DNA of 64,000 nucleotides. Source: Spirochaetia bacterium. Its GTDB lineage: Bacteria; Spirochaetota; Spirochaetia; UBA9216. This document shows, in pieces, positions 1-64,000 of this stretch; within the stretch, counting starts at the first letter, position 1, and every line of letters starts with the position of its first letter. Where the stretch lies: positions 736,001 through 800,000 of the forward strand of contig CAXXYH010000004.1 in NCBI GenBank assembly GCA_963677925.2, in the 5' to 3' direction. A model generated the notes under the pieces. That model saw nothing but the letters and a program-made list of their open reading frames with translations. It was not told the origin of the DNA and ran no database searches. The position numbers were made by a program, and so were the translations under genes.

Positions 1-44
1 CCCTTTCTGTCGGGACAGTCAATTTTTAGTGTATGCTTGTTCAT
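1..44 (-). CDS. purU: Formyltetrahydrofolate deformylase, N-terminal fragment (runs off the window)
   Basis: Minus strand reads MNKHTLKIDCPDRKG after an AAGGA RBS. This fits the PurU ACT-domain start (CPDxxG). Only about 15 codons are visible. Confidence 0.65.
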   Translation of the reverse strand, partial: MNKHTLKIDCPDRK

Positions 45-315
45 CTCTTTCTTTCCTTAAACTAATGAGTAAATCATTGGGTATTTCTTTTGAATAAAAA
101 TGGAAATATCCGAAGTAGCTGATCTGCTTAAACTTAACATAGAAATAATCTTTTTTAAATACCGCTTAACCCAAATTATCAATATTTACTTTTTTGAATA
201 TTTAAAATATAATTTCAAGAATATTGCACCTTTTCTTCTATGCTCAAATATTTTATAAATCTTTATATTGAAAGTAAATAGAAGTAACCGGAAAACACTT
301 TTTAGAGAGGCTTTT

Positions 316-2175
316 ATGAAAAGCTATGGAAAATCATATTTAATAAACACCCTGTTTTTCGGGATTCTGGGGTTTATTGCAGATGGGGTAAATTGCGGAA
401 TTTTCAATTCGAACGAAGTGCCTTTTTTTACAACTTTTCTCAGGACAATGCTGATTGGTTTTCCTTTTTTTATTCCGGCAATCGGAATCCTTGTTGTTCT
501 TAAAAGAAGCTACAAACATGATTTTTCAAATCAAGATGAAAAAGAAACACTTAATGCGCTTTCCAAAACGGGTAAACTGCCGCTTATTTCAATGGCTGTA
601 TTTACTTTCTTTTTAATCTTGTACGTAATTTTAATTTATAAAATGAGGACCTGGCTCGGCCTTTACGAGGGCCTTGAACTTACTGTAGCTGTTCTTTGTT
701 TTTCATGGGGTATGCTGGCTGCCGCAGGCGTATACATAGGAACGGATAGAATCAATGTGAATTATCTTACCAGTCTTGATCTGTACCGCTATCCAAGTAT
801 GCTTCGCGAAGATCGACAGTCGCTGAAGATGATAATTATTCCGCTTATGACGGCATTGCTTGGTTTAACCTATACCTTTGGTCTGGGCGGCAGTCTTCTT
901 GTTAAATACAGAACATTCGCCGAGATTCCCCATAACTCATTTATTTTTGCAGGGGTATGTCTTATTATCTATTTCTTTTTGATAATTTTATTAGCCAAAA
1001 TTTGCAGTGATAACCATAAACTTGTTTTTAAAACTGTTATTGAACAGCTCGATCAGCTTTCTTCAGGGGACAAGGACCTTGCGAAGAGGATCAGCATTGG
1101 TTCGATTGATGAAGTAGCGTCTATCTCCGGACTGATTAATATTTTTGTAGAAAAACTTGCAGAAAGTATTGATACAATCAAGAAGGCTCAAATTGAATTA
1201 AGAAGCCTGGGTGAGCAGCTTGGTAAGAATGCAAATGAGGCTGAATTGGATGTCTCAGATATTTCCAGTCATATCGATACGATGAAGACTCAGACTGAAG
1301 CTCAGTCGGCGAGCATCCTTGAAACTTCAGGCGCGGTAGAGGAAATCGGTATGATCATTAATAACATGAACAAACTGATAACCGAACAAAGTTCAAGTAT
1401 AAGCGAATCTTCCTCAGCTATAGAGCAGATGGCTGGCAACATTGTTTCGATTAATAATTCCATGTCAGTTATGGCTGATGAGTTCCGGGATCTTTCAGAG
1501 ACCTCGGTTAAAGGTCTATCTATTCAGGATGAAACCTACAAACGGACATCGGATATCTCCAAAAAATCACAGGACCTTCAGGTAGCCAATCAGGTAATCG
1601 CAGATATTGCGGCGCAGACAAACCTTCTTGCCATGAACGCGGCAATAGAGGCTGCGCATGCCGGCGAATCAGGCCGCGGATTTGCTGTAGTTGCAGCTGA
1701 AATCAGAAAGCTGGCAGAGCATTCGGCGCAGAACTCTAAATCAATAAGTGCAATTCTTGGAGAGGTTCAGGCCGGTATTCAGAAGGTTGTTGATTCATCC
1801 ATGTCCTCAAAGCAGATCTTCAGCACCGTTGCAGAGAAAATCGGTTCAACCGACAGCCTTGTAAATGAAATTAATCAGACTATGAAGGAACAGAAGGAAG
1901 GAACCCGGCAGATTCTCAGCTCTCTCGATAAAATGAATGATATTACTTCACAGGTTCAAAGCGGTGCTTCTGAGATGCAGAGCGGCAGTGAGACTATTGT
2001 GAAGGAGATGTCCAGTTTGAATGAGCATACCCAGGAAATGCGCTCAAATATGGAAGCGATAGTCAGGGGTATCAAAAATGTTAATCAGAGTGTGGATGCT
2101 GTATCCAATATCGCTGTTGTAACTGCCAGATCTATTGAACATATATCCGATGCTGTTGGTGACTTTAAGACCTGA
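316..2175 (+). CDS. Methyl-accepting chemotaxis protein (multi-TM N-terminus, HAMP, MCP signalling domain)
   Basis: [38 protein letters not shown] signature; several N-terminal TM helices. ATG 316 follows GAGAGG (track start 268 is a TTG). Confidence 0.93.
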
Positions 2176-2704
2176 GCTCTATTTCCAGAGAGCAGTTATA
2201 TTCATAAAATCTGTCAATAAGGCGGCGCTGTTCCGAGGTAATGTTAACCATCATTTCTGATTTTATATGTTTTACCGCTTCATCCGCTGTGACTCTGTCT
2301 ATTGCTATTATTATGCATGCAACGGCAAGCGATGTTCTTCCAACTCCCGCATGACAATGAACAATAATCCGTTCCCTTTTTTGCAGTCTTTGTCCAGCTT
2401 CAAGCACCAGGCTTTTAATCACATCAAGTGAGGGGGCCTGAAAGTCGGGTATTATATATCTCGAATAAGTAATTCCAAGTTTTGTATATTCCCTAAAAAG
2501 ATCCTTTCTTGCCTTGTTCTGAATTTCACTGTCGGTTACAAGACTGAAAACGTGATCAACGTGGTGATGTTTATACAGCTTCAAGAGTGAGCCGGGATCA
2601 TAAGCTCCTGACGGCATAGGGCTCACAAAAAGTTTTCCTGCAGTATCCAGTGGAATCTGTCGAAAGATTCCTGAATCTCTGCCTTTGTTTATGAAATTCA
2701 GCAT
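2165..2704 (-). CDS. Dual-specificity / protein-tyrosine phosphatase family protein
   Basis: [10 protein letters not shown] (HCX5R) P-loop and IPDFQAP acid loop. Confidence 0.88.
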
Positions 2705-3990
2705 TCAGAACCGGCCTTTGGGAATGTGTGAGCCGCATCAGGAATAAACCAGTATGGAACTTCTGCGGACTCTGTCATCTCTGAAACATAATTCACTGCA
2801 TCCTGCAGTGAGCTGAAATTATTTATACCCGCATTTTTAAGTGAAGGTTCGTTCATTTCGGAAACCAGTATTGTTTTAAATTTTGATGCAAGCTCGCATC
2901 CGTAATAGGCTATGAATCTTCCGATTGTATAGTTTTCTCTTAAGAAATTTTCTCGCGCTGTCATGCTTGTAAAATCGGCCAGCATCTCCTCCATCAGAGG
3001 ATTTCCGAGACCTTCCTGGCTTCGGGTCGCTAATATCAGTGTTCCGCCTTCTTCAAGAGCCTGGCAGGCATTGATCATCGATTTAACCGATTGATAGAAG
3101 TTGATGTCTCCGGGGAATCCGCCTGCAGAAGCTATAACTACCGGCCGTTTTTCATTAATGTTTATAAGGAAAAACTCCCGCAGCATCATACAGCCTTTTT
3201 CATGTGCCTTAAGGTAGTGTCCGGCGACAGCTCCGCCGGGAGCACCCTTGCCCGGCAGAATGTTCACAAGGAAATCAGGTTTTATAAATTCCTGTGCTTC
3301 CATTAAATCTTCATGAAGCGGATTATCAATTATCTTGTCACAGCCGATCAGAGGGTGGGAGCCTTTCCCTTTTTCAGGTGCAAGGCTTAGCGAATGGTTC
3401 ATCATTATGGTTGTTCTGCTGCTGATCCCGGGAACAAGAGACTTTCTACCCGCACTGTATCCGGCCATAAGATGAAAAACGATACCGCCGGTAAGTATAA
3501 GTCTGTCGGCCTCAGCGGCTGCTCTGTTTATCTCAACAACCGTGCCCCTGCTTGTGGTTCCCATTTTCACAAGATTCTCTGTATCATCACAGTCGTGATC
3601 GATAATGCGGTATTTACCGTACAGTGGGCCTGTAAGCTGCTTTTTCTCATCTTCAGAGTGCTTTCGGTGTGTTCCAAGGGCGGAGAGCAGGGTGATATCT
3701 TCCGGTCTTATACCGGCGCCTTCGAGTTCTTCAACGATTAAGGGAAGGTAGATATCAGTCCTCTGCCATGAGCGGGTTATATCTGAAAAGACTATACATA
3801 CAGTTTCTCCGGGCCTGACAATACTTCCAAGTGGAGCGGATGCTTCCGGTGACGACATTGCGGTTTTCACCATTTCGGCCAGAGTTTCTTTGCTTTGTGC
3901 AAATGATGAATCTATTAAATCGCCTTTCCAGTTTTCAGGTAGTTCGGCATCTATTTTCTGTTTTCCATATTCAAGACTGATACTGCTCAT
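2698..3990 (-). CDS. larA: Nickel-pincer-dependent lactate racemase (LarA) family protein
   Basis: DITR, ALGTHR, VFH, AGYSAGRKS, NH and DINFYQSVK motifs of LarA homologs. Substrate uncertain. Confidence 0.85.
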   Translation of the reverse strand: MSSISLEYGKQKIDAELPENWKGDLIDSSFAQSKETLAEMVKTAMSSPEASAPLGSIVRPGETVCIVFSDITRSWQRTDIYLPLIVEELEGAGIRPEDITLLSALGTHRKHSEDEKKQLTGPLYGKYRIIDHDCDDTENLVKMGTTSRGTVVEINRAAAEADRLILTGGIVFHLMAGYSAGRKSLVPGISSRTTIMMNHSLSLAPEKGKGSHPLIGCDKIIDNPLHEDLMEAQEFIKPDFLVNILPGKGAPGGAVAGHYLKAHEKGCMMLREFFLININEKRPVVIASAGGFPGDINFYQSVKSMINACQALEEGGTLILATRSQEGLGNPLMEEMLADFTSMTARENFLRENYTIGRFIAYYGCELASKFKTILVSEMNEPSLKNAGINNFSSLQDAVNYVSEMTESAEVPYWFIPDAAHTFPKAGSEC

Positions 3991-4169
3991 GAATCGAGCT
4001 TACTCCTTTGATTAACATTTTACAACCGAAGCTTATGGGTAAGGGTGCATCTTGCAAATTATTTATATCAAATTTGAAAAGTATGACTGTTCCTATTGAC
4101 AGAAACGCCAAATAGATTTAAAAATATTGATGTGATTCTTTACATAGAAACAATAAAAGAGAGAAACTA

Positions 4170-5171
4170 ATGAAAAGAAAACTATTAACTGTTCTTGCAG
4201 CGGCCTTGATATTTACAACTGTGACTATGAACGCAGCAGCATCAGGATCTTCAGAAGAAGCGACAGAGACTGACGGAAGCCTTCGCATAGGTGTTTCCCA
4301 GTTTGTACAGCATCCTGCTCTTGATGCCGTTTATCAGGGGATTGTCGATGAAATGGAAGCACTCGGTTATGCCGATGTTGAATACGATTATCAGAACTCC
4401 AATGCTGATGTTAACACCTGCAGGCAGATTGCATCGCTTTTTCAGTCAAAGAAAATGGATATGGTGGTAGGTATTGCTACCCCGAATGCACAGGCATTAA
4501 AGAGCGGCGTAACAAACGCACCTCTTATCTATGCGGCAATTACAGACCCGGTATCCGCCGGTCTTGTTGAAACACTTGAACACGGCGACCCGGATATGAC
4601 AGGTACCTCATATAAGAATCCATTCAAAGAGCAGATCGAGTTTCTGATGGCATTCCATGAAGTCAAGGTTCTTGGACAGGTTTATACCGGAAGCGAAGAT
4701 AATGCCATGTTTCAGGCAAAGCAGGTTGAAAAAGCCTGTGCAGAGCTTGGTATAGAATATCTGGGTACTTCGATTGCTTCATCCGCCGAGGTTAAGTCAG
4801 CAACTGAATCAATTGTGAAAAGAGTTGACGCCATCTATGTTACAAATGACAACACTGTTGTGTCAGCTTTAGGCGGTCTTGTACAGACGGCAACAGCAAA
4901 CAAGGTTCCTGTACTTTCAGCTGATACAGCTTCTGCAAAAGATAATCCGGTATTCATTGCCTGGGGTTTTGACTGGCACTACATCGGTGTTGAAACTGCG
5001 CGTCTGATGGACAAAATCCTCAAAGGAGAGAAGTCTGAAGATATGCCGACTACAGTTGTAAGTGATCCGAAATACATGGAGATGTATCTGAATACAGGTG
5101 TTGCTGAGAAAATCGGAATAGAATTTCCACAGTCAGTCCTCGATCAGGCGGCAGTAATTCTTGAAGAGTAA
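4170..5171 (+). CDS. ABC transporter substrate-binding protein (TrpX-like aromatic amino acid family)
   Basis: Signal peptide; SQFVQHPALDA, IATPNAQA, AITDPV and NDNTVVSA motifs. Confidence 0.88.
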   Translation: MKRKLLTVLAAALIFTTVTMNAAASGSSEEATETDGSLRIGVSQFVQHPALDAVYQGIVDEMEALGYADVEYDYQNSNADVNTCRQIASLFQSKKMDMVVGIATPNAQALKSGVTNAPLIYAAITDPVSAGLVETLEHGDPDMTGTSYKNPFKEQIEFLMAFHEVKVLGQVYTGSEDNAMFQAKQVEKACAELGIEYLGTSIASSAEVKSATESIVKRVDAIYVTNDNTVVSALGGLVQTATANKVPVLSADTASAKDNPVFIAWGFDWHYIGVETARLMDKILKGEKSEDMPTTVVSDPKYMEMYLNTGVAEKIGIEFPQSVLDQAAVILEE

Positions 5172-5239
5172 AAATATAAGATAGTTGAGCTTCTTTCAAA
5201 ACTCGGTTAGTTTTGAAATTGCCTCAGTTTTTCAGGTAT

Positions 5240-5281
5240 AAAAAAAGCCCGGACGGTTCAAGAGAACTTTCCGGGTTTTTT
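5240..5281 (+). terminator. Intrinsic terminator after the SBP gene
   Basis: AAAAAAGCCCGGA...TCCGGGTTTTTT hairpin with T-tract. Confidence 0.75.
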
Positions 5282-5319
5282 ATTTGTTATGAAGCAGTTC
5301 ATTAACTATAATTTTAATA

Positions 5320-7038
5320 ATGAAAAAAAATCTCCTGATTCTTTTGTTTTTATTGGTATACTCTGCCGGTTTATTTGCCCAACAGGATAATATTTTAATC
5401 TTTCATACTTACAGTCCTGAAATACCCTGGGTTAATTCCTTTAATGAAGGGATTTCAAATTCTGAATACTACAATCCTCTCACTATGAATCTATTTTTTG
5501 AGTTTATGGGAAATAATTTCCCCGAGTCCACCCTGACCGAGGATGACTGGCATTTCTATCTTCACTCAAAATACCCGTCGGATATGTTCAGTTTTATTCT
5601 TGTTGATGCTCCTGAAGCAGTAGCTCTTTTTAGTAATCACCCGGATCTTTTTCCGGAGACACCGAAGATTTACCGCTCAATTCAAATTTCGGATAAAAAG
5701 ATGGATGAAGAGCTTTATTTATCCTCGGATATTTCAGCTGCAGTCAGAAAAACAATTGAACTGGCGCATCTGCAGAATCCGGATGCCGGGAAGGCTGTAG
5801 TAATTGATACCGGTGATTTAAAGAGTCAGGTTATTATTAAGGCTGCAGCCTCTCTGTTGAAATCAGATTATGGAATAGAGCCGTATCTTATGAAGGTTAC
5901 AACTCTCGAAAATCTGGTTTCTGAAGTATCCCGGTTAGAGCCTGATACAATTGTTTACTATGTGATTGTATCTGAAGATGATAATCGCTCAGGTTATATT
6001 CCCAAAGACGTTCTTAAAATGGTCTGTGATGTCTCGCCTGCGCCTGTGTATACATTCTGGAGTACACTGATGGGGTCCGGTACCGTCGGCGGATATATGA
6101 TTGATGCTGAAACTTCTGCAATGGAGATGTTCAGGGCTGGAGTTGATTATTTAAAGACTGGTCAATTTGGAGAAGGTTATAATTCTTATAGACTCTTTCT
6201 GGACTGTGCAGTTCTGGAGCGGTATGGCATAGATGATAAATATAGTGAGTATAAAGATGCTGTATTCCTGAATCATCCGGTTCCGTTTCTTGTGGCTAAC
6301 CTGGAAACTATAAAAATTGTAGTGCTGGTTTCATTCATAATCCTGTTTTTGATCATACTGATGGGGCTAAACATGCTGTGGCAGCTTAACCGTAAACTTA
6401 AGAATGAGCATGAAGAATTAATAGGACTGGTTCATCAAAAGTCAGTTTTAATAAGGGAAATAGACCATCGTGTAAAAAATAATCTCAATATTCTTGAATC
6501 TCTTATTAGTATGCAGATTGCAGATGCTGAGGAACCCGGTCTGAAAAATGATCTTCATGATGTGCTGAGCAGGATAAGTGTGATGACAATGGTTCATGAA
6601 AAACTGTATCAGTCTGAGATTGATAACCGGCTTGATTCGAATAATTACATTTCAGATCTTATAGATAAACTATCTGTTATGCTTATGAATGAATCCGGTA
6701 AAATAAGGATAACTACAGATATAATTTCAGAAACTCTTGATGTTCAGATGATGATTTCTTTAGGGCTGATAATAAATGAAATGCTTACAAATGCATTTAA
6801 ATATGCTTTTAAACCTGACCAGTCCGGGGAGATAAATATCAGACTTTCCCGATACACCGAAACGGAGTATTTATTGATGGTTAAAGACAACGGCATAGGA
6901 CTTCCTGCCGGGTTTTCACTTGAAAACAGTGGGGGGCTCGGCCTAAAAGTTATAGAAGTTCTTGCCCGGCAGCTGAAGGGCCGTCTTGAGTTTGAAAGTA
7001 AAGACGGCGCCTCTTTTTCGGTAATTTTCCCTGTGTAA
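5320..7038 (+). CDS. Membrane sensor histidine kinase (HisKA_2-type) with SBP-like periplasmic domain
   Basis: EIDHRVKNNL H-box, NEMLTNAFKYAF N-box, DNGIG and GLGL; signal peptide plus one TM. Confidence 0.9.
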   Translation: MKKNLLILLFLLVYSAGLFAQQDNILIFHTYSPEIPWVNSFNEGISNSEYYNPLTMNLFFEFMGNNFPESTLTEDDWHFYLHSKYPSDMFSFILVDAPEAVALFSNHPDLFPETPKIYRSIQISDKKMDEELYLSSDISAAVRKTIELAHLQNPDAGKAVVIDTGDLKSQVIIKAAASLLKSDYGIEPYLMKVTTLENLVSEVSRLEPDTIVYYVIVSEDDNRSGYIPKDVLKMVCDVSPAPVYTFWSTLMGSGTVGGYMIDAETSAMEMFRAGVDYLKTGQFGEGYNSYRLFLDCAVLERYGIDDKYSEYKDAVFLNHPVPFLVANLETIKIVVLVSFIILFLIILMGLNMLWQLNRKLKNEHEELIGLVHQKSVLIREIDHRVKNNLNILESLISMQIADAEEPGLKNDLHDVLSRISVMTMVHEKLYQSEIDNRLDSNNYISDLIDKLSVMLMNESGKIRITTDIISETLDVQMMISLGLIINEMLTNAFKYAFKPDQSGEINIRLSRYTETEYLLMVKDNGIGLPAGFSLENSGGLGLKVIEVLARQLKGRLEFESKDGASFSVIFPV

Positions 7039-7056
7039 AAATATCTGAATCAAAAT

Positions 7057-7088
7057 AAAAAGGGATACCCGAAGCTTCGAATATCCCC
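7057..7088 (-). terminator. Intrinsic terminator between convergent genes
   Basis: Minus strand GGGGATATTCG-AAGCTT-CGGGTATCCCT followed by TTTT. Confidence 0.65.
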
Positions 7089-7110
7089 TATATAAATTGT
7101 TTACTCAGTT

Positions 7111-8589
7111 TTAAGGTGAAGGAGGTGTGCCTCCGCTTCCGTATGCGCCTGCCGGATTCACCTGGCTAAGCGAGCCTACAAGTTCGGTAATTGATGTCTG
7201 AGCAGACGCGGGGTAGGCTGTGGTCTGTTTCATGGTGAAATCTTTTCCGCTGAAATTAGTGAATATGCTGCTTAGATTATCATAGATTGCCCATTCGAGA
7301 TTGTCGGTATCTGTACTGACTCCTTCAAATGGATAATATGTATGATTTTCATCATAGATATTATTCAATACCAATATGAGCGGGTTAGCTGAGTTTGTAT
7401 ATATAAGATAAGTATATCCTGTGGCATTTGCAGTAAATATGTTTTTGGTAAAATTATACACAGATGTCGAAGACTCGCTTAGGTTTATTGCAATACCTGC
7501 TGAAGCTTTTGAAGCTACTGTGTTACGGGAGAATTCAACATTAAAATTGATGTCATCATAATTGGGTGAATTGAGTGCTTCCTGTGTTTGTACGGTATCA
7601 TTATAAAAAATTATATTATTTGTAAAACTGTATGAACTATTTTCTGCAGGATAATAAATTTGAATTCCCTCCGTAGTTCCCTTATGATAAATCCTACTGT
7701 TTGTAATGGAAAGAGCTGAACATGTTTCAGCACTGCTGCTCCCTGCTTTTATTGCATAAGCACCACCTGAATCTGCCAGGTTTTTAATAAATGCATGGTC
7801 TATCGATGCTTCATTATTTACCAGAATGCCGCCCCAGCCCCCGGTTGTTGGTCCGGAGAGAATTACCGGTTTGTCAGCTGTCCCTTCGATGTTAAGGGTT
7901 CCGTTTACTATAATCTGGTATCCGCCGGATGTATTTAACTCAACATCACGATAAATATTCAGTGTAGCCCCGCTGGAAATGGTTATATCATTTCCAACAT
8001 ATATTTCGCCTTCGCCTGAACGTATGTAGCTGTCCAGCAGTATCGTTTCACCATCGGTAAGATCCGAGGCATACAGCCTTGTTCCCTGGTAGTTAAACCC
8101 CTCTCCTGAAAGAGAGATTGTTATCTGTCCATCATCCTCATCACTGCTGTATATTGTCAGTGTACCGCTGAGCACCTCCTCTGATTCCGGAGAAAAACTC
8201 AGGGTGTATGGCTTAGTTTCGCCGGCCGGTATTTCGATGGTATCAGAAGTTGATTCAGGCATTGAGAATGCAGAGTCTCCAACCAGCCAGGTCAGGTAGG
8301 TCATATCCAGTGTAAGTGTGTCTGCTGTGCTATTGTTTCCAATGGTAACTGTTGCGGTTTCAGTTTCACCTACAAGGGTTTTTGTAAACGTGTAGGAACT
8401 TCCGTCGGCGTAGACTGTTCCGCCGATTCTAATTTCAATATCCCCTGCCGGAGCCAGATCAAGCCCCGCATAGTCGGGGTCGTTCGGGTTTTCCCGGTCG
8501 TGCTGTGTTGCGTCAAGAAAGAATCCGTCACATGAGACTATGGCAGTGAAGGTGAGAATTATCAGAAAAAGTTTAGTTATCTTTATCAT
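7111..8589 (-). CDS. Surface lipoprotein with an Ig-like (ASH / choice-of-anchor D-like) domain and a C-terminal parallel beta-helix
   Basis: Lipobox AIVSC; RENPNDP after the Cys; TVTIGNN...IPAGE...FSP...GTLTIYSSD...LSGEG Ig-like pattern; Asn/Thr-rich beta-helix-like repeats. Confidence 0.65.
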   Translation of the reverse strand: MIKITKLFLIILTFTAIVSCDGFFLDATQHDRENPNDPDYAGLDLAPAGDIEIRIGGTVYADGSSYTFTKTLVGETETATVTIGNNSTADTLTLDMTYLTWLVGDSAFSMPESTSDTIEIPAGETKPYTLSFSPESEEVLSGTLTIYSSDEDDGQITISLSGEGFNYQGTRLYASDLTDGETILLDSYIRSGEGEIYVGNDITISSGATLNIYRDVELNTSGGYQIIVNGTLNIEGTADKPVILSGPTTGGWGGILVNNEASIDHAFIKNLADSGGAYAIKAGSSSAETCSALSITNSRIYHKGTTEGIQIYYPAENSSYSFTNNIIFYNDTVQTQEALNSPNYDDINFNVEFSRNTVASKASAGIAINLSESSTSVYNFTKNIFTANATGYTYLIYTNSANPLILVLNNIYDENHTYYPFEGVSTDTDNLEWAIYDNLSSIFTNFSGKDFTMKQTTAYPASAQTSITELVGSLSQVNPAGAYGSGGTPPSP

Positions 8590-8598
8590 CGTGTGCTC

Positions 8599-9567
8599 CT
8601 AGTAGGAAAATCCGAAGGACAGCACGGTTGCCTTCGGTCCCGGAAGAATGGAAACCGCCGTATCAACTGCCGGTTCTGAATCACCCCCGAAAAAGAACAG
8701 TGAGGTAAGTGCTGTCAGCACCCCGCCTCCTGCAAGCCCGGCTCCTACCCAGAACATCGTATTGCTGTTTTCGGCAGCGGTATATGCTGCTGCATAGGTA
8801 CTGTAAAGTGAATCGTAGTCGGCATCACCGGCTGTTGCTGAATCGTATGCGCTCCAGGCGTCGTTTGCGTCATTAATTTTCATTATTGAATCAATAAGAA
8901 AATATGTGCCGACTCCGGCTATTACAGTTCCGCCGCCCAGCAGGCTCCATCCGACTATACTCTTTGTGCCTGCGGGAGCAGCATCGCCGTCGCCGGATCC
9001 AGCTTTTGCCGGTTTTTCGGTTGCAGGCTTTGCGGCTTCAGCGGCCTCTGTCTTACCTGCCGTTTCTGAACTGCCCGATTCTGCGGCAGCCGTTTGAGTA
9101 TCGGCAGCTTCAAGCCCGGACAGGCGGGCGGCAAAGTTAGGCATATCGTCTATCAGTTCGCCCAGATCGGGATATATATTTTTGGCCGTATGAATTGTGG
9201 CTGAGGTTTCGGTTTCAATCATTTTGGCAGAGAAAATATATCTGCCGCCCAGAAGAGCTATATCTCCAGTAACAATAAACTGGGCTGAAAGCAGCTTTCC
9301 AATTTCGAGCATGCAGCTTTCGTCGGTACATCCTGAATTGGAAAAAGCCAGTTCGTCCAGGATAGTATCACGCTGGGCTGTATCAATTACTGTGTATTCA
9401 CCTGCGTCATGCAGTGATGCGGATAGAAAAGAAGTTATCGACTTCATGTCGCTTTCCGAGATTGAATTGATTCGGAAGTCTAGAACTGTAAGTACAGGTT
9501 TATCATTTGAAAATACACTTGCTGAAATAATCAACAGAGGTACAAACAGCAATATTAGCTTTTTCAT
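8599..9567 (-). CDS. Secreted CsgG/TolB-N-like domain protein with Ala-rich linker and C-terminal Gly-rich hydrophobic segments
   Basis: Signal peptide; VLDF...VIDTAQRDTILDE...GCTDESCMLEIGKLLSAQFIVTGDI pattern; ends in LSFGFSY. Confidence 0.6.
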   Translation of the reverse strand: MKKLILLFVPLLIISASVFSNDKPVLTVLDFRINSISESDMKSITSFLSASLHDAGEYTVIDTAQRDTILDELAFSNSGCTDESCMLEIGKLLSAQFIVTGDIALLGGRYIFSAKMIETETSATIHTAKNIYPDLGELIDDMPNFAARLSGLEAADTQTAAAESGSSETAGKTEAAEAAKPATEKPAKAGSGDGDAAPAGTKSIVGWSLLGGGTVIAGVGTYFLIDSIMKINDANDAWSAYDSATAGDADYDSLYSTYAAAYTAAENSNTMFWVGAGLAGGGVLTALTSLFFFGGDSEPAVDTAVSILPGPKATVLSFGFSY

Positions 9568-9651
9568 CAGTTTTCCTCCGTTATTATTTTAGCCCGATGT
9601 CGTAAAATCCTGCAAGTAATCAAACTTAATGTTGATGTTTTTTAAGGTTGG

Positions 9652-9679
9652 GTGTATATTGTGTATATACGATATACAC
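9652..9679. promoter_or_regulatory. YtrA/GntR-type operator (28-bp inverted repeat)
   Basis: GTGTATATTGTGTATATACGATATACAC, near-perfect palindrome upstream of an ABC operon that encodes a YtrA-type regulator. Confidence 0.75.
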
Positions 9680-9700
9680 AGTAAGCAAGGAGTTTCGGTT

Positions 9701-10555
9701 ATGTGTATGATGAAGGTAGAAAAACTTAGAAAACATTATGAAAAGTTTCTGCTTGATGATGTCAGCTTCAGGCTTGAAGAAGGTTATATAATGGGTTTTA
9801 TCGGCAGCAACGGCGCCGGGAAGACTACTACATTGAAAAGTATTATGGGCATGGTTCACTCAGATTCCGGAACTGTCGAAGTTTTCGGACAGGATTTCCG
9901 CTCCAATGAGCTTGAACTGAAGCAGAAGATTGCCTTTATGCTTGGCCCCGGAGATTATTATCCGACTAAAAAGGTCAGTGCCGTAACTGATACTTACCGG
10001 CGTTTTTACACAGACTGGGATGAGTCTCTCTATCAGTCTCTGCTGAAGCGTTTTGATATAGATCCGCAGAAAAAAATAAAGGATCTGTCACAGGGAATGA
10101 AGATCAAGTATTCGCTTTCACTTGCTCTTTCCCACAGGGCAAAGCTGATAATTCTTGATGAACCTACATCCGGTCTTGATCCGGTTGCAAGGGATGATCT
10201 GCTTGAGCTGTTTCAGGAGTTTGTAGAACAGGGCGATAAGAGTATTCTTTTCTCCACCCATATAACTTCGGATCTCGAAAAATGTGCCGATTACATCACC
10301 TATATCGAAAAGGGAAAGATCGTTGAGAGCCTTACCAAGGATGAGCTGATGGATAAGTACAGGATAATCAGCGGAACAGAGGCTCAGCTTAACGGGCTGA
10401 AAGATCAGATGGTGTCCTGGAAAAAGAATTCATTCGGTTTTCAGGGACTTATTGAAACAGAAAAACTGGGTGAGGCGGAACGTGAGTCTGCATCGGTTCC
10501 CGGTCTCGACGATATAATGATTTACCACTCAAAAAGGGGGCAGGCAAATGAATAA
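9701..10555 (+). CDS. ABC transporter ATP-binding protein (YtrB-like)
   Basis: GSNGAGKTT Walker A, LSQGM signature, ILDEPT Walker B. ATG 9701 follows AAGGAG. Confidence 0.92.
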   Translation: MCMMKVEKLRKHYEKFLLDDVSFRLEEGYIMGFIGSNGAGKTTTLKSIMGMVHSDSGTVEVFGQDFRSNELELKQKIAFMLGPGDYYPTKKVSAVTDTYRRFYTDWDESLYQSLLKRFDIDPQKKIKDLSQGMKIKYSLSLALSHRAKLIILDEPTSGLDPVARDDLLELFQEFVEQGDKSILFSTHITSDLEKCADYITYIEKGKIVESLTKDELMDKYRIISGTEAQLNGLKDQMVSWKKNSFGFQGLIETEKLGEAERESASVPGLDDIMIYHSKRGQANE

Positions 10556-11192
10556 TCTTCTGCACAAGGAATTTAATCTATCTATTAACCGGTTTTTTGT
10601 TATTCTCATGCCGTTGATCACAGGGGCTCTGTTTCTGATCCCTCAGTGGCCATATTTTATAGCCATGATGTATTTCTTCTTTATATCTGTACCAACTCTT
10701 TCAAGTTCCTACAATTCACAGAAAGACAACGAGTTTTCTATGATTATGCCGGTAAGAAAGACCGATGTTGTGAAAGCCAGGATTACAGCATTCTGTATAA
10801 TTGAACTGATTCATATTGCATTCGGTATTATTTTTGCGGTCGTTCATCACATTCTGTATAAGTTTGATAATTTTATGCTTAACCTGAATCCGGCATTTTT
10901 CGGTCTGGCATTTACGATGTTCGGTATTTTCAATATTATATTTTTCAGTATGTACTACAAAACCGCTTACTTCTTCGGTATTCCGACAATTGCAGCAACT
11001 GTAGTGACTGTTCTTTATGTTGCCGGAATCGAAATGTCAGCTATCTTTATTGATTCGGTCCGCTCTTTCTTTGGAAATCCGGCTATTGGAATTCAGCTTT
11101 CAGTTCTGGTCGGCGGAATTGCAGCGTTTGTTATTCTTAATCTTTTAACAGTAAAAATTGCATCCGCAAGGTTTGAAAAAGTGGATATATGA
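10548..11192 (+). CDS. ABC-2 transporter permease
   Basis: About six TM helices; MPVRKTDVVKAR motif; ends FEKVDI; overlaps the ATPase gene. Confidence 0.85.
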   Translation: MNNLLHKEFNLSINRFFVILMPLITGALFLIPQWPYFIAMMYFFFISVPTLSSSYNSQKDNEFSMIMPVRKTDVVKARITAFCIIELIHIAFGIIFAVVHHILYKFDNFMLNLNPAFFGLAFTMFGIFNIIFFSMYYKTAYFFGIPTIAATVVTVLYVAGIEMSAIFIDSVRSFFGNPAIGIQLSVLVGGIAAFVILNLLTVKIASARFEKVDI

Positions 11193-11557
11193 TAGGTGTA
11201 AAAATTTCCAATCAGTCTGATAAACCGATTTATCAGCAGCTTTTCGAACAGATTAGTGCCATGATACTTAACCGGGTACTTGAAAGTGATTTCAGTCTGC
11301 CGTCCATAAGGACGGCGGCTAAAGAGCTGCGTGTGAGTGTAATAACCGTTAAGGCCGCATGGGAAGAGCTTGAGCGCTCCGGATTAATTTATACCGTAGC
11401 TGGAAAGGGCTGTTTTATTTCAGAGTTTTCCGATGACGAACTTAGTTTGAAAAGAGATGAAATTATAAATAAGCAGCTTGATAAGGACCTTGTGTTTTAC
11501 AGGAATATGGGTGCCGATAAACAAGAGCTTATCAGTTTAATTGAGAAGAAATTATAA
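11189..11557 (+). CDS. GntR-family (YtrA subfamily) regulator
   Basis: PIYQQL...LPSIRTAAKELRVSVITVKAAWEELE...GKGCFI winged HTH; short C-terminus. Confidence 0.9.
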   Translation: MIGVKISNQSDKPIYQQLFEQISAMILNRVLESDFSLPSIRTAAKELRVSVITVKAAWEELERSGLIYTVAGKGCFISEFSDDELSLKRDEIINKQLDKDLVFYRNMGADKQELISLIEKKL

Positions 11558-11566
11558 AATCAATTA

Positions 11567-11899
11567 TTATGCTCTATTGTGTTTGAAGAATTTTTCAAGT
11601 TCAGTTTTGTCTTCAACAGCAACATCCCAGAAAACAAGTCCTATTTCATAAAAGTGATCTGAAACTTGATCTGTACGTACTACCTTTGCAAAAACATTAA
11701 TCTGTCTCGGGTTTCCGGGCAGAAAGAATTTTAAATGTACAAACTGGTTCGGATCCAGCGGCTCCTCCGAGATTAGGGCAATGCCGGTTTCACTGATATT
11801 TTTGCTGTAGACAAATCTGGTGTTGTTGCAGTTTACTTCAACATCAAGCGGTATGCGGGGAGCTCTCTCTATATGTTTTTTTTCATTCACGCTGTCCAA
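11567..11899 (-). CDS. Stand-alone PilZ domain protein
   Basis: RAPR and NISETG motifs, AKVVR, GLVF. TTG start is uncertain. Confidence 0.82.
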   Translation of the reverse strand: MDSVNEKKHIERAPRIPLDVEVNCNNTRFVYSKNISETGIALISEEPLDPNQFVHLKFFLPGNPRQINVFAKVVRTDQVSDHFYEIGLVFWDVAVEDKTELEKFFKHNRA

Positions 11900-11908
11900 T
11901 ACCCTTTA

Positions 11909-11937
11909 AGTATAGAGTATTGGACAGTATGGTGCAA
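11909..11937 (-). promoter_or_regulatory. Sigma70-type promoter for the pilZ gene
   Basis: TTGCAC-17 bp-TATACT on the minus strand. Confidence 0.6.
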
Positions 11938-11941
11938 ATAT

Positions 11942-13174
11942 TTAAATTTCAATTATGTTTGATTTGGCTATTTTTCCAAGCAGATAGGCGCTCGGTTTAG
12001 GGGTTCTTTCCATTGTTTTCCTGTTAACTCCGATAATTCCGAATTTTGGATCGTAGCCGCTGACCCACTCAAAGTTATCAAAAGCTGACCAGCAGAAATA
12101 TCCCCTTACATCAATACCGTTCTCAATGCAGCCGGCTACACTTTTTATTGCCCTGCTTAGATACTCAACACGGCGGCTGTCATCTTCCATCGCAACCCCG
12201 TTTTCAGTTACATAAACAGGAACTCCGGCAATTGCCGCTGCATCCCGTATCGTACCGCCTATAGCCTCGGGGTAGAACTCTTCGTTCATCTGGTTGATTT
12301 CAATATCTTCGCCCGGGGGAATTACGCCATCGGGACCGACTATCCAGCGAGAGTATGTCTGAACACCCACAAAATCATCACCGCTAAGTCTTTCAAGGTA
12401 ATCCGCTGACAGCTCTTTCTTTAGAAGAGCTGCGTTTTCTTCACCGCCGGGAGCTGTATGGAAATCCATCATGGCAAGGCTTAGGCCTACCGGAAAATTG
12501 CCGGGGCCGGATTTCAGAATGCCGGCAGCTTTTTTATGGGCTGCATGAATAATGTCCCACATCTCCGGTGCTGTAGTGAACTGCCAAAGCCCGAGTTTCT
12601 CAGGCTCAACTCCGAATGCATCAGCGGCCTGCCTCCAGAATGGAATATCCCTTATTGAAAACGGCATCATCGTTGCAATAATCCGGGCGATGTTGGGTTC
12701 ATTGAATGTGCAGACGCCTGTAAACAGATCTCCCATATGCTTTGAGACTTTTTCAATAAATCGGGCGTAACTGTCTATTGTTTTCTTATCCAGCCAGCCG
12801 CCTTTTCTGATAAGCCAGCGAGGGGATATAAAATGATGCATTGTTACAAAGGGTTGAATGCCGTATTCGTGGCAGGTTGAAAGCATTCTTCGGTAATGTT
12901 CCAGTTCTGCATAGGAGAACTCTCCTTCCTCGGGTTCAATCCTTGCCCACTCAAGAGAGAATCTGAATGAGTTCAAACCAAGCTCTGAAAAAAGTTTAAT
13001 GTCTCCAGGGTATCGATGGTAGAAGTCGCAGGCGTCTCCGGAGGGATCCTTGTAAACCGTATCAGGAAGATGTTCCAGCAGCCAGCTCTCACTGTTTATA
13101 TTGTTTCCTTCAACCTGGTGTCCGGCGGTGGCTGTTCCCCATAAAAAGTTTTCCGGAAAATAAAAATCTTTCAA
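11942..13174 (-). CDS. Glycoside hydrolase family 1 beta-glucosidase
   Basis: FLWGTATAGHQVEG; TFNEP (acid/base); YVTENG (nucleophile); DNFEW. Confidence 0.95.
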   Translation of the reverse strand: MKDFYFPENFLWGTATAGHQVEGNNINSESWLLEHLPDTVYKDPSGDACDFYHRYPGDIKLFSELGLNSFRFSLEWARIEPEEGEFSYAELEHYRRMLSTCHEYGIQPFVTMHHFISPRWLIRKGGWLDKKTIDSYARFIEKVSKHMGDLFTGVCTFNEPNIARIIATMMPFSIRDIPFWRQAADAFGVEPEKLGLWQFTTAPEMWDIIHAAHKKAAGILKSGPGNFPVGLSLAMMDFHTAPGGEENAALLKKELSADYLERLSGDDFVGVQTYSRWIVGPDGVIPPGEDIEINQMNEEFYPEAIGGTIRDAAAIAGVPVYVTENGVAMEDDSRRVEYLSRAIKSVAGCIENGIDVRGYFCWSAFDNFEWVSGYDPKFGIIGVNRKTMERTPKPSAYLLGKIAKSNIIEI

Positions 13175-13186
13175 GATAGTGCTCCT

Positions 13187-14149
13187 CTATTGTTGTGTTT
13201 CTTCAAGATGTGCAAGCCAGAAGGGTTTTTCCAGAAGCGGAAGCGAAAAGCGGTTAGACAGCCATTTTTCAACTGCTTCGGTCCAGGCTTCTACGCTCTG
13301 GTTGCACTCATATTTTGAACTGGCTGAGGCCTGGTTTGAAAGGCTCAGTCCATGCGGTCCTTTTTCAAATATGTGAACCTCAAACGGGATCTCTGCTCCG
13401 GCAAGTGCTGCCGACATTTCGCAGGTATTCTGAACCGGTACCAGTGTATCCTCAGTTGTTGCCCATAGAAAGCAGGGCGGAGTAGATTCTGAGACATGCT
13501 GTACCGGACTTGCTGCATCAAGCGCCTCATCAGAGGGGTCAGCGGTTGCAAAGAATGCAATATTTGCAGCCCTTCTCATTTCTGCGGCGAAGGGGTCTTT
13601 CTCGTTCTTGAGGGGTTTCGCCATCAGGTGGTAGTTATACATACCGTAAGCTAAGATTGCAGCGGCGGGTTTAAGTTTTTCCGGTGGTGCATTGAAGAAG
13701 TCTTTGATGAGAGGTTTATCCCAGTATACGGAGTACATTGCGCAGTTATGTGCTCCAGCCGAGAAGCCGCAAACAGCAATTTTTTCAGTATCAAGCAGCC
13801 AGTCTTCAGCATTCTCATGAATTATCAGAAAAGCCTTTCCGATATCCCTAACCGGGGCCGGATGCGCTGTTTCAGGATTCGGCTGCTTAACACTTGAGGG
13901 ATCTATTCCGGCAGCACCACTGCTGTATGTTGAGTACCGCAGTACAAGCGCATGGTATCCCATTGATGCAAATTTGAGTGCAACGGGCTCCGCCTCCCTG
14001 TCGGAGCAGTTCATGTAACCGCCGCCCGGACATACAAGGACTGCAGGCCGTTTTTTTCCGGCAAGCATCTCCGGGGAGTCTTTCAGTATGTATGTGGTCA
14101 GGGTCAGATCTTCCCTGTCAGGATATAATTTGATTGACTTCTGGATCAT
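13187..14149 (-). CDS. Alpha/beta-hydrolase carbohydrate (acetyl/feruloyl-type) esterase
   Basis: CPGGGY oxyanion motif, GFSAG nucleophile, D..VP and GPHG catalytic His. Confidence 0.85.
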   Translation of the reverse strand: MIQKSIKLYPDREDLTLTTYILKDSPEMLAGKKRPAVLVCPGGGYMNCSDREAEPVALKFASMGYHALVLRYSTYSSGAAGIDPSSVKQPNPETAHPAPVRDIGKAFLIIHENAEDWLLDTEKIAVCGFSAGAHNCAMYSVYWDKPLIKDFFNAPPEKLKPAAAILAYGMYNYHLMAKPLKNEKDPFAAEMRRAANIAFFATADPSDEALDAASPVQHVSESTPPCFLWATTEDTLVPVQNTCEMSAALAGAEIPFEVHIFEKGPHGLSLSNQASASSKYECNQSVEAWTEAVEKWLSNRFSLPLLEKPFWLAHLEETQQ

Positions 14150-14170
14150 TTGAGTATCTCCTTTTGTAAT

Positions 14171-16816
14171 TCAGATAGTGAACTCGTTGAGTCCTGCCCT
14201 GAGTTTTCTTTTTATTCCATCTGCCGAATAAACTGCGTCAACGCCGGCAGGTACAATTATGCTGATTCTGCAGCTCTCTCCGTCCTGCTTCCAGCTGCAT
14301 GAAGCTTTACCCCAGGCTGTTCGGATGCTGCAGTCGGCAAATTTAAGGCCGCAGTCTGTTGCCGGAGAGAATTCAATGCTTTTATAACCGTGTGCTGCAA
14401 TTTTTATTCCGCCGATGACTGTGTAGAGGAAGCTTCCGACGCTCCCAAGTGCATAGTGATTGAAAGAAGAGGGCATTACACTGCCATCGGGTCTTACCGC
14501 TTCCCAGTTTTCCCAGATAGTTGTGGCACCGTGTTCAACCATATAGAGCCAGGAAGGGCTTTCCGTCTGGAAAAGCAGTCCGAAAGCTGTTTTTTTGTGT
14601 CCGTGTTTATACAGGATATCAAGGAGGTGTGGTGTTGATACAAAACCGGTGTCCAGCCGTCCGCCGTTTTCTTCTATCAGACAGACCAGCCGCTCTGCCA
14701 TCCGGTTCTGCAGCCCGGGAGTTCCGATTCCTGCCTGAAGGGCCATTACGTAGAGTCCCTGAAGATCTCCTTTGACTATTCCTTCGCTGCTGATATATGT
14801 TTCTTCAACAGCTTTTTTTACAAGTGAAAGTCTTTCTGAAGTTTTTTCAAGCTCCGCATTCAGGCCGCTGCTCTCCTGTCCGGCGGATATTAATGTCTGC
14901 AGAATAACTGACCAGGCTTCAAGAGTTATAGCATGGTAGCAGCTTGCAACAACATCTTTAGTGGCTTCGCTTGCCGCAAAAACTCCGCCTTCCTTCTGCA
15001 CAAAGCTCGGGATAAACCAGTCTCCGAAATGAAAGCCTGTGTTAAACAGAAATTCATTCCACTTCTTTTCAGCCGCTGTACGATCTGAAAGATCTTCCGG
15101 TTTTTCCAGGCATTTAAGTGTTACCCAGTTTATCCAGCCTTTCATCATTTCAAAATTGTCCGTTAGGATGCTGATGTTTCCGTAGCTGCGGTATATTTCA
15201 AGCGGAACGAGTATGCAGGCATCACTCCATGCAGATGAAGAGCTGCCGCCCATGGCTTTCTGGTTTTTTTCCTGTACCGGGTAGTTGGGTACTACAACCG
15301 GAATTTCGCCGCTTTCAAACTGTTCGAGTCTCATGTTTGAAAGCCATGAAGAAAGGAAGCTTTCAAGGCTGTAATTGAAGCAGCCGGTCGGTGCAAAATC
15401 AAGTATGTCTCCGGTCCAGCCGGCTTTTTCCCTCTGTGGACAGTCTGTCGGAACAGAGAACATGTTGGCTCTGGTGCTCTGCTGTATGTTATGCTGCAGC
15501 CGGTTAAGTCTCCTGTCAGAGCAGGAAAAATATCCCCTCTGCTCAAGCTCGGTTCCCATGGCCAGTGCTTTTATGCTTATTATCTGCTCTTTTGAAACTC
15601 CGCTTATTCTCACAAACCTGAAACCGTGATAGGTAAAATCAGGGCGAAATCGTGTTTCTCCGCTGCAGCAGATACACACATCACGCTGATCCTTGTTCCG
15701 ACCCAGAATGTTTCGCAGAAAATTTCCGTCCCGATCAAGGACTTCGCAATAATCAAGAGTTACCTCTGTTCCTTCGGGGGCAGATACAGTTATGTCTGTA
15801 ATTCCGGCAATTACCTGCCCGAAATCAGCAATAAGTTCCCCTGCGGGGGAAACAAAAAATTCAGGATTATATTCGTTATAAATATGAATCGGTCTCGTCG
15901 GCTGAGCAGTCAGATTATCCTTCGGGTAGTCAGCTTTGAGGCATGGAGACCATGGTCCGGGTTCTGCTGAAAAATCGGTCCGCTGGCCGATAAAAAGATC
16001 CGCATAATCTATGATGCTGCGTCTGCTCTCAAAGCTGGAATCAGAGCCTATACAAACGGTGTTGCCATTTTTTAATGTGATCTCAAGCTGTGCAAGGAGG
16101 CCGAGTCTGTCGCCGTACTGACAGCTGTCGCCGGAGATTCCGATTCGTCCTGCCCACCAGCCGTCGGCTAATGTGAAAAGCAGTTCGTTTTCTCCCTCAA
16201 CGCAGAGATCGCTGATATCAAAACTCTGATAGTAAAGACGGTCGTTATATGGCGATGTTTCGGGCGAAAAGAGATTGTTCTCAAGTCCGCTCCCGTTAAG
16301 TCTGACTCTGTAAATACCGTGAGCTGTTGCATAAAGTCTTGCCGTTTCAATATCTGATTTCAGAAAGAAGTTCTTTTGTATTTCCAGGCAGGGTCTAAGT
16401 CGTGTATGTCCTCCGAAGAACTCGGGTTTCGGGATAAACAGCTCATAAAAAGGGATTTCATTTTCTTTTACGGCCGGTTCCTGCTCCGGTTCTATCCATT
16501 CGGCCAGCCAGTCCGTACCGAGGAAGCCGGTTGCAAACTCTGCAGATGCCCCGTATACAGGCAGCCCGTCTTGAAGAAGTTCAGCGGTAACAGTATATTC
16601 TGTTTTGGGTTGAAGCTCCGCACCGGTACATCTGAAATACGGTGCGAATTCACAGTTCCCGCTCTCCCAGATTGTTGCTCCGTCTGTATCGGTTATATAA
16701 AGACTGCAGTATTCAGTCTTGATAGTTTCATTTTTAAGTATCGAAATATCCGGCTCAGTTGAATCGATTACGCATCTTTCATCAAAGCCGTTAACGCGAA
16801 GTTCTATTTTTTTCAT
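14171..16816 (-). CDS. Alpha-L-rhamnosidase, GH78
   Basis: DFGQ, FTYHGFRFV, PTDCPQREKAGWTGD, GATTIWENW and SFNHYALG motifs. Confidence 0.93.
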   Translation of the reverse strand: MKKIELRVNGFDERCVIDSTEPDISILKNETIKTEYCSLYITDTDGATIWESGNCEFAPYFRCTGAELQPKTEYTVTAELLQDGLPVYGASAEFATGFLGTDWLAEWIEPEQEPAVKENEIPFYELFIPKPEFFGGHTRLRPCLEIQKNFFLKSDIETARLYATAHGIYRVRLNGSGLENNLFSPETSPYNDRLYYQSFDISDLCVEGENELLFTLADGWWAGRIGISGDSCQYGDRLGLLAQLEITLKNGNTVCIGSDSSFESRRSIIDYADLFIGQRTDFSAEPGPWSPCLKADYPKDNLTAQPTRPIHIYNEYNPEFFVSPAGELIADFGQVIAGITDITVSAPEGTEVTLDYCEVLDRDGNFLRNILGRNKDQRDVCICCSGETRFRPDFTYHGFRFVRISGVSKEQIISIKALAMGTELEQRGYFSCSDRRLNRLQHNIQQSTRANMFSVPTDCPQREKAGWTGDILDFAPTGCFNYSLESFLSSWLSNMRLEQFESGEIPVVVPNYPVQEKNQKAMGGSSSSAWSDACILVPLEIYRSYGNISILTDNFEMMKGWINWVTLKCLEKPEDLSDRTAAEKKWNEFLFNTGFHFGDWFIPSFVQKEGGVFAASEATKDVVASCYHAITLEAWSVILQTLISAGQESSGLNAELEKTSERLSLVKKAVEETYISSEGIVKGDLQGLYVMALQAGIGTPGLQNRMAERLVCLIEENGGRLDTGFVSTPHLLDILYKHGHKKTAFGLLFQTESPSWLYMVEHGATTIWENWEAVRPDGSVMPSSFNHYALGSVGSFLYTVIGGIKIAAHGYKSIEFSPATDCGLKFADCSIRTAWGKASCSWKQDGESCRISIIVPAGVDAVYSADGIKRKLRAGLNEFTI

Positions 16817-17829
16817 TATGATTCTTTTTTCTGAAGTTCCCTGAGCGCAGACGCCTTCTTGTTACGGTACAGCCTGTTAAGTTCCAGTTTGAAGCTGTTT
16901 GAAATATAAACGAGGAAAAGAAGTACAATTGCTCCGTCGATTACTGTTTTCATCGAGCTGGAGACGCCCATGTTTACAATTCCTGATGATATGGTTGCCT
17001 GAATAAATGCTCCGATTATTACACCGGTGTTTCGGTCTGAATACCTTGCAAGCGCTCCCCCTATGAATACCGGAAGGAAGGCTCCCATCATGAAAGAAGA
17101 ACTGGAGAGTCCTGTCTGTGGAGCAATGTAGCCGTATTGTGACATATACACTGCACCTGCACATGCAAGCAGACCGCCTGCAATGACATAAGCGATCACT
17201 GCATTTTTATTTTCATTTATTCCGACATCCACAGCATTTTTCTGCCCGGTCTGAAGAGCTGCGCTGTCATAGCCGAATTTTGTGAGATTTAGAATATATA
17301 TCAGGATTAACAGTACAACTGCCATAAGGATGAGGCTGTAGGGCGGTCTTGCCCAGATGAGCATGTCAAAACGTCCAATAAGCCTGATGCCGTTTCCGCC
17401 GTTGAGGCTGAACCCTATTGCTTCGTAAATCATTGTTACACCGAGAGAGGTGACCATGGCCGGCAGTCTCAGTGTAATATAAAGCAGGCCGGAAACCAGT
17501 CCGCAGAGCAGGCCGAATCCGACGACTATAAGCACAAAAACAACCGGATTTGCATGAACAGCCTTTGCGACTGTTCCTCCTGCAATAAGAGACAGAATCA
17601 GTACAGAACCTACAGAAAAATCAAGCCGTCCCGAAGTCAGGTTGTAGGACATGGCCAGTGCGATAAAGCCTGAAAAGACCATGTTGTAAAGGATGGTCAT
17701 GAAGTCTGCACCTACGCCGAAGCCTTCGTGTCCGGTCAATCTTGTCAGGACAAAGAAAAACAGGTAGACAATCACGGGTGGAAGTAAAGTAACTAAAATA
17801 TTCTTTGCTGTTCTGTTTTGAAACTGCAT
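16816..17829 (-). CDS. Sugar ABC transporter permease (RbsC-like)
   Basis: Multi-TM; GRLDFSVG motif; operon context. Confidence 0.88.
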   Translation of the reverse strand: MQFQNRTAKNILVTLLPPVIVYLFFFVLTRLTGHEGFGVGADFMTILYNMVFSGFIALAMSYNLTSGRLDFSVGSVLILSLIAGGTVAKAVHANPVVFVLIVVGFGLLCGLVSGLLYITLRLPAMVTSLGVTMIYEAIGFSLNGGNGIRLIGRFDMLIWARPPYSLILMAVVLLILIYILNLTKFGYDSAALQTGQKNAVDVGINENKNAVIAYVIAGGLLACAGAVYMSQYGYIAPQTGLSSSSFMMGAFLPVFIGGALARYSDRNTGVIIGAFIQATISSGIVNMGVSSSMKTVIDGAIVLLFLVYISNSFKLELNRLYRNKKASALRELQKKES

Positions 17830-17848
17830 TTTAATCCTCGGTATTTAC

Positions 17849-17879
17849 CAACTGCCCGGATTGTTCAGCCGGGCAGTTG
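17849..17879 (-). other. Intercistronic stem-loop after the SBP gene (likely mRNA stabiliser)
   Basis: CAACTGCCCGG-9 nt-CCGGGCAGTTG, perfect 11-bp stem with no U-tract on the transcribed strand. Confidence 0.6.
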
Positions 17880-17889
17880 ATTTTTTAGT

Positions 17890-19086
17890 TTAGTTTCCGC
17901 GTCTGGCCTTAACTTCATCAGCTGAGACTGCTGAATAAAGAGCGCTCATGTCACTGACTGTTAAATCAGGATTGAAGGCCACAATCATGCTTTTAATATC
18001 ATCGATGTTGAAAGTCCATTCGCCGCCTTTTCGGTCAACACTTGCGAAGTATGCAAGGTCATCTGCATTTGTAATGACCCTGTTCTTAACTGCTACTCTT
18101 GGCGCTGTTCCGTCGGCGTTTCTCTGCTGGGCGCCGTTTCCATCGACAGCGTTAATTATCATCGGTATGGACATTCCGAAAGTTCCCGAGATTTCTGTAC
18201 AGATACCTACGTAGAACCCGGCGTGGAAGAGTCCTACTATATCTTCTGATACGCCCTCACCGATAGCTGCAACTTTGATTTTTCCGAATTTACCGGAGTT
18301 CTGCATCGGCTGAATCCACATCAGGGCGGTCAGTGTTCCGGCAAGACCGTCGGCATCTGTCTGAAGAGCGTTCGCCTGATGTGCGGCAAAGGCTTCAGTT
18401 CCGGGCCATCCGGGAACTTCATAAACCATTTCAATATCGTAACCGCCGGCTTTTGCTTCCTTTATTCCGTCCATGATTCCGTTGTAGCGCTGTACGAAGA
18501 AGTCAACTCCGTAGTCCTTTCCGCCGCTCATCACAATAATTTTATGTGCTCCGGCATCGACAAGAGCCTTTGTTGTTGCTTTTCCAAACTCATAACTTTC
18601 ATTACCAGAGAAGTGTCCGCCCAGGTAGTATTCGTTGTTTTTAACAGGCTCGTATGTAGGATCATTCATTGCTTCGCCCCAGTAGTACATACCCAGTGAA
18701 GCTGCAAGCTTTACGGACTCGTCGCGGCCCTCGTTATAGTAACCGATGATAGCCTTGCATCCCGCGGCTGCGCACTGTTCAATGAAGGCAAATTCAGCTT
18801 CGGCGCTGTCCAGTGATTCGGACCATATTATATCGAAGTTAAAGTACTGCTGCAGATATTCAAAATAGGTTTTAATGTCCAGGACCTGCTGCGCTGTTGT
18901 GTCGTAGTTTACAAAACCGATTTTGATTTTTTCTGCCGGATATTTCCCGTCTTTTGAAAGTTCTACACCAGAAGGTACATTGTTCTGTAATGATTCTCCT
19001 GAAGCCTTGTCAGCCTGTCCTCCTGCGAAAACCGCTGCTGCGGTGAAGATTAGAAGCAGACAGATTGAAAAAATTCTCTTTTTCAT
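17890..19086 (-). CDS. Sugar ABC transporter substrate-binding protein
   Basis: MKKRIFS...VFAGGQAD signal peptide after GGAGG; lies between the two permeases. Confidence 0.82.
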   Translation of the reverse strand: MKKRIFSICLLLIFTAAAVFAGGQADKASGESLQNNVPSGVELSKDGKYPAEKIKIGFVNYDTTAQQVLDIKTYFEYLQQYFNFDIIWSESLDSAEAEFAFIEQCAAAGCKAIIGYYNEGRDESVKLAASLGMYYWGEAMNDPTYEPVKNNEYYLGGHFSGNESYEFGKATTKALVDAGAHKIIVMSGGKDYGVDFFVQRYNGIMDGIKEAKAGGYDIEMVYEVPGWPGTEAFAAHQANALQTDADGLAGTLTALMWIQPMQNSGKFGKIKVAAIGEGVSEDIVGLFHAGFYVGICTEISGTFGMSIPMIINAVDGNGAQQRNADGTAPRVAVKNRVITNADDLAYFASVDRKGGEWTFNIDDIKSMIVAFNPDLTVSDMSALYSAVSADEVKARRGN

Positions 19087-19121
19087 ACTCATTCCTCCAT
19101 TTTTAATCGAGCATGTATATA

Positions 19122-20081
19122 TCATCTGGGCAGTAGTCTTGTCCGGTATGTCATACTTGCGATGTAGACTATTGCCATAAATATGATAGCCCTGCTAATC
19201 TGCACAGCGGCAAGTCCGAAGCCCATCATTGTAAGCCCGGCATTAAGAACCGCTATGGTAGCTGCGCCTATAAGCCCTGCGGATATCCTGCTTCGGGGGC
19301 CACCGCTTAGCGGCATTCCGCCGAGAACCAGTGCAACAAGAATATTCATTCCGAGTGAGCCGGCTGTTGTTGTTCCTACAGTCCTTGTCCGTATGAGCAG
19401 AACAAATGCTGCAAGACCGGCTCCGGCTGCCGCGATAAGAAATACGGTTATTTTAATTCGTGTAACATTCATTCCCGACTGTTTTGCTGTTACCTGGTTT
19501 CCTCCGAGGATTCTGACTTCAAGGCCAAGCTGGGTATATTTGAAAAGAATCAATGAAAGCAGAAAATAGGCGCCCAGTACTGTAATGTTGATAACTGATA
19601 GCTGACCGTAGGTGAAAGCAGGAATCTCTTTTACTGCCTCATTAAGGTAGATGGTTGCATCATCACCCATAATTACGAGGACAACAGATGAAATCATAAA
19701 ACCCATAACAATGGTTACAATAAAAAGCGGAACATCGACAAAGGCTGCGAATATTCCTTTTATGAGTCCCAGCCCCAGTGATACGGCCAATGCGGTTATG
19801 AATGCGACAAACAGATTTCCTGTTGCAATTGCTGCGTATCCGGCCAGAACGGCACTGAGTGTTACACATCCTCCGATTGACAGATCAAAGTTTCCGGAGC
19901 CGAAAACAAATACCGCCCCTAGTGAAACAAGTGATGTAGTAATAATCTGATTCAGAAGGCTCTGCAGGCTTATCCTGCTGAGCAGTGCCCCGCCTGTTGT
20001 GATTGTGAATATCAGGACTACAAGGACAAATCCCAGCAGTGGAAAGAAGTTTTTAATCCGATCCCAGTTCTGTATTTTCAT
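19122..20081 (-). CDS. Sugar ABC transporter permease (RbsC-like)
   Basis: GNFDLSIG, GGNQVTAKQSG and LVLGGMPLSGG motifs. Confidence 0.9.
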   Translation of the reverse strand: MKIQNWDRIKNFFPLLGFVLVVLIFTITTGGALLSRISLQSLLNQIITTSLVSLGAVFVFGSGNFDLSIGGCVTLSAVLAGYAAIATGNLFVAFITALAVSLGLGLIKGIFAAFVDVPLFIVTIVMGFMISSVVLVIMGDDATIYLNEAVKEIPAFTYGQLSVINITVLGAYFLLSLILFKYTQLGLEVRILGGNQVTAKQSGMNVTRIKITVFLIAAAGAGLAAFVLLIRTRTVGTTTAGSLGMNILVALVLGGMPLSGGPRSRISAGLIGAATIAVLNAGLTMMGFGLAAVQISRAIIFMAIVYIASMTYRTRLLPR

Positions 20082-20091
20082 ATTCTCCGCC

Positions 20092-21615
20092 TTAAATCAT
20101 GCATTCAACAATGTCCTGCTCGGACAGTTCCGGGCTCCGCTCGAATTTACCCGCAAGCCTTCCGTCTTTCAGGATCAGAAGTCTGTCCGACATTCCGATC
20201 AGCTCGGTGAGTTCTTCAGATATCATCACGATAGCCTTGCCTTCGTTTTTCATGTTCTCAATAAGTTCATACATTGCCGCTTTTACACCGACATCCACTC
20301 CGCGGGTCGGACAGTCAAGTATCAGGATGTCGCAGTCTCTGCCGACCCACTTGCCGAAAACCACCTTCTGCTTGTTTCCGCCGGAGAGATATTGAACATT
20401 CTGATCAATTGAAGCGCATTTTATAGAAAGGTTTTTGATCTGTGTGTTTACGTATTCATGTTCTTTTTTAGGGAGGATAAAGGGTCCGCTTCTAACCTTG
20501 TCGATTCCGGCAGCAGCTATGTTGTCTGAAATTGAAGCTGCAAGGACAAGGGCTTCCTTGTCCCTGTCTTTTGAGACGTAACCCATGGAGTGCCTGAGTG
20601 CGGTTTTTGCACTGTTTATTAAATCACCGCTTGGTATATGAGTGACTTTTCCGGTAAGAAGCTTTTCCTCGCCGAAGAGAACTTTTCCAAGTTCATGCAT
20701 ACCGCAGTGTGAAAGTCCGCCTATTCCCACTATTTCGCCTCGATGAAGCTTCATTGAAAAGTTCATCAGCAAGCCTGACGCCGAAGTTACGCCATCGGCT
20801 TCAAGAAATACTTCATCCGAGCTTCTGCCGTTAAAATCTTCACGGTAATATTTATCACCCATCTCTCTGCCGACCATATGTCTTTTTATTATGGTTGTGT
20901 CAAATTTGTTTTTATCGAGCGTAGTAATCAGGTTTCCGTCACGCAGCACCGTCAGTGTATCGCAGACTTCCATAAGCTCATCAAGGTCGTGAGAAATGAA
21001 AATGACAGCTTTTCCTTCGTCACGCATCCTGTTCATTATTCCGTAGGTTATCTCTCTGCCGTGATGAGAAAGGGCGGTGGTTGTTTCATCAACCACAAGA
21101 ACATCAGGGTTATTAATCATCACTCTTGCAATCTCAATAAGTTTTCTGTCCTGCAGATCAAGGCTGTCTATGTACAGCGAGGGGTCTACCTTGTCCAGAC
21201 CGATCTTTTCAAGAGCCTCTGCTGCGGCCCGGAACATTGCTTTTCTGTTGATGATGCCGAATTTTCTGAAACGGTTTTCTTCGCCAAGGAATATGTTCTG
21301 TGCAATTGTAATTCCTGATACATAACCCTGTTCCTGCACTATCATTCCAATTCCGGAGGCGCTTCCCTCTATCATGGTTTTTGGTGCATGGGGCTGCCCT
21401 TTATACAGTATTTCGCCTTGAGTAGCAGGCTGCATTCCGGCTATTATTGATGTGATAGTTGATTTTCCGGAGCCGTTTTCTCCGATAAGTCCGGTTATCT
21501 GCCCGTTGTAAATTTTGAGATTTACCATATTAAGAGCTGTGGTAGGGCCGAAAACCTTACAAAGGTCAATGGTTTCGACGACAGGATTCGCTCTGTCGAT
21601 GTCTGAACTTCCCAT
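20092..21615 (-). CDS. Sugar ABC transporter ATP-binding protein (two NBDs, RbsA/MglA-like)
   Basis: GENGSGKST; LSGGNKQKVV; PTRGVDVG. Confidence 0.93.
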   Translation of the reverse strand: MGSSDIDRANPVVETIDLCKVFGPTTALNMVNLKIYNGQITGLIGENGSGKSTITSIIAGMQPATQGEILYKGQPHAPKTMIEGSASGIGMIVQEQGYVSGITIAQNIFLGEENRFRKFGIINRKAMFRAAAEALEKIGLDKVDPSLYIDSLDLQDRKLIEIARVMINNPDVLVVDETTTALSHHGREITYGIMNRMRDEGKAVIFISHDLDELMEVCDTLTVLRDGNLITTLDKNKFDTTIIKRHMVGREMGDKYYREDFNGRSSDEVFLEADGVTSASGLLMNFSMKLHRGEIVGIGGLSHCGMHELGKVLFGEEKLLTGKVTHIPSGDLINSAKTALRHSMGYVSKDRDKEALVLAASISDNIAAAGIDKVRSGPFILPKKEHEYVNTQIKNLSIKCASIDQNVQYLSGGNKQKVVFGKWVGRDCDILILDCPTRGVDVGVKAAMYELIENMKNEGKAIVMISEELTELIGMSDRLLILKDGRLAGKFERSPELSEQDIVECMI

Positions 21616-21778
21616 ATCTTCTCCATGCAGTTAATTAAATGCAAATAAGAATGTGTTTGTTTCTGAATCTGCGTTAAGTATAGACGATCACGAGCTTGAG
21701 TCAAATGTTTCATCTTTACAAGAATCCGACTTTTTTTGTTGTCTGTTTGGAAAACCTGTAATAAAATTAATCAGACAT

Positions 21779-22918
21779 ATGAGTATTTCTGTAAAATCAA
21801 CCAGATATGCAACTCCCGGAATGGTTCAGGATGCAGCTGAAAAGCTCTATCTGAATACCGGTGTACGGGTTACCTTTCCCAAGGCGCTTGAGTATCTCAG
21901 ACGAACAGATAAACTTCCTAATGTTTCTCCGACGATGCCTGACTTTCCTGACAGCCCTACCTGGAGGGAATTTGATGATTTGATTCTAAGTCTGCCCTTT
22001 AATGCAGATCAGATTATGGAAACAGACCGAAAACTCCACGGAGACGGAACACTGCAGGAGGCAGGAATTTTCCCCTCAGAGAAGGATGTTTTCTGTTTTA
22101 AACATCTTCCCTACATGAATCATACCCAGCACTGCCACGATTATTTTGAAATTACATACCTGTATCACGGTTCGTGCACAATGCTTTTTGAGAATCAGAG
22201 GTTTCAGCTGAGTGAGGGAGAGCTCTGCATCATTCCGCCCATGTCGCCGCATAACCAGCCTATTGAAAAAGATTCGATAGCACTTGGTATTGTCGTGAGG
22301 AAGACGACATTCAATTCAATTTTCGGTGAATTGCTGACCCACAAGGATCTGCTGTCGACTTTTTTCAGAAACTCGCTATATGAATCCAACCAGACAAATT
22401 ATCTGATTCTGAAAACTGAACCGGTTGCCCAGCTTCGTGATATTATTCATCAGCTCGCATATGAATGCAGTGTGCACGGACCATATGCAAATGCAATAAG
22501 CATCAGTCTGTTTAATCTCTTTCTGGCTCACACCCTAAGAAGATATCGTGATAATATTACCATCTACCGGATGGAGGATTTAGCCCGGAGATCTCAGGAC
22601 TTTCCGATGATCCTTCAGTATATTCAGCAGAATTACAAAACGGTGACATTGTCTTCACTGGCGGATGTTTTCCATTACTCAGAATCGCATATCTGCAGGT
22701 TAATACAGAAAAACCTGAATCAGAATTTTACAGCGGTTGTCAGAAAGCTGAAGATGGCCCGGGCAAAGGATTATATGGAAAATACATCATTGAAGGTTTC
22801 CGAAGTTACCGACCTGGTCGGATATGAGTCGGTCGATCACTTCTCAAGGACCTTCAAGAAAACTTACGGAGCCGCGCCTCTCGAATACAGAAAAAAACAC
22901 AGGATGGAAAATACATAA
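21779..22918 (+). CDS. AraC-family regulator with cupin domain and N-terminal extension
   Basis: HCHDYFEITY cupin and C-terminal VGYESVDHFSRTFKKTYG HTH; divergent from the glycoside operon. Start uncertain (21779 or 21821). Confidence 0.88.
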   Translation: MSISVKSTRYATPGMVQDAAEKLYLNTGVRVTFPKALEYLRRTDKLPNVSPTMPDFPDSPTWREFDDLILSLPFNADQIMETDRKLHGDGTLQEAGIFPSEKDVFCFKHLPYMNHTQHCHDYFEITYLYHGSCTMLFENQRFQLSEGELCIIPPMSPHNQPIEKDSIALGIVVRKTTFNSIFGELLTHKDLLSTFFRNSLYESNQTNYLILKTEPVAQLRDIIHQLAYECSVHGPYANAISISLFNLFLAHTLRRYRDNITIYRMEDLARRSQDFPMILQYIQQNYKTVTLSSLADVFHYSESHICRLIQKNLNQNFTAVVRKLKMARAKDYMENTSLKVSEVTDLVGYESVDHFSRTFKKTYGAAPLEYRKKHRMENT

Positions 22919-24180
22919 TGGGAAAATCATCAGATATCACTAAAGATCTTCAGTACTGGAAGTTCTCTTTTTACGGCTTTCTAAAAAACCTTCAGTTTTT
23001 TGATCCCTTTTTAATTCTGTTTTTCAGGGAAATGGGCATCAGTTTTCTGGAGATTGGAATCTTATACTCGGTTCGTGAGATTGTAACAAATATCACTGAA
23101 ATTCCCACCGGTGTAATAGCCGATACCCTCGGCAGGCGGACAGCCATGATTCTGGCCTTTGTTTCCTATATAGGCAGTTTTCTGATATTTTACTTTTTCC
23201 CGTCCTACTATCTGTATATAGCCGCGATGATTCTGTTTGCTCTGGGAGAGAGTTTCCGTTCAGGTACCCACAAGGCCATGATTATGGAATACCTTAAACT
23301 TAATGACATGACAAAGCAGAAGGTTGCCTATTACGGACATACCCGGGGCTGGGCTCAGCTTGGCTCGGCTGTATCTGCTGTTATTTCTGCGGTGCTTGTC
23401 TTTTTTACCGGCAGTTTCAGGGCTGTTTTTCTGTGGAGTATTATTCCCTATGTCCTGGGAGCTCTGCTTATTTTTTCATATCCCAGGAATCTGGATTTCT
23501 CCTGTGATGAAGATGATGGATGCCGGGATGATGCTAAACCCGGCTGGAAGGATGTGGTCAAAACACTTAAAGATTTTATCGGGCTTTTTACCGACGCATC
23601 AATAAGACGGGCCCTGCTCAATTCGAGCCTTTTTGACGCTGTATTCAAATCTGTTAAGGATTATGTTCAGCCGGTGCTTAAGACCCTGGCCCTCTCTCTG
23701 CCGCTTCTTGCTGCCCTTGAGGGAAACCAGCGCGTAGCGGTTGTTTCGGGTATTGTGTATTTTCTGCTTTATCTGCTGACCAGCTACGCAAGCAGTCATG
23801 CCTCGGCCTTCCATTCAATGTTCAAGTCGGAAACGACCGGTCTCAACCTTACCTTTATTTTCAGTATTATCCTGATTGCCGGTATTTCCGGTTTTCTCTG
23901 GGCCGGGCTGAATGTGCCTGCGGTTATTCTGTTTATAGTTTTCTACCTGCTTGAGAATGTAAGAAGACCGGCAACCCTGGGATACATCAGCGATCACATT
24001 AAGGGGTCGGTCATGGCGACCGGGCTCTCAGGGGAAAGTCAGCTTAAGACCCTCTTTGTAGCAATAATAGCACCCCTCTTCGGTTTTACGATTGACCGCC
24101 TTGGACTGGGCGGAGCTATGATCTTTTTGGCCCTTCTACCGGCATTTGCCTACGGCTTTGTGCGCTTCAGGAAAAAATAA
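22918..24180 (+). CDS. MFS transporter
   Basis: EIPTGVIADTLGRR motif A; about 12 TM; coupled to araC by TAATG. Confidence 0.88.
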   Translation: MGKSSDITKDLQYWKFSFYGFLKNLQFFDPFLILFFREMGISFLEIGILYSVREIVTNITEIPTGVIADTLGRRTAMILAFVSYIGSFLIFYFFPSYYLYIAAMILFALGESFRSGTHKAMIMEYLKLNDMTKQKVAYYGHTRGWAQLGSAVSAVISAVLVFFTGSFRAVFLWSIIPYVLGALLIFSYPRNLDFSCDEDDGCRDDAKPGWKDVVKTLKDFIGLFTDASIRRALLNSSLFDAVFKSVKDYVQPVLKTLALSLPLLAALEGNQRVAVVSGIVYFLLYLLTSYASSHASAFHSMFKSETTGLNLTFIFSIILIAGISGFLWAGLNVPAVILFIVFYLLENVRRPATLGYISDHIKGSVMATGLSGESQLKTLFVAIIAPLFGFTIDRLGLGGAMIFLALLPAFAYGFVRFRKK

Positions 24181-24239
24181 TTGCGGGAACCAGTTTTATG
24201 AATTAAACTTGAGCAAATTACTACTTTTAGGAGAAACTA

Positions 24240-24581
24240 ATGAAGAAATCACTTGTTGTTTTAATCGTGCTGATTGTAGGTGTGCTTGGATTTACTGGAT
24301 GTTCAATGGGTCTTCCTACTGCGGAAAATCTTGTTGGAACAGTCTGGGAGAATGCTGTGCTTGGAACAGGAGAAAGGGTCACTTTTACTTCACTTACAGA
24401 AGTAAGGGTTTCTACCATCTTAGCTGGAGATGATGTCATTTATTTTGATTATGATTACACATATGATGAAGAGACTTTAACTGGCGTTATTGATTCAGCT
24501 TCTGAGTTTGAAATTTCAGAAGATGGATCAGAGTTAACATACGAAGGAAGCGTATATGACTACTCTGGAACCACTGAATAA
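24240..24581 (+). CDS. Small acidic lipoprotein of unknown function
   Basis: AGGAG RBS; lipobox FTGC; followed by a terminator. Confidence 0.75.
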   Translation: MKKSLVVLIVLIVGVLGFTGCSMGLPTAENLVGTVWENAVLGTGERVTFTSLTEVRVSTILAGDDVIYFDYDYTYDEETLTGVIDSASEFEISEDGSELTYEGSVYDYSGTTE

Positions 24582-24600
24582 ATAGAGCACATACTTTTTC

Positions 24601-24630
24601 AGCCGCTGCGTTTCTGCAGCGGTTTTTTTT
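24601..24630 (+). terminator. Intrinsic terminator
   Basis: AGCCGCTGC-GTTTCT-GCAGCGGTTTTTTTT. Confidence 0.85.
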
Positions 24631-24675
24631 ATGTCATTTTGGCTTTATATATAGATATAAAATTACCTATAATCA

Positions 24676-24703
24676 AAATTTCTGGTAATACTACCAGAAA
24701 TTT
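24676..24703. promoter_or_regulatory. Perfect inverted repeat, putative operator upstream of the tat operon
   Basis: AAATTTCTGGTA-ATAC-TACCAGAAATTT; the TGGT..ACCA core resembles FadR/GntR sites. Confidence 0.6.
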
Positions 24704-24707
24704 GAAT

Positions 24708-24725
24708 TAGATAAATGTTTATCTA
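24708..24725. promoter_or_regulatory. TAGATAA-N4-TTATCTA operator, copy 1
   Basis: TAGATAAATGTTTATCTA, 3 bp upstream of the -35; same motif at 36139-36156. Confidence 0.65.
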
Positions 24726-24728
24726 TAG

Positions 24729-24757
24729 TTGACGGCTGAAATTCTATCTCCTATACT
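24729..24757 (+). promoter_or_regulatory. Sigma70 promoter of the tat operon
   Basis: TTGACG-17 bp-TATACT. Confidence 0.75.
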
Positions 24758-24801
24758 TGGCAGGATTCAGATCACTTCAAAAATCTTCAAGGATGTCAGG
24801 T

Positions 24802-24899
24802 CTGGAAAACGAAAAAACGCAGCAGAAGATAATAAACAGAAGAAGAGCTTCTCAAGAAGAGACTTCCTCAAGGGTGCTGCTGCACCTCGGAAATATTAA
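24802..24899 (+). pseudogene. Twin-arginine signal-peptide remnant or mini-ORF upstream of tatC
   Basis: Frame ending at TAA 24897-24899 reads NAAEDNKQKKSFSRRDFLKGAAAPRKY*, resembling the N-terminus of the 26529 reductase. One extra A in the A6 run (24812-24817) would join it to the upstream LENEK codons. Confidence 0.6.
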
Positions 24900-24911
24900 T
24901 CCGGAGAGGGT

Positions 24912-25664
24912 ATGGGAAAAAAGCATGATCAGATGTCTCTTCTTGAACATATAGGAGAGCTTAGAACAAAACTAATAGTATCTGTCATAGCAGTTATTGC
25001 AGCTTCAGTTGTCTGCTTTATGTTTTATGACAGGTTGTATCAGATTTTTTTCCGTCCCTTCGAAGGTCTGGAAAATGAAAACGGGCAGAAGCTTTTTATC
25101 AACTACATATACGAAGGCTTCATGCTCAAATTCAAATTATCAATAATAGCCGGAATAGTATTGTCTTTTCCGATTCATATGTACAACATCCTCAGTTTTA
25201 TCTTTCCGGGACTGACAAAAAAGGAAAGCAGGATTATTGCTATCTGTCTTATTGCTGCACTTGCGCTTGCTGTCCTTGGATTCTATTACGGCTATTTTTA
25301 TATTGTTCCGATTTCCATAAGGTTTTTATCCGGTTCCGGATTTATACCTGAAGGGGTCGGAATGCTTCTTAATTTTGACAGGAACATTTTCTACATCCTT
25401 CAGTTTATGCTCGTTTCAGTTCTTGTTTTTCAGCTGCCGGTAATTCTGGAAGTACTGCTTATACTTAACATAATTGACAGGAAGGCCCTCCTTAAGGCTA
25501 GCCGTTATATCATCGTTGGGATTTTCATACTTTCAGCTTTATTTACGCCTCCTGACTTCATCTCCCAGATTGCCGTAGCTGTGCCTCTGATAGCGCTTTT
25601 CTTCATCACTATTCTCATAGCCTACATTTTCAGATTCGGAAACGGAGGTTTTGAGGATGCTTAA
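24912..25664 (+). CDS. tatC: Twin-arginine translocase subunit TatC
   Basis: MSLLEHIGELR, FIFPGL..KE, FQLP and FTPPDFISQ; six TM. Confidence 0.93.
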   Translation: MGKKHDQMSLLEHIGELRTKLIVSVIAVIAASVVCFMFYDRLYQIFFRPFEGLENENGQKLFINYIYEGFMLKFKLSIIAGIVLSFPIHMYNILSFIFPGLTKKESRIIAICLIAALALAVLGFYYGYFYIVPISIRFLSGSGFIPEGVGMLLNFDRNIFYILQFMLVSVLVFQLPVILEVLLILNIIDRKALLKASRYIIVGIFILSALFTPPDFISQIAVAVPLIALFFITILIAYIFRFGNGGFEDA

Positions 25665-25860
25665 CATCGGTTTATCAGAGGTATTTATTTTGGCAGTTAT
25701 TATCCTTCTGTTTTTAAGGCCGAAGGATGTTCCGGTAATAACCAGAAAGATCGGGAAGATAATGGGTACTTTCAGGAATTACAGAGAAACAATAGACAGG
25801 GAAATCAAAGATCTGGGAAAGATTGATGATTTGGAAAATGATAAGGAGAAAAAATCATGA
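25657..25860 (+). CDS. tatB: TatB-like translocase subunit
   Basis: MLNIGLSEVFILAVIILLFLRPKDVP..RKIGK; ATG after GGAGG. Confidence 0.7.
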   Translation: MLNIGLSEVFILAVIILLFLRPKDVPVITRKIGKIMGTFRNYRETIDREIKDLGKIDDLENDKEKKS

Positions 25861-26060
25861 TTGGAACTACAGAAATTGTTGTTGTAGCCGCTACCGGGCT
25901 TATTCTTTTCGGTTCGGCTGCTCTTCCGAAGTTTGCAAGATCAATTGGACAGGCAAAGAAGGAGCTGGAAAAGGGTATCAAGGAAGGCTATGTAGAAGAA
26001 GCTGCAGAAAAAGTCGCAGATGAGGCTCCGGCTGCAGGAAAAAGAAAGGCAAGAAAATAG
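25857..26060 (+). CDS. tatA: Twin-arginine translocase subunit TatA
   Basis: MIGTTEIVVV...LILFGSAALPKFARSIGQAKKELEKG. Confidence 0.85.
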   Translation: MIGTTEIVVVAATGLILFGSAALPKFARSIGQAKKELEKGIKEGYVEEAAEKVADEAPAAGKRKARK

Positions 26061-26088
26061 GTTTATAAAAATCATTTTAGGAGAAAAT

Positions 26089-26460
26089 ATGAGATCAGCT
26101 AAAAGAATGCCGGTAATCATTACGGCCGTATTATCAATTCTCGTTTTAGCAGTAATTTCGGGATGCGCTTCAGTGAAGGCTCCTGTATATGCAGACGGTG
26201 AATACACAGGAAGCAGTACTGCAGGGATGGGCGGAAAGCTCAATGTTGCAGTTATAATTACAGAGGGAATGATTTCAGATGTTAAGGTTACTGCCCATAA
26301 CGAAACACCAGGAATCGGAACAAATGCTATTGATGCCCTGCCTGGAAAAATAGTTGAAGCCCAGTCAACAGAGGTTGATTCTGTAGCAGGAGCCTCAATG
26401 ACCTCTACTGCGATTAAAGAAGCTGTAGGCGCAGCACTCGCAGAAGCAGAAGGCAAATGA
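26089..26460 (+). CDS. FMN-binding (ApbE-flavinylated) lipoprotein
   Basis: Lipobox VISGC; YADGEYTG..G.GG...HNETPGIG...VDSVAGASMTS FMN_bind domain; ATG after AGGAG. Confidence 0.88.
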   Translation: MRSAKRMPVIITAVLSILVLAVISGCASVKAPVYADGEYTGSSTAGMGGKLNVAVIITEGMISDVKVTAHNETPGIGTNAIDALPGKIVEAQSTEVDSVAGASMTSTAIKEAVGAALAEAEGK

Positions 26461-26465
26461 ACATC

Positions 26466-26499
26466 AAAGCGGCTCTGAAATACAGAAGCCGCTTTTTTT
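26466..26499 (+). terminator. Intrinsic terminator between the FMN-binding gene and the reductase
   Basis: AAAGCGGCT-CTGAAATACAGA-AGCCGCTTTTTTT. Confidence 0.7.
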
Positions 26500-26528
26500 A
26501 GAAGAAGTAACAACAAAGGAGAAGCCTC

Positions 26529-28295
26529 GTGGAAAAGAAAAATCCTGAAGCCAACGAAAAAAAGAGCGGAATTTCCAGAAGAGATTTTATGAAGGGCGCT
26601 GCCGGAGGAGCTGCAGCTCTTGCCGCCGCAAGTGTCCTCAGCGGATGTACTACTACAGGTGCAGCCGGCGGAAGCACAGGTTCAGTTTCGGCAAATGGTC
26701 TTATGACTGCCGAAAAAGCCGCCAACATGAAGTGGAATTTTGAAATTGCCCCGAAACCGGTTTCAGAGTCAAAGATCTCAAAAACATATACACATGATGT
26801 AGTCGTTATCGGTGCAGGACTCTCAGGGCTCTGTACTATGTGCTCAGCTCTTGAAAGCGGTGCAGATGCAGTCATGTTTTCTGCCAGTTCAAAGCCTATA
26901 GGCCGCGGCGGATCGAACCATGCAATCGGTTCGAAATACCAGAAAGAGATGGGTATTGAATATACACCTGAAATTGCCCGTGAAATCGTTAAAACCGAGC
27001 AGACTTCCGGAACCTATTTCATGGATAAGCAGAAATGGGCCAAGTGGATCAACAACAGTGCTGAAGCAGTAGACTGGATGATCGACAAGATGGAAGCCAA
27101 AGGACTTAAAACCTCCCTCGAAGCCGGTTATTATGATCCGGACGGTGTTCTTACTGTTCCTCATGCTTCACATAACTTTTTTACCGATGAACAGCCGCTT
27201 GGTGTTTTCTTCGGTGCACCGCTTCAGGCCAAAGCCTATGCAGAGCATATAAAAGACATGGGCGGAGAGATCCACTTTAAGACTATTGCCCAGTATCTTA
27301 TCAGGGAAAATGATAATACCGGAAGGGTTTCGGCTGTTGTAGCCAAAACAGAAGACGGAAGCTATGTTAAGTACGTTGCCAGAAAGGCAGTTGTTCTTGC
27401 TACCGGAGACTTTTCAAGAGATAAGGACATGCTTGCAAAATACAGTCCCTGGGCCTACGGTCTTTTCAAGGATAAGCTTGCAGCTGAACCCAATTATGAT
27501 GCTGAAATGACATTTGACGGACTTATGCCCGGCGACGGTCAGAAGATGGGTCTCTGGGTAGGTGCAGGATGGCAGAGAACCTTCCCGAATGCTCCTGTTA
27601 TCAACGGCGGTGCTGCAGGTCCAAGCCATGCAATCATCTCTAACTTCTGGGGCTGTAACCTCGATGTCAACGGAAAGAGATACCAGAACGAATGTACAAA
27701 CTTTGCATACGGCGCCATGTCGGTACTTCAGCTTCCCAAGCAGACAGCATTCGGAATATGGGATGCCGGATACGCCTACACTCAGGAAGAATGGGAACCG
27801 CTCGGGTACACAATCGGCCAGGTGAATGGAATCAAGCCCCTCTCTCCGGAAGAATATCTTGAGTCATGGAAGAACAATCCTTCGTTCATAAAGGCTGATA
27901 CAATTGAAGACCTCGTTGCACAGCTTGATATGGATGATGAAGGAAAGAAGAATGCTCTTGAATCCATAAAGAATTACACCAGATATGCAGAACAGGGATA
28001 TGATGAAGAGTTTCAGGTTAACCCCAAGATTCTTTTCCCCATCAAACAGGGACCCTTCTTTGCATCAAAAACAGTCGGCGCAACCTTCCTTGCTGTAACA
28101 GGTGGACTTAGAACCAATACAGATCTTCAGGTATGTGATGCTGACGATAATCCAATCGAAGGTCTCTACAACACCGGAACAATGGTCGGCGACTTTTACG
28201 CCAACTCATATAACTTTGTTATGCCGGGACAGAACCTCGGAGCTCTCTGCTGTACACTTTCCTATATGCTTGGACGTGATCTGGCAGCCTTATAA
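26529..28295 (+). CDS. Tat-exported FAD-dependent oxidoreductase lipoprotein (flavocytochrome c / fumarate-reductase flavoprotein superfamily)
   Basis: SRRDFMK Tat motif, VLSGC lipobox, DVVVIGAGLSG, VVLATGDF, GGLRTN and IEGLY. GTG start after AAGGAG. Confidence 0.9.
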   Translation: MEKKNPEANEKKSGISRRDFMKGAAGGAAALAAASVLSGCTTTGAAGGSTGSVSANGLMTAEKAANMKWNFEIAPKPVSESKISKTYTHDVVVIGAGLSGLCTMCSALESGADAVMFSASSKPIGRGGSNHAIGSKYQKEMGIEYTPEIAREIVKTEQTSGTYFMDKQKWAKWINNSAEAVDWMIDKMEAKGLKTSLEAGYYDPDGVLTVPHASHNFFTDEQPLGVFFGAPLQAKAYAEHIKDMGGEIHFKTIAQYLIRENDNTGRVSAVVAKTEDGSYVKYVARKAVVLATGDFSRDKDMLAKYSPWAYGLFKDKLAAEPNYDAEMTFDGLMPGDGQKMGLWVGAGWQRTFPNAPVINGGAAGPSHAIISNFWGCNLDVNGKRYQNECTNFAYGAMSVLQLPKQTAFGIWDAGYAYTQEEWEPLGYTIGQVNGIKPLSPEEYLESWKNNPSFIKADTIEDLVAQLDMDDEGKKNALESIKNYTRYAEQGYDEEFQVNPKILFPIKQGPFFASKTVGATFLAVTGGLRTNTDLQVCDADDNPIEGLYNTGTMVGDFYANSYNFVMPGQNLGALCCTLSYMLGRDLAAL

Positions 28296-28309
28296 TTTTC
28301 AAATAACTC

Positions 28310-28340
28310 AGCGGGGTGGACAAGAGTCCGCTTCGCTTTT
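28310..28340 (+). terminator. Intrinsic terminator after the reductase
   Basis: AGCGGGGTGGAC-AAGA-GTCCGCTTCGCT then TTT. Confidence 0.7.
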
Positions 28341-28432
28341 CATCAAATCTATACAGGTACCTTTCTTTTTCCTTCTTGCAATAAATCTCTGTTTCCTTTA
28401 AACATAAAACAACACCAATTCGGAGGAATAAG

Positions 28433-28708
28433 ATGACAATCAAACATAATGTATATTTTGACGGTGCAGTTCAGAGTCTCGGCTTTATCGATGCAGAAGG
28501 GAAGACTTCAATGAGTGCCGGAACCGTACTTCCCGGAGACTATGATTTCGGAACAGCCGGACCGAAGGAAACAATGACTGTAACAAGCGGTGCACTCACA
28601 ATAAACGGCAAGACCTATAATGTCGGCGACACCTGTGTTGTTGAGACCGGCGAAAAGATCAATATCGCCGCTGCAGAAGAATCAAGCTACACCTGCTATT
28701 ACGGCTGA
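28433..28708 (+). CDS. ppnP: Pyrimidine/purine nucleoside phosphorylase
   Basis: HNVYFDGAVQSLGF, PGDYDFGT..KETMTVTSG and YTCYY. Confidence 0.85.
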   Translation: MTIKHNVYFDGAVQSLGFIDAEGKTSMSAGTVLPGDYDFGTAGPKETMTVTSGALTINGKTYNVGDTCVVETGEKINIAAAEESSYTCYYG

Positions 28709-28776
28709 AAGCATAAACCCCTTTATAAACAACTGTGAACTCCAGTTTTCAGTTGTTCAGCTTAGATATCCTGAAT

Positions 28777-28812
28777 AAAAGAATAAGCCTCAAGACAGCT
28801 TATTCTTTTTTT
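28777..28812 (+). terminator. Intrinsic terminator after ppnP
   Basis: AAAAGAATAAGC-CTCAAGACA-GCTTATTCTTTTTTT. Confidence 0.7.
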
Positions 28813-28870
28813 CCCACTTTAAAAATTCCTCCGCTCTTAGTATTATTAATATACAAATATGGAGGACTTC

Positions 28871-30514
28871 ATGGATTTGAATTTCGGCTACGCGGATGTA
28901 GCCTTTAAAAATGGCAAAGTAATAACTGTAAATGAAAAAGATGAGATTGTTCAGGCCCTGGCAGTTAAGGGAAACAAAATAGTCTTTGTCGGCAGCGATT
29001 CTGATGTCGATTCAATCATAAACGAAAATACAAAAGTAATCGATCTGAAAGGCCGGAGCATGATGCCCGGAATTATTGATTCGCATTTTCACCCTATCCT
29101 CGCCGGATTTATCGGTCCTGAGATGGATGCTGCAATGATTGATACGACATTTAAAAACTGCAAGAGTCTTGTCGAAATGCTTGATCTTCTAAAGCAGGCC
29201 GTATCAATCAAAAAGCCCGGCCAATGGGTATCGATGATGGGTTATGAACCCCTGCTTCTTCCTGAACAGCGGCATCCTACGATAGAAGAACTTGACGCTA
29301 TAGCCCCGAATAACCCAGTTCACTGTATGCACGGCGGCGGCCATATATGTATGTACAACTCAAAGGCTCTTGAATACCTTGATGTCTACAAACCTGAAGA
29401 TGCTGATAAGTATCCTCATAATGAGGTAGAGGTTATTGACGGTAAGCTGACCGGAATGGTTTACGGTCACACTCACTTCAAGCTTTGGGGAATGGTTGAT
29501 TATACCGAAGAACAGCAGGCAAAGGCTGCAATGAAATCGCATGATATTGCGCTTAAGGCAGGAATTACCTCTGTGCATGATGCCGGAGAGTGCGATAAAC
29601 CTTCATACCATATCATGCAGAAACTCTGCCGCGATCGAACCTTTAAAATTAGAAGTTATATGCTGCTGCACAGTATTTTCGGAAAACCCTTCTCTCTGGA
29701 AGATAACGATCATTTTATGTCTCTCGGTTTTCAGACAGGCCTTGGTGATGAACATTTCAGAATAGGCTCATGCAAGTTCATGATTGACGGCGGCTCCGGC
29801 GGGCCTTCCTGCGCTACCCGTGAGCCCTACAGCCATGACCCTTCACTTCCCAGAGAGCGCGGATGGGAACGTGAAGAGGTTGCGGAATATATCAAACTCA
29901 TCAATGATGCTGAGTGTCAGGGTACCGCCCATGCAATCGGAGACCTTGCTGTTGAGTTTATGGTTGAAGGTTATGAAAAAGCGTTCAAAGACAACCCCAG
30001 GCCGGATCTCCGCCACAGAATAGAGCACTGTACGATATCGGACCAGGACCTCATTGACCGTATGGCAAAGATGAATATCTGCCCGACTGTTAATCCGGGT
30101 ATGCTCACAACAATAGGTGCAAACTATTCAAAGTTCTACGGTGAACGTATGAAGTATCTTATTGCGCTGCGGAGCATGCTTGATGCGGGTATCAGAGTTT
30201 CGCTGGCCAGTGACTATCCTTCAGGCCCGATTGGAATTAATGTAATGGACGGTGCTGTTAACCGCTATAACAGGGCAAACAGTATACAGCTTGACCAGAC
30301 ACAGTGCATAAGTGTTCTTGAAGCCGTAAGATGTACAACCCTTAACGGTGCATATGCTTCTTTTGAAGATGATATTAAGGGCAGTCTTGAAGAAGGCAAG
30401 CTTGCCGACATGATAATCCTTTCCGAGGATATAACTTCAATCGATCCGATGAAGCTTAATGAAGTTGAAGTTGAGCTGACAATGATTGATGGTGAAATAC
30501 TCTACTCTAAGTAG
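28871..30514 (+). CDS. Amidohydrolase 3 (YtcJ-like) metal-dependent hydrolase
   Basis: PGIIDSHFH, KFMIDG, HAIGD, RHRIEH, ASDYP and GKLADMIIL. ATG 28871 after GGAGG. Confidence 0.9.
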   Translation: MDLNFGYADVAFKNGKVITVNEKDEIVQALAVKGNKIVFVGSDSDVDSIINENTKVIDLKGRSMMPGIIDSHFHPILAGFIGPEMDAAMIDTTFKNCKSLVEMLDLLKQAVSIKKPGQWVSMMGYEPLLLPEQRHPTIEELDAIAPNNPVHCMHGGGHICMYNSKALEYLDVYKPEDADKYPHNEVEVIDGKLTGMVYGHTHFKLWGMVDYTEEQQAKAAMKSHDIALKAGITSVHDAGECDKPSYHIMQKLCRDRTFKIRSYMLLHSIFGKPFSLEDNDHFMSLGFQTGLGDEHFRIGSCKFMIDGGSGGPSCATREPYSHDPSLPRERGWEREEVAEYIKLINDAECQGTAHAIGDLAVEFMVEGYEKAFKDNPRPDLRHRIEHCTISDQDLIDRMAKMNICPTVNPGMLTTIGANYSKFYGERMKYLIALRSMLDAGIRVSLASDYPSGPIGINVMDGAVNRYNRANSIQLDQTQCISVLEAVRCTTLNGAYASFEDDIKGSLEEGKLADMIILSEDITSIDPMKLNEVEVELTMIDGEILYSK

Positions 30515-30531
30515 ATTTTACAGAAAGTTGG

Positions 30532-30569
30532 AGCAGGATTGGAGCTTTAAGGCTTCTGTCCTGCTTTTT
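30532..30569 (+). terminator. Terminator between convergent genes
   Basis: AGCAGGA...GGAGC-TTTAAG-GCTTC..TCCTGCTTTTT. Confidence 0.6.
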
Positions 30570-30951
30570 ACAGTTTGCATTTATAAGTGATTTTCGTTGA
30601 GCCCAGAATTATTACATCCTGATTTTTAAGTTCGATCATTTCATCAATATTTATTTTCTTTTTGTTTATGTATGTGCCGTTTTTGCTTCCGATATCCTTA
30701 AGGTATGCCTTCCCGAGTTTAAAAGTCACGGTAGCATGAAACTTGGAAACCTTCGGATCCGAAACAATCACAGCATTGCTGCGGTCCCGTCCTATCCCGA
30801 AACTTCTATTTGACAGCGGAACACTGCGGCTGTGGGCCTGAATCATCGGAACCTTGTTTATATAGGAAATTACAGCTTCTTTCTCAATAGTTATTCCTCT
30901 GGACAGATCTGTGAAAATGGTTTCAGCATTAAAAAGGTTTTTCCCCGGCAT
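30568..30951 (-). CDS. FHA domain protein
   Basis: IGR, VSKFHA, DIGSKNGTYIN and D.IILG motifs. Confidence 0.88.
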   Translation of the reverse strand: MPGKNLFNAETIFTDLSRGITIEKEAVISYINKVPMIQAHSRSVPLSNRSFGIGRDRSNAVIVSDPKVSKFHATVTFKLGKAYLKDIGSKNGTYINKKKINIDEMIELKNQDVIILGSTKITYKCKL

Positions 30952-31072
30952 AGCCTCTCTCTTCCGTATTTATCTTGTATCTTTAATGATATAGCAAAAC
31001 TCTGAAAAATCATACCGATTTTATGAATAGAAAAGGCTTAACAGTAAAAGACGCAAGTTATATATTCTCTGT

Positions 31073-32041
31073 ATGGATGTAAGCGGAATATCAGAACAGA
31101 TTTTAAATAATATCAAAGCTGTCCCTGTGAATAAAACCCCGGAAGGGCTTCCCCTTGAACCCTGCAGGATATTCAACAGCAGGAATTCAGAATTATCTGA
31201 ATGTCCTGATATGAATATCGATTATTTTCCGCCTCTGGTGCATATCATCCTTTACAGTACTGTTTCAGATGAAGATTCTAATGATTTGGTGGGAATGCTC
31301 CGCACTTCGCTGGCCGGCGCAAAGATAACTGTCCAGGATCGTTCGGTTCGCCCCTTTGAGCTGAAGTATTCAGATTTAACAGAGTCTGATGAGTATGCTG
31401 TTACTGAAAACGGACTGCAGTATTATGTTCAGCCGCTCAGAGGGCAGAACTTCGGTTTTTTTGCAGATATGCGTGAGGGCCGGCGTCTGGTCAGTCAGAT
31501 TGCAGCCTCTTTGCTTGCCGAAAAGAAGTCCGTAAATGTGCTCAATCTTTTTGCCTACACCTGCTCACTGTCGGTTGCGGCGGTTTATGCCGGAGCCTCA
31601 AAATGTGTCAACATCGATAAAAATAAACGTTCACTCGATATAGGCAGGCGTAACCACAGCCTGAACGCAGATCAGCTTCCGGATGATTATTCAAAGAAAG
31701 TGAAATACCTGCCTCATGATATTTTCAAGTCATTCGGCAAGCTGAAAAAGGAAGGCCCGTACAATCTTATTATCGCCGATCCTCCGCCCAGCCAGCCTGG
31801 AAGTTTTATACTTGAAAAGGATTATCCAAGGCTGATAAGGCGGCTGCCTGAAATGCTTGAGAGCGGCGGATTTCTTCTGCTGAGTCTTAATTCACCTGCA
31901 TTCAGCTGGGAGGATTTTGAAAAGCTTACTGCCGAAGCCCTGCCTGAAGCGGCTGTTTTAAAAAGAATAGAACCGCCCGCAGACTTTGCTCCTGCTGAAG
32001 CCGGCCGGGGCTTGAAACTTCTTGTTGTTAAACTTGAATAG
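31073..32041 (+). CDS. Class I SAM-dependent methyltransferase (RlmI/RlmK-like)
   Basis: QNFGFFADMREGR, VLNLFAYT and IIADPP. Confidence 0.85.
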   Translation: MDVSGISEQILNNIKAVPVNKTPEGLPLEPCRIFNSRNSELSECPDMNIDYFPPLVHIILYSTVSDEDSNDLVGMLRTSLAGAKITVQDRSVRPFELKYSDLTESDEYAVTENGLQYYVQPLRGQNFGFFADMREGRRLVSQIAASLLAEKKSVNVLNLFAYTCSLSVAAVYAGASKCVNIDKNKRSLDIGRRNHSLNADQLPDDYSKKVKYLPHDIFKSFGKLKKEGPYNLIIADPPPSQPGSFILEKDYPRLIRRLPEMLESGGFLLLSLNSPAFSWEDFEKLTAEALPEAAVLKRIEPPADFAPAEAGRGLKLLVVKLE

Positions 32042-32062
32042 AAATTTTGAAACTGACTTCAG

Positions 32063-33295
32063 ATGAATTATCCTTCAGTTATGGATAGTTTGCATGTCGA
32101 TGAAAAACTTCTGGAATACGCTGAGGGGCTGGAGTCAGGTGATACAACAAGAAAATTCTATGATTTATACAGCCGGTATCTTGAAAACTGTACATCAGCT
32201 GATCTTAATTCCGCTATCGACCTTTACATGCAGAAGCAGTCTGATTATACAAGGATAGAAAAGGTTGTCGGGCAGCTTATTCGGGCCTGTTCGAAGGGAA
32301 TTGAGAAGAATTTTATAGAGCATATAGATGAACCTCCGTTTATCAGACTCCTTAAAATAGAGAACAGAAAACTGGAGGCTGTCAGAAGAGAATCTTCAAC
32401 AATTTTCAGATCATTTATCAAGTGCGGAAAAGAAGACTGCCGTGAGCAGAAGCGGCGGGCGGATGATCTGATTAAAATTCTGGAAATCAAAAAAGGGATC
32501 CTTCCGCACTATCAGAAAATTCAGAATACGCTTTTTTCCGCTCTTGAAGAGCAGAGCTCAGGTATGAACTGTCTTAAGCTGATGTGGTATCTTCAGGATG
32601 GAGTCCTGGAAAATATAAAAATTCTGATAAAGCTGGTTTCAGAACCGGAACCTGATTTTAATATCATTAATAAGCTGTACGGTAAACTGTTTCTGACAAT
32701 GGGGAATCTTATATACCGGGAAGAAAAAATACTGCTGCCGATATCGATGGAAATACTATCACCCGGTGTGTTCTCAGCAATGGTAAATGATGCAGCAGAA
32801 TACGGCGGTGCATTTAATCTGGACATACTAAGTTTTGTAAAAGATTCAGTTCGGAAAGAACATTCTTTGAAAGATTTCGCTGGTGTCGAAGAAAAAGATA
32901 ATCTATCGCTTTCGGTGGGAGCTCTGAATTTAGCTCAGCTGGACCTGATGCTCAATACTCTGCCTGTTGATATAACCTTCGTCGATGAAAATGATCGGGT
33001 GAAGTATTTCAGCCAGGGAAAGGAAAGAATCTTCCCCCGTTCTCCCGGAATTATAGGCCGTGCTGTTCAGAACTGTCATCCGCCAAAAAGTATGCATATA
33101 GTTCAGGAAATTATTGACGATTTTAAGACTGGAAAACGGGATACTGCAGAGTTCTGGATTACACTGGAGGGGCGATTTATCCATATCCGCTATTTTGCGA
33201 TGTTTGAAGGAAATTCCTATAGGGGCGTTCTTGAAGTCAGCCAGGATGTTACAGATATCCGAGCTCTTGAAGGACAGAAACGTCTGCTTGATTAG
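32063..33295 (+). CDS. DUF438-like protein with hemerythrin-like and PAS domains
   Basis: MW..QD, IYREEKILLP and LPVDITFVDENDRVKYFS...GRAVQNCHPPKS...EVSQD. Confidence 0.8.
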   Translation: MNYPSVMDSLHVDEKLLEYAEGLESGDTTRKFYDLYSRYLENCTSADLNSAIDLYMQKQSDYTRIEKVVGQLIRACSKGIEKNFIEHIDEPPFIRLLKIENRKLEAVRRESSTIFRSFIKCGKEDCREQKRRADDLIKILEIKKGILPHYQKIQNTLFSALEEQSSGMNCLKLMWYLQDGVLENIKILIKLVSEPEPDFNIINKLYGKLFLTMGNLIYREEKILLPISMEILSPGVFSAMVNDAAEYGGAFNLDILSFVKDSVRKEHSLKDFAGVEEKDNLSLSVGALNLAQLDLMLNTLPVDITFVDENDRVKYFSQGKERIFPRSPGIIGRAVQNCHPPKSMHIVQEIIDDFKTGKRDTAEFWITLEGRFIHIRYFAMFEGNSYRGVLEVSQDVTDIRALEGQKRLLD

Positions 33296-34179
33296 AACAG
33301 ATCGCTTAGTTCCCTGATAAAATTATGAAGTACGGGATTCTGGTTTGTCTTCAGCCAGGCAAACACTACTTCAAGCTTGATATCAAAATTTTCTATTGGT
33401 ATAAACGATATTCCTCTGGTTGTATGAGGGGTTTTTACGTATTCCGGAAGAAGGCTCATTCCGAAACCCGATTCGACTAATAATAGAATTGAATCCAGGC
33501 CCCGGGTTTTTTTTATTCTGGATGGAGAAATACCGGCGCCCTCCCAGTCCCGCTGCAGGATTCTTCCCATTTCAGGATTCGCAGGATCTTCGTGAATAAT
33601 GACAGTAGATTTGTTGATTACAGAGATTGGAATTTTAGGCAGTAAGGCTTCGGGTGAATCTGATTTAACTGCAGCAACAATGCAAAATGTCCCCATTCGA
33701 AAAGTATCAATATTGACTGTGTTCAGCAGATCATAGGGAAAAGCCTGGATGATATCTGTTTTGCCGTATTTAAGATCTTCAAGTATACTCCAGTTTTCAC
33801 TCTGATTAATTTCCAGATCAACTGAAGGAAACTTTTTATGGAAACCGCTGATAACAGATGGCAGGTTCAGCCTTCCAAGGTAGTTTGGAAAACTGATTTT
33901 GAGTGTCCCCTCATATCCTTCGTTTATGAGTCTTCCCTTTGAAATTGAAGATTCATGAAGATCAAGTATTCTTTTAGCATCAAGTAAAAAACTTTCTCCG
34001 GCTCGTGTTAATCGGACTTCCCTGTTGTTTCTGTCAAAAAGTCTGAATCCTGCTTCTTCTTCAAGTTTTGAAATTTGAGCACTCATTGCAGTCTGGGTCA
34101 GGCCGCATTCTCCGGCAGCTCTTGTGAAATTCAGATATTCTGCTGCAACTGTGAAGTTTTTTATACTTATCAGATCCAT
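33292..34179 (-). CDS. LysR-family regulator
   Basis: LNFTRAAGECGLTQTAMSAQISKLEEE.G..LFDR HTH. Confidence 0.92.
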   Translation of the reverse strand: MDLISIKNFTVAAEYLNFTRAAGECGLTQTAMSAQISKLEEEAGFRLFDRNNREVRLTRAGESFLLDAKRILDLHESSISKGRLINEGYEGTLKISFPNYLGRLNLPSVISGFHKKFPSVDLEINQSENWSILEDLKYGKTDIIQAFPYDLLNTVNIDTFRMGTFCIVAAVKSDSPEALLPKIPISVINKSTVIIHEDPANPEMGRILQRDWEGAGISPSRIKKTRGLDSILLLVESGFGMSLLPEYVKTPHTTRGISFIPIENFDIKLEVVFAWLKTNQNPVLHNFIRELSDLF

Positions 34180-34193
34180 AAGTGATTATACAT

Positions 34194-34230
34194 AAAAAAT
34201 ACCCCGCCCGCACCTGCGGACAGGGTATTC
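34194..34230 (-). terminator. Intrinsic terminator after the flavinylated reductase
   Basis: Minus strand GAATACCCTGTCCGC-AGGT-GCGGGCGGGGTATTTTTT. Confidence 0.7.
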
Positions 34231-34240
34231 TAATAAAGTT

Positions 34241-36118
34241 TTACTGTTCAGCAGCCTTATATCCGGCAAGTCTTCCGGAATTAAAGGCAAAAGAAAGGCA
34301 CAGTCCTTCATATACAGGATAAGAATCTCCATAAAGACTTCCTGCATCGCATCCGACCGCAAAAAGTCCGGGGATTGCTTTCATTTCGTCAGTAAGGACT
34401 TCAAGATCGCTGTTGACCCGAACACCGCCGATCGAGTTTTCAACAAGTGCCGCAGCTTTTATTGCATAGAACGGGCCCTCGGAAACACCATACTTCAGGT
34501 ATTCTTCATCTTTGAAAAACTTAGTGTCATTTCCTGTCCTTACCGCTTCTGTGTAGGATGCAGCAGAAGCCTTTAGATTTTCAGGGTCCACATCAATTGC
34601 TGCCGCAAGTTCTTCCAGTGTATCAGCCTTGAATGCTCCGCCGGCTTGAATGGTTGCCTCCATCGACTCGTAAAGGTTCTCGAGAGGAGCGACAACTCCG
34701 GAAGCAAGATTAGTATCTACATTTGCACCTACAAGATAGGTTCGTTCAAAAGAGTTCGTCAGCGGTGAACCTTCAGTTGAAAGAAGCTTCATGGTTGTTT
34801 CATCAACAACGGTATAATAAACTCCCCCCTGCGTAACTACGGCATTGCCCCATAACGCAAAGTCGTAAACAGCTGATTCATCAACAAATCTTTTTCCCTC
34901 TCTGTTTATCCACATAAGGGGAAGGTTGTGCAGCTGCCCTGCAGTTCCCTGCCATATTTTGGGATCTTTTACAGGGATAAGAGCGGAATGAACTGCAATC
35001 CCGGGGTTAAACTCGTCAGCACCAGCTTCAACAGCCATGTTGAAGCCGTCTCCAACATTGTTTGCATATGCAAGAGTTGCGTAGTCGGTTACATTCATAT
35101 ATTTTCTTATCATTTCATCATTGCCCCCGAAACCGCCTGTTGCAAGAATTACAGATTCGGCTCTAACGGTCAGCTCAGATCCGTCAGCTTTTTCAGCAAT
35201 AATTCCTGTGACTTTTCCGTTTTCAATTATGAGTTTTTTTCCTGCAGCATCGGTATACAGTTTTCCACCCATGTTTTCAAATTTTGAGTACATAGTGTCG
35301 TATGCCTGATGCTTATCCACATATTTATGATAGGTGGCGGGATCATTTACATGAGCTTTCTGTGTATTCGGGATCAATTTTGTTTCCGCACCGTATTTTG
35401 CCATCCAGTCTATTGTTGACGCGCTTTCCGCAAGTATAGTTCTGGTAAGATCTCCGTTATTTTTCAGATGAGTATATTCAGCAAGAAACTTGAATGCCTG
35501 TTCTACAGTATACTTAATTCCAAGGTCTTTCTGCTGACTGCTTTCAAATGCCAGAAGTCCTTCTGCAAAAAATCTACCGGCACCACCGGGCGTGGATGCT
35601 TTTTCGAGAACAACAACATTGGCTCCTTTTTCTGCAGCCGCAAGCGCTGCTGCTGTTCCTGAAGCGCCTCCTCCGACTACAACAACATCTGCTGTAATCT
35701 CTTCATTCTGAAGACTGTTTTCCCTGGCGGACGGACGAAGATCTGCAGCAGATCCGCCGGCTTTTTCTAAAGCTATCATGACGGCTTCCTTTACCGCATC
35801 AGATGAGTCCGATGCCCCGGTCACTGCGTCAACATCAAGGCTTTGTTCTGCGATTATTTTTGAAGCCATTTTCTCAAGTGCCGGTTTGCCAAGTCCGTCA
35901 GTCTCTGATTCGCTGATAACTGTAATAGCCGTAATTCCTGTTTCTGACATTTCCACCTCGAACTCAATGTCGCCGCCGTGTCCTGAAATTGTTACCGGGT
36001 ATTTTCCCGGTGTGAAGCGTTTGCCTTCTGCAGTATTTGGTGTGCTGCATGAGAAGATTATTGCAAAGGCGAGCATCAGCAGTCCTGCCGCCGCAATAAT
36101 TTTACTGAGATTTTTCAT
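34241..36118 (-). CDS. Flavinylated extracytoplasmic reductase lipoprotein (FMN_bind fused to FAD_binding_2; urocanate/fumarate-reductase-like)
   Basis: Lipobox IIFSC; VDAVTGAS flavinylation motif; DVVVVGGGASG, VILATGGF, GGVRVN and SGRLAG. ATG 36118 after AGGAG. Confidence 0.9.
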   Translation of the reverse strand: MKNLSKIIAAAGLLMLAFAIIFSCSTPNTAEGKRFTPGKYPVTISGHGGDIEFEVEMSETGITAITVISESETDGLGKPALEKMASKIIAEQSLDVDAVTGASDSSDAVKEAVMIALEKAGGSAADLRPSARENSLQNEEITADVVVVGGGASGTAAALAAAEKGANVVVLEKASTPGGAGRFFAEGLLAFESSQQKDLGIKYTVEQAFKFLAEYTHLKNNGDLTRTILAESASTIDWMAKYGAETKLIPNTQKAHVNDPATYHKYVDKHQAYDTMYSKFENMGGKLYTDAAGKKLIIENGKVTGIIAEKADGSELTVRAESVILATGGFGGNDEMIRKYMNVTDYATLAYANNVGDGFNMAVEAGADEFNPGIAVHSALIPVKDPKIWQGTAGQLHNLPLMWINREGKRFVDESAVYDFALWGNAVVTQGGVYYTVVDETTMKLLSTEGSPLTNSFERTYLVGANVDTNLASGVVAPLENLYESMEATIQAGGAFKADTLEELAAAIDVDPENLKASAASYTEAVRTGNDTKFFKDEEYLKYGVSEGPFYAIKAAALVENSIGGVRVNSDLEVLTDEMKAIPGLFAVGCDAGSLYGDSYPVYEGLCLSFAFNSGRLAGYKAAEQ

Positions 36119-36138
36119 AGATTCTCCTGTCTTTATTT

Positions 36139-36156
36139 TAGATAATATATTATCTA
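36139..36156. promoter_or_regulatory. TAGATAA-N4-TTATCTA operator, copy 2, overlapping the reductase -10
   Basis: Perfect palindrome TAGATAATATATTATCTA. The minus-strand promoter TTTACA-17-TAATAT has its -10 inside it. Confidence 0.7.
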
Positions 36157-36175
36157 TTGATTTGTCGGTTGTAAA

Positions 36176-36190
36176 ATGAAATATTTTCAT
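36176..36190. promoter_or_regulatory. LysR-type T-N11-A box upstream of the reductase promoter
   Basis: ATGAAA-TAT-TTTCAT palindrome just upstream of the -35; two LysR genes flank the locus. Confidence 0.5.
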
Positions 36191-36291
36191 CACGTGAGCA
36201 CTGTAATTGCTGATAATTCTGATCTGCATCCGGATTATAAATGCAAATGTTCCGGTTTCCGTAGTAAAATATTTCGAGGGAGAATTTAATT

Positions 36292-36849
36292 ATGAGAACT
36301 CTTCAGAAGACTAAAACAGACCGGTATTCAGTTTATGTTTTTTATTTAATCACGGTCTCAGTTGTTCTCCTTCTGTTTACAGGCTGTCAGACTGAGAGAG
36401 CCGGAACAGAAAAGGTTGTACCTGAGGCTGCTGTTCGCGAAACAGTCCCTGAGCAGAAGCCTTCTTCCGATGCTGTGACTTCCTCTGGGCAGGCTGTCCC
36501 TCAAACTCTGCCGGGATTTCAGCCTGAAGAAATTCACCGGATTGCAGGAGCGTATGCAAGGATTGCACCGAATGCCCCTGAAGTACTGTCAGTGTATCTG
36601 TGGTTGATACCCCGTCTGGAAAAGATGGGAATACTGCTTAATATGGATGCGCCCCAGGCAGCCTATATGCAGGTGGTTGCCGGTTTTAAATACCGGATTC
36701 TTTGTTCCTATACTGGTAACGGCAGCTCTGAAATTAAATACCTGCTGGTTCTTGTTTATGAAAATCCGGAAGGTGAAAGGGAGATAATGAAGCTTCAGAA
36801 AGAACTTACTGATGATGAAGTTTCTGAGCTCATTCTTGCTGATTATTGA
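36292..36849 (+). CDS. Lipoprotein with a cystatin-like domain
   Basis: Lipobox LFTGC; Pro/Ser linker; IAGAY...QVVAGFKY...VYENP, matching the cystatin G / QxVxG / P arrangement. Confidence 0.6.
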   Translation: MRTLQKTKTDRYSVYVFYLITVSVVLLLFTGCQTERAGTEKVVPEAAVRETVPEQKPSSDAVTSSGQAVPQTLPGFQPEEIHRIAGAYARIAPNAPEVLSVYLWLIPRLEKMGILLNMDAPQAAYMQVVAGFKYRILCSYTGNGSSEIKYLLVLVYENPEGEREIMKLQKELTDDEVSELILADY

Positions 36850-37738
36850 AGCTGTAATATTCTGAGGCAAACTCAACGTATTTTTTCAGAACAGGATTGG
36901 TGTTTGATTTTCTGTATGCCAGGACAATATCCATTTTAATATCGAGGTTCTTGAGCTGAAGCAGTCGAATTTTGGATCCTGTAGGCGTCGGTTTGACGAG
37001 AACCGGTATGAATGATATTCCGTATCCGGCCTCAACCATAAACAAGATAGAATCGAGGCCTTTGGTTCTGATTGTGTTTTTAGGAAATATACCGGCTGCA
37101 GCCCAGTCTTTATACATTCTGTTATTCAGCTCCGGCATGGCAGCATCTTCGTGGATTATTACGGTTTCTTCATTTATCATCTCGACAGTGATTTCTTTTT
37201 CATTGGCAAGTTTGTGGTTAACACTTACTGCGGCATTCATTCTGAAGGAGCCTGCTTGTATGATCTTTACATCATCTATCGACTCTAAATCGTAGGGGAA
37301 GGTTTGAACAATATCGGTTTTATTATATTTAAGCTGATCAAGAAGTATCCAGTTCTCGTTTTGGGAGATTTCAATACCTATTTCAGGGTATCTGCTGCTG
37401 AATCTCCCGGTAATCTCCGGGAGGTCTATTCTTCCTGTGTAATTAGGAAATCCGATTTTCAGTAATCCTTCCGAACCTTCAGAAAGTCTTCGTGCCCTGT
37501 CTACGTTGGAATTATAGGTTTCAATTAGGTTTGTTGTATCTATAAAAAACTGTTCTCCTGCCTTTGTAAGTCTTACTGTACGGTTGTTTCTTTCAAACAA
37601 TTTAAAACCAAGCTCTTCTTCCATTTTGAAGATCTGGGTACTCATTGCTGTCTGTGTGAGTCCGCATTCAGCTGCTGCTTTCGTAAAATTGAGATATTTG
37701 GCAACGGAAAGAAAATTCCTAAGGTAAAAGGTATCCAT
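36830..37738 (-). CDS. LysR-family regulator (paralog of 33292-34179)
   Basis: LNFTKAAAECGLTQTAMSTQI HTH. Start MDTFYL lies 6 nt after TATAAT. Confidence 0.92.
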   Translation of the reverse strand: MDTFYLRNFLSVAKYLNFTKAAAECGLTQTAMSTQIFKMEEELGFKLFERNNRTVRLTKAGEQFFIDTTNLIETYNSNVDRARRLSEGSEGLLKIGFPNYTGRIDLPEITGRFSSRYPEIGIEISQNENWILLDQLKYNKTDIVQTFPYDLESIDDVKIIQAGSFRMNAAVSVNHKLANEKEITVEMINEETVIIHEDAAMPELNNRMYKDWAAAGIFPKNTIRTKGLDSILFMVEAGYGISFIPVLVKPTPTGSKIRLLQLKNLDIKMDIVLAYRKSNTNPVLKKYVEFASEYYSFNNQQE

Positions 37739-37891
37739 ACTTAGATTATAGATCAGAAAGTCAGTAAAAATCACCCTGGACATAGCTACGATTTTGTAGG
37801 ATTTTAAGCTGAATTAAATAAAAGGGCAGAAAATCCATTTGTAAATTAAATTGATTGATATTACAAAAATTAAGGTTTATGCACTTTTTTC

Positions 37892-37932
37892 TTGACTATC
37901 GGTTTAATATTAAATAGTTTAATATTGTACTA
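37892..37932 (+). promoter_or_regulatory. marR-wrbA promoter with tandem palindromic operators
   Basis: TTGACT-17-TAGTTT overlapped by TTTAATATTAAA and TAGTTTAATATTGTACTA. Confidence 0.55.
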
Positions 37933-37934
37933 AT

Positions 37935-38366
37935 ATGAAAGAGAATGATTTGGCATTAAATACATATACAAAACTTCTTAGAGCTGAGGCGATGATCTCG
38001 TCAATAGTAGCAGCGGAAGAACTTGAAGCCAGCGGACTAACTATCAGTCAGTTTGGGGTACTTGAAGTTCTGCTGCATAAGGGAGATTTGACCGCCAGAG
38101 ATTTGTCAGAAAAGATTCTCAAAACAAAGGGAAATCTTACAATGGTAATTGATAATCTTCAGAAAAAGGGGTTGGTTGAAAGGCTGCCCTGTCTGAAGGA
38201 TCGACGGAAAACATACATTAGCCTGACACCCGAGGGAAGAAATCTTATTCAGGATATTTTCCCCCGGCATGCCCGGAGTATATCTAATTGTATGAAGGTC
38301 CTTACCGAAGAAGAGCAGGCGCAGTTAGGCGCACTGTGTAAAAAACTCGGTACAGGTCTTATTTAG
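37935..38366 (+). CDS. MarR-family regulator (MhqR-like)
   Basis: GLTISQFGVLEVLLHKG...GNLTMVIDNLQKKGLVER...DRR...LTPEG. Confidence 0.9.
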   Translation: MKENDLALNTYTKLLRAEAMISSIVAAEELEASGLTISQFGVLEVLLHKGDLTARDLSEKILKTKGNLTMVIDNLQKKGLVERLPCLKDRRKTYISLTPEGRNLIQDIFPRHARSISNCMKVLTEEEQAQLGALCKKLGTGLI

Positions 38367-38384
38367 TATTTTAAGGAGTCTTAA

Positions 38385-38993
38385 ATGAAGATTGCTGTTT
38401 TGTTTTATTCGACCTATGGTCATAATTATGCTATGGCTGCAGCTGCAGCAGAAGGTTTAAAGAAAGAAGGAGTAGAAGTAGATCTGCTCAGAGTACCCGA
38501 GACCCTGTCTGATGACATTCTTGAAAAAATGGGAGCGATTGAAGCTCAGAAAGCATTTGCGGATGTTCCGCTGGTTGATGTTGAAAAACTTCCTGAATAT
38601 GACGGGTTTGTATTTTCATTTCCGACAAGATTCGGAAATATGCCTGCCCAGTTCAAGGCCTTTGTTGATGCTACCGGTGGTTTATGGCAGTCCGGAGCCC
38701 TGGTAGGTAAACCCTACGGACTGATTGCCGGTTCGGCCACCCAGCACAGCGGGCAGGAATCTACTCTCCTGACATCGATGGTTCCCTTTCTTCATCATGG
38801 AATGATCTTTGTCGGTCTTCCGCAGACTGAACCCCTGCTTTTCAACAGTTCCGAGGTAGAGGGAGGTTCCTTTTACGGAGCAACCACTGTATCTGCCGGT
38901 GATGGTTCAAGACTGCCCAGTGATTCAGAGAAACAGCTTGCATCCATTCTTGCAGTCAGGGTAGGTAAGATCGCAGCCAAGCTGGCAGCATGA
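38385..38993 (+). CDS. wrbA: NAD(P)H:quinone oxidoreductase WrbA
   Basis: FYSTYGH, VPETL, PTRFGNM, DATGGLW..GALVGK, TQHSGQESTL and HHGM. Confidence 0.93.
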   Translation: MKIAVLFYSTYGHNYAMAAAAAEGLKKEGVEVDLLRVPETLSDDILEKMGAIEAQKAFADVPLVDVEKLPEYDGFVFSFPTRFGNMPAQFKAFVDATGGLWQSGALVGKPYGLIAGSATQHSGQESTLLTSMVPFLHHGMIFVGLPQTEPLLFNSSEVEGGSFYGATTVSAGDGSRLPSDSEKQLASILAVRVGKIAAKLAA

Positions 38994-39015
38994 ACAGACT
39001 GCTGCGTATAGCTTT

Positions 39016-39045
39016 AAAAAAGCCGGATAATTCCGGCTTTTTTTT
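39016..39045. terminator. Bidirectional terminator between wrbA and trxA
   Basis: AAAAAAGCCGGA-TAAT-TCCGGCTTTTTTT. Confidence 0.85.
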
Positions 39046-39358
39046 ATGGAAGATTGCGATCCAGTTCTGCTTTAAGTGATTCGTAGGGATAAGCTCCTTC
39101 AAGACGCATGAGCTGCTTTCCTTTGTGAAAAAGCATGATAGTGGGTATTGAAACTATGGAATACTGGTATGCTATATTCTGTTTTTTTTCGGTATTTACC
39201 TTAACTGTTGTGATTTTCCCCTTGTATTCTTTAGCCAGTCTTTCAATTACGGGACTTACCATTTTGCAAGGGCCGCACCAGTCGGCGTAGAAATCAACAA
39301 GTACCGGAAGATTATTAGTTTTAACAAGTTCCTCAAAACTGTCGGCTATTTGAGACAT
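39044..39358 (-). CDS. trxA: Thioredoxin
   Basis: VDFYADWCGPCK active site; SIPT. Confidence 0.95.
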   Translation of the reverse strand: MSQIADSFEELVKTNNLPVLVDFYADWCGPCKMVSPVIERLAKEYKGKITTVKVNTEKKQNIAYQYSIVSIPTIMLFHKGKQLMRLEGAYPYESLKAELDRNLP

Positions 39359-39430
39359 ATTACCTCCTGTCTGTATATGTTTATTTTAATATACTAAAAA
39401 TAAAGGAAGGCGACAAACACGGTCTGATAA

Positions 39431-39826
39431 TTATACCTGCGGAATTATTTCTTCTACAGCCGAGATAAGCTGCGAGTTTCTCCAGGGTTTTATCAGTATT
39501 CTGTCGGCAAGATTTTCTTTTTCCACAGCTTCAAGCGCGTCTTTAGCCGCATGACCGGTAATCATCATTGTTTTTATATCCGGATTGATATTTCGAATCT
39601 TACGAAGGAACTCGTCACCCTTCATTCCCGGCATAAGCCAGTCTGAAATAACCAGAATAAGAGTTACTCCTTCATAAGTAAGATCATTTACTATCTCAAG
39701 GGCTTCCTCAGCATTCAGAGCTGTTTCATAAAGAAACCGTGTTTTGAAATGATTTTTAAGTTCCTGTTTGATTGACATTAGGATAATGGCTTCGTCATCT
39801 ACACAAAGTATAGCCTTTTTGTTCAC
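39431..39826 (-). CDS. Single-domain response regulator
   Basis: ILCVDDE, ISDWLMPGMKG, ITG and KPW. Confidence 0.92.
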   Translation of the reverse strand: MNKKAILCVDDEAIILMSIKQELKNHFKTRFLYETALNAEEALEIVNDLTYEGVTLILVISDWLMPGMKGDEFLRKIRNINPDIKTMMITGHAAKDALEAVEKENLADRILIKPWRNSQLISAVEEIIPQV

Positions 39827-42111
39827 TTTTTCACTCCTGTACTCTGTAAGAGTCGCGGCAGGTAGACCGAGAATACTGTTTCGCCTGGCCGGCTTGTAAA
39901 CTCTATTCTTCCCTCATGCTCCTCGATAATTTTTCGGCATATATCAAGTCCTAATCCTGTACCCTCACCTTCCGATTTGGTTGTGAAGAAGGGGTCAAAA
40001 ATCCGGCTCTGCATATTTTCAGGTATCCCGTGCCCGTCATCTTTAATGGATACGCAGATGAATTCTCCCTCATCCCTTACCTCAATGCCCAGTAAACCCT
40101 TATATTCAATCGCATGGAGGCTGTTGTTGATAAGGTTTATCCAAACCTGATTAAGTTTATCACGGTTTCCGGAAACGGTGGTTGCGGTTTTGTACTCTTT
40201 ATTTAATGTTACATTTTTTTTAATCTGATTGTAATAAAGGATCAGAATGTTATCTATTTCGCTGCATATATCCACTTCGGTAAATGATTCATCAGGGGTG
40301 CTGTGTATATAGCCGGACAGTGCGGAGATTGTTGAAACAGCCTTGCGTGATGCCTGCTGTATTATATAAAGTCCCCGCATTACTGATATTATTACGACAG
40401 CTGCATCTATCAGTTTTCTGTCGCCGTTCTTAATCAGTTCGATGATTCGGGCCTGATCCCCGGCTGCTCCCATGGTTTCCAGTTCATCAGCTAGGTTCTC
40501 TGCATCCTCAACACCAAGTTCAGTCAGAATTTTAGCCATGGAACGCTTTCGCTTACGATCAGGGATATGCTGTATATCCAGGGCAGCCTTACGGCCCGTA
40601 TTCTCCAGCTCTTTAAGAATTTCCAGTTCATCCGGGTTTAGATTGCTGGTCTGCTCCGGCAGTCCGATTATGGTATCTATTCCATCTTCGATTATGTATG
40701 AGATCGAAGAGTCAATCGCCCCAAGCGGCGTGTTGAGTTCATGTGCAATGTTAGCCATCAGATTTCCCAGAACTGCAAGTTTTTCTGAGTGAATCAGTGA
40801 TTCCTGCGAAGAATTCAGATCCTGAATGGTTTTATTTAACTCTGAAGTCCGCTCGCTTACCATTTTTTCAAGATTTCTGTTTGCTGACTCATGCTGTTCA
40901 AGAAGTTCCTTGACCCTGGCTGTCATAGTGTTAAAGGATTCGATCAGTAAATCAAGTTCGTTATTGTACTTGTTATCAAATCGTAAATTAAAGCGGCCAG
41001 CTGATATCAGCTGTACTTTCTGGGTTATTTCCAGTATAGGCTTACTGAGTGTCTTTGATGCGATATAGATTGCTGTAAGCATAATCATGAAGGTTACAAT
41101 CCCGAAGAATATCTGATACTCGACTATTGTATTCAAATTTTTATACAGGTGTGAGTTCGGCATTATTGTGGCCACATACCAGGTGTTTCCCGCATCATCA
41201 ATCCTTATAGGGTTAAGGTTTACTCTGGCCGGCGATCCGTCAGATGTTGGCATGTTTGTCAGGGAAAACGGGACTTTATTTTTAAATCCGTCTGTTACAG
41301 ATTTATACTCACCTGGATTCAAAAGATTTGAGATTGGAGTTCCCAGCTGAGTTCGCTCAGGGTGGGAGAGTCTGACGGCAGATTCTGAATCTATTAAAAC
41401 AATATAACCATTATTGGGGATTTCAAAACTGTTAATCAGATCCTGAATCTGATTAAGTGAAACATCGGCACCTGCCACCCCAAGAAACCTGTCTTCGATA
41501 ACAACCGGAACACATAGACTTGTTTCAAGCACAGCATCTTCAATATCCCCTGTATAGGACCACCAGTAAGGTTTTATCACAGTAGATTTTCTGTTTGTCC
41601 GGGGGACGGTATAAAAATCTCCATTGTAGGCTTCGTTTGTTATTTCCCCCTGCACCAGTTCGCCGTCATCGAAGTACCATGTTGTGTTAAAACCGCCGTT
41701 GGGTGCTGATAATACGCTACCGTAGTATTCATTTTCATTGTCTTCTATTGCGCCGGGTTCCATCTGCAGCCATACAGCATGGAATTCTCCCTCATGATAG
41801 GATAATGTCTCACGTACGATATTAGATAAGAAGGGCCGTCTTATTTCGGCAGGAAGATTTTGATAGCCTCCGGCAATTGAGGCCACAGTCTTTACAGATG
41901 AAAAATAATCATCCAGCAGGCTTTCAATTCTTTCAGTATAAAGTACGCCAAGCAGATCCATCCGTTCATGAATATCGTTTCGAAGTACAGTATCGGTTTG
42001 TTTTGCACTGATGAAGACCATCGCTGAAAGCGGAAGCAGTGAAGCGATGCCGATAATTAACAGCATTCTGGAAAAAAAACCTGACTTTATAAACTTGATT
42101 TTTGGCGACAT
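39823..42111 (-). CDS. Sensor histidine kinase with dCache and HAMP domains
   Basis: IAHELNTPLGAI, NQVWINLINNS, DDGHG and FDPFFTTK..GEGTGLGL; periplasmic Cache-like region. Confidence 0.92.
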   Translation of the reverse strand: MSPKIKFIKSGFFSRMLLIIGIASLLPLSAMVFISAKQTDTVLRNDIHERMDLLGVLYTERIESLLDDYFSSVKTVASIAGGYQNLPAEIRRPFLSNIVRETLSYHEGEFHAVWLQMEPGAIEDNENEYYGSVLSAPNGGFNTTWYFDDGELVQGEITNEAYNGDFYTVPRTNRKSTVIKPYWWSYTGDIEDAVLETSLCVPVVIEDRFLGVAGADVSLNQIQDLINSFEIPNNGYIVLIDSESAVRLSHPERTQLGTPISNLLNPGEYKSVTDGFKNKVPFSLTNMPTSDGSPARVNLNPIRIDDAGNTWYVATIMPNSHLYKNLNTIVEYQIFFGIVTFMIMLTAIYIASKTLSKPILEITQKVQLISAGRFNLRFDNKYNNELDLLIESFNTMTARVKELLEQHESANRNLEKMVSERTSELNKTIQDLNSSQESLIHSEKLAVLGNLMANIAHELNTPLGAIDSSISYIIEDGIDTIIGLPEQTSNLNPDELEILKELENTGRKAALDIQHIPDRKRKRSMAKILTELGVEDAENLADELETMGAAGDQARIIELIKNGDRKLIDAAVVIISVMRGLYIIQQASRKAVSTISALSGYIHSTPDESFTEVDICSEIDNILILYYNQIKKNVTLNKEYKTATTVSGNRDKLNQVWINLINNSLHAIEYKGLLGIEVRDEGEFICVSIKDDGHGIPENMQSRIFDPFFTTKSEGEGTGLGLDICRKIIEEHEGRIEFTSRPGETVFSVYLPRLLQSTGVKK

Positions 42112-42176
42112 TAATTAAATAATATATTTTCCGCAGTTTATTATCAAATATTTTATTTAAATAAAAAAGAGGGTTT

Positions 42177-42728
42177 ATGAAAGTAACGATTCTTGATGGA
42201 CGCTCTTCAGTTGATAGTTCTGATTATGAAAGACAGTTAGCTGCAATCCTGTCCGATATGCAGAAGCATTATGATGTCGAGATTTACTCTATAAATGATA
42301 TGAATTTAAAATACTGTACAGGCTGCTGGAGCTGCTGGTGGAAAACACCTGGCGAGTGCTCTATAAAAGACGGTGCAGATGCAATTTTTAAGTCGGTAAT
42401 ACATTCCGATTTTCTGCTTCTGGCTTCCCCGATGATTGCAGGCTTTGTATCCTCTGAACTTAAAAAAATAATGGACAGGCTTATAGTACTTCTCCACCCG
42501 TACATTCAGATGATAAACGGTGAATCTCATCACAATAAAAGATATGATTCATATCCTTCACTGGGAGTTCTTCTTGCCCGGGAAGCCGGTTCAGACGAAG
42601 AGGATATGAAGATTACCGAAGGTCTGTTTAAAAGGTTTTCACTGAATTTTCACGGAGAGTTGAAATTTGTCCGATGGATTGAAGACTGGAATATAGAGGG
42701 GTTTGATAATGAAACTGCTGGCTGTTAA
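42177..42728 (+). CDS. Flavodoxin-fold protein with iron-sulfur flavoprotein Cys motif
   Basis: CTGCWSCWWKTPGECSIKD (CX2CX2CX7C); LASP. Confidence 0.8.
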   Translation: MKVTILDGRSSVDSSDYERQLAAILSDMQKHYDVEIYSINDMNLKYCTGCWSCWWKTPGECSIKDGADAIFKSVIHSDFLLLASPMIAGFVSSELKKIMDRLIVLLHPYIQMINGESHHNKRYDSYPSLGVLLAREAGSDEEDMKITEGLFKRFSLNFHGELKFVRWIEDWNIEGFDNETAGC

Positions 42729-43386
42729 TGGATCTCCGCGCGGAAAAAACTCCAATTCCTCAATATTGCTTAATAACTTTCTGGAAGGGTATAAAGACTC
42801 AGCAGAAGCGGACGCTGCCGGGGCTGAAGGTCTGGAACTGGTTTATCTTCATAACAGCAGGGCGAGAGAGGCTGCCTTTTCCGCTTTGGAAAGTGCCGAT
42901 GTTCTTGTTCTCTGCTTTCCTCTGTATACCGATGCAATGCCTGGAATAACCAAGGCCTTCATTGAGTACTTATTTAAGAGGCGGCCGGCATTACTTAAAA
43001 CAGCCGGTTTTATAGTTCATTCCGGTTTTCCCGAATCCGCCCAGTCTTTTAATGTTGAGGCATACCTTGAAAGGCTCTGCAGGCGGATGGACATTGATTA
43101 TTCGGGTACAATTATCAAGGGCGGTTCAGAAGGCCTCCGGCTTATGCCGCCGGCAGCAAACCGGAAACTGTTTGACCGCTTAAACAGAGCAGGCAGGTAT
43201 TTTGCAGAACACGGCAAATTTGATCCGGTGCTCGTTGAAGAGATAAAAAGGCCTTACAGGCTGAATATTTTTGCAAGAACGGGTTATCGGTTATTAAGTT
43301 ATACCGGACTGACTAATTTCTACTGGAATATGAACCTGAAGCAGAACGGCGTCTACAAACAGCGTAATGCCAGACCCTTCGCTTAG
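42709..43386 (+). CDS. NAD(P)H-dependent FMN oxidoreductase (flavodoxin fold)
   Basis: NGSPRGKNSNS, FPLYTDAMPG and HSGFPE; overlaps the upstream gene. Confidence 0.8.
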   Translation: MKLLAVNGSPRGKNSNSSILLNNFLEGYKDSAEADAAGAEGLELVYLHNSRAREAAFSALESADVLVLCFPLYTDAMPGITKAFIEYLFKRRPALLKTAGFIVHSGFPESAQSFNVEAYLERLCRRMDIDYSGTIIKGGSEGLRLMPPAANRKLFDRLNRAGRYFAEHGKFDPVLVEEIKRPYRLNIFARTGYRLLSYTGLTNFYWNMNLKQNGVYKQRNARPFA

Positions 43387-44843
43387 AAGGGTCCGAAGCC
43401 TATCAGTACCGCAAATCCGAGAAATACTGAAGTTACCGCAAGCATTATCAGCTGCAGCGGAAATGTCCATCTAACCCAGCGGGGATAGCTTACAACTGTA
43501 AATCCCAGTGCAATTAAAAGCAGTGCATTTGACGGAAAAAACATATTGCTGAAACCGTCCCCGAAGTCAAAGGCCAGAACTGCCGTCTGTCTTGTTATTC
43601 CAACCAGATCGGAAAGCGGGCTGAGTATCGGCATCATCAGGAAAGCCTTTGCCGAAGCAGAGCCAATGAAAAAGTTCATGAGCAGGGTGATAAGATAGAT
43701 CATGAAAGCCGCTCCCATTTTCGGGGTGCTTGCAATCCATGTCGCAGCCGAGTAGAGGATAGTGTCTGTTATCATCCCCTTATCAATAATGTGCTTTACG
43801 CTGTAAGCCATCATGATAAGCAGTATTCCAGGAAGCATTCCTGCCATTCCGCTGAAAAATGATTTGGCAATCTTTCCAGCCTTAAGGCCGGCGAATATTC
43901 CGGAACCTATACCGCCTATAAAAAACATCAGGCCCATAAGCGGGAAAGCCAGATCGCTGATGGCCGGAATTATCGAAGTCAGAATAACAAAGGCAATCGC
44001 AATACCCATGCATGATCCGAACCATATAAGGGCTTTCTTCATTCCGGGGTTCTTAACTGAATCCTTTTCCGATTCCGAGTTAAGCTTATGCGCCGCGATA
44101 AGAGGAAGGTCTTCCTTATGGACAAGCGATTTTGACGGGTCTTTCTCAATCTTTTTTGCGTAGCGTGAAACGAAGAAAAACAGGATGAAGTAAACAACAA
44201 TAAAAAATATTATCCGCAGCCAGGACCCTGAAAAAAGAGGAAGCTCAGCTATACCCTGTGCAACAGCGATTGTGAAAGGATTGGTAACGGCAGATGCAAA
44301 TCCGAAGGCCAGAGGCAGAAGGCTTATTCCCAGGCCGGTAAGCGAGTCCCAGCCCAGCGAGTAGGCAAGCGGAACAATAAAGATAATCAGCGGAACAAGC
44401 CCTTCATAGATTCCCAGAAATGCGGCAAGGAACATGAAAAGAAATATCATGATTCCCATCAGGAGGTATTTCCTGTTTATAAAGCGTTCAACCATCAGGC
44501 TTAGAAGATCCTTCATAACACCTGACCCCTCCAGTATTGCAATTGATCCCCCTACAAAAACAATGAAGAGCATGATGGTTATAATTGCTGCGTTATTAGG
44601 CGGACCAAGGACTTCCAGCGGAGCTGTGAACCAGCGCCATACCGGATAGTCGGGTTTTTCTATCTGATGGTATGAATCAGGAACTATCAGAACCCTGCCT
44701 TCAGATTCATAACGTTCATACTGCCCGGAAGGAAGAATCATGGTTAAAATACCTGACACTATCATCAGCACAAGAATTATCCCCGCGGCTGCAAGAAATG
44801 CGTTCTTTCCTATTTTAAGACTGGATTTCGCTGTGTTGTCCAT
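43383..44843 (-). CDS. YfcC-family (basic amino acid / C4-dicarboxylate) transporter
   Basis: PSGQYER, TNPFTIAVAQGIAELP.FSG, MPILSPLSDLVG and AFDFGDGFSNM. Confidence 0.85.
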   Translation of the reverse strand: MDNTAKSSLKIGKNAFLAAAGIILVLMIVSGILTMILPSGQYERYESEGRVLIVPDSYHQIEKPDYPVWRWFTAPLEVLGPPNNAAIITIMLFIVFVGGSIAILEGSGVMKDLLSLMVERFINRKYLLMGIMIFLFMFLAAFLGIYEGLVPLIIFIVPLAYSLGWDSLTGLGISLLPLAFGFASAVTNPFTIAVAQGIAELPLFSGSWLRIIFFIVVYFILFFFVSRYAKKIEKDPSKSLVHKEDLPLIAAHKLNSESEKDSVKNPGMKKALIWFGSCMGIAIAFVILTSIIPAISDLAFPLMGLMFFIGGIGSGIFAGLKAGKIAKSFFSGMAGMLPGILLIMMAYSVKHIIDKGMITDTILYSAATWIASTPKMGAAFMIYLITLLMNFFIGSASAKAFLMMPILSPLSDLVGITRQTAVLAFDFGDGFSNMFFPSNALLLIALGFTVVSYPRWVRWTFPLQLIMLAVTSVFLGFAVLIGFGPF

Positions 44844-46288
44844 TATTTCTCTCCGTTTATTTTCTGGAACATTGTTTTATAGAATCTGATTACAAGTCCG
44901 TAGTTTTCAAGGCTGATTTTCTCGTTTGAGGCGTGTATGCTTTCAACGTCTTCAGGCTGTAATATCATGGGTGCAAGCCTGTAAATATTTTCGCAGCATT
45001 CGATATATGCCTTTGAATCGGTAGTTCCTGTATTCAGGTAGGGCAGGATTAGTGCGTCGGGCACCGTTTCAGAAATCACCCTGCTGATAATTTTATAGCC
45101 CTGTCCTCTTGTGCTCGATTCTGAAACAGGATTGTTTGCAGAATCGGGATTAAGCAGACTCACCTCAATGCTGTCGTCTTTAATAACTTTTCTGATTCCT
45201 GCAAGAACTGTTTCAAGTGTATCGCCCGAGAGCACCCTGGTATTTATGACGGCGGTTGCAGTTTCAGCCAGGACGTTTTCCTTGCTGCTGCCCTTTATCA
45301 TTGTCGGGGCGGTTGTTGTTCGAAGCAGTGCCGCCGACTGCGGACTTTTAGCCATAACGAATTTTATAATCGGACCGAAAAGCCATAAGTTGGCAAGAAC
45401 AACCTTCATCCATGATTCTGATCCGGATGACATTCCTGAAAACATCTTCCGGGTTGTTTTTATCCACCTCATTGGGAAGGGGTTTTTCTCGATTCTTGTT
45501 ACGGCCCGGGCTATCCGGCCTGTTGCTGTGATTGCGGGAGGCATTGCTGCATGACCGCCCTTTGCTTCTGTCTTTAGAAGAATATCCGCATACCCCTTTT
45601 CGGCTGTACCGATAAGCGCAAGTTTGCGGTTGACTCCCTTTATTATGCCGTCTGCAATAATGGAACCTTCGTCATGCAGCCACTCAAACCTTATTCCCTG
45701 TGATTTAATGTGTGCTGCTATTTTAACAGCGCCGAGGTGGCCTTCTGTTTCCTCATCTCCTCCAAAGGCGAAGTAGGTATCTCTTTTGGGAATAAAACCT
45801 TCTTTGCAGAGGCTTTCGGCTGCTTCAAGCATTCCCATCAAAGTGTTTTTTGTATCGAGAGTTCCTCTTCCCCATATATATCCGTCTATAATTTTTCCGT
45901 CAAAGGGCGGGTGGGTCCATTTTGAATCATCTGCCGGCACTACATCATAGTGGGCGATGAATAAAAGTGCTTTCTGCTTTTCTGAGCGTCCAGGCCATTT
46001 ATATATGATTCCGTAATCACTTAGAAGGGTTCTTTCTGCAGTGCTGTGAAAGGCTGGAAAGCTGTCCTTCAGGAATTTCTGAAATTCCCTGTGCTTTTCC
46101 AGATCATTGAGCGAATAATCGGAGTGGGATACCGTTTTTATCCTTACAGCCTTCGCCAGCCTTTCAGCGGCTTCGTTTGTACAGGCCTCGGGCTTGTATT
46201 CTGAGTAAGAGCCGGTTCTGGCTGTTATCAGGGTCTTAAGGCAAATTAAAATTATAAGGGCTACAATAACTGCGGGAATACTAAACAT
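44843..46288 (-). CDS. M20-family metallopeptidase / amidohydrolase with N-terminal membrane anchor
   Basis: AHYDVVP, GRGTLDTK, GDEE, DEG, GGHAAMP and IHASNE. Start chosen 7 nt after TATAAT. Confidence 0.88.
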   Translation of the reverse strand: MFSIPAVIVALIILICLKTLITARTGSYSEYKPEACTNEAAERLAKAVRIKTVSHSDYSLNDLEKHREFQKFLKDSFPAFHSTAERTLLSDYGIIYKWPGRSEKQKALLFIAHYDVVPADDSKWTHPPFDGKIIDGYIWGRGTLDTKNTLMGMLEAAESLCKEGFIPKRDTYFAFGGDEETEGHLGAVKIAAHIKSQGIRFEWLHDEGSIIADGIIKGVNRKLALIGTAEKGYADILLKTEAKGGHAAMPPAITATGRIARAVTRIEKNPFPMRWIKTTRKMFSGMSSGSESWMKVVLANLWLFGPIIKFVMAKSPQSAALLRTTTAPTMIKGSSKENVLAETATAVINTRVLSGDTLETVLAGIRKVIKDDSIEVSLLNPDSANNPVSESSTRGQGYKIISRVISETVPDALILPYLNTGTTDSKAYIECCENIYRLAPMILQPEDVESIHASNEKISLENYGLVIRFYKTMFQKINGEK

Positions 46289-46341
46289 GGTCATTATTAT
46301 AATCACTATCCTGAAAAATGGATATTACGAAAATCTTTTTG

Positions 46342-46370
46342 TTGACAGCCGGAAAAAGCAGTGATAATAT
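46342..46370 (+). promoter_or_regulatory. Sigma70 promoter of the TRAP/uxu operon
   Basis: TTGACA-17 bp-TAATAT. Confidence 0.65.
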
Positions 46371-46385
46371 CTTTTCTAATATTAC

Positions 46386-46399
46386 ACTGATATATCAGT
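46386..46399. promoter_or_regulatory. Palindromic operator, probably for the operon's GntR regulator
   Basis: ACTGATATATCAGT, perfect palindrome just downstream of the promoter. Confidence 0.6.
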
Positions 46400-46520
46400 T
46401 AGATATAAGTTGACTATCAATCATGCAAATAGTAGTAAATATGGACGCAGAATAATGGTTCTTTTGAGATCCGCTTTCTGTTCCATTAAAATAAATCTTA
46501 AGAAAGGATCGAGGAGAAAA

Positions 46521-47522
46521 ATGAAAAAAACACTTGCTCTCTTAATCTGTCTTATGCTGGTTGGCGCAATGGCGTTTGCAAGCGGAGACAGCGAAGGTTC
46601 AGACGGTGCAAAAAAAATCAAAGCAAATATTGCTTCAGTTTATCCGCCGGATTCACCGGTAGATAAGGCACTTAACATGTTCAGGGATACTGTTGCTGAG
46701 AAATCAAACGGCAGAATCGAAATTCTTATTCACCCGGCAAGCGCAATGGGAAGTGAAGTTCAGACAATCGAGATGATTGCTGACGGATCTGTTGAAATTG
46801 CGGCAATCGGCGGAACTGATGCCTACATGTATTTCCCGAAAGTAGCTACAGTTGAACAGCCGTTTATGATTGCTTCTGTAGATGAGTTCTGGAAATACTG
46901 GAACGGCGAACCCGGTCAGAAAATGCTTAAATCTCTTCAGGAAGAGCATGGTATCCGAGCTGAAGGCATTATTTACAGAGGTGCACGATACCTGACTTCA
47001 AATACACCTGTAAGAACAATCGAAGACCTTAAAGGTCTTAAGATGAGACTCCCCTCTGTTGCTCCCTGGATTAAGGTATGGGAAGGTCTTGGCGCATTTC
47101 CTTCAACCATCGATTTCGGTGAAGTTTACCTTGCTCTTAAAACCGGAGTTATTGAGGCACAGGAAAACCCTGCAGAGACAATTCTCAATTACAAGTTTTA
47201 TGAAGTTCAGAAATACCTGATTGCCACACAGCATGTATATACAACAGGAAAGGTTGTGACTTCAGACAAATGGTGGAATACCCTTTCTGCTGAAGATCAG
47301 GCACTTCTTGATGAAGCTTTTGCTGAAGCAATCGCTTATGGAAATGAACTTACTGCTGCCGGTGATGCTGCATTTGTTGCTGAACTGCAGGACCTCGGTA
47401 TGGAACTGATTACAGTTGACAACGAAGCTTTCAAAAAGGCTGCTGCTCCTATTCAGGATGAGATTGCACATCAGATGTGGGATTATGATACCTATCTGGA
47501 CCTTGTAGAGGCTATGAAATAA
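46521..47522 (+). CDS. dctP: TRAP transporter substrate-binding protein DctP
   Basis: Signal peptide AMAFASGDSE; DLKGLKMR, EVYLALKTGVIEAQENP and FYEVQKY. ATG after GAGGAG. Confidence 0.92.
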   Translation: MKKTLALLICLMLVGAMAFASGDSEGSDGAKKIKANIASVYPPDSPVDKALNMFRDTVAEKSNGRIEILIHPASAMGSEVQTIEMIADGSVEIAAIGGTDAYMYFPKVATVEQPFMIASVDEFWKYWNGEPGQKMLKSLQEEHGIRAEGIIYRGARYLTSNTPVRTIEDLKGLKMRLPSVAPWIKVWEGLGAFPSTIDFGEVYLALKTGVIEAQENPAETILNYKFYEVQKYLIATQHVYTTGKVVTSDKWWNTLSAEDQALLDEAFAEAIAYGNELTAAGDAAFVAELQDLGMELITVDNEAFKKAAAPIQDEIAHQMWDYDTYLDLVEAMK

Positions 47523-47534
47523 TTTAGTAATTTT

Positions 47535-47570
47535 ATCCGTCCGGTTCTTCACCGGGCCGGACGGATTTTT
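47535..47570 (+). terminator. Stem-loop between dctP and dctQ (partial terminator or stabiliser)
   Basis: ATCCGTCCGGT...GCCGGACGGATTTTT. Confidence 0.6.
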
Positions 47571-47594
47571 AAATGATCCTTACATTGGGGAGAC

Positions 47595-48050
47595 ATGGAT
47601 TTGAGAAAATTTCTGGAAAGGCTTAACGGCCTTGTTTTATTTATTCTGCTTATAGTTACCGTGCTTATGGTGTTTTTCAGGATGGTGCTGCAGCAGTCTG
47701 CGGCCTGGGGTGAAGGCCTGGGGCAGATGGGCCTTGTTCTTATATGTTTTATCGGTTCAGCAGCTATCATGAAAGATGAATCACATATAAAGATAACAAT
47801 TTTATCCGACAGGTTGCACGGTAAGAAGAAGATTATACTCAACACTTTTAACAGAATTTGTACCCTGGCATTTCTGGCAGTTTTTGTTATCGGTTCATAT
47901 CAGTCTACATTAAAAAACTGGACAGTAAACGATCCGATTATTTCCTGGATGAAATCAGGATACTTATACCTGGTACTCCTGTTATCCGGTGTCATTATGG
48001 CAGTCTACACAGTCATAAACGCTGTCAGTGAATTTAAGGAGTCTGAATAA
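47595..48050 (+). CDS. dctQ: TRAP small permease DctQ
   Basis: Four TM; W.E...FIGSA.....SHI motif. Confidence 0.85.
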   Translation: MDLRKFLERLNGLVLFILLIVTVLMVFFRMVLQQSAAWGEGLGQMGLVLICFIGSAAIMKDESHIKITILSDRLHGKKKIILNTFNRICTLAFLAVFVIGSYQSTLKNWTVNDPIISWMKSGYLYLVLLLSGVIMAVYTVINAVSEFKESE

Positions 48051-49333
48051 TGGTTTTAATGTTAACCCTCGGGTTGCTTATATTTTTAATTTTGGGGATG
48101 CCTGTTGCTGTAGCTATAGGTCTGTCTGCGGTAGGCGCTGCCTTTATTTCAGGTCCTGCTACGTTCAGCGCGGCTGTCGTTGCTATAAAAATGCAGGCAA
48201 GTCTTCATAGTTTTATTTTTCTTGCAGTACCTCTGTTTATTCTGGCTGCAAAGCTTATGAATAACTCAGGTATCTCGCACCGTATTTTCGGATTTGCCAA
48301 TACTTCCCTTGGTTTTCTTCCCGGAGGTCTCGCACAGGCTAATGTCGGGGCAAGCCTGCTTTTTGCCGGAATGACCGGAGCTGCTGTCGTTGATGCTGCC
48401 GGGCTTGGTCAGGTAGAGATCGACTCGATGACCAAAAACGGATATCCGAAAGATCTCAGTGTTGCTGTAACTGCTGCTTCATCAACTATTGGACCGATTT
48501 TTCCTCCGAGTGTTCCTATGATTGTCTTCTCGTTTGTCTCGAGTGTTTCAGTCGGAAGGCTTTTTCTCGGCGGAGTTGTTCCGGGACTTCTGATGACCGC
48601 AGGCCTTATGATTATGGTTGCAATCGTTGCAAAGCGACGAGATCTTCCGAGGCAGCCGGTTCCCACACTTAAACTGCTTGCCCGTGAGTTTATGGCGGCA
48701 TTCTTTCCGCTGCTTACACCTGTAATTCTTCTGGGCGGTATATGGCTTGGATTCTTTACTCCGACTGAAGCTGCTGCCGTCGCTGTAGTTTATGCATTTA
48801 TAGTTACGGTTTTTGTGATGAAAGAGCTTAAGCTGAAAGAGTTTATCAATATCTTTATTGATACTGCTAAAGAGGCTGCAAAAATAACTCTGATTGTTGC
48901 TGTTTCCGCTTTTTACGGATGGGTTTTGATGCGTTCAGGCCTGACCATTACAATTGCTCAGAAGCTGGTTGCCTTAAGCTCAAACCCCTTAGTGGTTCTG
49001 ATTGTTATAAATATATTTCTGCTGATCATCGGCTGTTTTCTTGATTCAACCGTCGCAATTCTGATCCTCGGCCCTGTTCTGATGCCTGTAATCAACCAGC
49101 TGGGTATCGACCCTGTACACTTCGGAGTAGTTATGGTTCTTAACCTTATGCTTGGTCTTATGACACCCCCCTTCGGAGTTATTCTGTTCGTTATGTCCGA
49201 GGTTTCCGGGATGAAGGTGGAGAATGTTATAAAAGCGGTACTTCCCTATCTGATACCGATCTTTATTGTACTGGTGCTGATGATCTTTATTCCGGGAATT
49301 GTAACAGCATTACCAAATTTGTTAATGAACTGA
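48050..49333 (+). CDS. dctM: TRAP large permease DctM
   Basis: AVPLFILA, GPIFPPSVP, FTPTEAAA and GIDPVHFGV...TPPFG. Confidence 0.93.
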   Translation: MVLMLTLGLLIFLILGMPVAVAIGLSAVGAAFISGPATFSAAVVAIKMQASLHSFIFLAVPLFILAAKLMNNSGISHRIFGFANTSLGFLPGGLAQANVGASLLFAGMTGAAVVDAAGLGQVEIDSMTKNGYPKDLSVAVTAASSTIGPIFPPSVPMIVFSFVSSVSVGRLFLGGVVPGLLMTAGLMIMVAIVAKRRDLPRQPVPTLKLLAREFMAAFFPLLTPVILLGGIWLGFFTPTEAAAVAVVYAFIVTVFVMKELKLKEFINIFIDTAKEAAKITLIVAVSAFYGWVLMRSGLTITIAQKLVALSSNPLVVLIVINIFLLIIGCFLDSTVAILILGPVLMPVINQLGIDPVHFGVVMVLNLMLGLMTPPFGVILFVMSEVSGMKVENVIKAVLPYLIPIFIVLVLMIFIPGIVTALPNLLMN

Positions 49334-49354
49334 CTTTGATGGAGAACTTAAAAT

Positions 49355-50296
49355 ATGATTGACCCGCAAACAGAGAGATTTTTAGAAAAACTTAATAATT
49401 TGGGACTGGCACCGGATACTAACGATACACCGGTAGAGGCGAGGGAAAGACTGTTCCGAAGGCTTGAGCTGATACAGGAAGAAAAGCAGGATGTCAGTTC
49501 TGTTGAAGATAAAACAATAGAAGGTAAACATGGACCGTTTAAAGTCCGTGTTTACCGTCCCGCAGGTATTGATGCTGAAGCAGTGATTCCTGTGCTGATA
49601 TATTTCCACGGCGGAGGCTGGGTTGTCGGCAGTATTGAAACAGTCGACAGTGTATGCAGGAAGCTCTGTAATGAATCCGGCGCCTGTGTTGTTTCAGTAG
49701 ATTATCATCTGGCTCCTGAATATAAATTTCCACGGCCTGTTGATGATGCATTAACCGCTGCTTACTGGGTATACCGGAACTGCAGTATGCTTCATATTGA
49801 TCCGGATAAGATTGCTGTCGGCGGAGACAGTGCAGGCGGAAACCTGGCTATTGTCGTTTCTATTCTGGCTAGAGATGCCGGAGATCTGCCTGTGGCATTT
49901 CAGCTGCTTTTCTACCCGGGTGTCGATCTTCAGCCTGTCAGGTCCGCCAACAGTGAAGAGAATGGAGATGCTCCGATTCTTGGGAATGGTGCATTGGATT
50001 ACTTCAGAAATTTCTATCTTGAGAATGATGAAGACGGTATGGACTGGAAGGCTTCTCCAATAATATGCAGTGATTTAAGCGGTCTGCCGCCGTCTTTTAT
50101 GATAACAGCAGGAAACGATCCGCTTCATGATGAAGGGATGGCTTTTGCGCAGAAACTCAGTGAAGCCGGTAATGACAGTACTTTCATAAATTTTGAACGG
50201 CAGATTCATGGATTTATGACATTGCCAAGAGAGATAGATGAGTCAAAAACAGCATTGAGTATTGCAGCTGCAGAACTTAAACGCAGGATGATATAA
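49355..50296 (+). CDS. Hormone-sensitive-lipase family esterase
   Basis: HGGGW, GDSAGG, DPLHDEG and HGF. Confidence 0.9.
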   Translation: MIDPQTERFLEKLNNLGLAPDTNDTPVEARERLFRRLELIQEEKQDVSSVEDKTIEGKHGPFKVRVYRPAGIDAEAVIPVLIYFHGGGWVVGSIETVDSVCRKLCNESGACVVSVDYHLAPEYKFPRPVDDALTAAYWVYRNCSMLHIDPDKIAVGGDSAGGNLAIVVSILARDAGDLPVAFQLLFYPGVDLQPVRSANSEENGDAPILGNGALDYFRNFYLENDEDGMDWKASPIICSDLSGLPPSFMITAGNDPLHDEGMAFAQKLSEAGNDSTFINFERQIHGFMTLPREIDESKTALSIAAAELKRRMI

Positions 50297-50381
50297 AGAA
50301 ATTTATCTGATTTTCATTTACAGCATCAATGGTTATAATTGTCATCAGTAAAAAAATTTCTGATGAGTTAAAGGATTATTC

Positions 50382-51011
50382 GTGGGATTCAATTATAAAG
50401 AAAAAGCCTATAAGGTTCTTAAAGAAAAAATAATCACTTGTGAATTAATGCCCGGTGCTGTGGTGGATCAGAATCAGCTGATGGAAGAGATAGGAGTCAG
50501 CAGGACTCCCGTTCGTGAAGCTGTGAACGCGCTTGAACAGGAGGGGCTGCTTGTTGTAATGCCTCGAAGAGGAGTCATTGTTTCCAATATTTCATTAAAG
50601 GAAGTCAGTCATATATATACTGTCAGGGAAACTATGGAACCGGTAATTGCCGAGCTTGCAACTCCTGTTGCTGAAATAAAAACATTGGAAAAATTTCGCG
50701 ATGTTTTTAAAAATTCTAGTGATGATTTTACGTTAGTTACTCATAACGATTATCTTCTGCATGTATATTTTGCAGAATGCACAGGTAACAGTTATTTGAT
50801 CAGGCTTATGGATAATGTTCTGTCCCACAATATGAGGATAGTTGTTCTGGGTTCAAGAATTCCGGATAGAATTAAAACAAGCAATCATGAGCATCTGGAA
50901 ATTATTGAGCGAATGCTTGATAGAAATGCGGAAGGCGCAAAACTGGCGATGCAGAAGCATATTATGTCGGCAAAAAAAATAGCCTCATCAATTAATGGAG
51001 TTGAATACTAA
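50382..51011 (+). CDS. GntR/FCD-family regulator (RspR-like)
   Basis: IGVSRTPVREA HTH; FCD domain with conserved His residues; GTG start. Confidence 0.9.
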   Translation: MGFNYKEKAYKVLKEKIITCELMPGAVVDQNQLMEEIGVSRTPVREAVNALEQEGLLVVMPRRGVIVSNISLKEVSHIYTVRETMEPVIAELATPVAEIKTLEKFRDVFKNSSDDFTLVTHNDYLLHVYFAECTGNSYLIRLMDNVLSHNMRIVVLGSRIPDRIKTSNHEHLEIIERMLDRNAEGAKLAMQKHIMSAKKIASSINGVEY

Positions 51012-51038
51012 GTCATCACTCTAAGATGGAGTGATAGT

Positions 51039-52073
51039 ATGAAAGCATTGCAGGTTGTTGAACCTGGAAAAATTATAGTTGCGGATCTTCCCGAACCCGG
51101 AGAACCCGGTCCCGGCGAAGTTCTTGTAAAAACAAAGGCAGCAGGTATCTGCTATTCCGATATCCACATTTACCATGGTACTTCTCCCTTTGCTCTTTAT
51201 CCCCGTGTTATCGGACATGAAGCAGTAGGTGAAGTATATAAAACCGGTGAGGGTGTTACTAAAGTAAAACCCGGCGATCGTGTGGTTCTTGAACCTATTG
51301 AACCCTGCGGACATTGCTATGCCTGCAGAAAGGGCCGCCCCAATGTATGCGAGAGTATGAATGTCAGGGGTGTAAACAAGGACGGCGGTTTTCAGGAATA
51401 TTTCACAGCCTTTGAAGACAAGGTTCATAAATTTTCAGACAGCCTGGACTGGAAAGATGCTGTCATGATTGAACCCTTCACCATTGGTGCCCAGGTCTGC
51501 TTTCGTGGCGGTGTGGAGAAGGATGATCTTGTTCTGATTATCGGAGCAGGACCCACCGGACTTGCGGTCCTCGAAAACGCAAAACTTCTCGGAGCAAAAG
51601 TGATAGTTTCCGACCTCAGTGACAAGCGTCTTGATTTTGCAAAGGAGTTCGGTGCTGATTACACAGTTAACCCTGAAAAGGCCGATCTTGCTGAAGAGGT
51701 TCGAAAAATTTCAGACGGCATGATGTGCAATGTCGTAATTGATGCCGCCGGAACTCCGGCAACACTTGAGCAGGCTGTAACGCTTGCTTCTACAGCAGCG
51801 AGAATAGTCTGTCTGGGGTTCACAGACACCTATGCAAAGATGTCTATGCTGAACATAACAAAGAAAGAACTTACGGTTGTCGGCTCAAGACTTCAGACCT
51901 ATCAGTTTGAAAAATGCGTAAAAGTCTTCAATGAGGGAAAAACAAAAATCACCAGACTGATTACCCATGTTTTTGACTACGATAAGGTGCAGGAAGCCTT
52001 TAATCTTATTGAAAATAACCAGAAAGAAATCGGGAAAATAATTCTAAGCTTTGACGTAGAGGAAGATAAATAA
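51039..52073 (+). CDS. Zn-dependent sugar-acid dehydrogenase (RspB/YjmD / L-gulonate 5-dehydrogenase-like)
   Basis: GICYSD, YPRVIGHE, CGHCYACRKGRPNVC, IEPFTI and KELTVVGSR. Confidence 0.85.
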   Translation: MKALQVVEPGKIIVADLPEPGEPGPGEVLVKTKAAGICYSDIHIYHGTSPFALYPRVIGHEAVGEVYKTGEGVTKVKPGDRVVLEPIEPCGHCYACRKGRPNVCESMNVRGVNKDGGFQEYFTAFEDKVHKFSDSLDWKDAVMIEPFTIGAQVCFRGGVEKDDLVLIIGAGPTGLAVLENAKLLGAKVIVSDLSDKRLDFAKEFGADYTVNPEKADLAEEVRKISDGMMCNVVIDAAGTPATLEQAVTLASTAARIVCLGFTDTYAKMSMLNITKKELTVVGSRLQTYQFEKCVKVFNEGKTKITRLITHVFDYDKVQEAFNLIENNQKEIGKIILSFDVEEDK

Positions 52074-53143
52074 TGAAAATGACCTGGAGATGGTTCGGGC
52101 AGGGAAATGACAGCATCACCCTTGATCAGATAAAACAAATACCCGGAGTTGAGGGGATAGTCTGGTCCCTGCACGACAAGGTTGCCGGAGAGCTCTGGGA
52201 CTCAGAGCGAATAAAAGCTGAGGCTGATTTTATAAAGGCAGCCGGCTTCAATGCTGAAGTAGTTGAGAGTGTAAATATTCATGACTCAATTAAAATAGGC
52301 TCTCCGGAGAGAGACCGTTACATAGATATTTATATCGATACCATAGAAAAGCTTTCGAAGGTTGGGGTAAAGGTAATCTGCTACAACTTTATGCCGGTTT
52401 TTGACTGGATCAGAACAGATCTTTACAAAGGCCTGTCCGATGGTTCGAATGCTCTCTTTTACGAAAAGCTGAAGGCTGAAGTTGATCCGCAGGATTTGAT
52501 TGGTGAAATTCTCAAGAACGGCAATAAATTCACAATGCCGGGCTGGGAGCCTGAAAGACTTGCCGGTATCAGTGAACTGTTTGAAGCTTATAAAGATGTA
52601 GATGAAGCAAAACTTACTGAAAACTGTAAGTACTTTCTTGAAAGAATAATGCCTGCGTGTGAAAAATATGATGTGAAAATGGCCATTCACCCGGATGATC
52701 CGCCATGGCCTATGTACGGTCTTCCACGTATTATCCGAAGTGCCGATCATATTGATCGCTTTCTGAAGCTGGTGGACAGTCCCTGCAACGGGCTGACCTT
52801 CTGTACCGGTTCGCTTGGTGCCAACCCGGAAAATGATCTTCCTGCAATGATACGCAGGTTCGGTGATCGTATTCATTTTGCGCACGTCAGAAATCTTAAA
52901 TATTTGGACGGCGGAAACTTCATTGAATCATCTCACAAGACCAGCGATGGAAATCTTGATGTAGCAGAGATAGTAAAAGCACTGCTTGAGGTCTCTCCTG
53001 ATGCCTATATCCGCCCTGATCATGGACGTCATATCTGGGGTGAGGAATCGGAATGCCGTCCCGGATACGGTCTTTATGACAGGGCTCTTGGAGTCATGTA
53101 TCTTAACGGGCTGATTGATGCCTACGGAAACTGCGGAGAATAG
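52073..53143 (+). CDS. uxuA: Mannonate dehydratase
   Basis: MKMTWRWFG, CYNFMPVFDW, IHPDDPP, RPDHGR and PGYGLYDRALG. Confidence 0.96.
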   Translation: MKMTWRWFGQGNDSITLDQIKQIPGVEGIVWSLHDKVAGELWDSERIKAEADFIKAAGFNAEVVESVNIHDSIKIGSPERDRYIDIYIDTIEKLSKVGVKVICYNFMPVFDWIRTDLYKGLSDGSNALFYEKLKAEVDPQDLIGEILKNGNKFTMPGWEPERLAGISELFEAYKDVDEAKLTENCKYFLERIMPACEKYDVKMAIHPDDPPWPMYGLPRIIRSADHIDRFLKLVDSPCNGLTFCTGSLGANPENDLPAMIRRFGDRIHFAHVRNLKYLDGGNFIESSHKTSDGNLDVAEIVKALLEVSPDAYIRPDHGRHIWGEESECRPGYGLYDRALGVMYLNGLIDAYGNCGE

Positions 53144-53145
53144 AA

Positions 53146-54750
53146 ATGCCTGAACTTAAGCTTAAAACTCTCAATAATTCGGGATGGGAATCCGCCGGTG
53201 TTAAAACTCCTGCCTTTGATATTCAGGCAATGAAAGAAAGAACCTCCCGTAAGCCTGAATGGGTCCACTTCGGTGCGGGAAACATATTCCGCGGCTTTAT
53301 TGCGGCAAACCACCAGCACCTGCTTGAGGCAGGCAAGGCGGATACAGGAATTATTGCTGTTGAAACATTTGACTACGAGATAATTGATAAAATCTATAAG
53401 CCTTATGACAAGCTGACACTTAATGTTTCCGCCTCTGCCGACGGAACGCTTAAAAAGGAAATAACTGCATCCGTTGCGGAAGCTCTGAAAGGTGATATGG
53501 AACCGGGAGCTGATACCGGCAGACTGAAATCGGTATTCGGGGCACCCTCGCTCAAAATGGTTAGTTTCACTGTTACAGAAAAGGGCTATACAATAAGCGG
53601 AACAGACGGACAGCTGATGCCTGTGGTTCTGAAAGATCTCGATGCCGGACCTGAAAAGCCCTCCCATCTTATGTGCATCCTTACCTCTCTTATGCTTCAC
53701 CGATATAAAAGCGGGGCCCTTCCTGTTGCTCTTGTGAGCATGGACAACTGCTCACATAACGGTGAGAAGCTTATGAATACTGTACTTCAGGTTGCCGAAG
53801 AATGGAAAATACGCGGCTTTTTGAATCAGGAATTTATTGAATATCTGAAAAATCCAAAGCTTGTGTCTTTCCCCTGGTCAATGATCGACCGCATCACACC
53901 AAGGCCTTCAGATGATATTAAAGATGATCTGGAGCTTGCAGGAATAAGCGGAATGGCGCCGGTAATAACTTCAAGAAATACTTATATAGCACCCTTTGTA
54001 AATTCCGAGGAAACGAAATATTTGTTTATTGAAGATTTGTTTCCTAACGGAAGAATTGAGCTTGGCGATACCGAGGGTATGTGGTTTACCGACAGAGAGA
54101 CCGTTAACCGCATAGAGACTATGAAGGTCACAACCTGTCTGAATCCTCTGCATACGGCAATTGCTGTGACTGGCTGTATGTTTAACTATACCCTGGTCTC
54201 AGAAGCTGTAAAGGATGCCGAAATTGACAGGCTGATCAAGCGTATAGGTTACGATGAAGGTCTGCCGGTTGTAATCGATCCGGGAATTATCAGTGCTAAA
54301 GATTTTCTTGATGAAGTCTATTTCAGGCGCCTTAGAAACCCCTATATCCCCGACAGCCCTGCAAGGATTGCCTCTGATACTTCGCTCAAAGTCGGTATCC
54401 GCTTCGGTGAAACAATTAAGGCTTACCACAGGAATGGAAAGGCCTCTGAGTCGCTTATAGGTATACCGCTTGCTATTGCTGCGTGGCTTAGATACCTGAT
54501 GGGTACTGATGATAAGGGTGAACCGCTGGAGATAAGTGTTGATCCGCAGAAGGATTATCTGGTTGAAATACTTCATGGCTCCGAATCCAATGAGGGGCAT
54601 CCCGATCTCAGGCCTGTTCTGTCGAATGCTGCAATATTCGGAATTGATCTGTATGAGGCTGGAATTGGAGATCTTACTCAGAAGCTGTTTAATGAAATGA
54701 ATTCAGGTGCCGGAGCTGTCAGAAAGACATTATCAAGCCGCCTGACCTGA
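53146..54750 (+). CDS. uxuB: Mannitol dehydrogenase family D-mannonate oxidoreductase (fructuronate reductase)
   Basis: WVHFGAGNIFRGF, TVTEKGY, SMDNCSHNG, MIDRITP and KVTTCLNPLH; follows uxuA. Confidence 0.85.
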   Translation: MPELKLKTLNNSGWESAGVKTPAFDIQAMKERTSRKPEWVHFGAGNIFRGFIAANHQHLLEAGKADTGIIAVETFDYEIIDKIYKPYDKLTLNVSASADGTLKKEITASVAEALKGDMEPGADTGRLKSVFGAPSLKMVSFTVTEKGYTISGTDGQLMPVVLKDLDAGPEKPSHLMCILTSLMLHRYKSGALPVALVSMDNCSHNGEKLMNTVLQVAEEWKIRGFLNQEFIEYLKNPKLVSFPWSMIDRITPRPSDDIKDDLELAGISGMAPVITSRNTYIAPFVNSEETKYLFIEDLFPNGRIELGDTEGMWFTDRETVNRIETMKVTTCLNPLHTAIAVTGCMFNYTLVSEAVKDAEIDRLIKRIGYDEGLPVVIDPGIISAKDFLDEVYFRRLRNPYIPDSPARIASDTSLKVGIRFGETIKAYHRNGKASESLIGIPLAIAAWLRYLMGTDDKGEPLEISVDPQKDYLVEILHGSESNEGHPDLRPVLSNAAIFGIDLYEAGIGDLTQKLFNEMNSGAGAVRKTLSSRLT

Positions 54751-54823
54751 AGAACTTAAAAAAATGTATGCAGAAAATGCTGCTAAGGTTTACAGCCTTA
54801 GCTGATTTTGCTATGAATTAATA

Positions 54824-55282
54824 ATGATTAGGGACGTAGAAATAAGCAGAGCAGATCTGAACGACGTTGAAGAATTGAGCAGTCTTTTAAATATACTTTT
54901 CAGTATGGAAGCTGAGTTCACACCGGACAAGGACGCCCAGATGCGGGGCCTTGGAATGATAATTGAAGATCCGGATACCGGATTTATTCTGAAAGCGGTA
55001 CACCAGAACCAGATTGTTGGAATGGTTAATATTCTTTTTACTGTATCAACCGCACTTGGAAAGAGGGTAGCCATCCTTGAAGATCTTGTAATTCATCCTG
55101 ACTACAGAAGGAATAGAATCGCCTCCGAGCTGATCAGGGCGGTAGAGCGCAATCTTCTTGAATTTGATATAGGAAGGCTTACCCTTCTGACCGATGATAC
55201 AAACGCGGAATCGCAGAGTTTTTACCTTAAAAACGGATTTTTTAAATCCGAGATGGTTGTATTCCGAAAGCTGGAAGGATAG
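54824..55282 (+). CDS. GNAT acetyltransferase
   Basis: LEDLVIHPDYRRNRIA...N..SQSFYLKNGF. Confidence 0.85.
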   Translation: MIRDVEISRADLNDVEELSSLLNILFSMEAEFTPDKDAQMRGLGMIIEDPDTGFILKAVHQNQIVGMVNILFTVSTALGKRVAILEDLVIHPDYRRNRIASELIRAVERNLLEFDIGRLTLLTDDTNAESQSFYLKNGFFKSEMVVFRKLEG

Positions 55283-55293
55283 AGATTAAAACA

Positions 55294-55326
55294 GGCTGCC
55301 TGACGTAAAAGTCGGCAGCTTTTTTT
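55294..55326. terminator. Terminator between convergent genes
   Basis: GGCTGCC.GAC-GTAAAA-GTCGGCAGCTTTTTTT. Confidence 0.7.
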
Positions 55327-55338
55327 ATACGCTATAAT

Positions 55339-56364
55339 TCAGTCCCAGTGAAGCAGAACCTTTCCGGCCCGTCCTGTTCGCATGATCTCGAATCCTTCAT
55401 GAAAATTGTCAACCGGCAGCTCATGTGTGATTATAGGGTCAATCTCAAGGCCTGTTCTGACCATCGCGGCCATCTTATACCAGGTTTCAAACATTTCACG
55501 TCCGTAGATCCCCTTTAGGGTAAGTCCCTTGAATATGATTTCACTCCAGTCTATTTCACTTTGGCCGGAAGGCAGTCCGAGCATTGCTACGCGTCCTCCG
55601 TTATTCATAAGAGAAAACATCTGCCGCTGTGCTGAAGGATTCCCAGACATCTCAAGTCCGACGTCAAATCCTTCAAGCATATGAAGTTCGCTCATGACAT
55701 CCGGAAGATTTTCCCGCGCGGTGTTAACAGTTTTTGTAACACCGAAATCTCTGGCAAGCTGAAGGCGGTAGTCATTAACGTCTGTGATGATAATATATCG
55801 GGCTCCGGCATGACGTGCCACAGCGGCCGCCATTATCCCTATCGGGCCTGCGCCTGTGATTAGAACATCTTCTCCGACTAAATCATATGCTAGCGCGGTA
55901 TGAACCGCGTTTCCAAGGGGATCAAAGATGGCTGCGATCCGGTCGGGGATATAATCATCAAGCTTAAATGCGTTGTATGCAGGAAGAACAAGATATTCTG
56001 CAAAACAGCCGGTCCGGTTAACCCCGATACCGCTTGTATTGCGGCAGAGATGACGCTTTCCTGCACGGCAGTTTCTGCAGTGCCCGCAGGTGATATGTCC
56101 TTCACCGGTAACCCTGTCGCCGATATGAAATCCGTCGACTTCGCTTCCGGCTTTTTCTACTACACCCACAAACTCATGACCGGTTATCATCGGTACAGGT
56201 ATTGTCTTTCTTGACCACTCATCCCAGTTGTAAATATGGACATCGGTGCCGCAGATGGCTGTAATCTTTATCCTTATAAGCAGATCGTTAGGTCCGTATT
56301 CCGGAACAGGTGAATCAATCATCCACAGGCCGGGTTCTGATTTTGTCTTTGCCAGCGCTTTCAT
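55339..56364 (-). CDS. tdh: L-threonine 3-dehydrogenase
   Basis: [32 protein letters not shown] and [14 protein letters not shown]. Confidence 0.96.
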
Positions 56365-56367
56365 GAT

Positions 56368-57555
56368 TTAAATAACCCCCAGTTCCTTTCCGGCTGCAGC
56401 GATGGTTTCTACCGCCTGCCGGACCTGTTCAGTGCTGTGTGCCGCCGACATCTGAAAACGAATCCTTGCCTGTCCTTCAGGCACTACAGGATAGCTGAAT
56501 CCCACTGCATAGACCCCTCGTTCAAGCAGAAGGTCCGCCATTTTAACGGCAAGCGGGGCATCATAAAGCATCAGCGGAACAATCGGGTGTACACCTTCCA
56601 CTATTGTAAACCCGGCGGACTTCAGGCCTTCCCGGAATATTTCTGTATTGTTATTAAGGGCAGTACGGAGGTCGCCGCTGCCGCGCAGCATCTCCAGAGT
56701 TTTCAGTGCAGTATATGTCATAACCGGTGCAAGCGAATTTGAGAAAAGATAAGGACGTGAACGCTGACGCAGCCAGTCAATAATTTCCCTGCGGCCTGAA
56801 GTATAACCGCCGGAGGCCCCTCCCAGAGCCTTTCCCAGTGTTCCCGTTACAATATCAACGCGATCCCGGACTCCGCAGTATTCAGGCGTCCCGGTACCGT
56901 TTTCTCCGATAAAACCTACAGCGTGAGAATCATCAACCATGACAATTGCGTCATAGCGGTCAGCCAGTTCGCAGATTCCTGCAAGATTAGCAATTATACC
57001 GTCCATTGAAAAAACCCCGTCTGTGGCTATTAGTCTGAAGCGGCAGTTCGAGGCTTCTTTGAGGCAGTTTTCAAGCTCTCCCATATTGTTGTTTGCATAA
57101 CGCATCCTCCGCGCCTTTGAGAGCCTTACACCGTCAATGATGCTGGCATGGTTTAAAGCATCCGAGATAATTACATCCTCTTCCCCGAGAATTGTTTCAA
57201 AGAGTCCGCCGTTTGCATCGAAGCAGGATGAGTAAAGTATTGTGCTTTGAGTTCCGAGAAAGCTGCTTAACTGTTTTTCAAGTTCCTGATGAATCGACTG
57301 TGTCCCGCAGATAAACCTTACCGATGACAGTCCGTACCCGTATTGTTCAAGCCCCTCTTTGGCCGCGGCTATCAGTTCCGGGCTGTCTGAAAGTCCCAGG
57401 TAGTTATTGGCGCAGAAATTAATTACCTTCCGGCCGTCTTCAAGAGTAATTTCAGCCTGCTGGGGAGAACAGATAGTGCGTTCCTGTTTGTACAGGCCTT
57501 TTGCTTTAAGCGCCCCGGCTTCATTCCTGTAGAAATCAAAGATCTTCCTGCTCAT
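56368..57555 (-). CDS. kbl: Glycine C-acetyltransferase (2-amino-3-ketobutyrate CoA ligase)
   Basis: [34 protein letters not shown] and [10 protein letters not shown]; paired with tdh. Confidence 0.96.
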
Positions 57556-57631
57556 ATCAGCCTCCTGATGGTATATTTTACCACGGTTCCTGATAGACCG
57601 GTAATTTCTAAATGATATTTAGGCTTATAGC

Positions 57632-57661
57632 TTGACCGGCCGTATGAAAATCCAATAAATT
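57632..57661 (+). promoter_or_regulatory. Candidate promoter for the riboswitch-ALDH transcript
   Basis: TTGACC-18 bp-TAAATT, ending about 9 nt before the riboswitch P1. Confidence 0.45.
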
Positions 57662-57669
57662 TATAGCAA

Positions 57670-57771
57670 ATCTTCGAGTCCCGTGCTCCTAAATGAAGTC
57701 TCAACTCACATGGAGCCTGGACCGACAGGGTGTTGCCGGAAACAGCAATGCCTCCCGACTGGAAAGGAGAT
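57670..57771 (+). ncRNA. Moco/Tuco riboswitch (Moco RNA motif), P3-less tungsten-cofactor-type variant
   Basis: P1 AUCUUC/GGAGAU covers the RBS. P2 GUCC/GGAC and GCUCC/GGAGC carry the CCUAA...AUGG tetraloop receptor. AGGG junction. P4 GGUGUUGC/GCAAUGCC has a GAAA loop. The GCCUCCCG...UGGAAAGG 3' end is as in the E. coli moaA leader. Confidence 0.85.
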
Positions 57772-57775
57772 AAAA

Positions 57776-59224
57776 ATGAAAGACAGTTATGAACTGTGGA
57801 TTAATGGAGGCTGGGTGCCCTCCAGAGGAAAGGACAGGATTGATGTTATCAACCCTGCCACCGGTCAAAAGTTTCAGAGCGTACCAGATGCAGCGGTTTC
57901 TGATTTTGAATCAGCTGTTGCTGCGGCGGAAAAAGCCTTTTATGAAGGGCCCTGGAGCGAGAGCACACCGGCCGAACGTTCCGGAATAATCTGGAAGATG
58001 GCAGATCTTATCGAAAAATACTCCGACGAACTTGCAGCGCTTGAGACCGAAAATACCGGAAAGCCGCTGGAATATCAATGCAAGGCAGTTGATATTCATG
58101 ATTCAATCGACAACTTCAGGTATTATGCAACCCTTGCAAGAGATACGCATGGTATTGCCTCAGGTCAGTATGTTAAAGGTCTTACCCATGTTTTCCGCCA
58201 TGAACCTGTAGGAGTTGTCGGCCAGATAACACCCTGGAATTATCCATTTCAGATGGCCGCCTGGAAGATCGGCCCGGCCCTTGCGGCAGGCTGCACAATA
58301 ATTATGAAACCTGCTTCAAATACGCCCCTGTCCACTCTTCGTCTTGGAGAGATTGCAAAGGAGGCAGGCCTTCCCGACGGTGTTCTTAATATAGTAACCG
58401 GGCGCGGTGCAAAAGCTGAGGTCCTTGCGACTCATCCGGCAGTACGCCTTGTAAGCCTTACCGGTTCAACCGGAACCGGACGGAGAATTATGGAGCTTGC
58501 TTCCGGAACGATGAAGCGTACCCATATGGAGCTGGGTGGAAAGGCTCCTGTTGTTGTTTTTGAAGATGCCGATATCGCAAAGGTTGCTGAAACTGCTGTT
58601 CTGGGCGGAACCTTTAACGCCGGCCAGGACTGTACCGCGGCAACCAGAATCTACGTTCATGAAGGCCGGTATAAGCAGCTGCTGGAGGCTGTCACTGCCG
58701 CAGCAGAGGCTGTGAAAGTCGGAGATCCGCTGAATCCTGAAACAGAAGTCGGGCCTCTCATCAGCTCAAAACAGCTTGAGCGAGTTTCCGGCTTTGTCGA
58801 GCGTGCAAAATCTGCAGGTGCCAGAGTCCTGACCGGCGGACGGAAAATGTCCGAACTTGGAAGCGGATACTTCTATGCGCCGACAGTTATTGCAGATGCA
58901 AAGCAGGGTTCAGAGATTATCCAGGAGGAGGTCTTCGGGCCTGTTCTGACAATCAATACATTTAAGGACGAGGCAGAGGCTGTGAGGCTTGGGAATGATG
59001 TCGTCTACGGCTTGGCTGCATCGGTATGGACCGCTGATGTTGCCCGTGCAATGAGGGTTTCCCATAAGCTGGAGTTCGGAACCGTATGGGTTAATAATCA
59101 TCTTATTGTGGCTTCAGAAGCTCCTCACGGCGGATTCAAGCAGTCCGGCTTTGGAAAGGAGCTTTCACTTGAAGCTGTCAGCGAATACCTTGTCACCAAG
59201 AATATCGCTATTACTACCGAATAG
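57776..59224 (+). CDS. NAD-dependent aldehyde dehydrogenase (4-aminobutyraldehyde / betaine-aldehyde type, PatD/YdcW-like)
   Basis: ITPWNYP, LTGSTGTG, MELGGKAP, NAGQDCTAATR, EEVFGPV and PHGGFKQSGFG. ATG 57776 after AAAGGAG. Confidence 0.92.
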   Translation: MKDSYELWINGGWVPSRGKDRIDVINPATGQKFQSVPDAAVSDFESAVAAAEKAFYEGPWSESTPAERSGIIWKMADLIEKYSDELAALETENTGKPLEYQCKAVDIHDSIDNFRYYATLARDTHGIASGQYVKGLTHVFRHEPVGVVGQITPWNYPFQMAAWKIGPALAAGCTIIMKPASNTPLSTLRLGEIAKEAGLPDGVLNIVTGRGAKAEVLATHPAVRLVSLTGSTGTGRRIMELASGTMKRTHMELGGKAPVVVFEDADIAKVAETAVLGGTFNAGQDCTAATRIYVHEGRYKQLLEAVTAAAEAVKVGDPLNPETEVGPLISSKQLERVSGFVERAKSAGARVLTGGRKMSELGSGYFYAPTVIADAKQGSEIIQEEVFGPVLTINTFKDEAEAVRLGNDVVYGLAASVWTADVARAMRVSHKLEFGTVWVNNHLIVASEAPHGGFKQSGFGKELSLEAVSEYLVTKNIAITTE

Positions 59225-59231
59225 AATAAAT

Positions 59232-59271
59232 AAAAAGCCGGGCTGAGGAGTTCCTCTTCCCGGCTTTTTTT
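59232..59271. terminator. Bidirectional terminator
   Basis: AAAAAGCCGGG..GAGG-AGTT-CCTC..CCCGGCTTTTTTT. Confidence 0.85.
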
Positions 59272-59288
59272 GATTCTGCGGAATAGAA

Positions 59289-60500
59289 TTATTTCGCAAA
59301 CTTCATTGCTTCAAGTGCGAATACCTTTTCTTCGTCAGTCGGAATTACCCAGGCCTTGAGTCCGGGGATAAGACCGCTTTCGGCTACAATGACTTCCTCG
59401 TTTCTGGCCATGATTGTATTTTCATCAATCTTCCACTTGTAGAGCTTCATGAAGCCCATTACCTTCTTTCTGAAGTAGCCTTCATTTTCACCGATTCCTC
59501 CGGTGAAGATGATTCCCTTCGGATTTTCCATTGTTCCGATATAGGCGGAAAAATATTTTGCAACACGGTATGCAACAGTCTGAATGGTTACCTCTGCCTC
59601 GATGTCTCCCTTTTCGGCCTCCATCCTTATTTTGTTCATGTCCTTGAGTCCGTTCTTGTTGTAGAGGCCCAGAAGTCCTGATTCCTTGTTGAGTATACGG
59701 ATAATTTCCTTGATGTCGGTGTTCAGGTTGTCGGCCATAAGTTCAAGAGCGCCCGGATCTATGTCGCCGCTTCTTGTTCCCATGATAAGGCCTTCGAGAG
59801 GGGTTGTTCCCATACTTGTATCGGTTCCCTTTCCGCCTTCAACCTTCGCAATTGAACATCCGTTTCCAAGATGTGCAATAACGCAGTTTGTTTCATCGGT
59901 GCTCAGGTTGTTTAGTTCGGCGAATCTGCTGCTGATGTATGTGTAGGACGCACCATGGAATCCGTAGCGCTGTATCTTGTAGTCATCGAGCCAGTGGCTT
60001 GGAACTCCGTACTGTCTTACATACCTGGGCATCTCGGCATGGAACTGGGTGTCAAAGATTGCCGCATTCGGGACCTTGCCGAAAACAGAATCGGCAAGCG
60101 CCGCCTCGATTATCTGAAGGTTGGCCGGATTGTGAAGCGGAGCGAGTGATGAGTATTCTTCAATCGATTTCATGACCTTTTCATCAATAAGTGCGGTTTC
60201 AGTAAATTCCGGTCCGCCGTGAACAACCCTGTGTCCGGCTGCTACTATGTTGAGTTCCGGATATCTCTCTGAAATGAGACTTGTAATTGCTGTCAGGGCC
60301 GTCTTATGGTCCTTCATCGGAGTGTCGATTGTTTCTTTTCCGTCAGCGGTTTTAACATCGATATAACCGTGGTCCATTCCCAGGCCCTGGCAGTTAAAGT
60401 CGACAATTGTCTCGACATCGGCGCCGTTTACTTCTTTTACTGATATTTTGATAGAGGAGCTTCCTCCGTTAAAACAGATTACATGCTGCTTCTGTGACAT
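59289..60500 (-). CDS. ackA: Acetate/propionate kinase
   Basis: NGGSSSIK, GHRVVHGG, APLHNP, RYGFHG, HLGNG, TPLEGLIMGTRSGDIDP, FTGGIGEN and PTDEE. Confidence 0.92.
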   Translation of the reverse strand: MSQKQHVICFNGGSSSIKISVKEVNGADVETIVDFNCQGLGMDHGYIDVKTADGKETIDTPMKDHKTALTAITSLISERYPELNIVAAGHRVVHGGPEFTETALIDEKVMKSIEEYSSLAPLHNPANLQIIEAALADSVFGKVPNAAIFDTQFHAEMPRYVRQYGVPSHWLDDYKIQRYGFHGASYTYISSRFAELNNLSTDETNCVIAHLGNGCSIAKVEGGKGTDTSMGTTPLEGLIMGTRSGDIDPGALELMADNLNTDIKEIIRILNKESGLLGLYNKNGLKDMNKIRMEAEKGDIEAEVTIQTVAYRVAKYFSAYIGTMENPKGIIFTGGIGENEGYFRKKVMGFMKLYKWKIDENTIMARNEEVIVAESGLIPGLKAWVIPTDEEKVFALEAMKFAK

Positions 60501-60616
60501 ATTTTTCTCCGGTCTGTGTTTGTTTTGTCTGAGTATAATATCATATTCTGGCTATAATTCCAGTTCGACATTCCGGTCTACTTGCGAAAAGCCGGAATAT
60601 TGAATACTTTTTAAGT

Positions 60617-61402
60617 ATGAACCAACTTGCTTATCAGAGAAATCCTTTTGAGGGTGCAGTGATTGCCGGAGACGATTTGAGCGGTGATGCCGGGGATTTC
60701 GGACTGAGACTTAGAAAAACAATAGACGAAATTAAAGAGCAGAATCTCCGTGTTATATGGCTGGAGATTCCCATTGAGAAATCCAATCTGATTCCGGAGG
60801 CCGTAGCTGCCGGTTTTATCTTTCATCATGCACTTGAAGACAGACTTCAGCTTACTATGACCCTTGTTGAAGGCTCATATGTTCCGCCCTTTGCTACTCA
60901 TTATATCGGAGCAGGCGGAGTTGTGATTGATTCTGAAAACAGGATTCTGGTTATCCAGGAAAAATACAGACATAACAATCGGCGTCATTACAAGCTTCCA
61001 GGCGGAACCCTCCATCAGGGAGAGCATATTGAGGAGGCTGTTGTACGTGAGGTTGAAGAAGAGACCGGCATTAAAACCCGTTTTGTTTCACTTGCCTGTT
61101 TCAGACACTGGCACGGATACAGATATGGAAAGTCTGATATCTATTTTGTGTGCAGGCTTGAGCCGCTTTCTACAGAAATTACAATTGATGAATCCGAAAT
61201 TGAAGAGGGTTTATGGATGCCGCTTGATGAATATCTTGCCAGCCCCGATACCCATGATTTTAACCGCAAGATTGTAAAAACTGCAGTAGGCGGGAAGGGG
61301 CTTGCTCCGGAGAGTATCGAGGGATACGGTACTCCGGAGACCCATGAAATGATGTTTGTTACTGAAGACCCTTCGGTGTTCCCAGAATCTCCGACCAGAT
61401 AA
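60617..61402 (+). CDS. Nudix hydrolase (NUDT6 / plant NUDT2-like with N-terminal extension)
   Basis: KLPGG...GEHIEEAVVREVEEETGI Nudix box; GFIFHHA; FATHYIGAGG; YGKSDIYFVC. Confidence 0.88.
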   Translation: MNQLAYQRNPFEGAVIAGDDLSGDAGDFGLRLRKTIDEIKEQNLRVIWLEIPIEKSNLIPEAVAAGFIFHHALEDRLQLTMTLVEGSYVPPFATHYIGAGGVVIDSENRILVIQEKYRHNNRRHYKLPGGTLHQGEHIEEAVVREVEEETGIKTRFVSLACFRHWHGYRYGKSDIYFVCRLEPLSTEITIDESEIEEGLWMPLDEYLASPDTHDFNRKIVKTAVGGKGLAPESIEGYGTPETHEMMFVTEDPSVFPESPTR

Positions 61403-61916
61403 CTGCCTTTTTCAGATCGGGCAGTCTGCTAATCCTGCCTGCAGCTGTATTTTCAGCTTCATATTCAGATTCCAAAGATTCTGAATATGTGTAGGCTTCT
61501 TTCCCGGTTTTGGCTGTCTTCAGGGCGGCCGGCTTTGCTTCAGTAGCCTCTGATGCCTGAATATCGAGCCCGAAAACGCTCTTTGTTGAAGAGTCTCCGC
61601 TGTATGCGGGGTCCTCTTTTGCAGACTCCGTCTCTACAGCGGTGTAAATCTGTTCCGGGACTTCCTGCTGACCGTTATCCCTGCCTTTAAAGGTAAAAGC
61701 ATCATCGATGTTTTTAATAAAATCCGAAAAGCCTTTTTCAAGCCCTGCTGCCGATTCTTTTCCTGTTTTCTTTTTTGCCGCATCCTGCATCTGCTTTTTA
61801 ACGGCACTGAAAGGATCAGCAGATTTACTCTGGTCTTTATTGGCCTTTTTGATAAATCTGAAAACCGAGAAGAATATTGCAATTATAAAGAAAAAAGGAA
61901 TTGATTCAAAAGCCAT
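61359..61916 (-). CDS. Hypothetical membrane-anchored protein (YqfB-like position after floA)
   Basis: N-terminal TM; C-terminal LKKAVIWSEILGTPK motif. Confidence 0.7.
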   Translation of the reverse strand: MAFESIPFFFIIAIFFSVFRFIKKANKDQSKSADPFSAVKKQMQDAAKKKTGKESAAGLEKGFSDFIKNIDDAFTFKGRDNGQQEVPEQIYTAVETESAKEDPAYSGDSSTKSVFGLDIQASEATEAKPAALKTAKTGKEAYTYSESLESEYEAENTAAGRISRLPDLKKAVIWSEILGTPKGLQ

Positions 61917-61930
61917 TATATTCCCCAGCT

Positions 61931-62917
61931 TTACTTGTCAGACTTCTTTCCGTCTTCGCTGATGCTCTGCCTCATGTCTGTATCAGCCTGAATGTTTCTG
62001 AGCCGATAATAATCCATGATGCCCAGATGCCCTTCTCTGAATGCGGCTGCAATAGCTTTTGGAATCTCGGCCTCCGCCAGAACAACCTGTGCCTGGTTTT
62101 CCTGAACCAGGGCTGACATTTCCTGCTCTCTTGCAATTGCTGCTGCTCTGCGCTGTTCCGCAACAGCCTGGAATCTGCGTTTATCTGCTTCTGCCTGATC
62201 GGCCTGAAGTTTTGCTCCGATATTATCGCCGACATCCACATCTGCTATATCGATTGAAAGAATCTCGAAAGCCGTTCCTGCATCCAGACCCTTTGCAAGT
62301 ACGGTTTTTGAAATCTTGTCAGGATTTTCAATAACATCCTTATAAGTTTCTGAACTTCCGATTGTAGTTACAATACCTTCACCGACTCTGGCTATGATTG
62401 TCTCCTCAGTGGCTCCTCCGACAAGCCTTTCTATATTGGCCCTCACGGTAACTCTGGCCTTTGCTCTCAGCTGTATTCCGTCCTTGGCCACTGCGTCAAT
62501 TGTCTGCCGGCCCTTATCAGGATTGGGGCAGTCGATTACCTTGGGGTTTACGCTGGTTTTTACCGCATCAAGTACATCACGGCCTGCCAGATCGATAGCT
62601 GCAGCCTGCTGAAAATCAAGCACGATATTTGCCTTATTTGCAGCAATAAGCGCCTTGCTTACTCTTATGACGTCACCGCCCGCCAGGTAGTGTGTTTCGA
62701 GAAGATCCGAATCTGTTGCAATACCGGCCTTTGTAAGCATAATCCGGCTGTCAACGATCTGCTTTGATTTGACCTGCCGTATCCACATTCCTATCAGGCG
62801 TCCGAGCGAGATGTGTGCACCTGAAAGCAGGGCTCTGAACCACAATCCGAAAAACTTGATAAACAGTGCAATAATTATGAGGGCTATAACCCCTGCTACG
62901 ATATAAACCAGAACCAT
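61931..62917 (-). CDS. floA: Flotillin-like protein FloA (YqfA)
   Basis: [53 protein letters not shown] and [16 protein letters not shown]. Confidence 0.93.
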
Positions 62918-63394
62918 TTAATCCTCCTTGCTTACGACAATCCTGTTGCCGTCGACTTTTTTAACAATAATTTTACTGTCTTTTTCTATATATTCACCGT
63001 TGGAAACGGCGTTTATCCGCCTGTTTTCGATAATTATCATTCCGGACGGTCTGAGGTCGGTAAGAGCAGTCCCTGACTGTCCCAGAATGCTGCTCATGTC
63101 TCCAGCTCCTGCGGTAAAGCCTTCTTCTTTTCCGAAGGTCTTCCCGAGAATCAGCCGCTTGCCGAAAAAAGTATACGGAAAAACCTTGAAGAACAGAGCT
63201 ATCAGCAGCGGAATCATTATTGCCGCAATGATGATAAAAACCGCACCAGCGGTATTGCTTATCATAAACGCGGTTACAATGGATGCAATAACCGTCCCCG
63301 CACCGACAAGGCCGACAAGCCCGAAAGCCGGTATGAAAAACTCAATAATTATAAATATTATCCCTGCCGCAAGCAGTGCTGCCGCTTTTATCAT
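62918..63394 (-). CDS. Short NfeD-family protein
   Basis: IEFFIPAFG TM region; G.ALTDLRPSG OB-fold motif. Confidence 0.85.
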   Translation of the reverse strand: MIKAAALLAAGIIFIIIEFFIPAFGLVGLVGAGTVIASIVTAFMISNTAGAVFIIIAAIMIPLLIALFFKVFPYTFFGKRLILGKTFGKEEGFTAGAGDMSSILGQSGTALTDLRPSGMIIIENRRINAVSNGEYIEKDSKIIVKKVDGNRIVVSKED

Positions 63395-64000
63395 GTCATG
63401 TCCGCCTTTGAAGCAATAATCCGGTTTCCGTTAACGCCGGTAATAATTACTACAGTTCCCTTCTCAATATATTCACCGGAAGATTCAACCGTTATAAGCT
63501 CTCCGTCAATTTCGGCCTTTCCGGCAGGGCGGAGGTCGGTCGCGGCTGTTCCCGTCTTTCCAATGAGAGCAGAGTCTGTATTCACTTTCTGAACTGTAAA
63601 GCCGGAGGCCGGCGTTTCTTCTGTTTTCAGTACAAGCCGGTTGAATACACCAATTCTGGGAAACAGCAGGAATATTACACCTACCAGAATTATCGAGCCG
63701 AGGGTTCCTATTCCTACGTTGATGATATTCTGCTTAAAAAGATCATACTGCCAGTCTACCTCCGGCAGGACAAAGTCCTGACCTGCAAGTACAAGTCCGA
63801 CCGCAATGAGCACTATTCCGCTTATTCCTGCTGCCCCGAAGCCGGGAATTATAAATATTTCGACAGCAAGAAGAGCCACTCCTGCAAGAAAAAGCAGTAT
63901 TTCAAGCGAGCCCACATTCCCGAGCATTGCATTAGAGGCAAACAGAATTGAAAAGACAATTATCGCAACGGTTCCTGGTATTCCGAAGCCCGGACTTGTA
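63391..64000 (-). CDS. Long NfeD/YqeZ-family protein, C-terminal part (runs off the window)
   Basis: Frame stays open to the window edge (TSPGFGIPG...); EIFIIPGFG; GTAATDLRPAG. Confidence 0.85.
   Translation of the reverse strand, partial: TSPGFGIPGTVAIIVFSILFASNAMLGNVGSLEILLFLAGVALLAVEIFIIPGFGAAGISGIVLIAVGLVLAGQDFVLPEVDWQYDLFKQNIINVGIGTLGSIILVGVIFLLFPRIGVFNRLVLKTEETPASGFTVQKVNTDSALIGKTGTAATDLRPAGKAEIDGELITVESSGEYIEKGTVVIITGVNGNRIIASKADMT

What the first reader, a model, noticed from the sequence alone, without database searches (positions are those of the whole stretch)
57670..59224. Tungsten-cofactor-type Moco riboswitch gating a pterin-independent NAD aldehyde dehydrogenase
Seen: the ALDH leader has the hallmarks of the Moco RNA motif (CCUAA/AUGG receptor in P2, GAAA loop on P4, AGGG, GCCUCCC...GGAAAGGAG). 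It has no P3, and P1 pairs with the Shine-Dalgarno just before the ATG. Known: these riboswitches normally precede Mo/W transport, cofactor synthesis or molybdo/tungsto-enzyme genes, and P3-less members are associated with tungsten genes; ALDH-superfamily enzymes use NAD(P) and no pterin cofactor. Inference: (a) the ALDH is a cofactor-free backup switched off when W/Mo cofactor allows an aldehyde oxidoreductase (AOR) to work, like B12 riboswitches on B12-independent isozymes; or (b) this is a variant riboswitch with a new ligand related to amine or aldehyde metabolism.
Basis: partly seen in the sequence, partly recalled or inferred. Interest (0 to 1): 0.85.

Follow-up and report, generated by a model that had tools for sequence, protein, structure and literature searches.

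The report
Tungsten/molybdenum-cofactor riboswitch controlling NAD aldehyde dehydrogenase
A standard molybdenum/tungsten-cofactor riboswitch sits in front of an aldehyde dehydrogenase that needs no such cofactor, most likely switching this enzyme off when the cofactor-dependent aldehyde oxidoreductases can work.

Summary
Window 57660-57785 (+) matches Rfam RF01055 at 69.5 bits (E 1e-14, cut-off 36). The match covers the full model with the P3 hairpin deleted. The 3' strand of P1 (57766-57771) contains the Shine-Dalgarno AAGGAG, 6 nt before the ATG at 57776. The gene is a 482-aa ALDH-superfamily enzyme, PF00171 E 4e-171.

The genome carries four more RF01055 elements, on W/Mo uptake and biosynthesis operons and on a ferredoxin-AOR operon. 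It has six AOR-family genes.

I examined 125 riboswitch regions from 57 other Spirochaetia genomes. Three precede ALDHs of different lineages, 28-38% identical between lineages. One of these lies next to a riboswitch-controlled Mo-type aldehyde oxidoreductase.

ALDH leaders share the "SD inside P1" design of uptake genes. AOR leaders carry a separate second SD.

Best reading (about 0.6): the ALDH is a cofactor-independent stand-in that is repressed when the cofactor is plentiful. A new ligand is not supported.

Caveats:
- There are no expression data.
- One relative that has AOR genes carries the ALDH ortholog without the riboswitch.
- ALDH orthologs elsewhere lack the riboswitch.

The parts
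57632..57661 (+). Promoter-like site (TTGACC, 18 nt, TAAATT) directly before the riboswitch
   Evidence: Consensus scan, 9 of 12 matches. This is a pattern match only. The two other ALDH-type leaders examined in G049 have stronger sites in the same position.
57660..57785 (+). RF01055 Moco/tungsten-cofactor riboswitch aptamer, P3-less
   Evidence: cmscan 69.5 bits, E 1.1e-14, model 1-135, P3 columns deleted. The same hit appears in the whole-genome search.
57670..57675 (+). P1 5' strand (AUCUUC)
   Evidence: Structure line of the cmscan alignment. Also paired in the MFE fold.
57678..57723 (+). P2 hairpin with the CCUAA / AUGG tetraloop-receptor halves
   Evidence: cmscan alignment.
57728..57753 (+). 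P4 hairpin with the GAAA loop (57739-57742)
   Evidence: cmscan alignment and MFE fold. The end coordinates are approximate.
57764..57771 (+). Shine-Dalgarno AAGGAG overlapping the P1 3' strand (GGAGAU, 57766-57771)
   Evidence: Sequence and cmscan structure. The spacer to the ATG is 6 nt. The modelled unpaired probability of the SD window falls from 0.94 to 0.39 when P1 is enforced.
57776..59224 (+). NAD(P)-type aldehyde dehydrogenase, 482 aa, aminobutyraldehyde-dehydrogenase-like subfamily
   Evidence: PF00171 E 4.1e-171. NF010000 637.5 bits against a cut-off of 615, while the equivalog TIGR03374 scores 514.6 against 909.3. Best solved relatives are 6c43 and 1wnb. ELGG, GQxC and Asn155 are conserved.
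59236..59272 (.). Terminator hairpin with a T-run between the ALDH and the convergent acetate kinase gene; the ALDH is monocistronic
   Evidence: Terminator-like site at 59245-59259 plus T tail. The longer GCCGGG/CCCGGC stem is read from the sequence.

Best explanation
This is a canonical P3-less member of the Moco/tungsten-cofactor riboswitch class acting as a translational OFF switch on a single gene, an NAD(P)-dependent ALDH-superfamily aldehyde dehydrogenase.

Proposed mechanism: when free pterin cofactor (by the literature's correlation, the tungsten form) is plentiful, it binds the aptamer and stabilises P1. The P1 3' strand is the ribosome-binding site, so the ALDH is not translated. 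When cofactor is scarce, P1 opens and the ALDH is made.

The organism also has six AOR-family (tungstopterin-type) aldehyde:ferredoxin oxidoreductase genes. The ALDH is therefore most likely a cofactor-independent stand-in for aldehyde oxidation, expressed together with the W/Mo uptake systems when the cofactor-dependent enzymes cannot be loaded.

Shown here: the aptamer, its architecture, SD-in-P1, the gene family, the genome inventory, and recurrence in other genomes.

Inferred: the ligand, the sign of regulation (by analogy with the tested E. coli moaA element of the same design), and overlap in substrate between the ALDH and the AORs.
For: 1. The aptamer is canonical: 69.5 bits, full model, all conserved blocks. 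It is conserved with the gene in the same-genus genome G001 (64.8 bits; ALDH 96% identical).

2. The platform design matches the uptake genes. The GGAG of P1 lies 6 nt before the ATG in 3 of 3 ALDH leaders measured by script, and 8 nt before it in the fourth read by eye.
- Same design in uptake genes: TupA-like, 18 of 20 measured have a spacer of 7 nt or less; SBP_bac_8, 27 of 27 measured have 0-8 nt.
- Different design in AOR-family leaders: the start codon lies 18-37 nt after P1 with a second GGAGG (AOR 10 of 11 measured, 135-aa ferredoxin 7 of 7, 216-aa ferredoxin 6 of 6).

3. In a folding model, enforcing P1 lowers SD accessibility:
- ALDH leaders: 0.92 to 0.35 (n=3).
- Uptake leaders: 0.85 to 0.39 (n=10).
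- Enzyme leaders: 0.47 to 0.46, no change (n=13).

4. The genome inventory fits:
- five RF01055 elements;
- a tupABC-like + moeA x2 + moaA + moaC operon, two further ABC importers and a ferredoxin-AOR operon under the other four;
- six PF01314 genes.

5. ALDHs recur under the riboswitch. 3 of 112 fetched regions and 0 of 13 further loci begin with an ALDH. The three are G001 (ortholog), G007 (31% identical) and G049 (38% identical).
- The three lineages are 28-38% identical to each other, and G000 has no ortholog of the other two.
- All keep the catalytic residues.
- A rough chance expectation is 0.31 of 125, P about 0.004. This assumes about 4500 genes, and related genomes are not independent.

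6. In G049 the riboswitch-ALDH unit sits directly beside a second promoter-plus-riboswitch unit that drives a 916-aa xanthine-oxidase-family (Mo-type) aldehyde oxidoreductase.

7. G007, G049 and G001 all have AOR genes (16, 5 and 8). G008 has the 74% ALDH ortholog without a riboswitch. In G008 (81% complete) no RF01055, AOR or MoeA was found.

8. Literature:
- The E. coli moaA element with the RBS in P1 represses expression with Moco. P3-less forms correlate with tungsten genes. The authors themselves suggested that a P3-less element might repress a gene when a tungsten-using alternative exists (PMC2408646, passages and section 6).
- Riboswitch-preceded W-AORs of Pelobacter are induced by tungstate (PMC3543383 and PMC4275255, passages).
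Against: 1. There is no expression evidence. No RNA run holding the stretch was listed.

2. G002 (81% complete) has three RF01055 elements, five AOR genes and MoeA. Its 66% ALDH ortholog shows no riboswitch in the 172 nt available upstream.

3. The link is rare and recent for this orthogroup. Apart from the same-genus locus, no riboswitch was found (nhmmer, E up to 1) in:
- 0 of 75 other genome contigs ortholog loci, 73 of them with at least 150 nt upstream;
- 0 of 80 metagenome loci, 73 of them with at least 150 nt upstream.

4. Three other full-length ALDH paralogs in G000 have no RF01055 element.

5. The ALDH falls in an aminobutyraldehyde-dehydrogenase subfamily. Whether its substrates are also AOR substrates was not tested.

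6. The sign of regulation of the AOR leaders is unresolved; the folding model shows no P1 dependence. Reciprocal control is therefore not shown.

7. The ligand of P3-less aptamers has never been shown biochemically. PMC2408646 states that binding could not be demonstrated because the cofactor is unstable.
Confidence: 0.6

Rival explanations
1. The switch has the same OFF sign but a different purpose: avoiding a futile cycle. If the AORs run in the reductive direction (carboxylic acid plus reduced ferredoxin to aldehyde, then alcohol), an NAD-ALDH that re-oxidises the aldehyde would waste low-potential electrons. The ALDH would then be shut off whenever the cofactor lets the AORs work.
For: The structural evidence is the same as for the main reading: SD in P1 and AORs present. 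The AOR leaders use a different platform from the ALDH leaders. That AORs reduce acids in acetogens is recalled knowledge; the aor/adhE setting is touched on in PMC7653027 (abstract passage).
Against: Nothing here shows the direction in which these AORs operate. The ALDH co-regulates with uptake genes, which fits a cofactor-scarcity programme at least as well. This reading predicts the same expression pattern, so sequence alone cannot separate the two.
Confidence: 0.15
2. The association is a recent, selectively neutral capture. A riboswitch leader was recombined in front of an ALDH in this genus, and the regulation has no adaptive link to aldehyde metabolism.
For: The riboswitch is found on this ALDH orthogroup only in the two species of one genus. 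It is absent from the 74% and 66% orthologs in the same family and from 155 more distant ortholog loci. Only 3 of 125 riboswitch regions in other genomes carry an ALDH.
Against: The arrangement is kept in both species of the genus with an intact aptamer. Two further, unrelated ALDH lineages acquired the same class of leader with the same SD-in-P1 design in other genera. One of them is adjacent to a riboswitch-controlled Mo aldehyde oxidoreductase. The rough chance probability is about 0.004.
Confidence: 0.12
3. This is a variant aptamer with a new ligand related to amine or aldehyde metabolism.
For: The downstream gene has no known pterin requirement. The own-genome ALDH aptamer and the G007 ALDH aptamer are each other's closest match outside the genus, at 65.5% identity.
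Against: The aptamer matches the family model end to end at 69.5 bits. That is higher than the genome's own AOR-associated (56.2) and tupA-associated (64.6) copies, and all conserved blocks are kept. The margin of the mutual best match is small, 65% against about 60% for many transport-associated copies. The third ALDH aptamer (G049) is closest to the neighbouring Mo-enzyme aptamer instead. No position specific to the ALDH-linked copies was seen in the four cmscan alignments.
Confidence: 0.03

Closest known systems
E. coli moaA Moco riboswitch (RF01055; Regulski et al. 2008, PMC2408646)
   Same: Same RNA family. Same expression platform, with the ribosome-binding site inside the P1 3' strand. 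Ligand-dependent repression was shown genetically for moaA (passages read).
   Different: The E. coli element has P3 and controls cofactor biosynthesis. This one lacks P3 and controls an enzyme that neither makes, carries nor uses the cofactor.
P3-less ('Tuco') Moco RNAs before tungsten genes, e.g. the aorA1-3 leaders of Pelobacter carbinolicus (PMC3543383) and those listed in PMC2408646
   Same: P3-less architecture in an anaerobe with AOR genes. This genome has the same kind of element before its own ferredoxin-AOR operon.
   Different: Those elements precede the cofactor-using enzymes. In this class such leaders carry a separate second SD 18-37 nt after P1, whereas the ALDH leader uses the P1 GGAG itself as its SD.
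Cobalamin riboswitches on B12-independent isozymes such as metE (recalled knowledge, not checked in a call)
   Same: Proposed logic: a cofactor-sensing OFF switch represses the cofactor-independent enzyme for a reaction that a cofactor-dependent enzyme can also carry out.
   Different: Different RNA class and cofactor. For the Moco class my literature searches found no such case in print. The nearest is a one-sentence speculation about S. wolfei sulfite-oxidase-like genes in PMC2408646.
Gamma-aminobutyraldehyde dehydrogenase PatD/YdcW (PDB 6c43, 1wnb)
   Same: Best solved relatives (E 6e-138 and 2.7e-136, full length). The ELGGKAP and NAGQDCTAA active-site stretches are identical in the printed alignment to 6c43. 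The subfamily model NF010000 is over its cut-off.
   Different: The equivalog model TIGR03374 is far below its cut-off (514.6 against 909.3), so the substrate is not established. No putrescine-pathway genes are adjacent; the neighbours are tdh-kbl and ackA.

Membership tests
RF01055 Moco RNA motif (riboswitch) | Covariance-model score at or above Rfam's gathering score over the full model | tested here: met
   69.5 bits against 36, E 1.1e-14, model 1-135. Repeated in the genome search.
RF01055 Moco RNA motif (riboswitch) | Conserved core blocks and a GNRA tetraloop with its receptor (CCUAA...AUGG in P2, GAAA on P4) | tested here: met
   All blocks are present in the cmscan alignment. That tetraloop and receptor occur together is stated in PMC2408646.
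RF01055 Moco RNA motif (riboswitch) | Location in the 5' leader of a gene for Mo/W transport, cofactor synthesis or a cofactor-using enzyme | tested here: not met
   The only downstream gene is an ALDH-superfamily enzyme followed by a terminator. The other four copies in the genome do meet this feature.
RF01055 Moco RNA motif (riboswitch) | Binds Moco or the tungsten cofactor and changes expression | not testable with these tools
   No binding or expression data. No RNA run was listed.
P3-less ('Tuco-type') subclass of Moco RNAs | P3 stem absent | tested here: met
   The model's P3 columns are deleted in the window element and in the G001, G007 and G049 ALDH-linked elements.
P3-less ('Tuco-type') subclass of Moco RNAs | Host genome carries tungsten-related genes (tupA-type transporter, AOR-type enzymes) | tested here: met
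   A PBP_like_2/ABC (tupABC-like) operon and six PF01314 AOR-family genes. The genome also has 4 PF00384 and 3 PF02738 genes, so molybdenum use is likely too.
ALDH superfamily (PF00171), non-acylating NAD(P) aldehyde dehydrogenase | Full-length domain with the catalytic Cys, the general-base Glu and the oxyanion Asn (residue roles recalled) | tested here: met
   PF00171 profile 1-461, E 4.1e-171. E252-L-G-G, G283-Q-x-C286 and N155 are invariant in the four riboswitch-linked ALDHs.
Aminobutyraldehyde dehydrogenase (PatD/YdcW) | Score over NCBIfam's curated cut-offs | tested here: inconclusive
   Subfamily NF010000 scores 637.5 against 615 (met). Equivalog TIGR03374 scores 514.6 against 909.3 (not met).
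Cofactor riboswitch repressing a cofactor-independent isozyme (B12/metE-type logic) | OFF-type expression platform | tested here: met
   The SD lies within the P1 3' strand, 6 nt before the ATG. Modelled SD accessibility falls when P1 is enforced. The sign itself is inferred by analogy with moaA.
Cofactor riboswitch repressing a cofactor-independent isozyme (B12/metE-type logic) | A cofactor-dependent enzyme for the same reaction class in the same genome | tested here: met
   Six AOR-family genes in G000. In G049 a Mo-type aldehyde oxidoreductase lies directly adjacent. Identity of substrates was not tested.
Cofactor riboswitch repressing a cofactor-independent isozyme (B12/metE-type logic) | Reciprocal expression of the two enzymes with cofactor supply | not testable with these tools
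   No transcript or protein data for this organism.

The most novel reading that the evidence does not exclude
In Spirochaetia, P3-less cofactor riboswitches implement isozyme switching for aldehyde oxidation.
- Pterin-dependent aldehyde oxidoreductases (AOR and xanthine-oxidase types) carry one leader design, with a separate SD that may act as an ON switch.
- Cofactor-free NAD-ALDHs have at least three times independently acquired the OFF design used by tungstate and molybdate importers.

This would be the first case of the Moco/tungsten-cofactor riboswitch class controlling a cofactor-independent substitute enzyme. It would also be evidence that a single aptamer class is wired with opposite signs within one genome.
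Probability: 0.45. Interest if true: 0.7.

Novelty: new member of a known kind. Interest (0 to 1): 0.58.

Why it matters
The Moco/tungsten-cofactor riboswitch is one of the few widespread riboswitch classes whose ligand has never been shown to bind directly. Its known regulon consists of transport, cofactor synthesis and cofactor-using enzymes.

A target that has nothing to do with the pterin cofactor, yet catalyses the same reaction class as tungsten enzymes, extends that regulon in a way already known for cobalamin riboswitches.

The finding also gives a simple, testable read-out of intracellular cofactor status: the ALDH should go down and the importers down as the AORs go up.

The clean split between leaders with the SD in P1 (importers, ALDH) and leaders with a second SD (AOR operons) suggests how opposite regulatory signs could be built on one aptamer.

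For annotation, the finding flags which of several ALDH paralogs is the likely stand-in under tungsten or molybdenum limitation.

Tried and rejected
Tested and rejected:
- A longer ORF from the GTG at 57683, with the leader translated. The orthologs' open frames end 4-5 codons upstream of the shared Met, and the Pfam domain starts at residue 13.
- A functional cluster with the neighbours. The divergent genes are tdh and kbl (threonine catabolism), and ackA is convergent. Only the same-genus genome keeps ackA next to the ALDH. The G008, G002, G007 and G049 loci show none of these neighbours. I make no claim from the neighbourhood.
- A common origin for the ALDH leaders of G000 and G007. They are mutual best matches, but at 65.5% against about 60% for many others. 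That is too weak to claim.

Attempts that led nowhere:
- A regex-based P3 call across all class riboswitches and a MAFFT-column approach were unreliable and were dropped. P3 status is stated only for the eight elements whose cmscan alignments I read.
- A folding test for an ON mechanism in AOR leaders showed no P1 dependence of the second SD (0.47 against 0.46). Their sign stays open.
- Expression: no RNA holder was listed for the stretch.
- Survey outside Spirochaetia: not done.

Literature. The searches were:
- 'Moco riboswitch' + 'aldehyde dehydrogenase' (0 papers);
- riboswitch + tungsten + aldehyde dehydrogenase + aldehyde oxidoreductase (1 paper, irrelevant);
- 'molybdenum cofactor riboswitch' + aldehyde (1 paper, listing only);
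- 'Moco RNA motif' (9 papers, listing);
- 'Moco riboswitch' (13 papers, listing);
- riboswitch + molybdenum cofactor + 'NAD-dependent aldehyde dehydrogenase' (1 paper, irrelevant by title);
- tungsten + riboswitch + Spirochaet (1 paper, about a B12 riboswitch).

None describes an NAD-ALDH under this riboswitch. Supplements were closed. Figs S1-S4 and the full Table 1 of PMC2408646, which list downstream genes, were not seen and could hold such a case.

Rows dropped before the tally of 112 regions. Of the 116 non-own matches:
- 2 were below the gathering score;
- 1 (G108) had under 400 nt of contig downstream;
- 2 tandem matches in G031 were fetched as one region.

Of the 13 first ORFs without a reference match, 10 were scanned against Pfam and 3 (L226, L228, L234) were not.
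Full report
**Observation**

A scan of the whole 64-kb window against Rfam gives a single family over its curated threshold. This is RF01055, the Moco RNA motif, at 57660-57785 on the + strand, with 69.5 bits (cut-off 36), E 1.1e-14, covering model positions 1-135.

- the CCUAA and AUGG halves of the tetraloop receptor in P2;
- a GAAA loop on P4;
- AGGG;
- GCCUCCC and UGGAAAGGAG.

The columns of the P3 hairpin are deleted.

P1 pairs 57670-57675 with 57766-57771. The second strand, GGAGAU, is part of the only Shine-Dalgarno sequence (AAGGAG, 57764-57769). The ATG follows 6 nt later at 57776. A free-energy fold recovers P1, P2 and P4, although the energy alone is not unusual (z = -1.4).

A promoter-like site (TTGACC, 18 nt, TAAATT) ends at 57661. 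A hairpin with a T-run follows the stop codon. The unit is therefore promoter, riboswitch, one gene, terminator.

**The gene**

The product from the ATG at 57776 is 482 aa and matches the ALDH family end to end (PF00171, E 4.1e-171).

The longer frame from the GTG at 57683 is an artefact. Orthologs align from residues 1 and 3, in open frames only 4-5 codons longer.

NCBIfam places the protein in the aminobutyraldehyde-dehydrogenase subfamily (NF010000, 637.5 bits against 615). The equivalog model is far below its cut-off (514.6 against 909.3).

The best solved relatives are gamma-aminobutyraldehyde dehydrogenases 6c43 and 1wnb. The ELGG, GQxC and Asn motifs are present (the roles of these residues are recalled). 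Nothing suggests a pterin cofactor.

The upstream divergent genes are kbl and tdh, and the convergent downstream gene is acetate kinase. These neighbours are kept only in the same genus.

**The genome**

The window lies in a 5.04-Mb assembly (99.6% complete). Its closest public relative is labelled a Spirochaetia MAG.

The assembly has five RF01055 elements. The other four precede:
- a PBP_like_2/ABC (tupABC-like) transporter followed by two moeA genes, moaA, moaC and a MOSC gene; this is the only copy with P3;
- an SBP_bac_8 / Oxidored_molyb / ABC-permease cluster;
- an SBP_bac_11 / Peripla_BP_2 / FecCD / ABC cluster;
- a 135-aa 4Fe-4S ferredoxin followed by an AOR-family gene.

The genome has six PF01314 (AOR-family) genes, four PF00384 genes and three PF02738 genes.

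**Recurrence**

Among 151 genomes of the class, 54 have RF01055 matches, 121 matches in all. I fetched 3 kb downstream of 113 of the 116 non-own matches as 112 regions. The first ORF of 70 aa or more was classified against the Pfam-annotated own-genome proteins and, for 10 of the 13 left over, against Pfam.

| First ORF | Regions |
|---|---|
| SBP_bac_8 type | 30 (25 followed by the Oxidored_molyb gene) |
| TupA-like | 25 |
| Ferredoxin | 15 (all 15 followed by an AOR-family gene) |
| AOR directly | 13 |
| SBP_bac_11 type | 5 |
| Peripla_BP_2 type | 4 |
| MoaA | 3 |
| Adenylosuccinate-lyase-like | 3 |
| ALDH | 3 |
| Xanthine-oxidase-family aldehyde oxidoreductase | 2 |
| Big_5 | 2 |
| Radical SAM | 1 |
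| Oxidored_molyb | 1 |
| Unassigned | 5 |

Thirteen more matches in four further family members added no ALDH.

The three ALDH cases are:
- the same-genus ortholog (G001, 96% identical, aptamer 64.8 bits);
- a 469-aa ALDH in G007 (same family, another genus; 31% identical);
- a 490-aa ALDH in G049 (another family; 38% identical).

The three lineages are 28-38% identical to each other, and G000 has no ortholog of the other two. All three aptamers lack P3 and place the SD in P1.

With about 11 ALDH-family genes in about 4500, chance would give about 0.3 ALDHs in 125 regions (P for 3 or more is about 0.004). This is rough, because related genomes are not independent.

**The G049 locus**

This locus is the most telling. 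A strong promoter-like site (11 of 12) and a riboswitch (6328-6454) drive the ALDH. Then 135 nt after its stop come a second promoter-like site and a second riboswitch (8055-8176). These drive a 916-aa protein with 2Fe-2S, hammerhead and two molybdopterin-binding domains. This is the single-chain aldehyde oxidoreductase architecture (that naming is recalled). A flavin/Fe-S protein follows.

So a cofactor-free and a cofactor-dependent aldehyde-oxidising enzyme lie side by side, each under its own copy of the sensor.

**Two leader designs**

I measured the distance from the GGAG of the P1 3' strand to the start codon.

| Leader class | Distance from P1 GGAG to start codon |
|---|---|
| ALDH | 6, 6, 6 nt (fourth is 8 nt by eye) |
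| SBP_bac_8 type | 0-8 nt in 27 of 27 measured |
| TupA-like | 7 nt or less in 18 of 20 measured |
| Direct AOR | 18-37 nt in 10 of 11 measured |
| 135-aa ferredoxin | 18-35 nt in 7 of 7 measured |
| 216-aa ferredoxin | 20-26 nt in 6 of 6 measured |

The AOR and ferredoxin leaders almost always carry a second GGAGG 5-9 nt before the start. The own-genome AOR leader shows this directly.

In a partition-function model, enforcing P1 instead of forbidding it changes the unpaired probability of the SD window as follows:
- ALDH leaders: 0.92 to 0.35 (n=3);
- uptake leaders: 0.85 to 0.39 (n=10);
- enzyme leaders: 0.47 to 0.46, no change (n=13).

The ALDH is therefore wired like the importers, whose repression by ample cofactor makes obvious sense. 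It is wired unlike the cofactor-using enzymes. Whether the enzyme design is an ON switch is not resolved here. In Pelobacter carbinolicus, W-AORs that carry such riboswitches (PMC3543383, passages) are induced by tungstate (PMC4275255, passages).

**Counter-evidence**

The link is not general for this orthogroup.
- The 74% ortholog in G008 and the 66% ortholog in G002 lack the element, with 249 and 172 nt available upstream.
- G008 (81% complete) shows no RF01055, AOR or MoeA, which fits the model.
- G002 has three riboswitches, five AOR genes and MoeA, which does not fit.

I built an nhmmer profile from 111 class riboswitches. It recovers 5 of 5 own-genome and 13 of 13 further family elements. 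It finds none in 75 other ortholog loci from reference genomes (mostly Anaerolineae and Leptospira, 54-66% identical) or in 80 metagenome loci. Nine of these 155 loci have too little upstream sequence to judge.

Three other full-length ALDH paralogs in G000 are not riboswitch-linked. No RNA data were available.

**Interpretation**

The most economical reading is that this canonical aptamer senses the same cofactor as its four siblings and represses translation of the ALDH when that cofactor is plentiful. By the published P3 correlation the cofactor is the tungsten form (PMC2408646, passages). The same design was tested for E. coli moaA (PMC2408646).

The ALDH would then be a cofactor-independent route for aldehyde oxidation, made together with the importers under cofactor scarcity.

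A variant reading has the same sign of regulation: repression prevents a futile cycle with AORs that reduce acids. Neutral capture is made unlikely by three independent acquisitions and by the G049 arrangement. A new ligand is not supported, because the aptamer is as good a family member as its siblings.

**Comparison and novelty**

The RNA is an ordinary member of RF01055 and of its P3-less subclass. Its platform is that of moaA. What is new is the target.

The defining paper lists transport, biosynthesis and cofactor-using enzymes. It offers only a one-sentence speculation that a P3-less element might repress a gene when a tungsten-dependent alternative exists. Seven literature searches found no report of an NAD-ALDH under this riboswitch. 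The supplementary gene lists of PMC2408646 could not be opened.

The logic parallels cobalamin riboswitches on B12-independent isozymes (recalled).

I file this as a new member of a known kind with an unusual and informative cargo. Interest is moderate to high for riboswitch and tungsten-enzyme specialists.

Noticed in passing
L006 (G000:C4:1088000-1098500), genes at 7433-8905, 6024-7418 and 4022-6031 on the - strand: The commonest riboswitch-controlled unit in this class is an uncharacterised cluster of an SBP_bac_8 binding protein, an Oxidored_molyb-domain protein and an ABC permease. It heads 30 of 112 regions, and 25 of those 30 include the Oxidored_molyb gene. It looks like an unnamed W/Mo-related importer.
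   Followed up: partly
L007 (G000:C4:665000-676000), riboswitch 1405-1527, genes 1679-5970: A siderophore/B12-type importer (SBP_bac_11, Peripla_BP_2, FecCD, ABC ATPase) lies about 150 nt behind a P3-less riboswitch. No terminator-like hairpin was found in the spacer. The substrate could be a chelated metal or a pterin.
   Followed up: partly
L130, L144 and L158 (G007, G004 and G006; same genus g4): Adenylosuccinate-lyase-like genes (Lyase_1 + ASL_C) lie 180-190 nt behind RF01055 elements. In L130 there is a terminator-like hairpin at 149-164. This is another enzyme with no obvious pterin link under this riboswitch.
   Followed up: partly
L236 (G049:C1) 6297-13315: A tandem arrangement: promoter-riboswitch-ALDH, then promoter-riboswitch-Mo-type aldehyde oxidoreductase (916 aa), then a Fer4_20/NAD-binding/CCG protein.
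   Followed up: yes
L009 8866-8997 (- strand), and 23 AOR/ferredoxin leaders in L123-L234: Leaders of AOR operons carry a second GGAGG Shine-Dalgarno 18-37 nt after the P1 GGAG. This is a design distinct from importer leaders. The simple folding model did not reveal how it switches.
   Followed up: partly
L181 (G031:C195:8-307): Two RF01055 elements in tandem (8-160 and 165-307) precede a ferredoxin-AOR operon.
   Followed up: no
L004/L008 (G000:C3:343877-344055, - strand): The only P3-containing copy in the genome controls the tupABC-like transporter plus moeA/moaA/moaC. The four P3-less copies control the other importers, the AOR and the ALDH. A transporter of the tungstate type behind a P3-containing aptamer does not fit the simple rule that P3 means molybdenum.
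   Followed up: no
L147 and L210 (G141 and G007): Small Big_5 (bacterial Ig-like) domain proteins of about 140 aa are the first ORF behind two RF01055 elements.
   Followed up: no
window 55339-57555 (- strand): A tdh-kbl pair (L-threonine 3-dehydrogenase and glycine C-acetyltransferase, both over their equivalog cut-offs) is transcribed divergently from the ALDH leader.
   Followed up: partly
window 61931-63394 (- strand): A FloA flotillin-like gene with an NfeD-family partner directly upstream of it.
   Followed up: no
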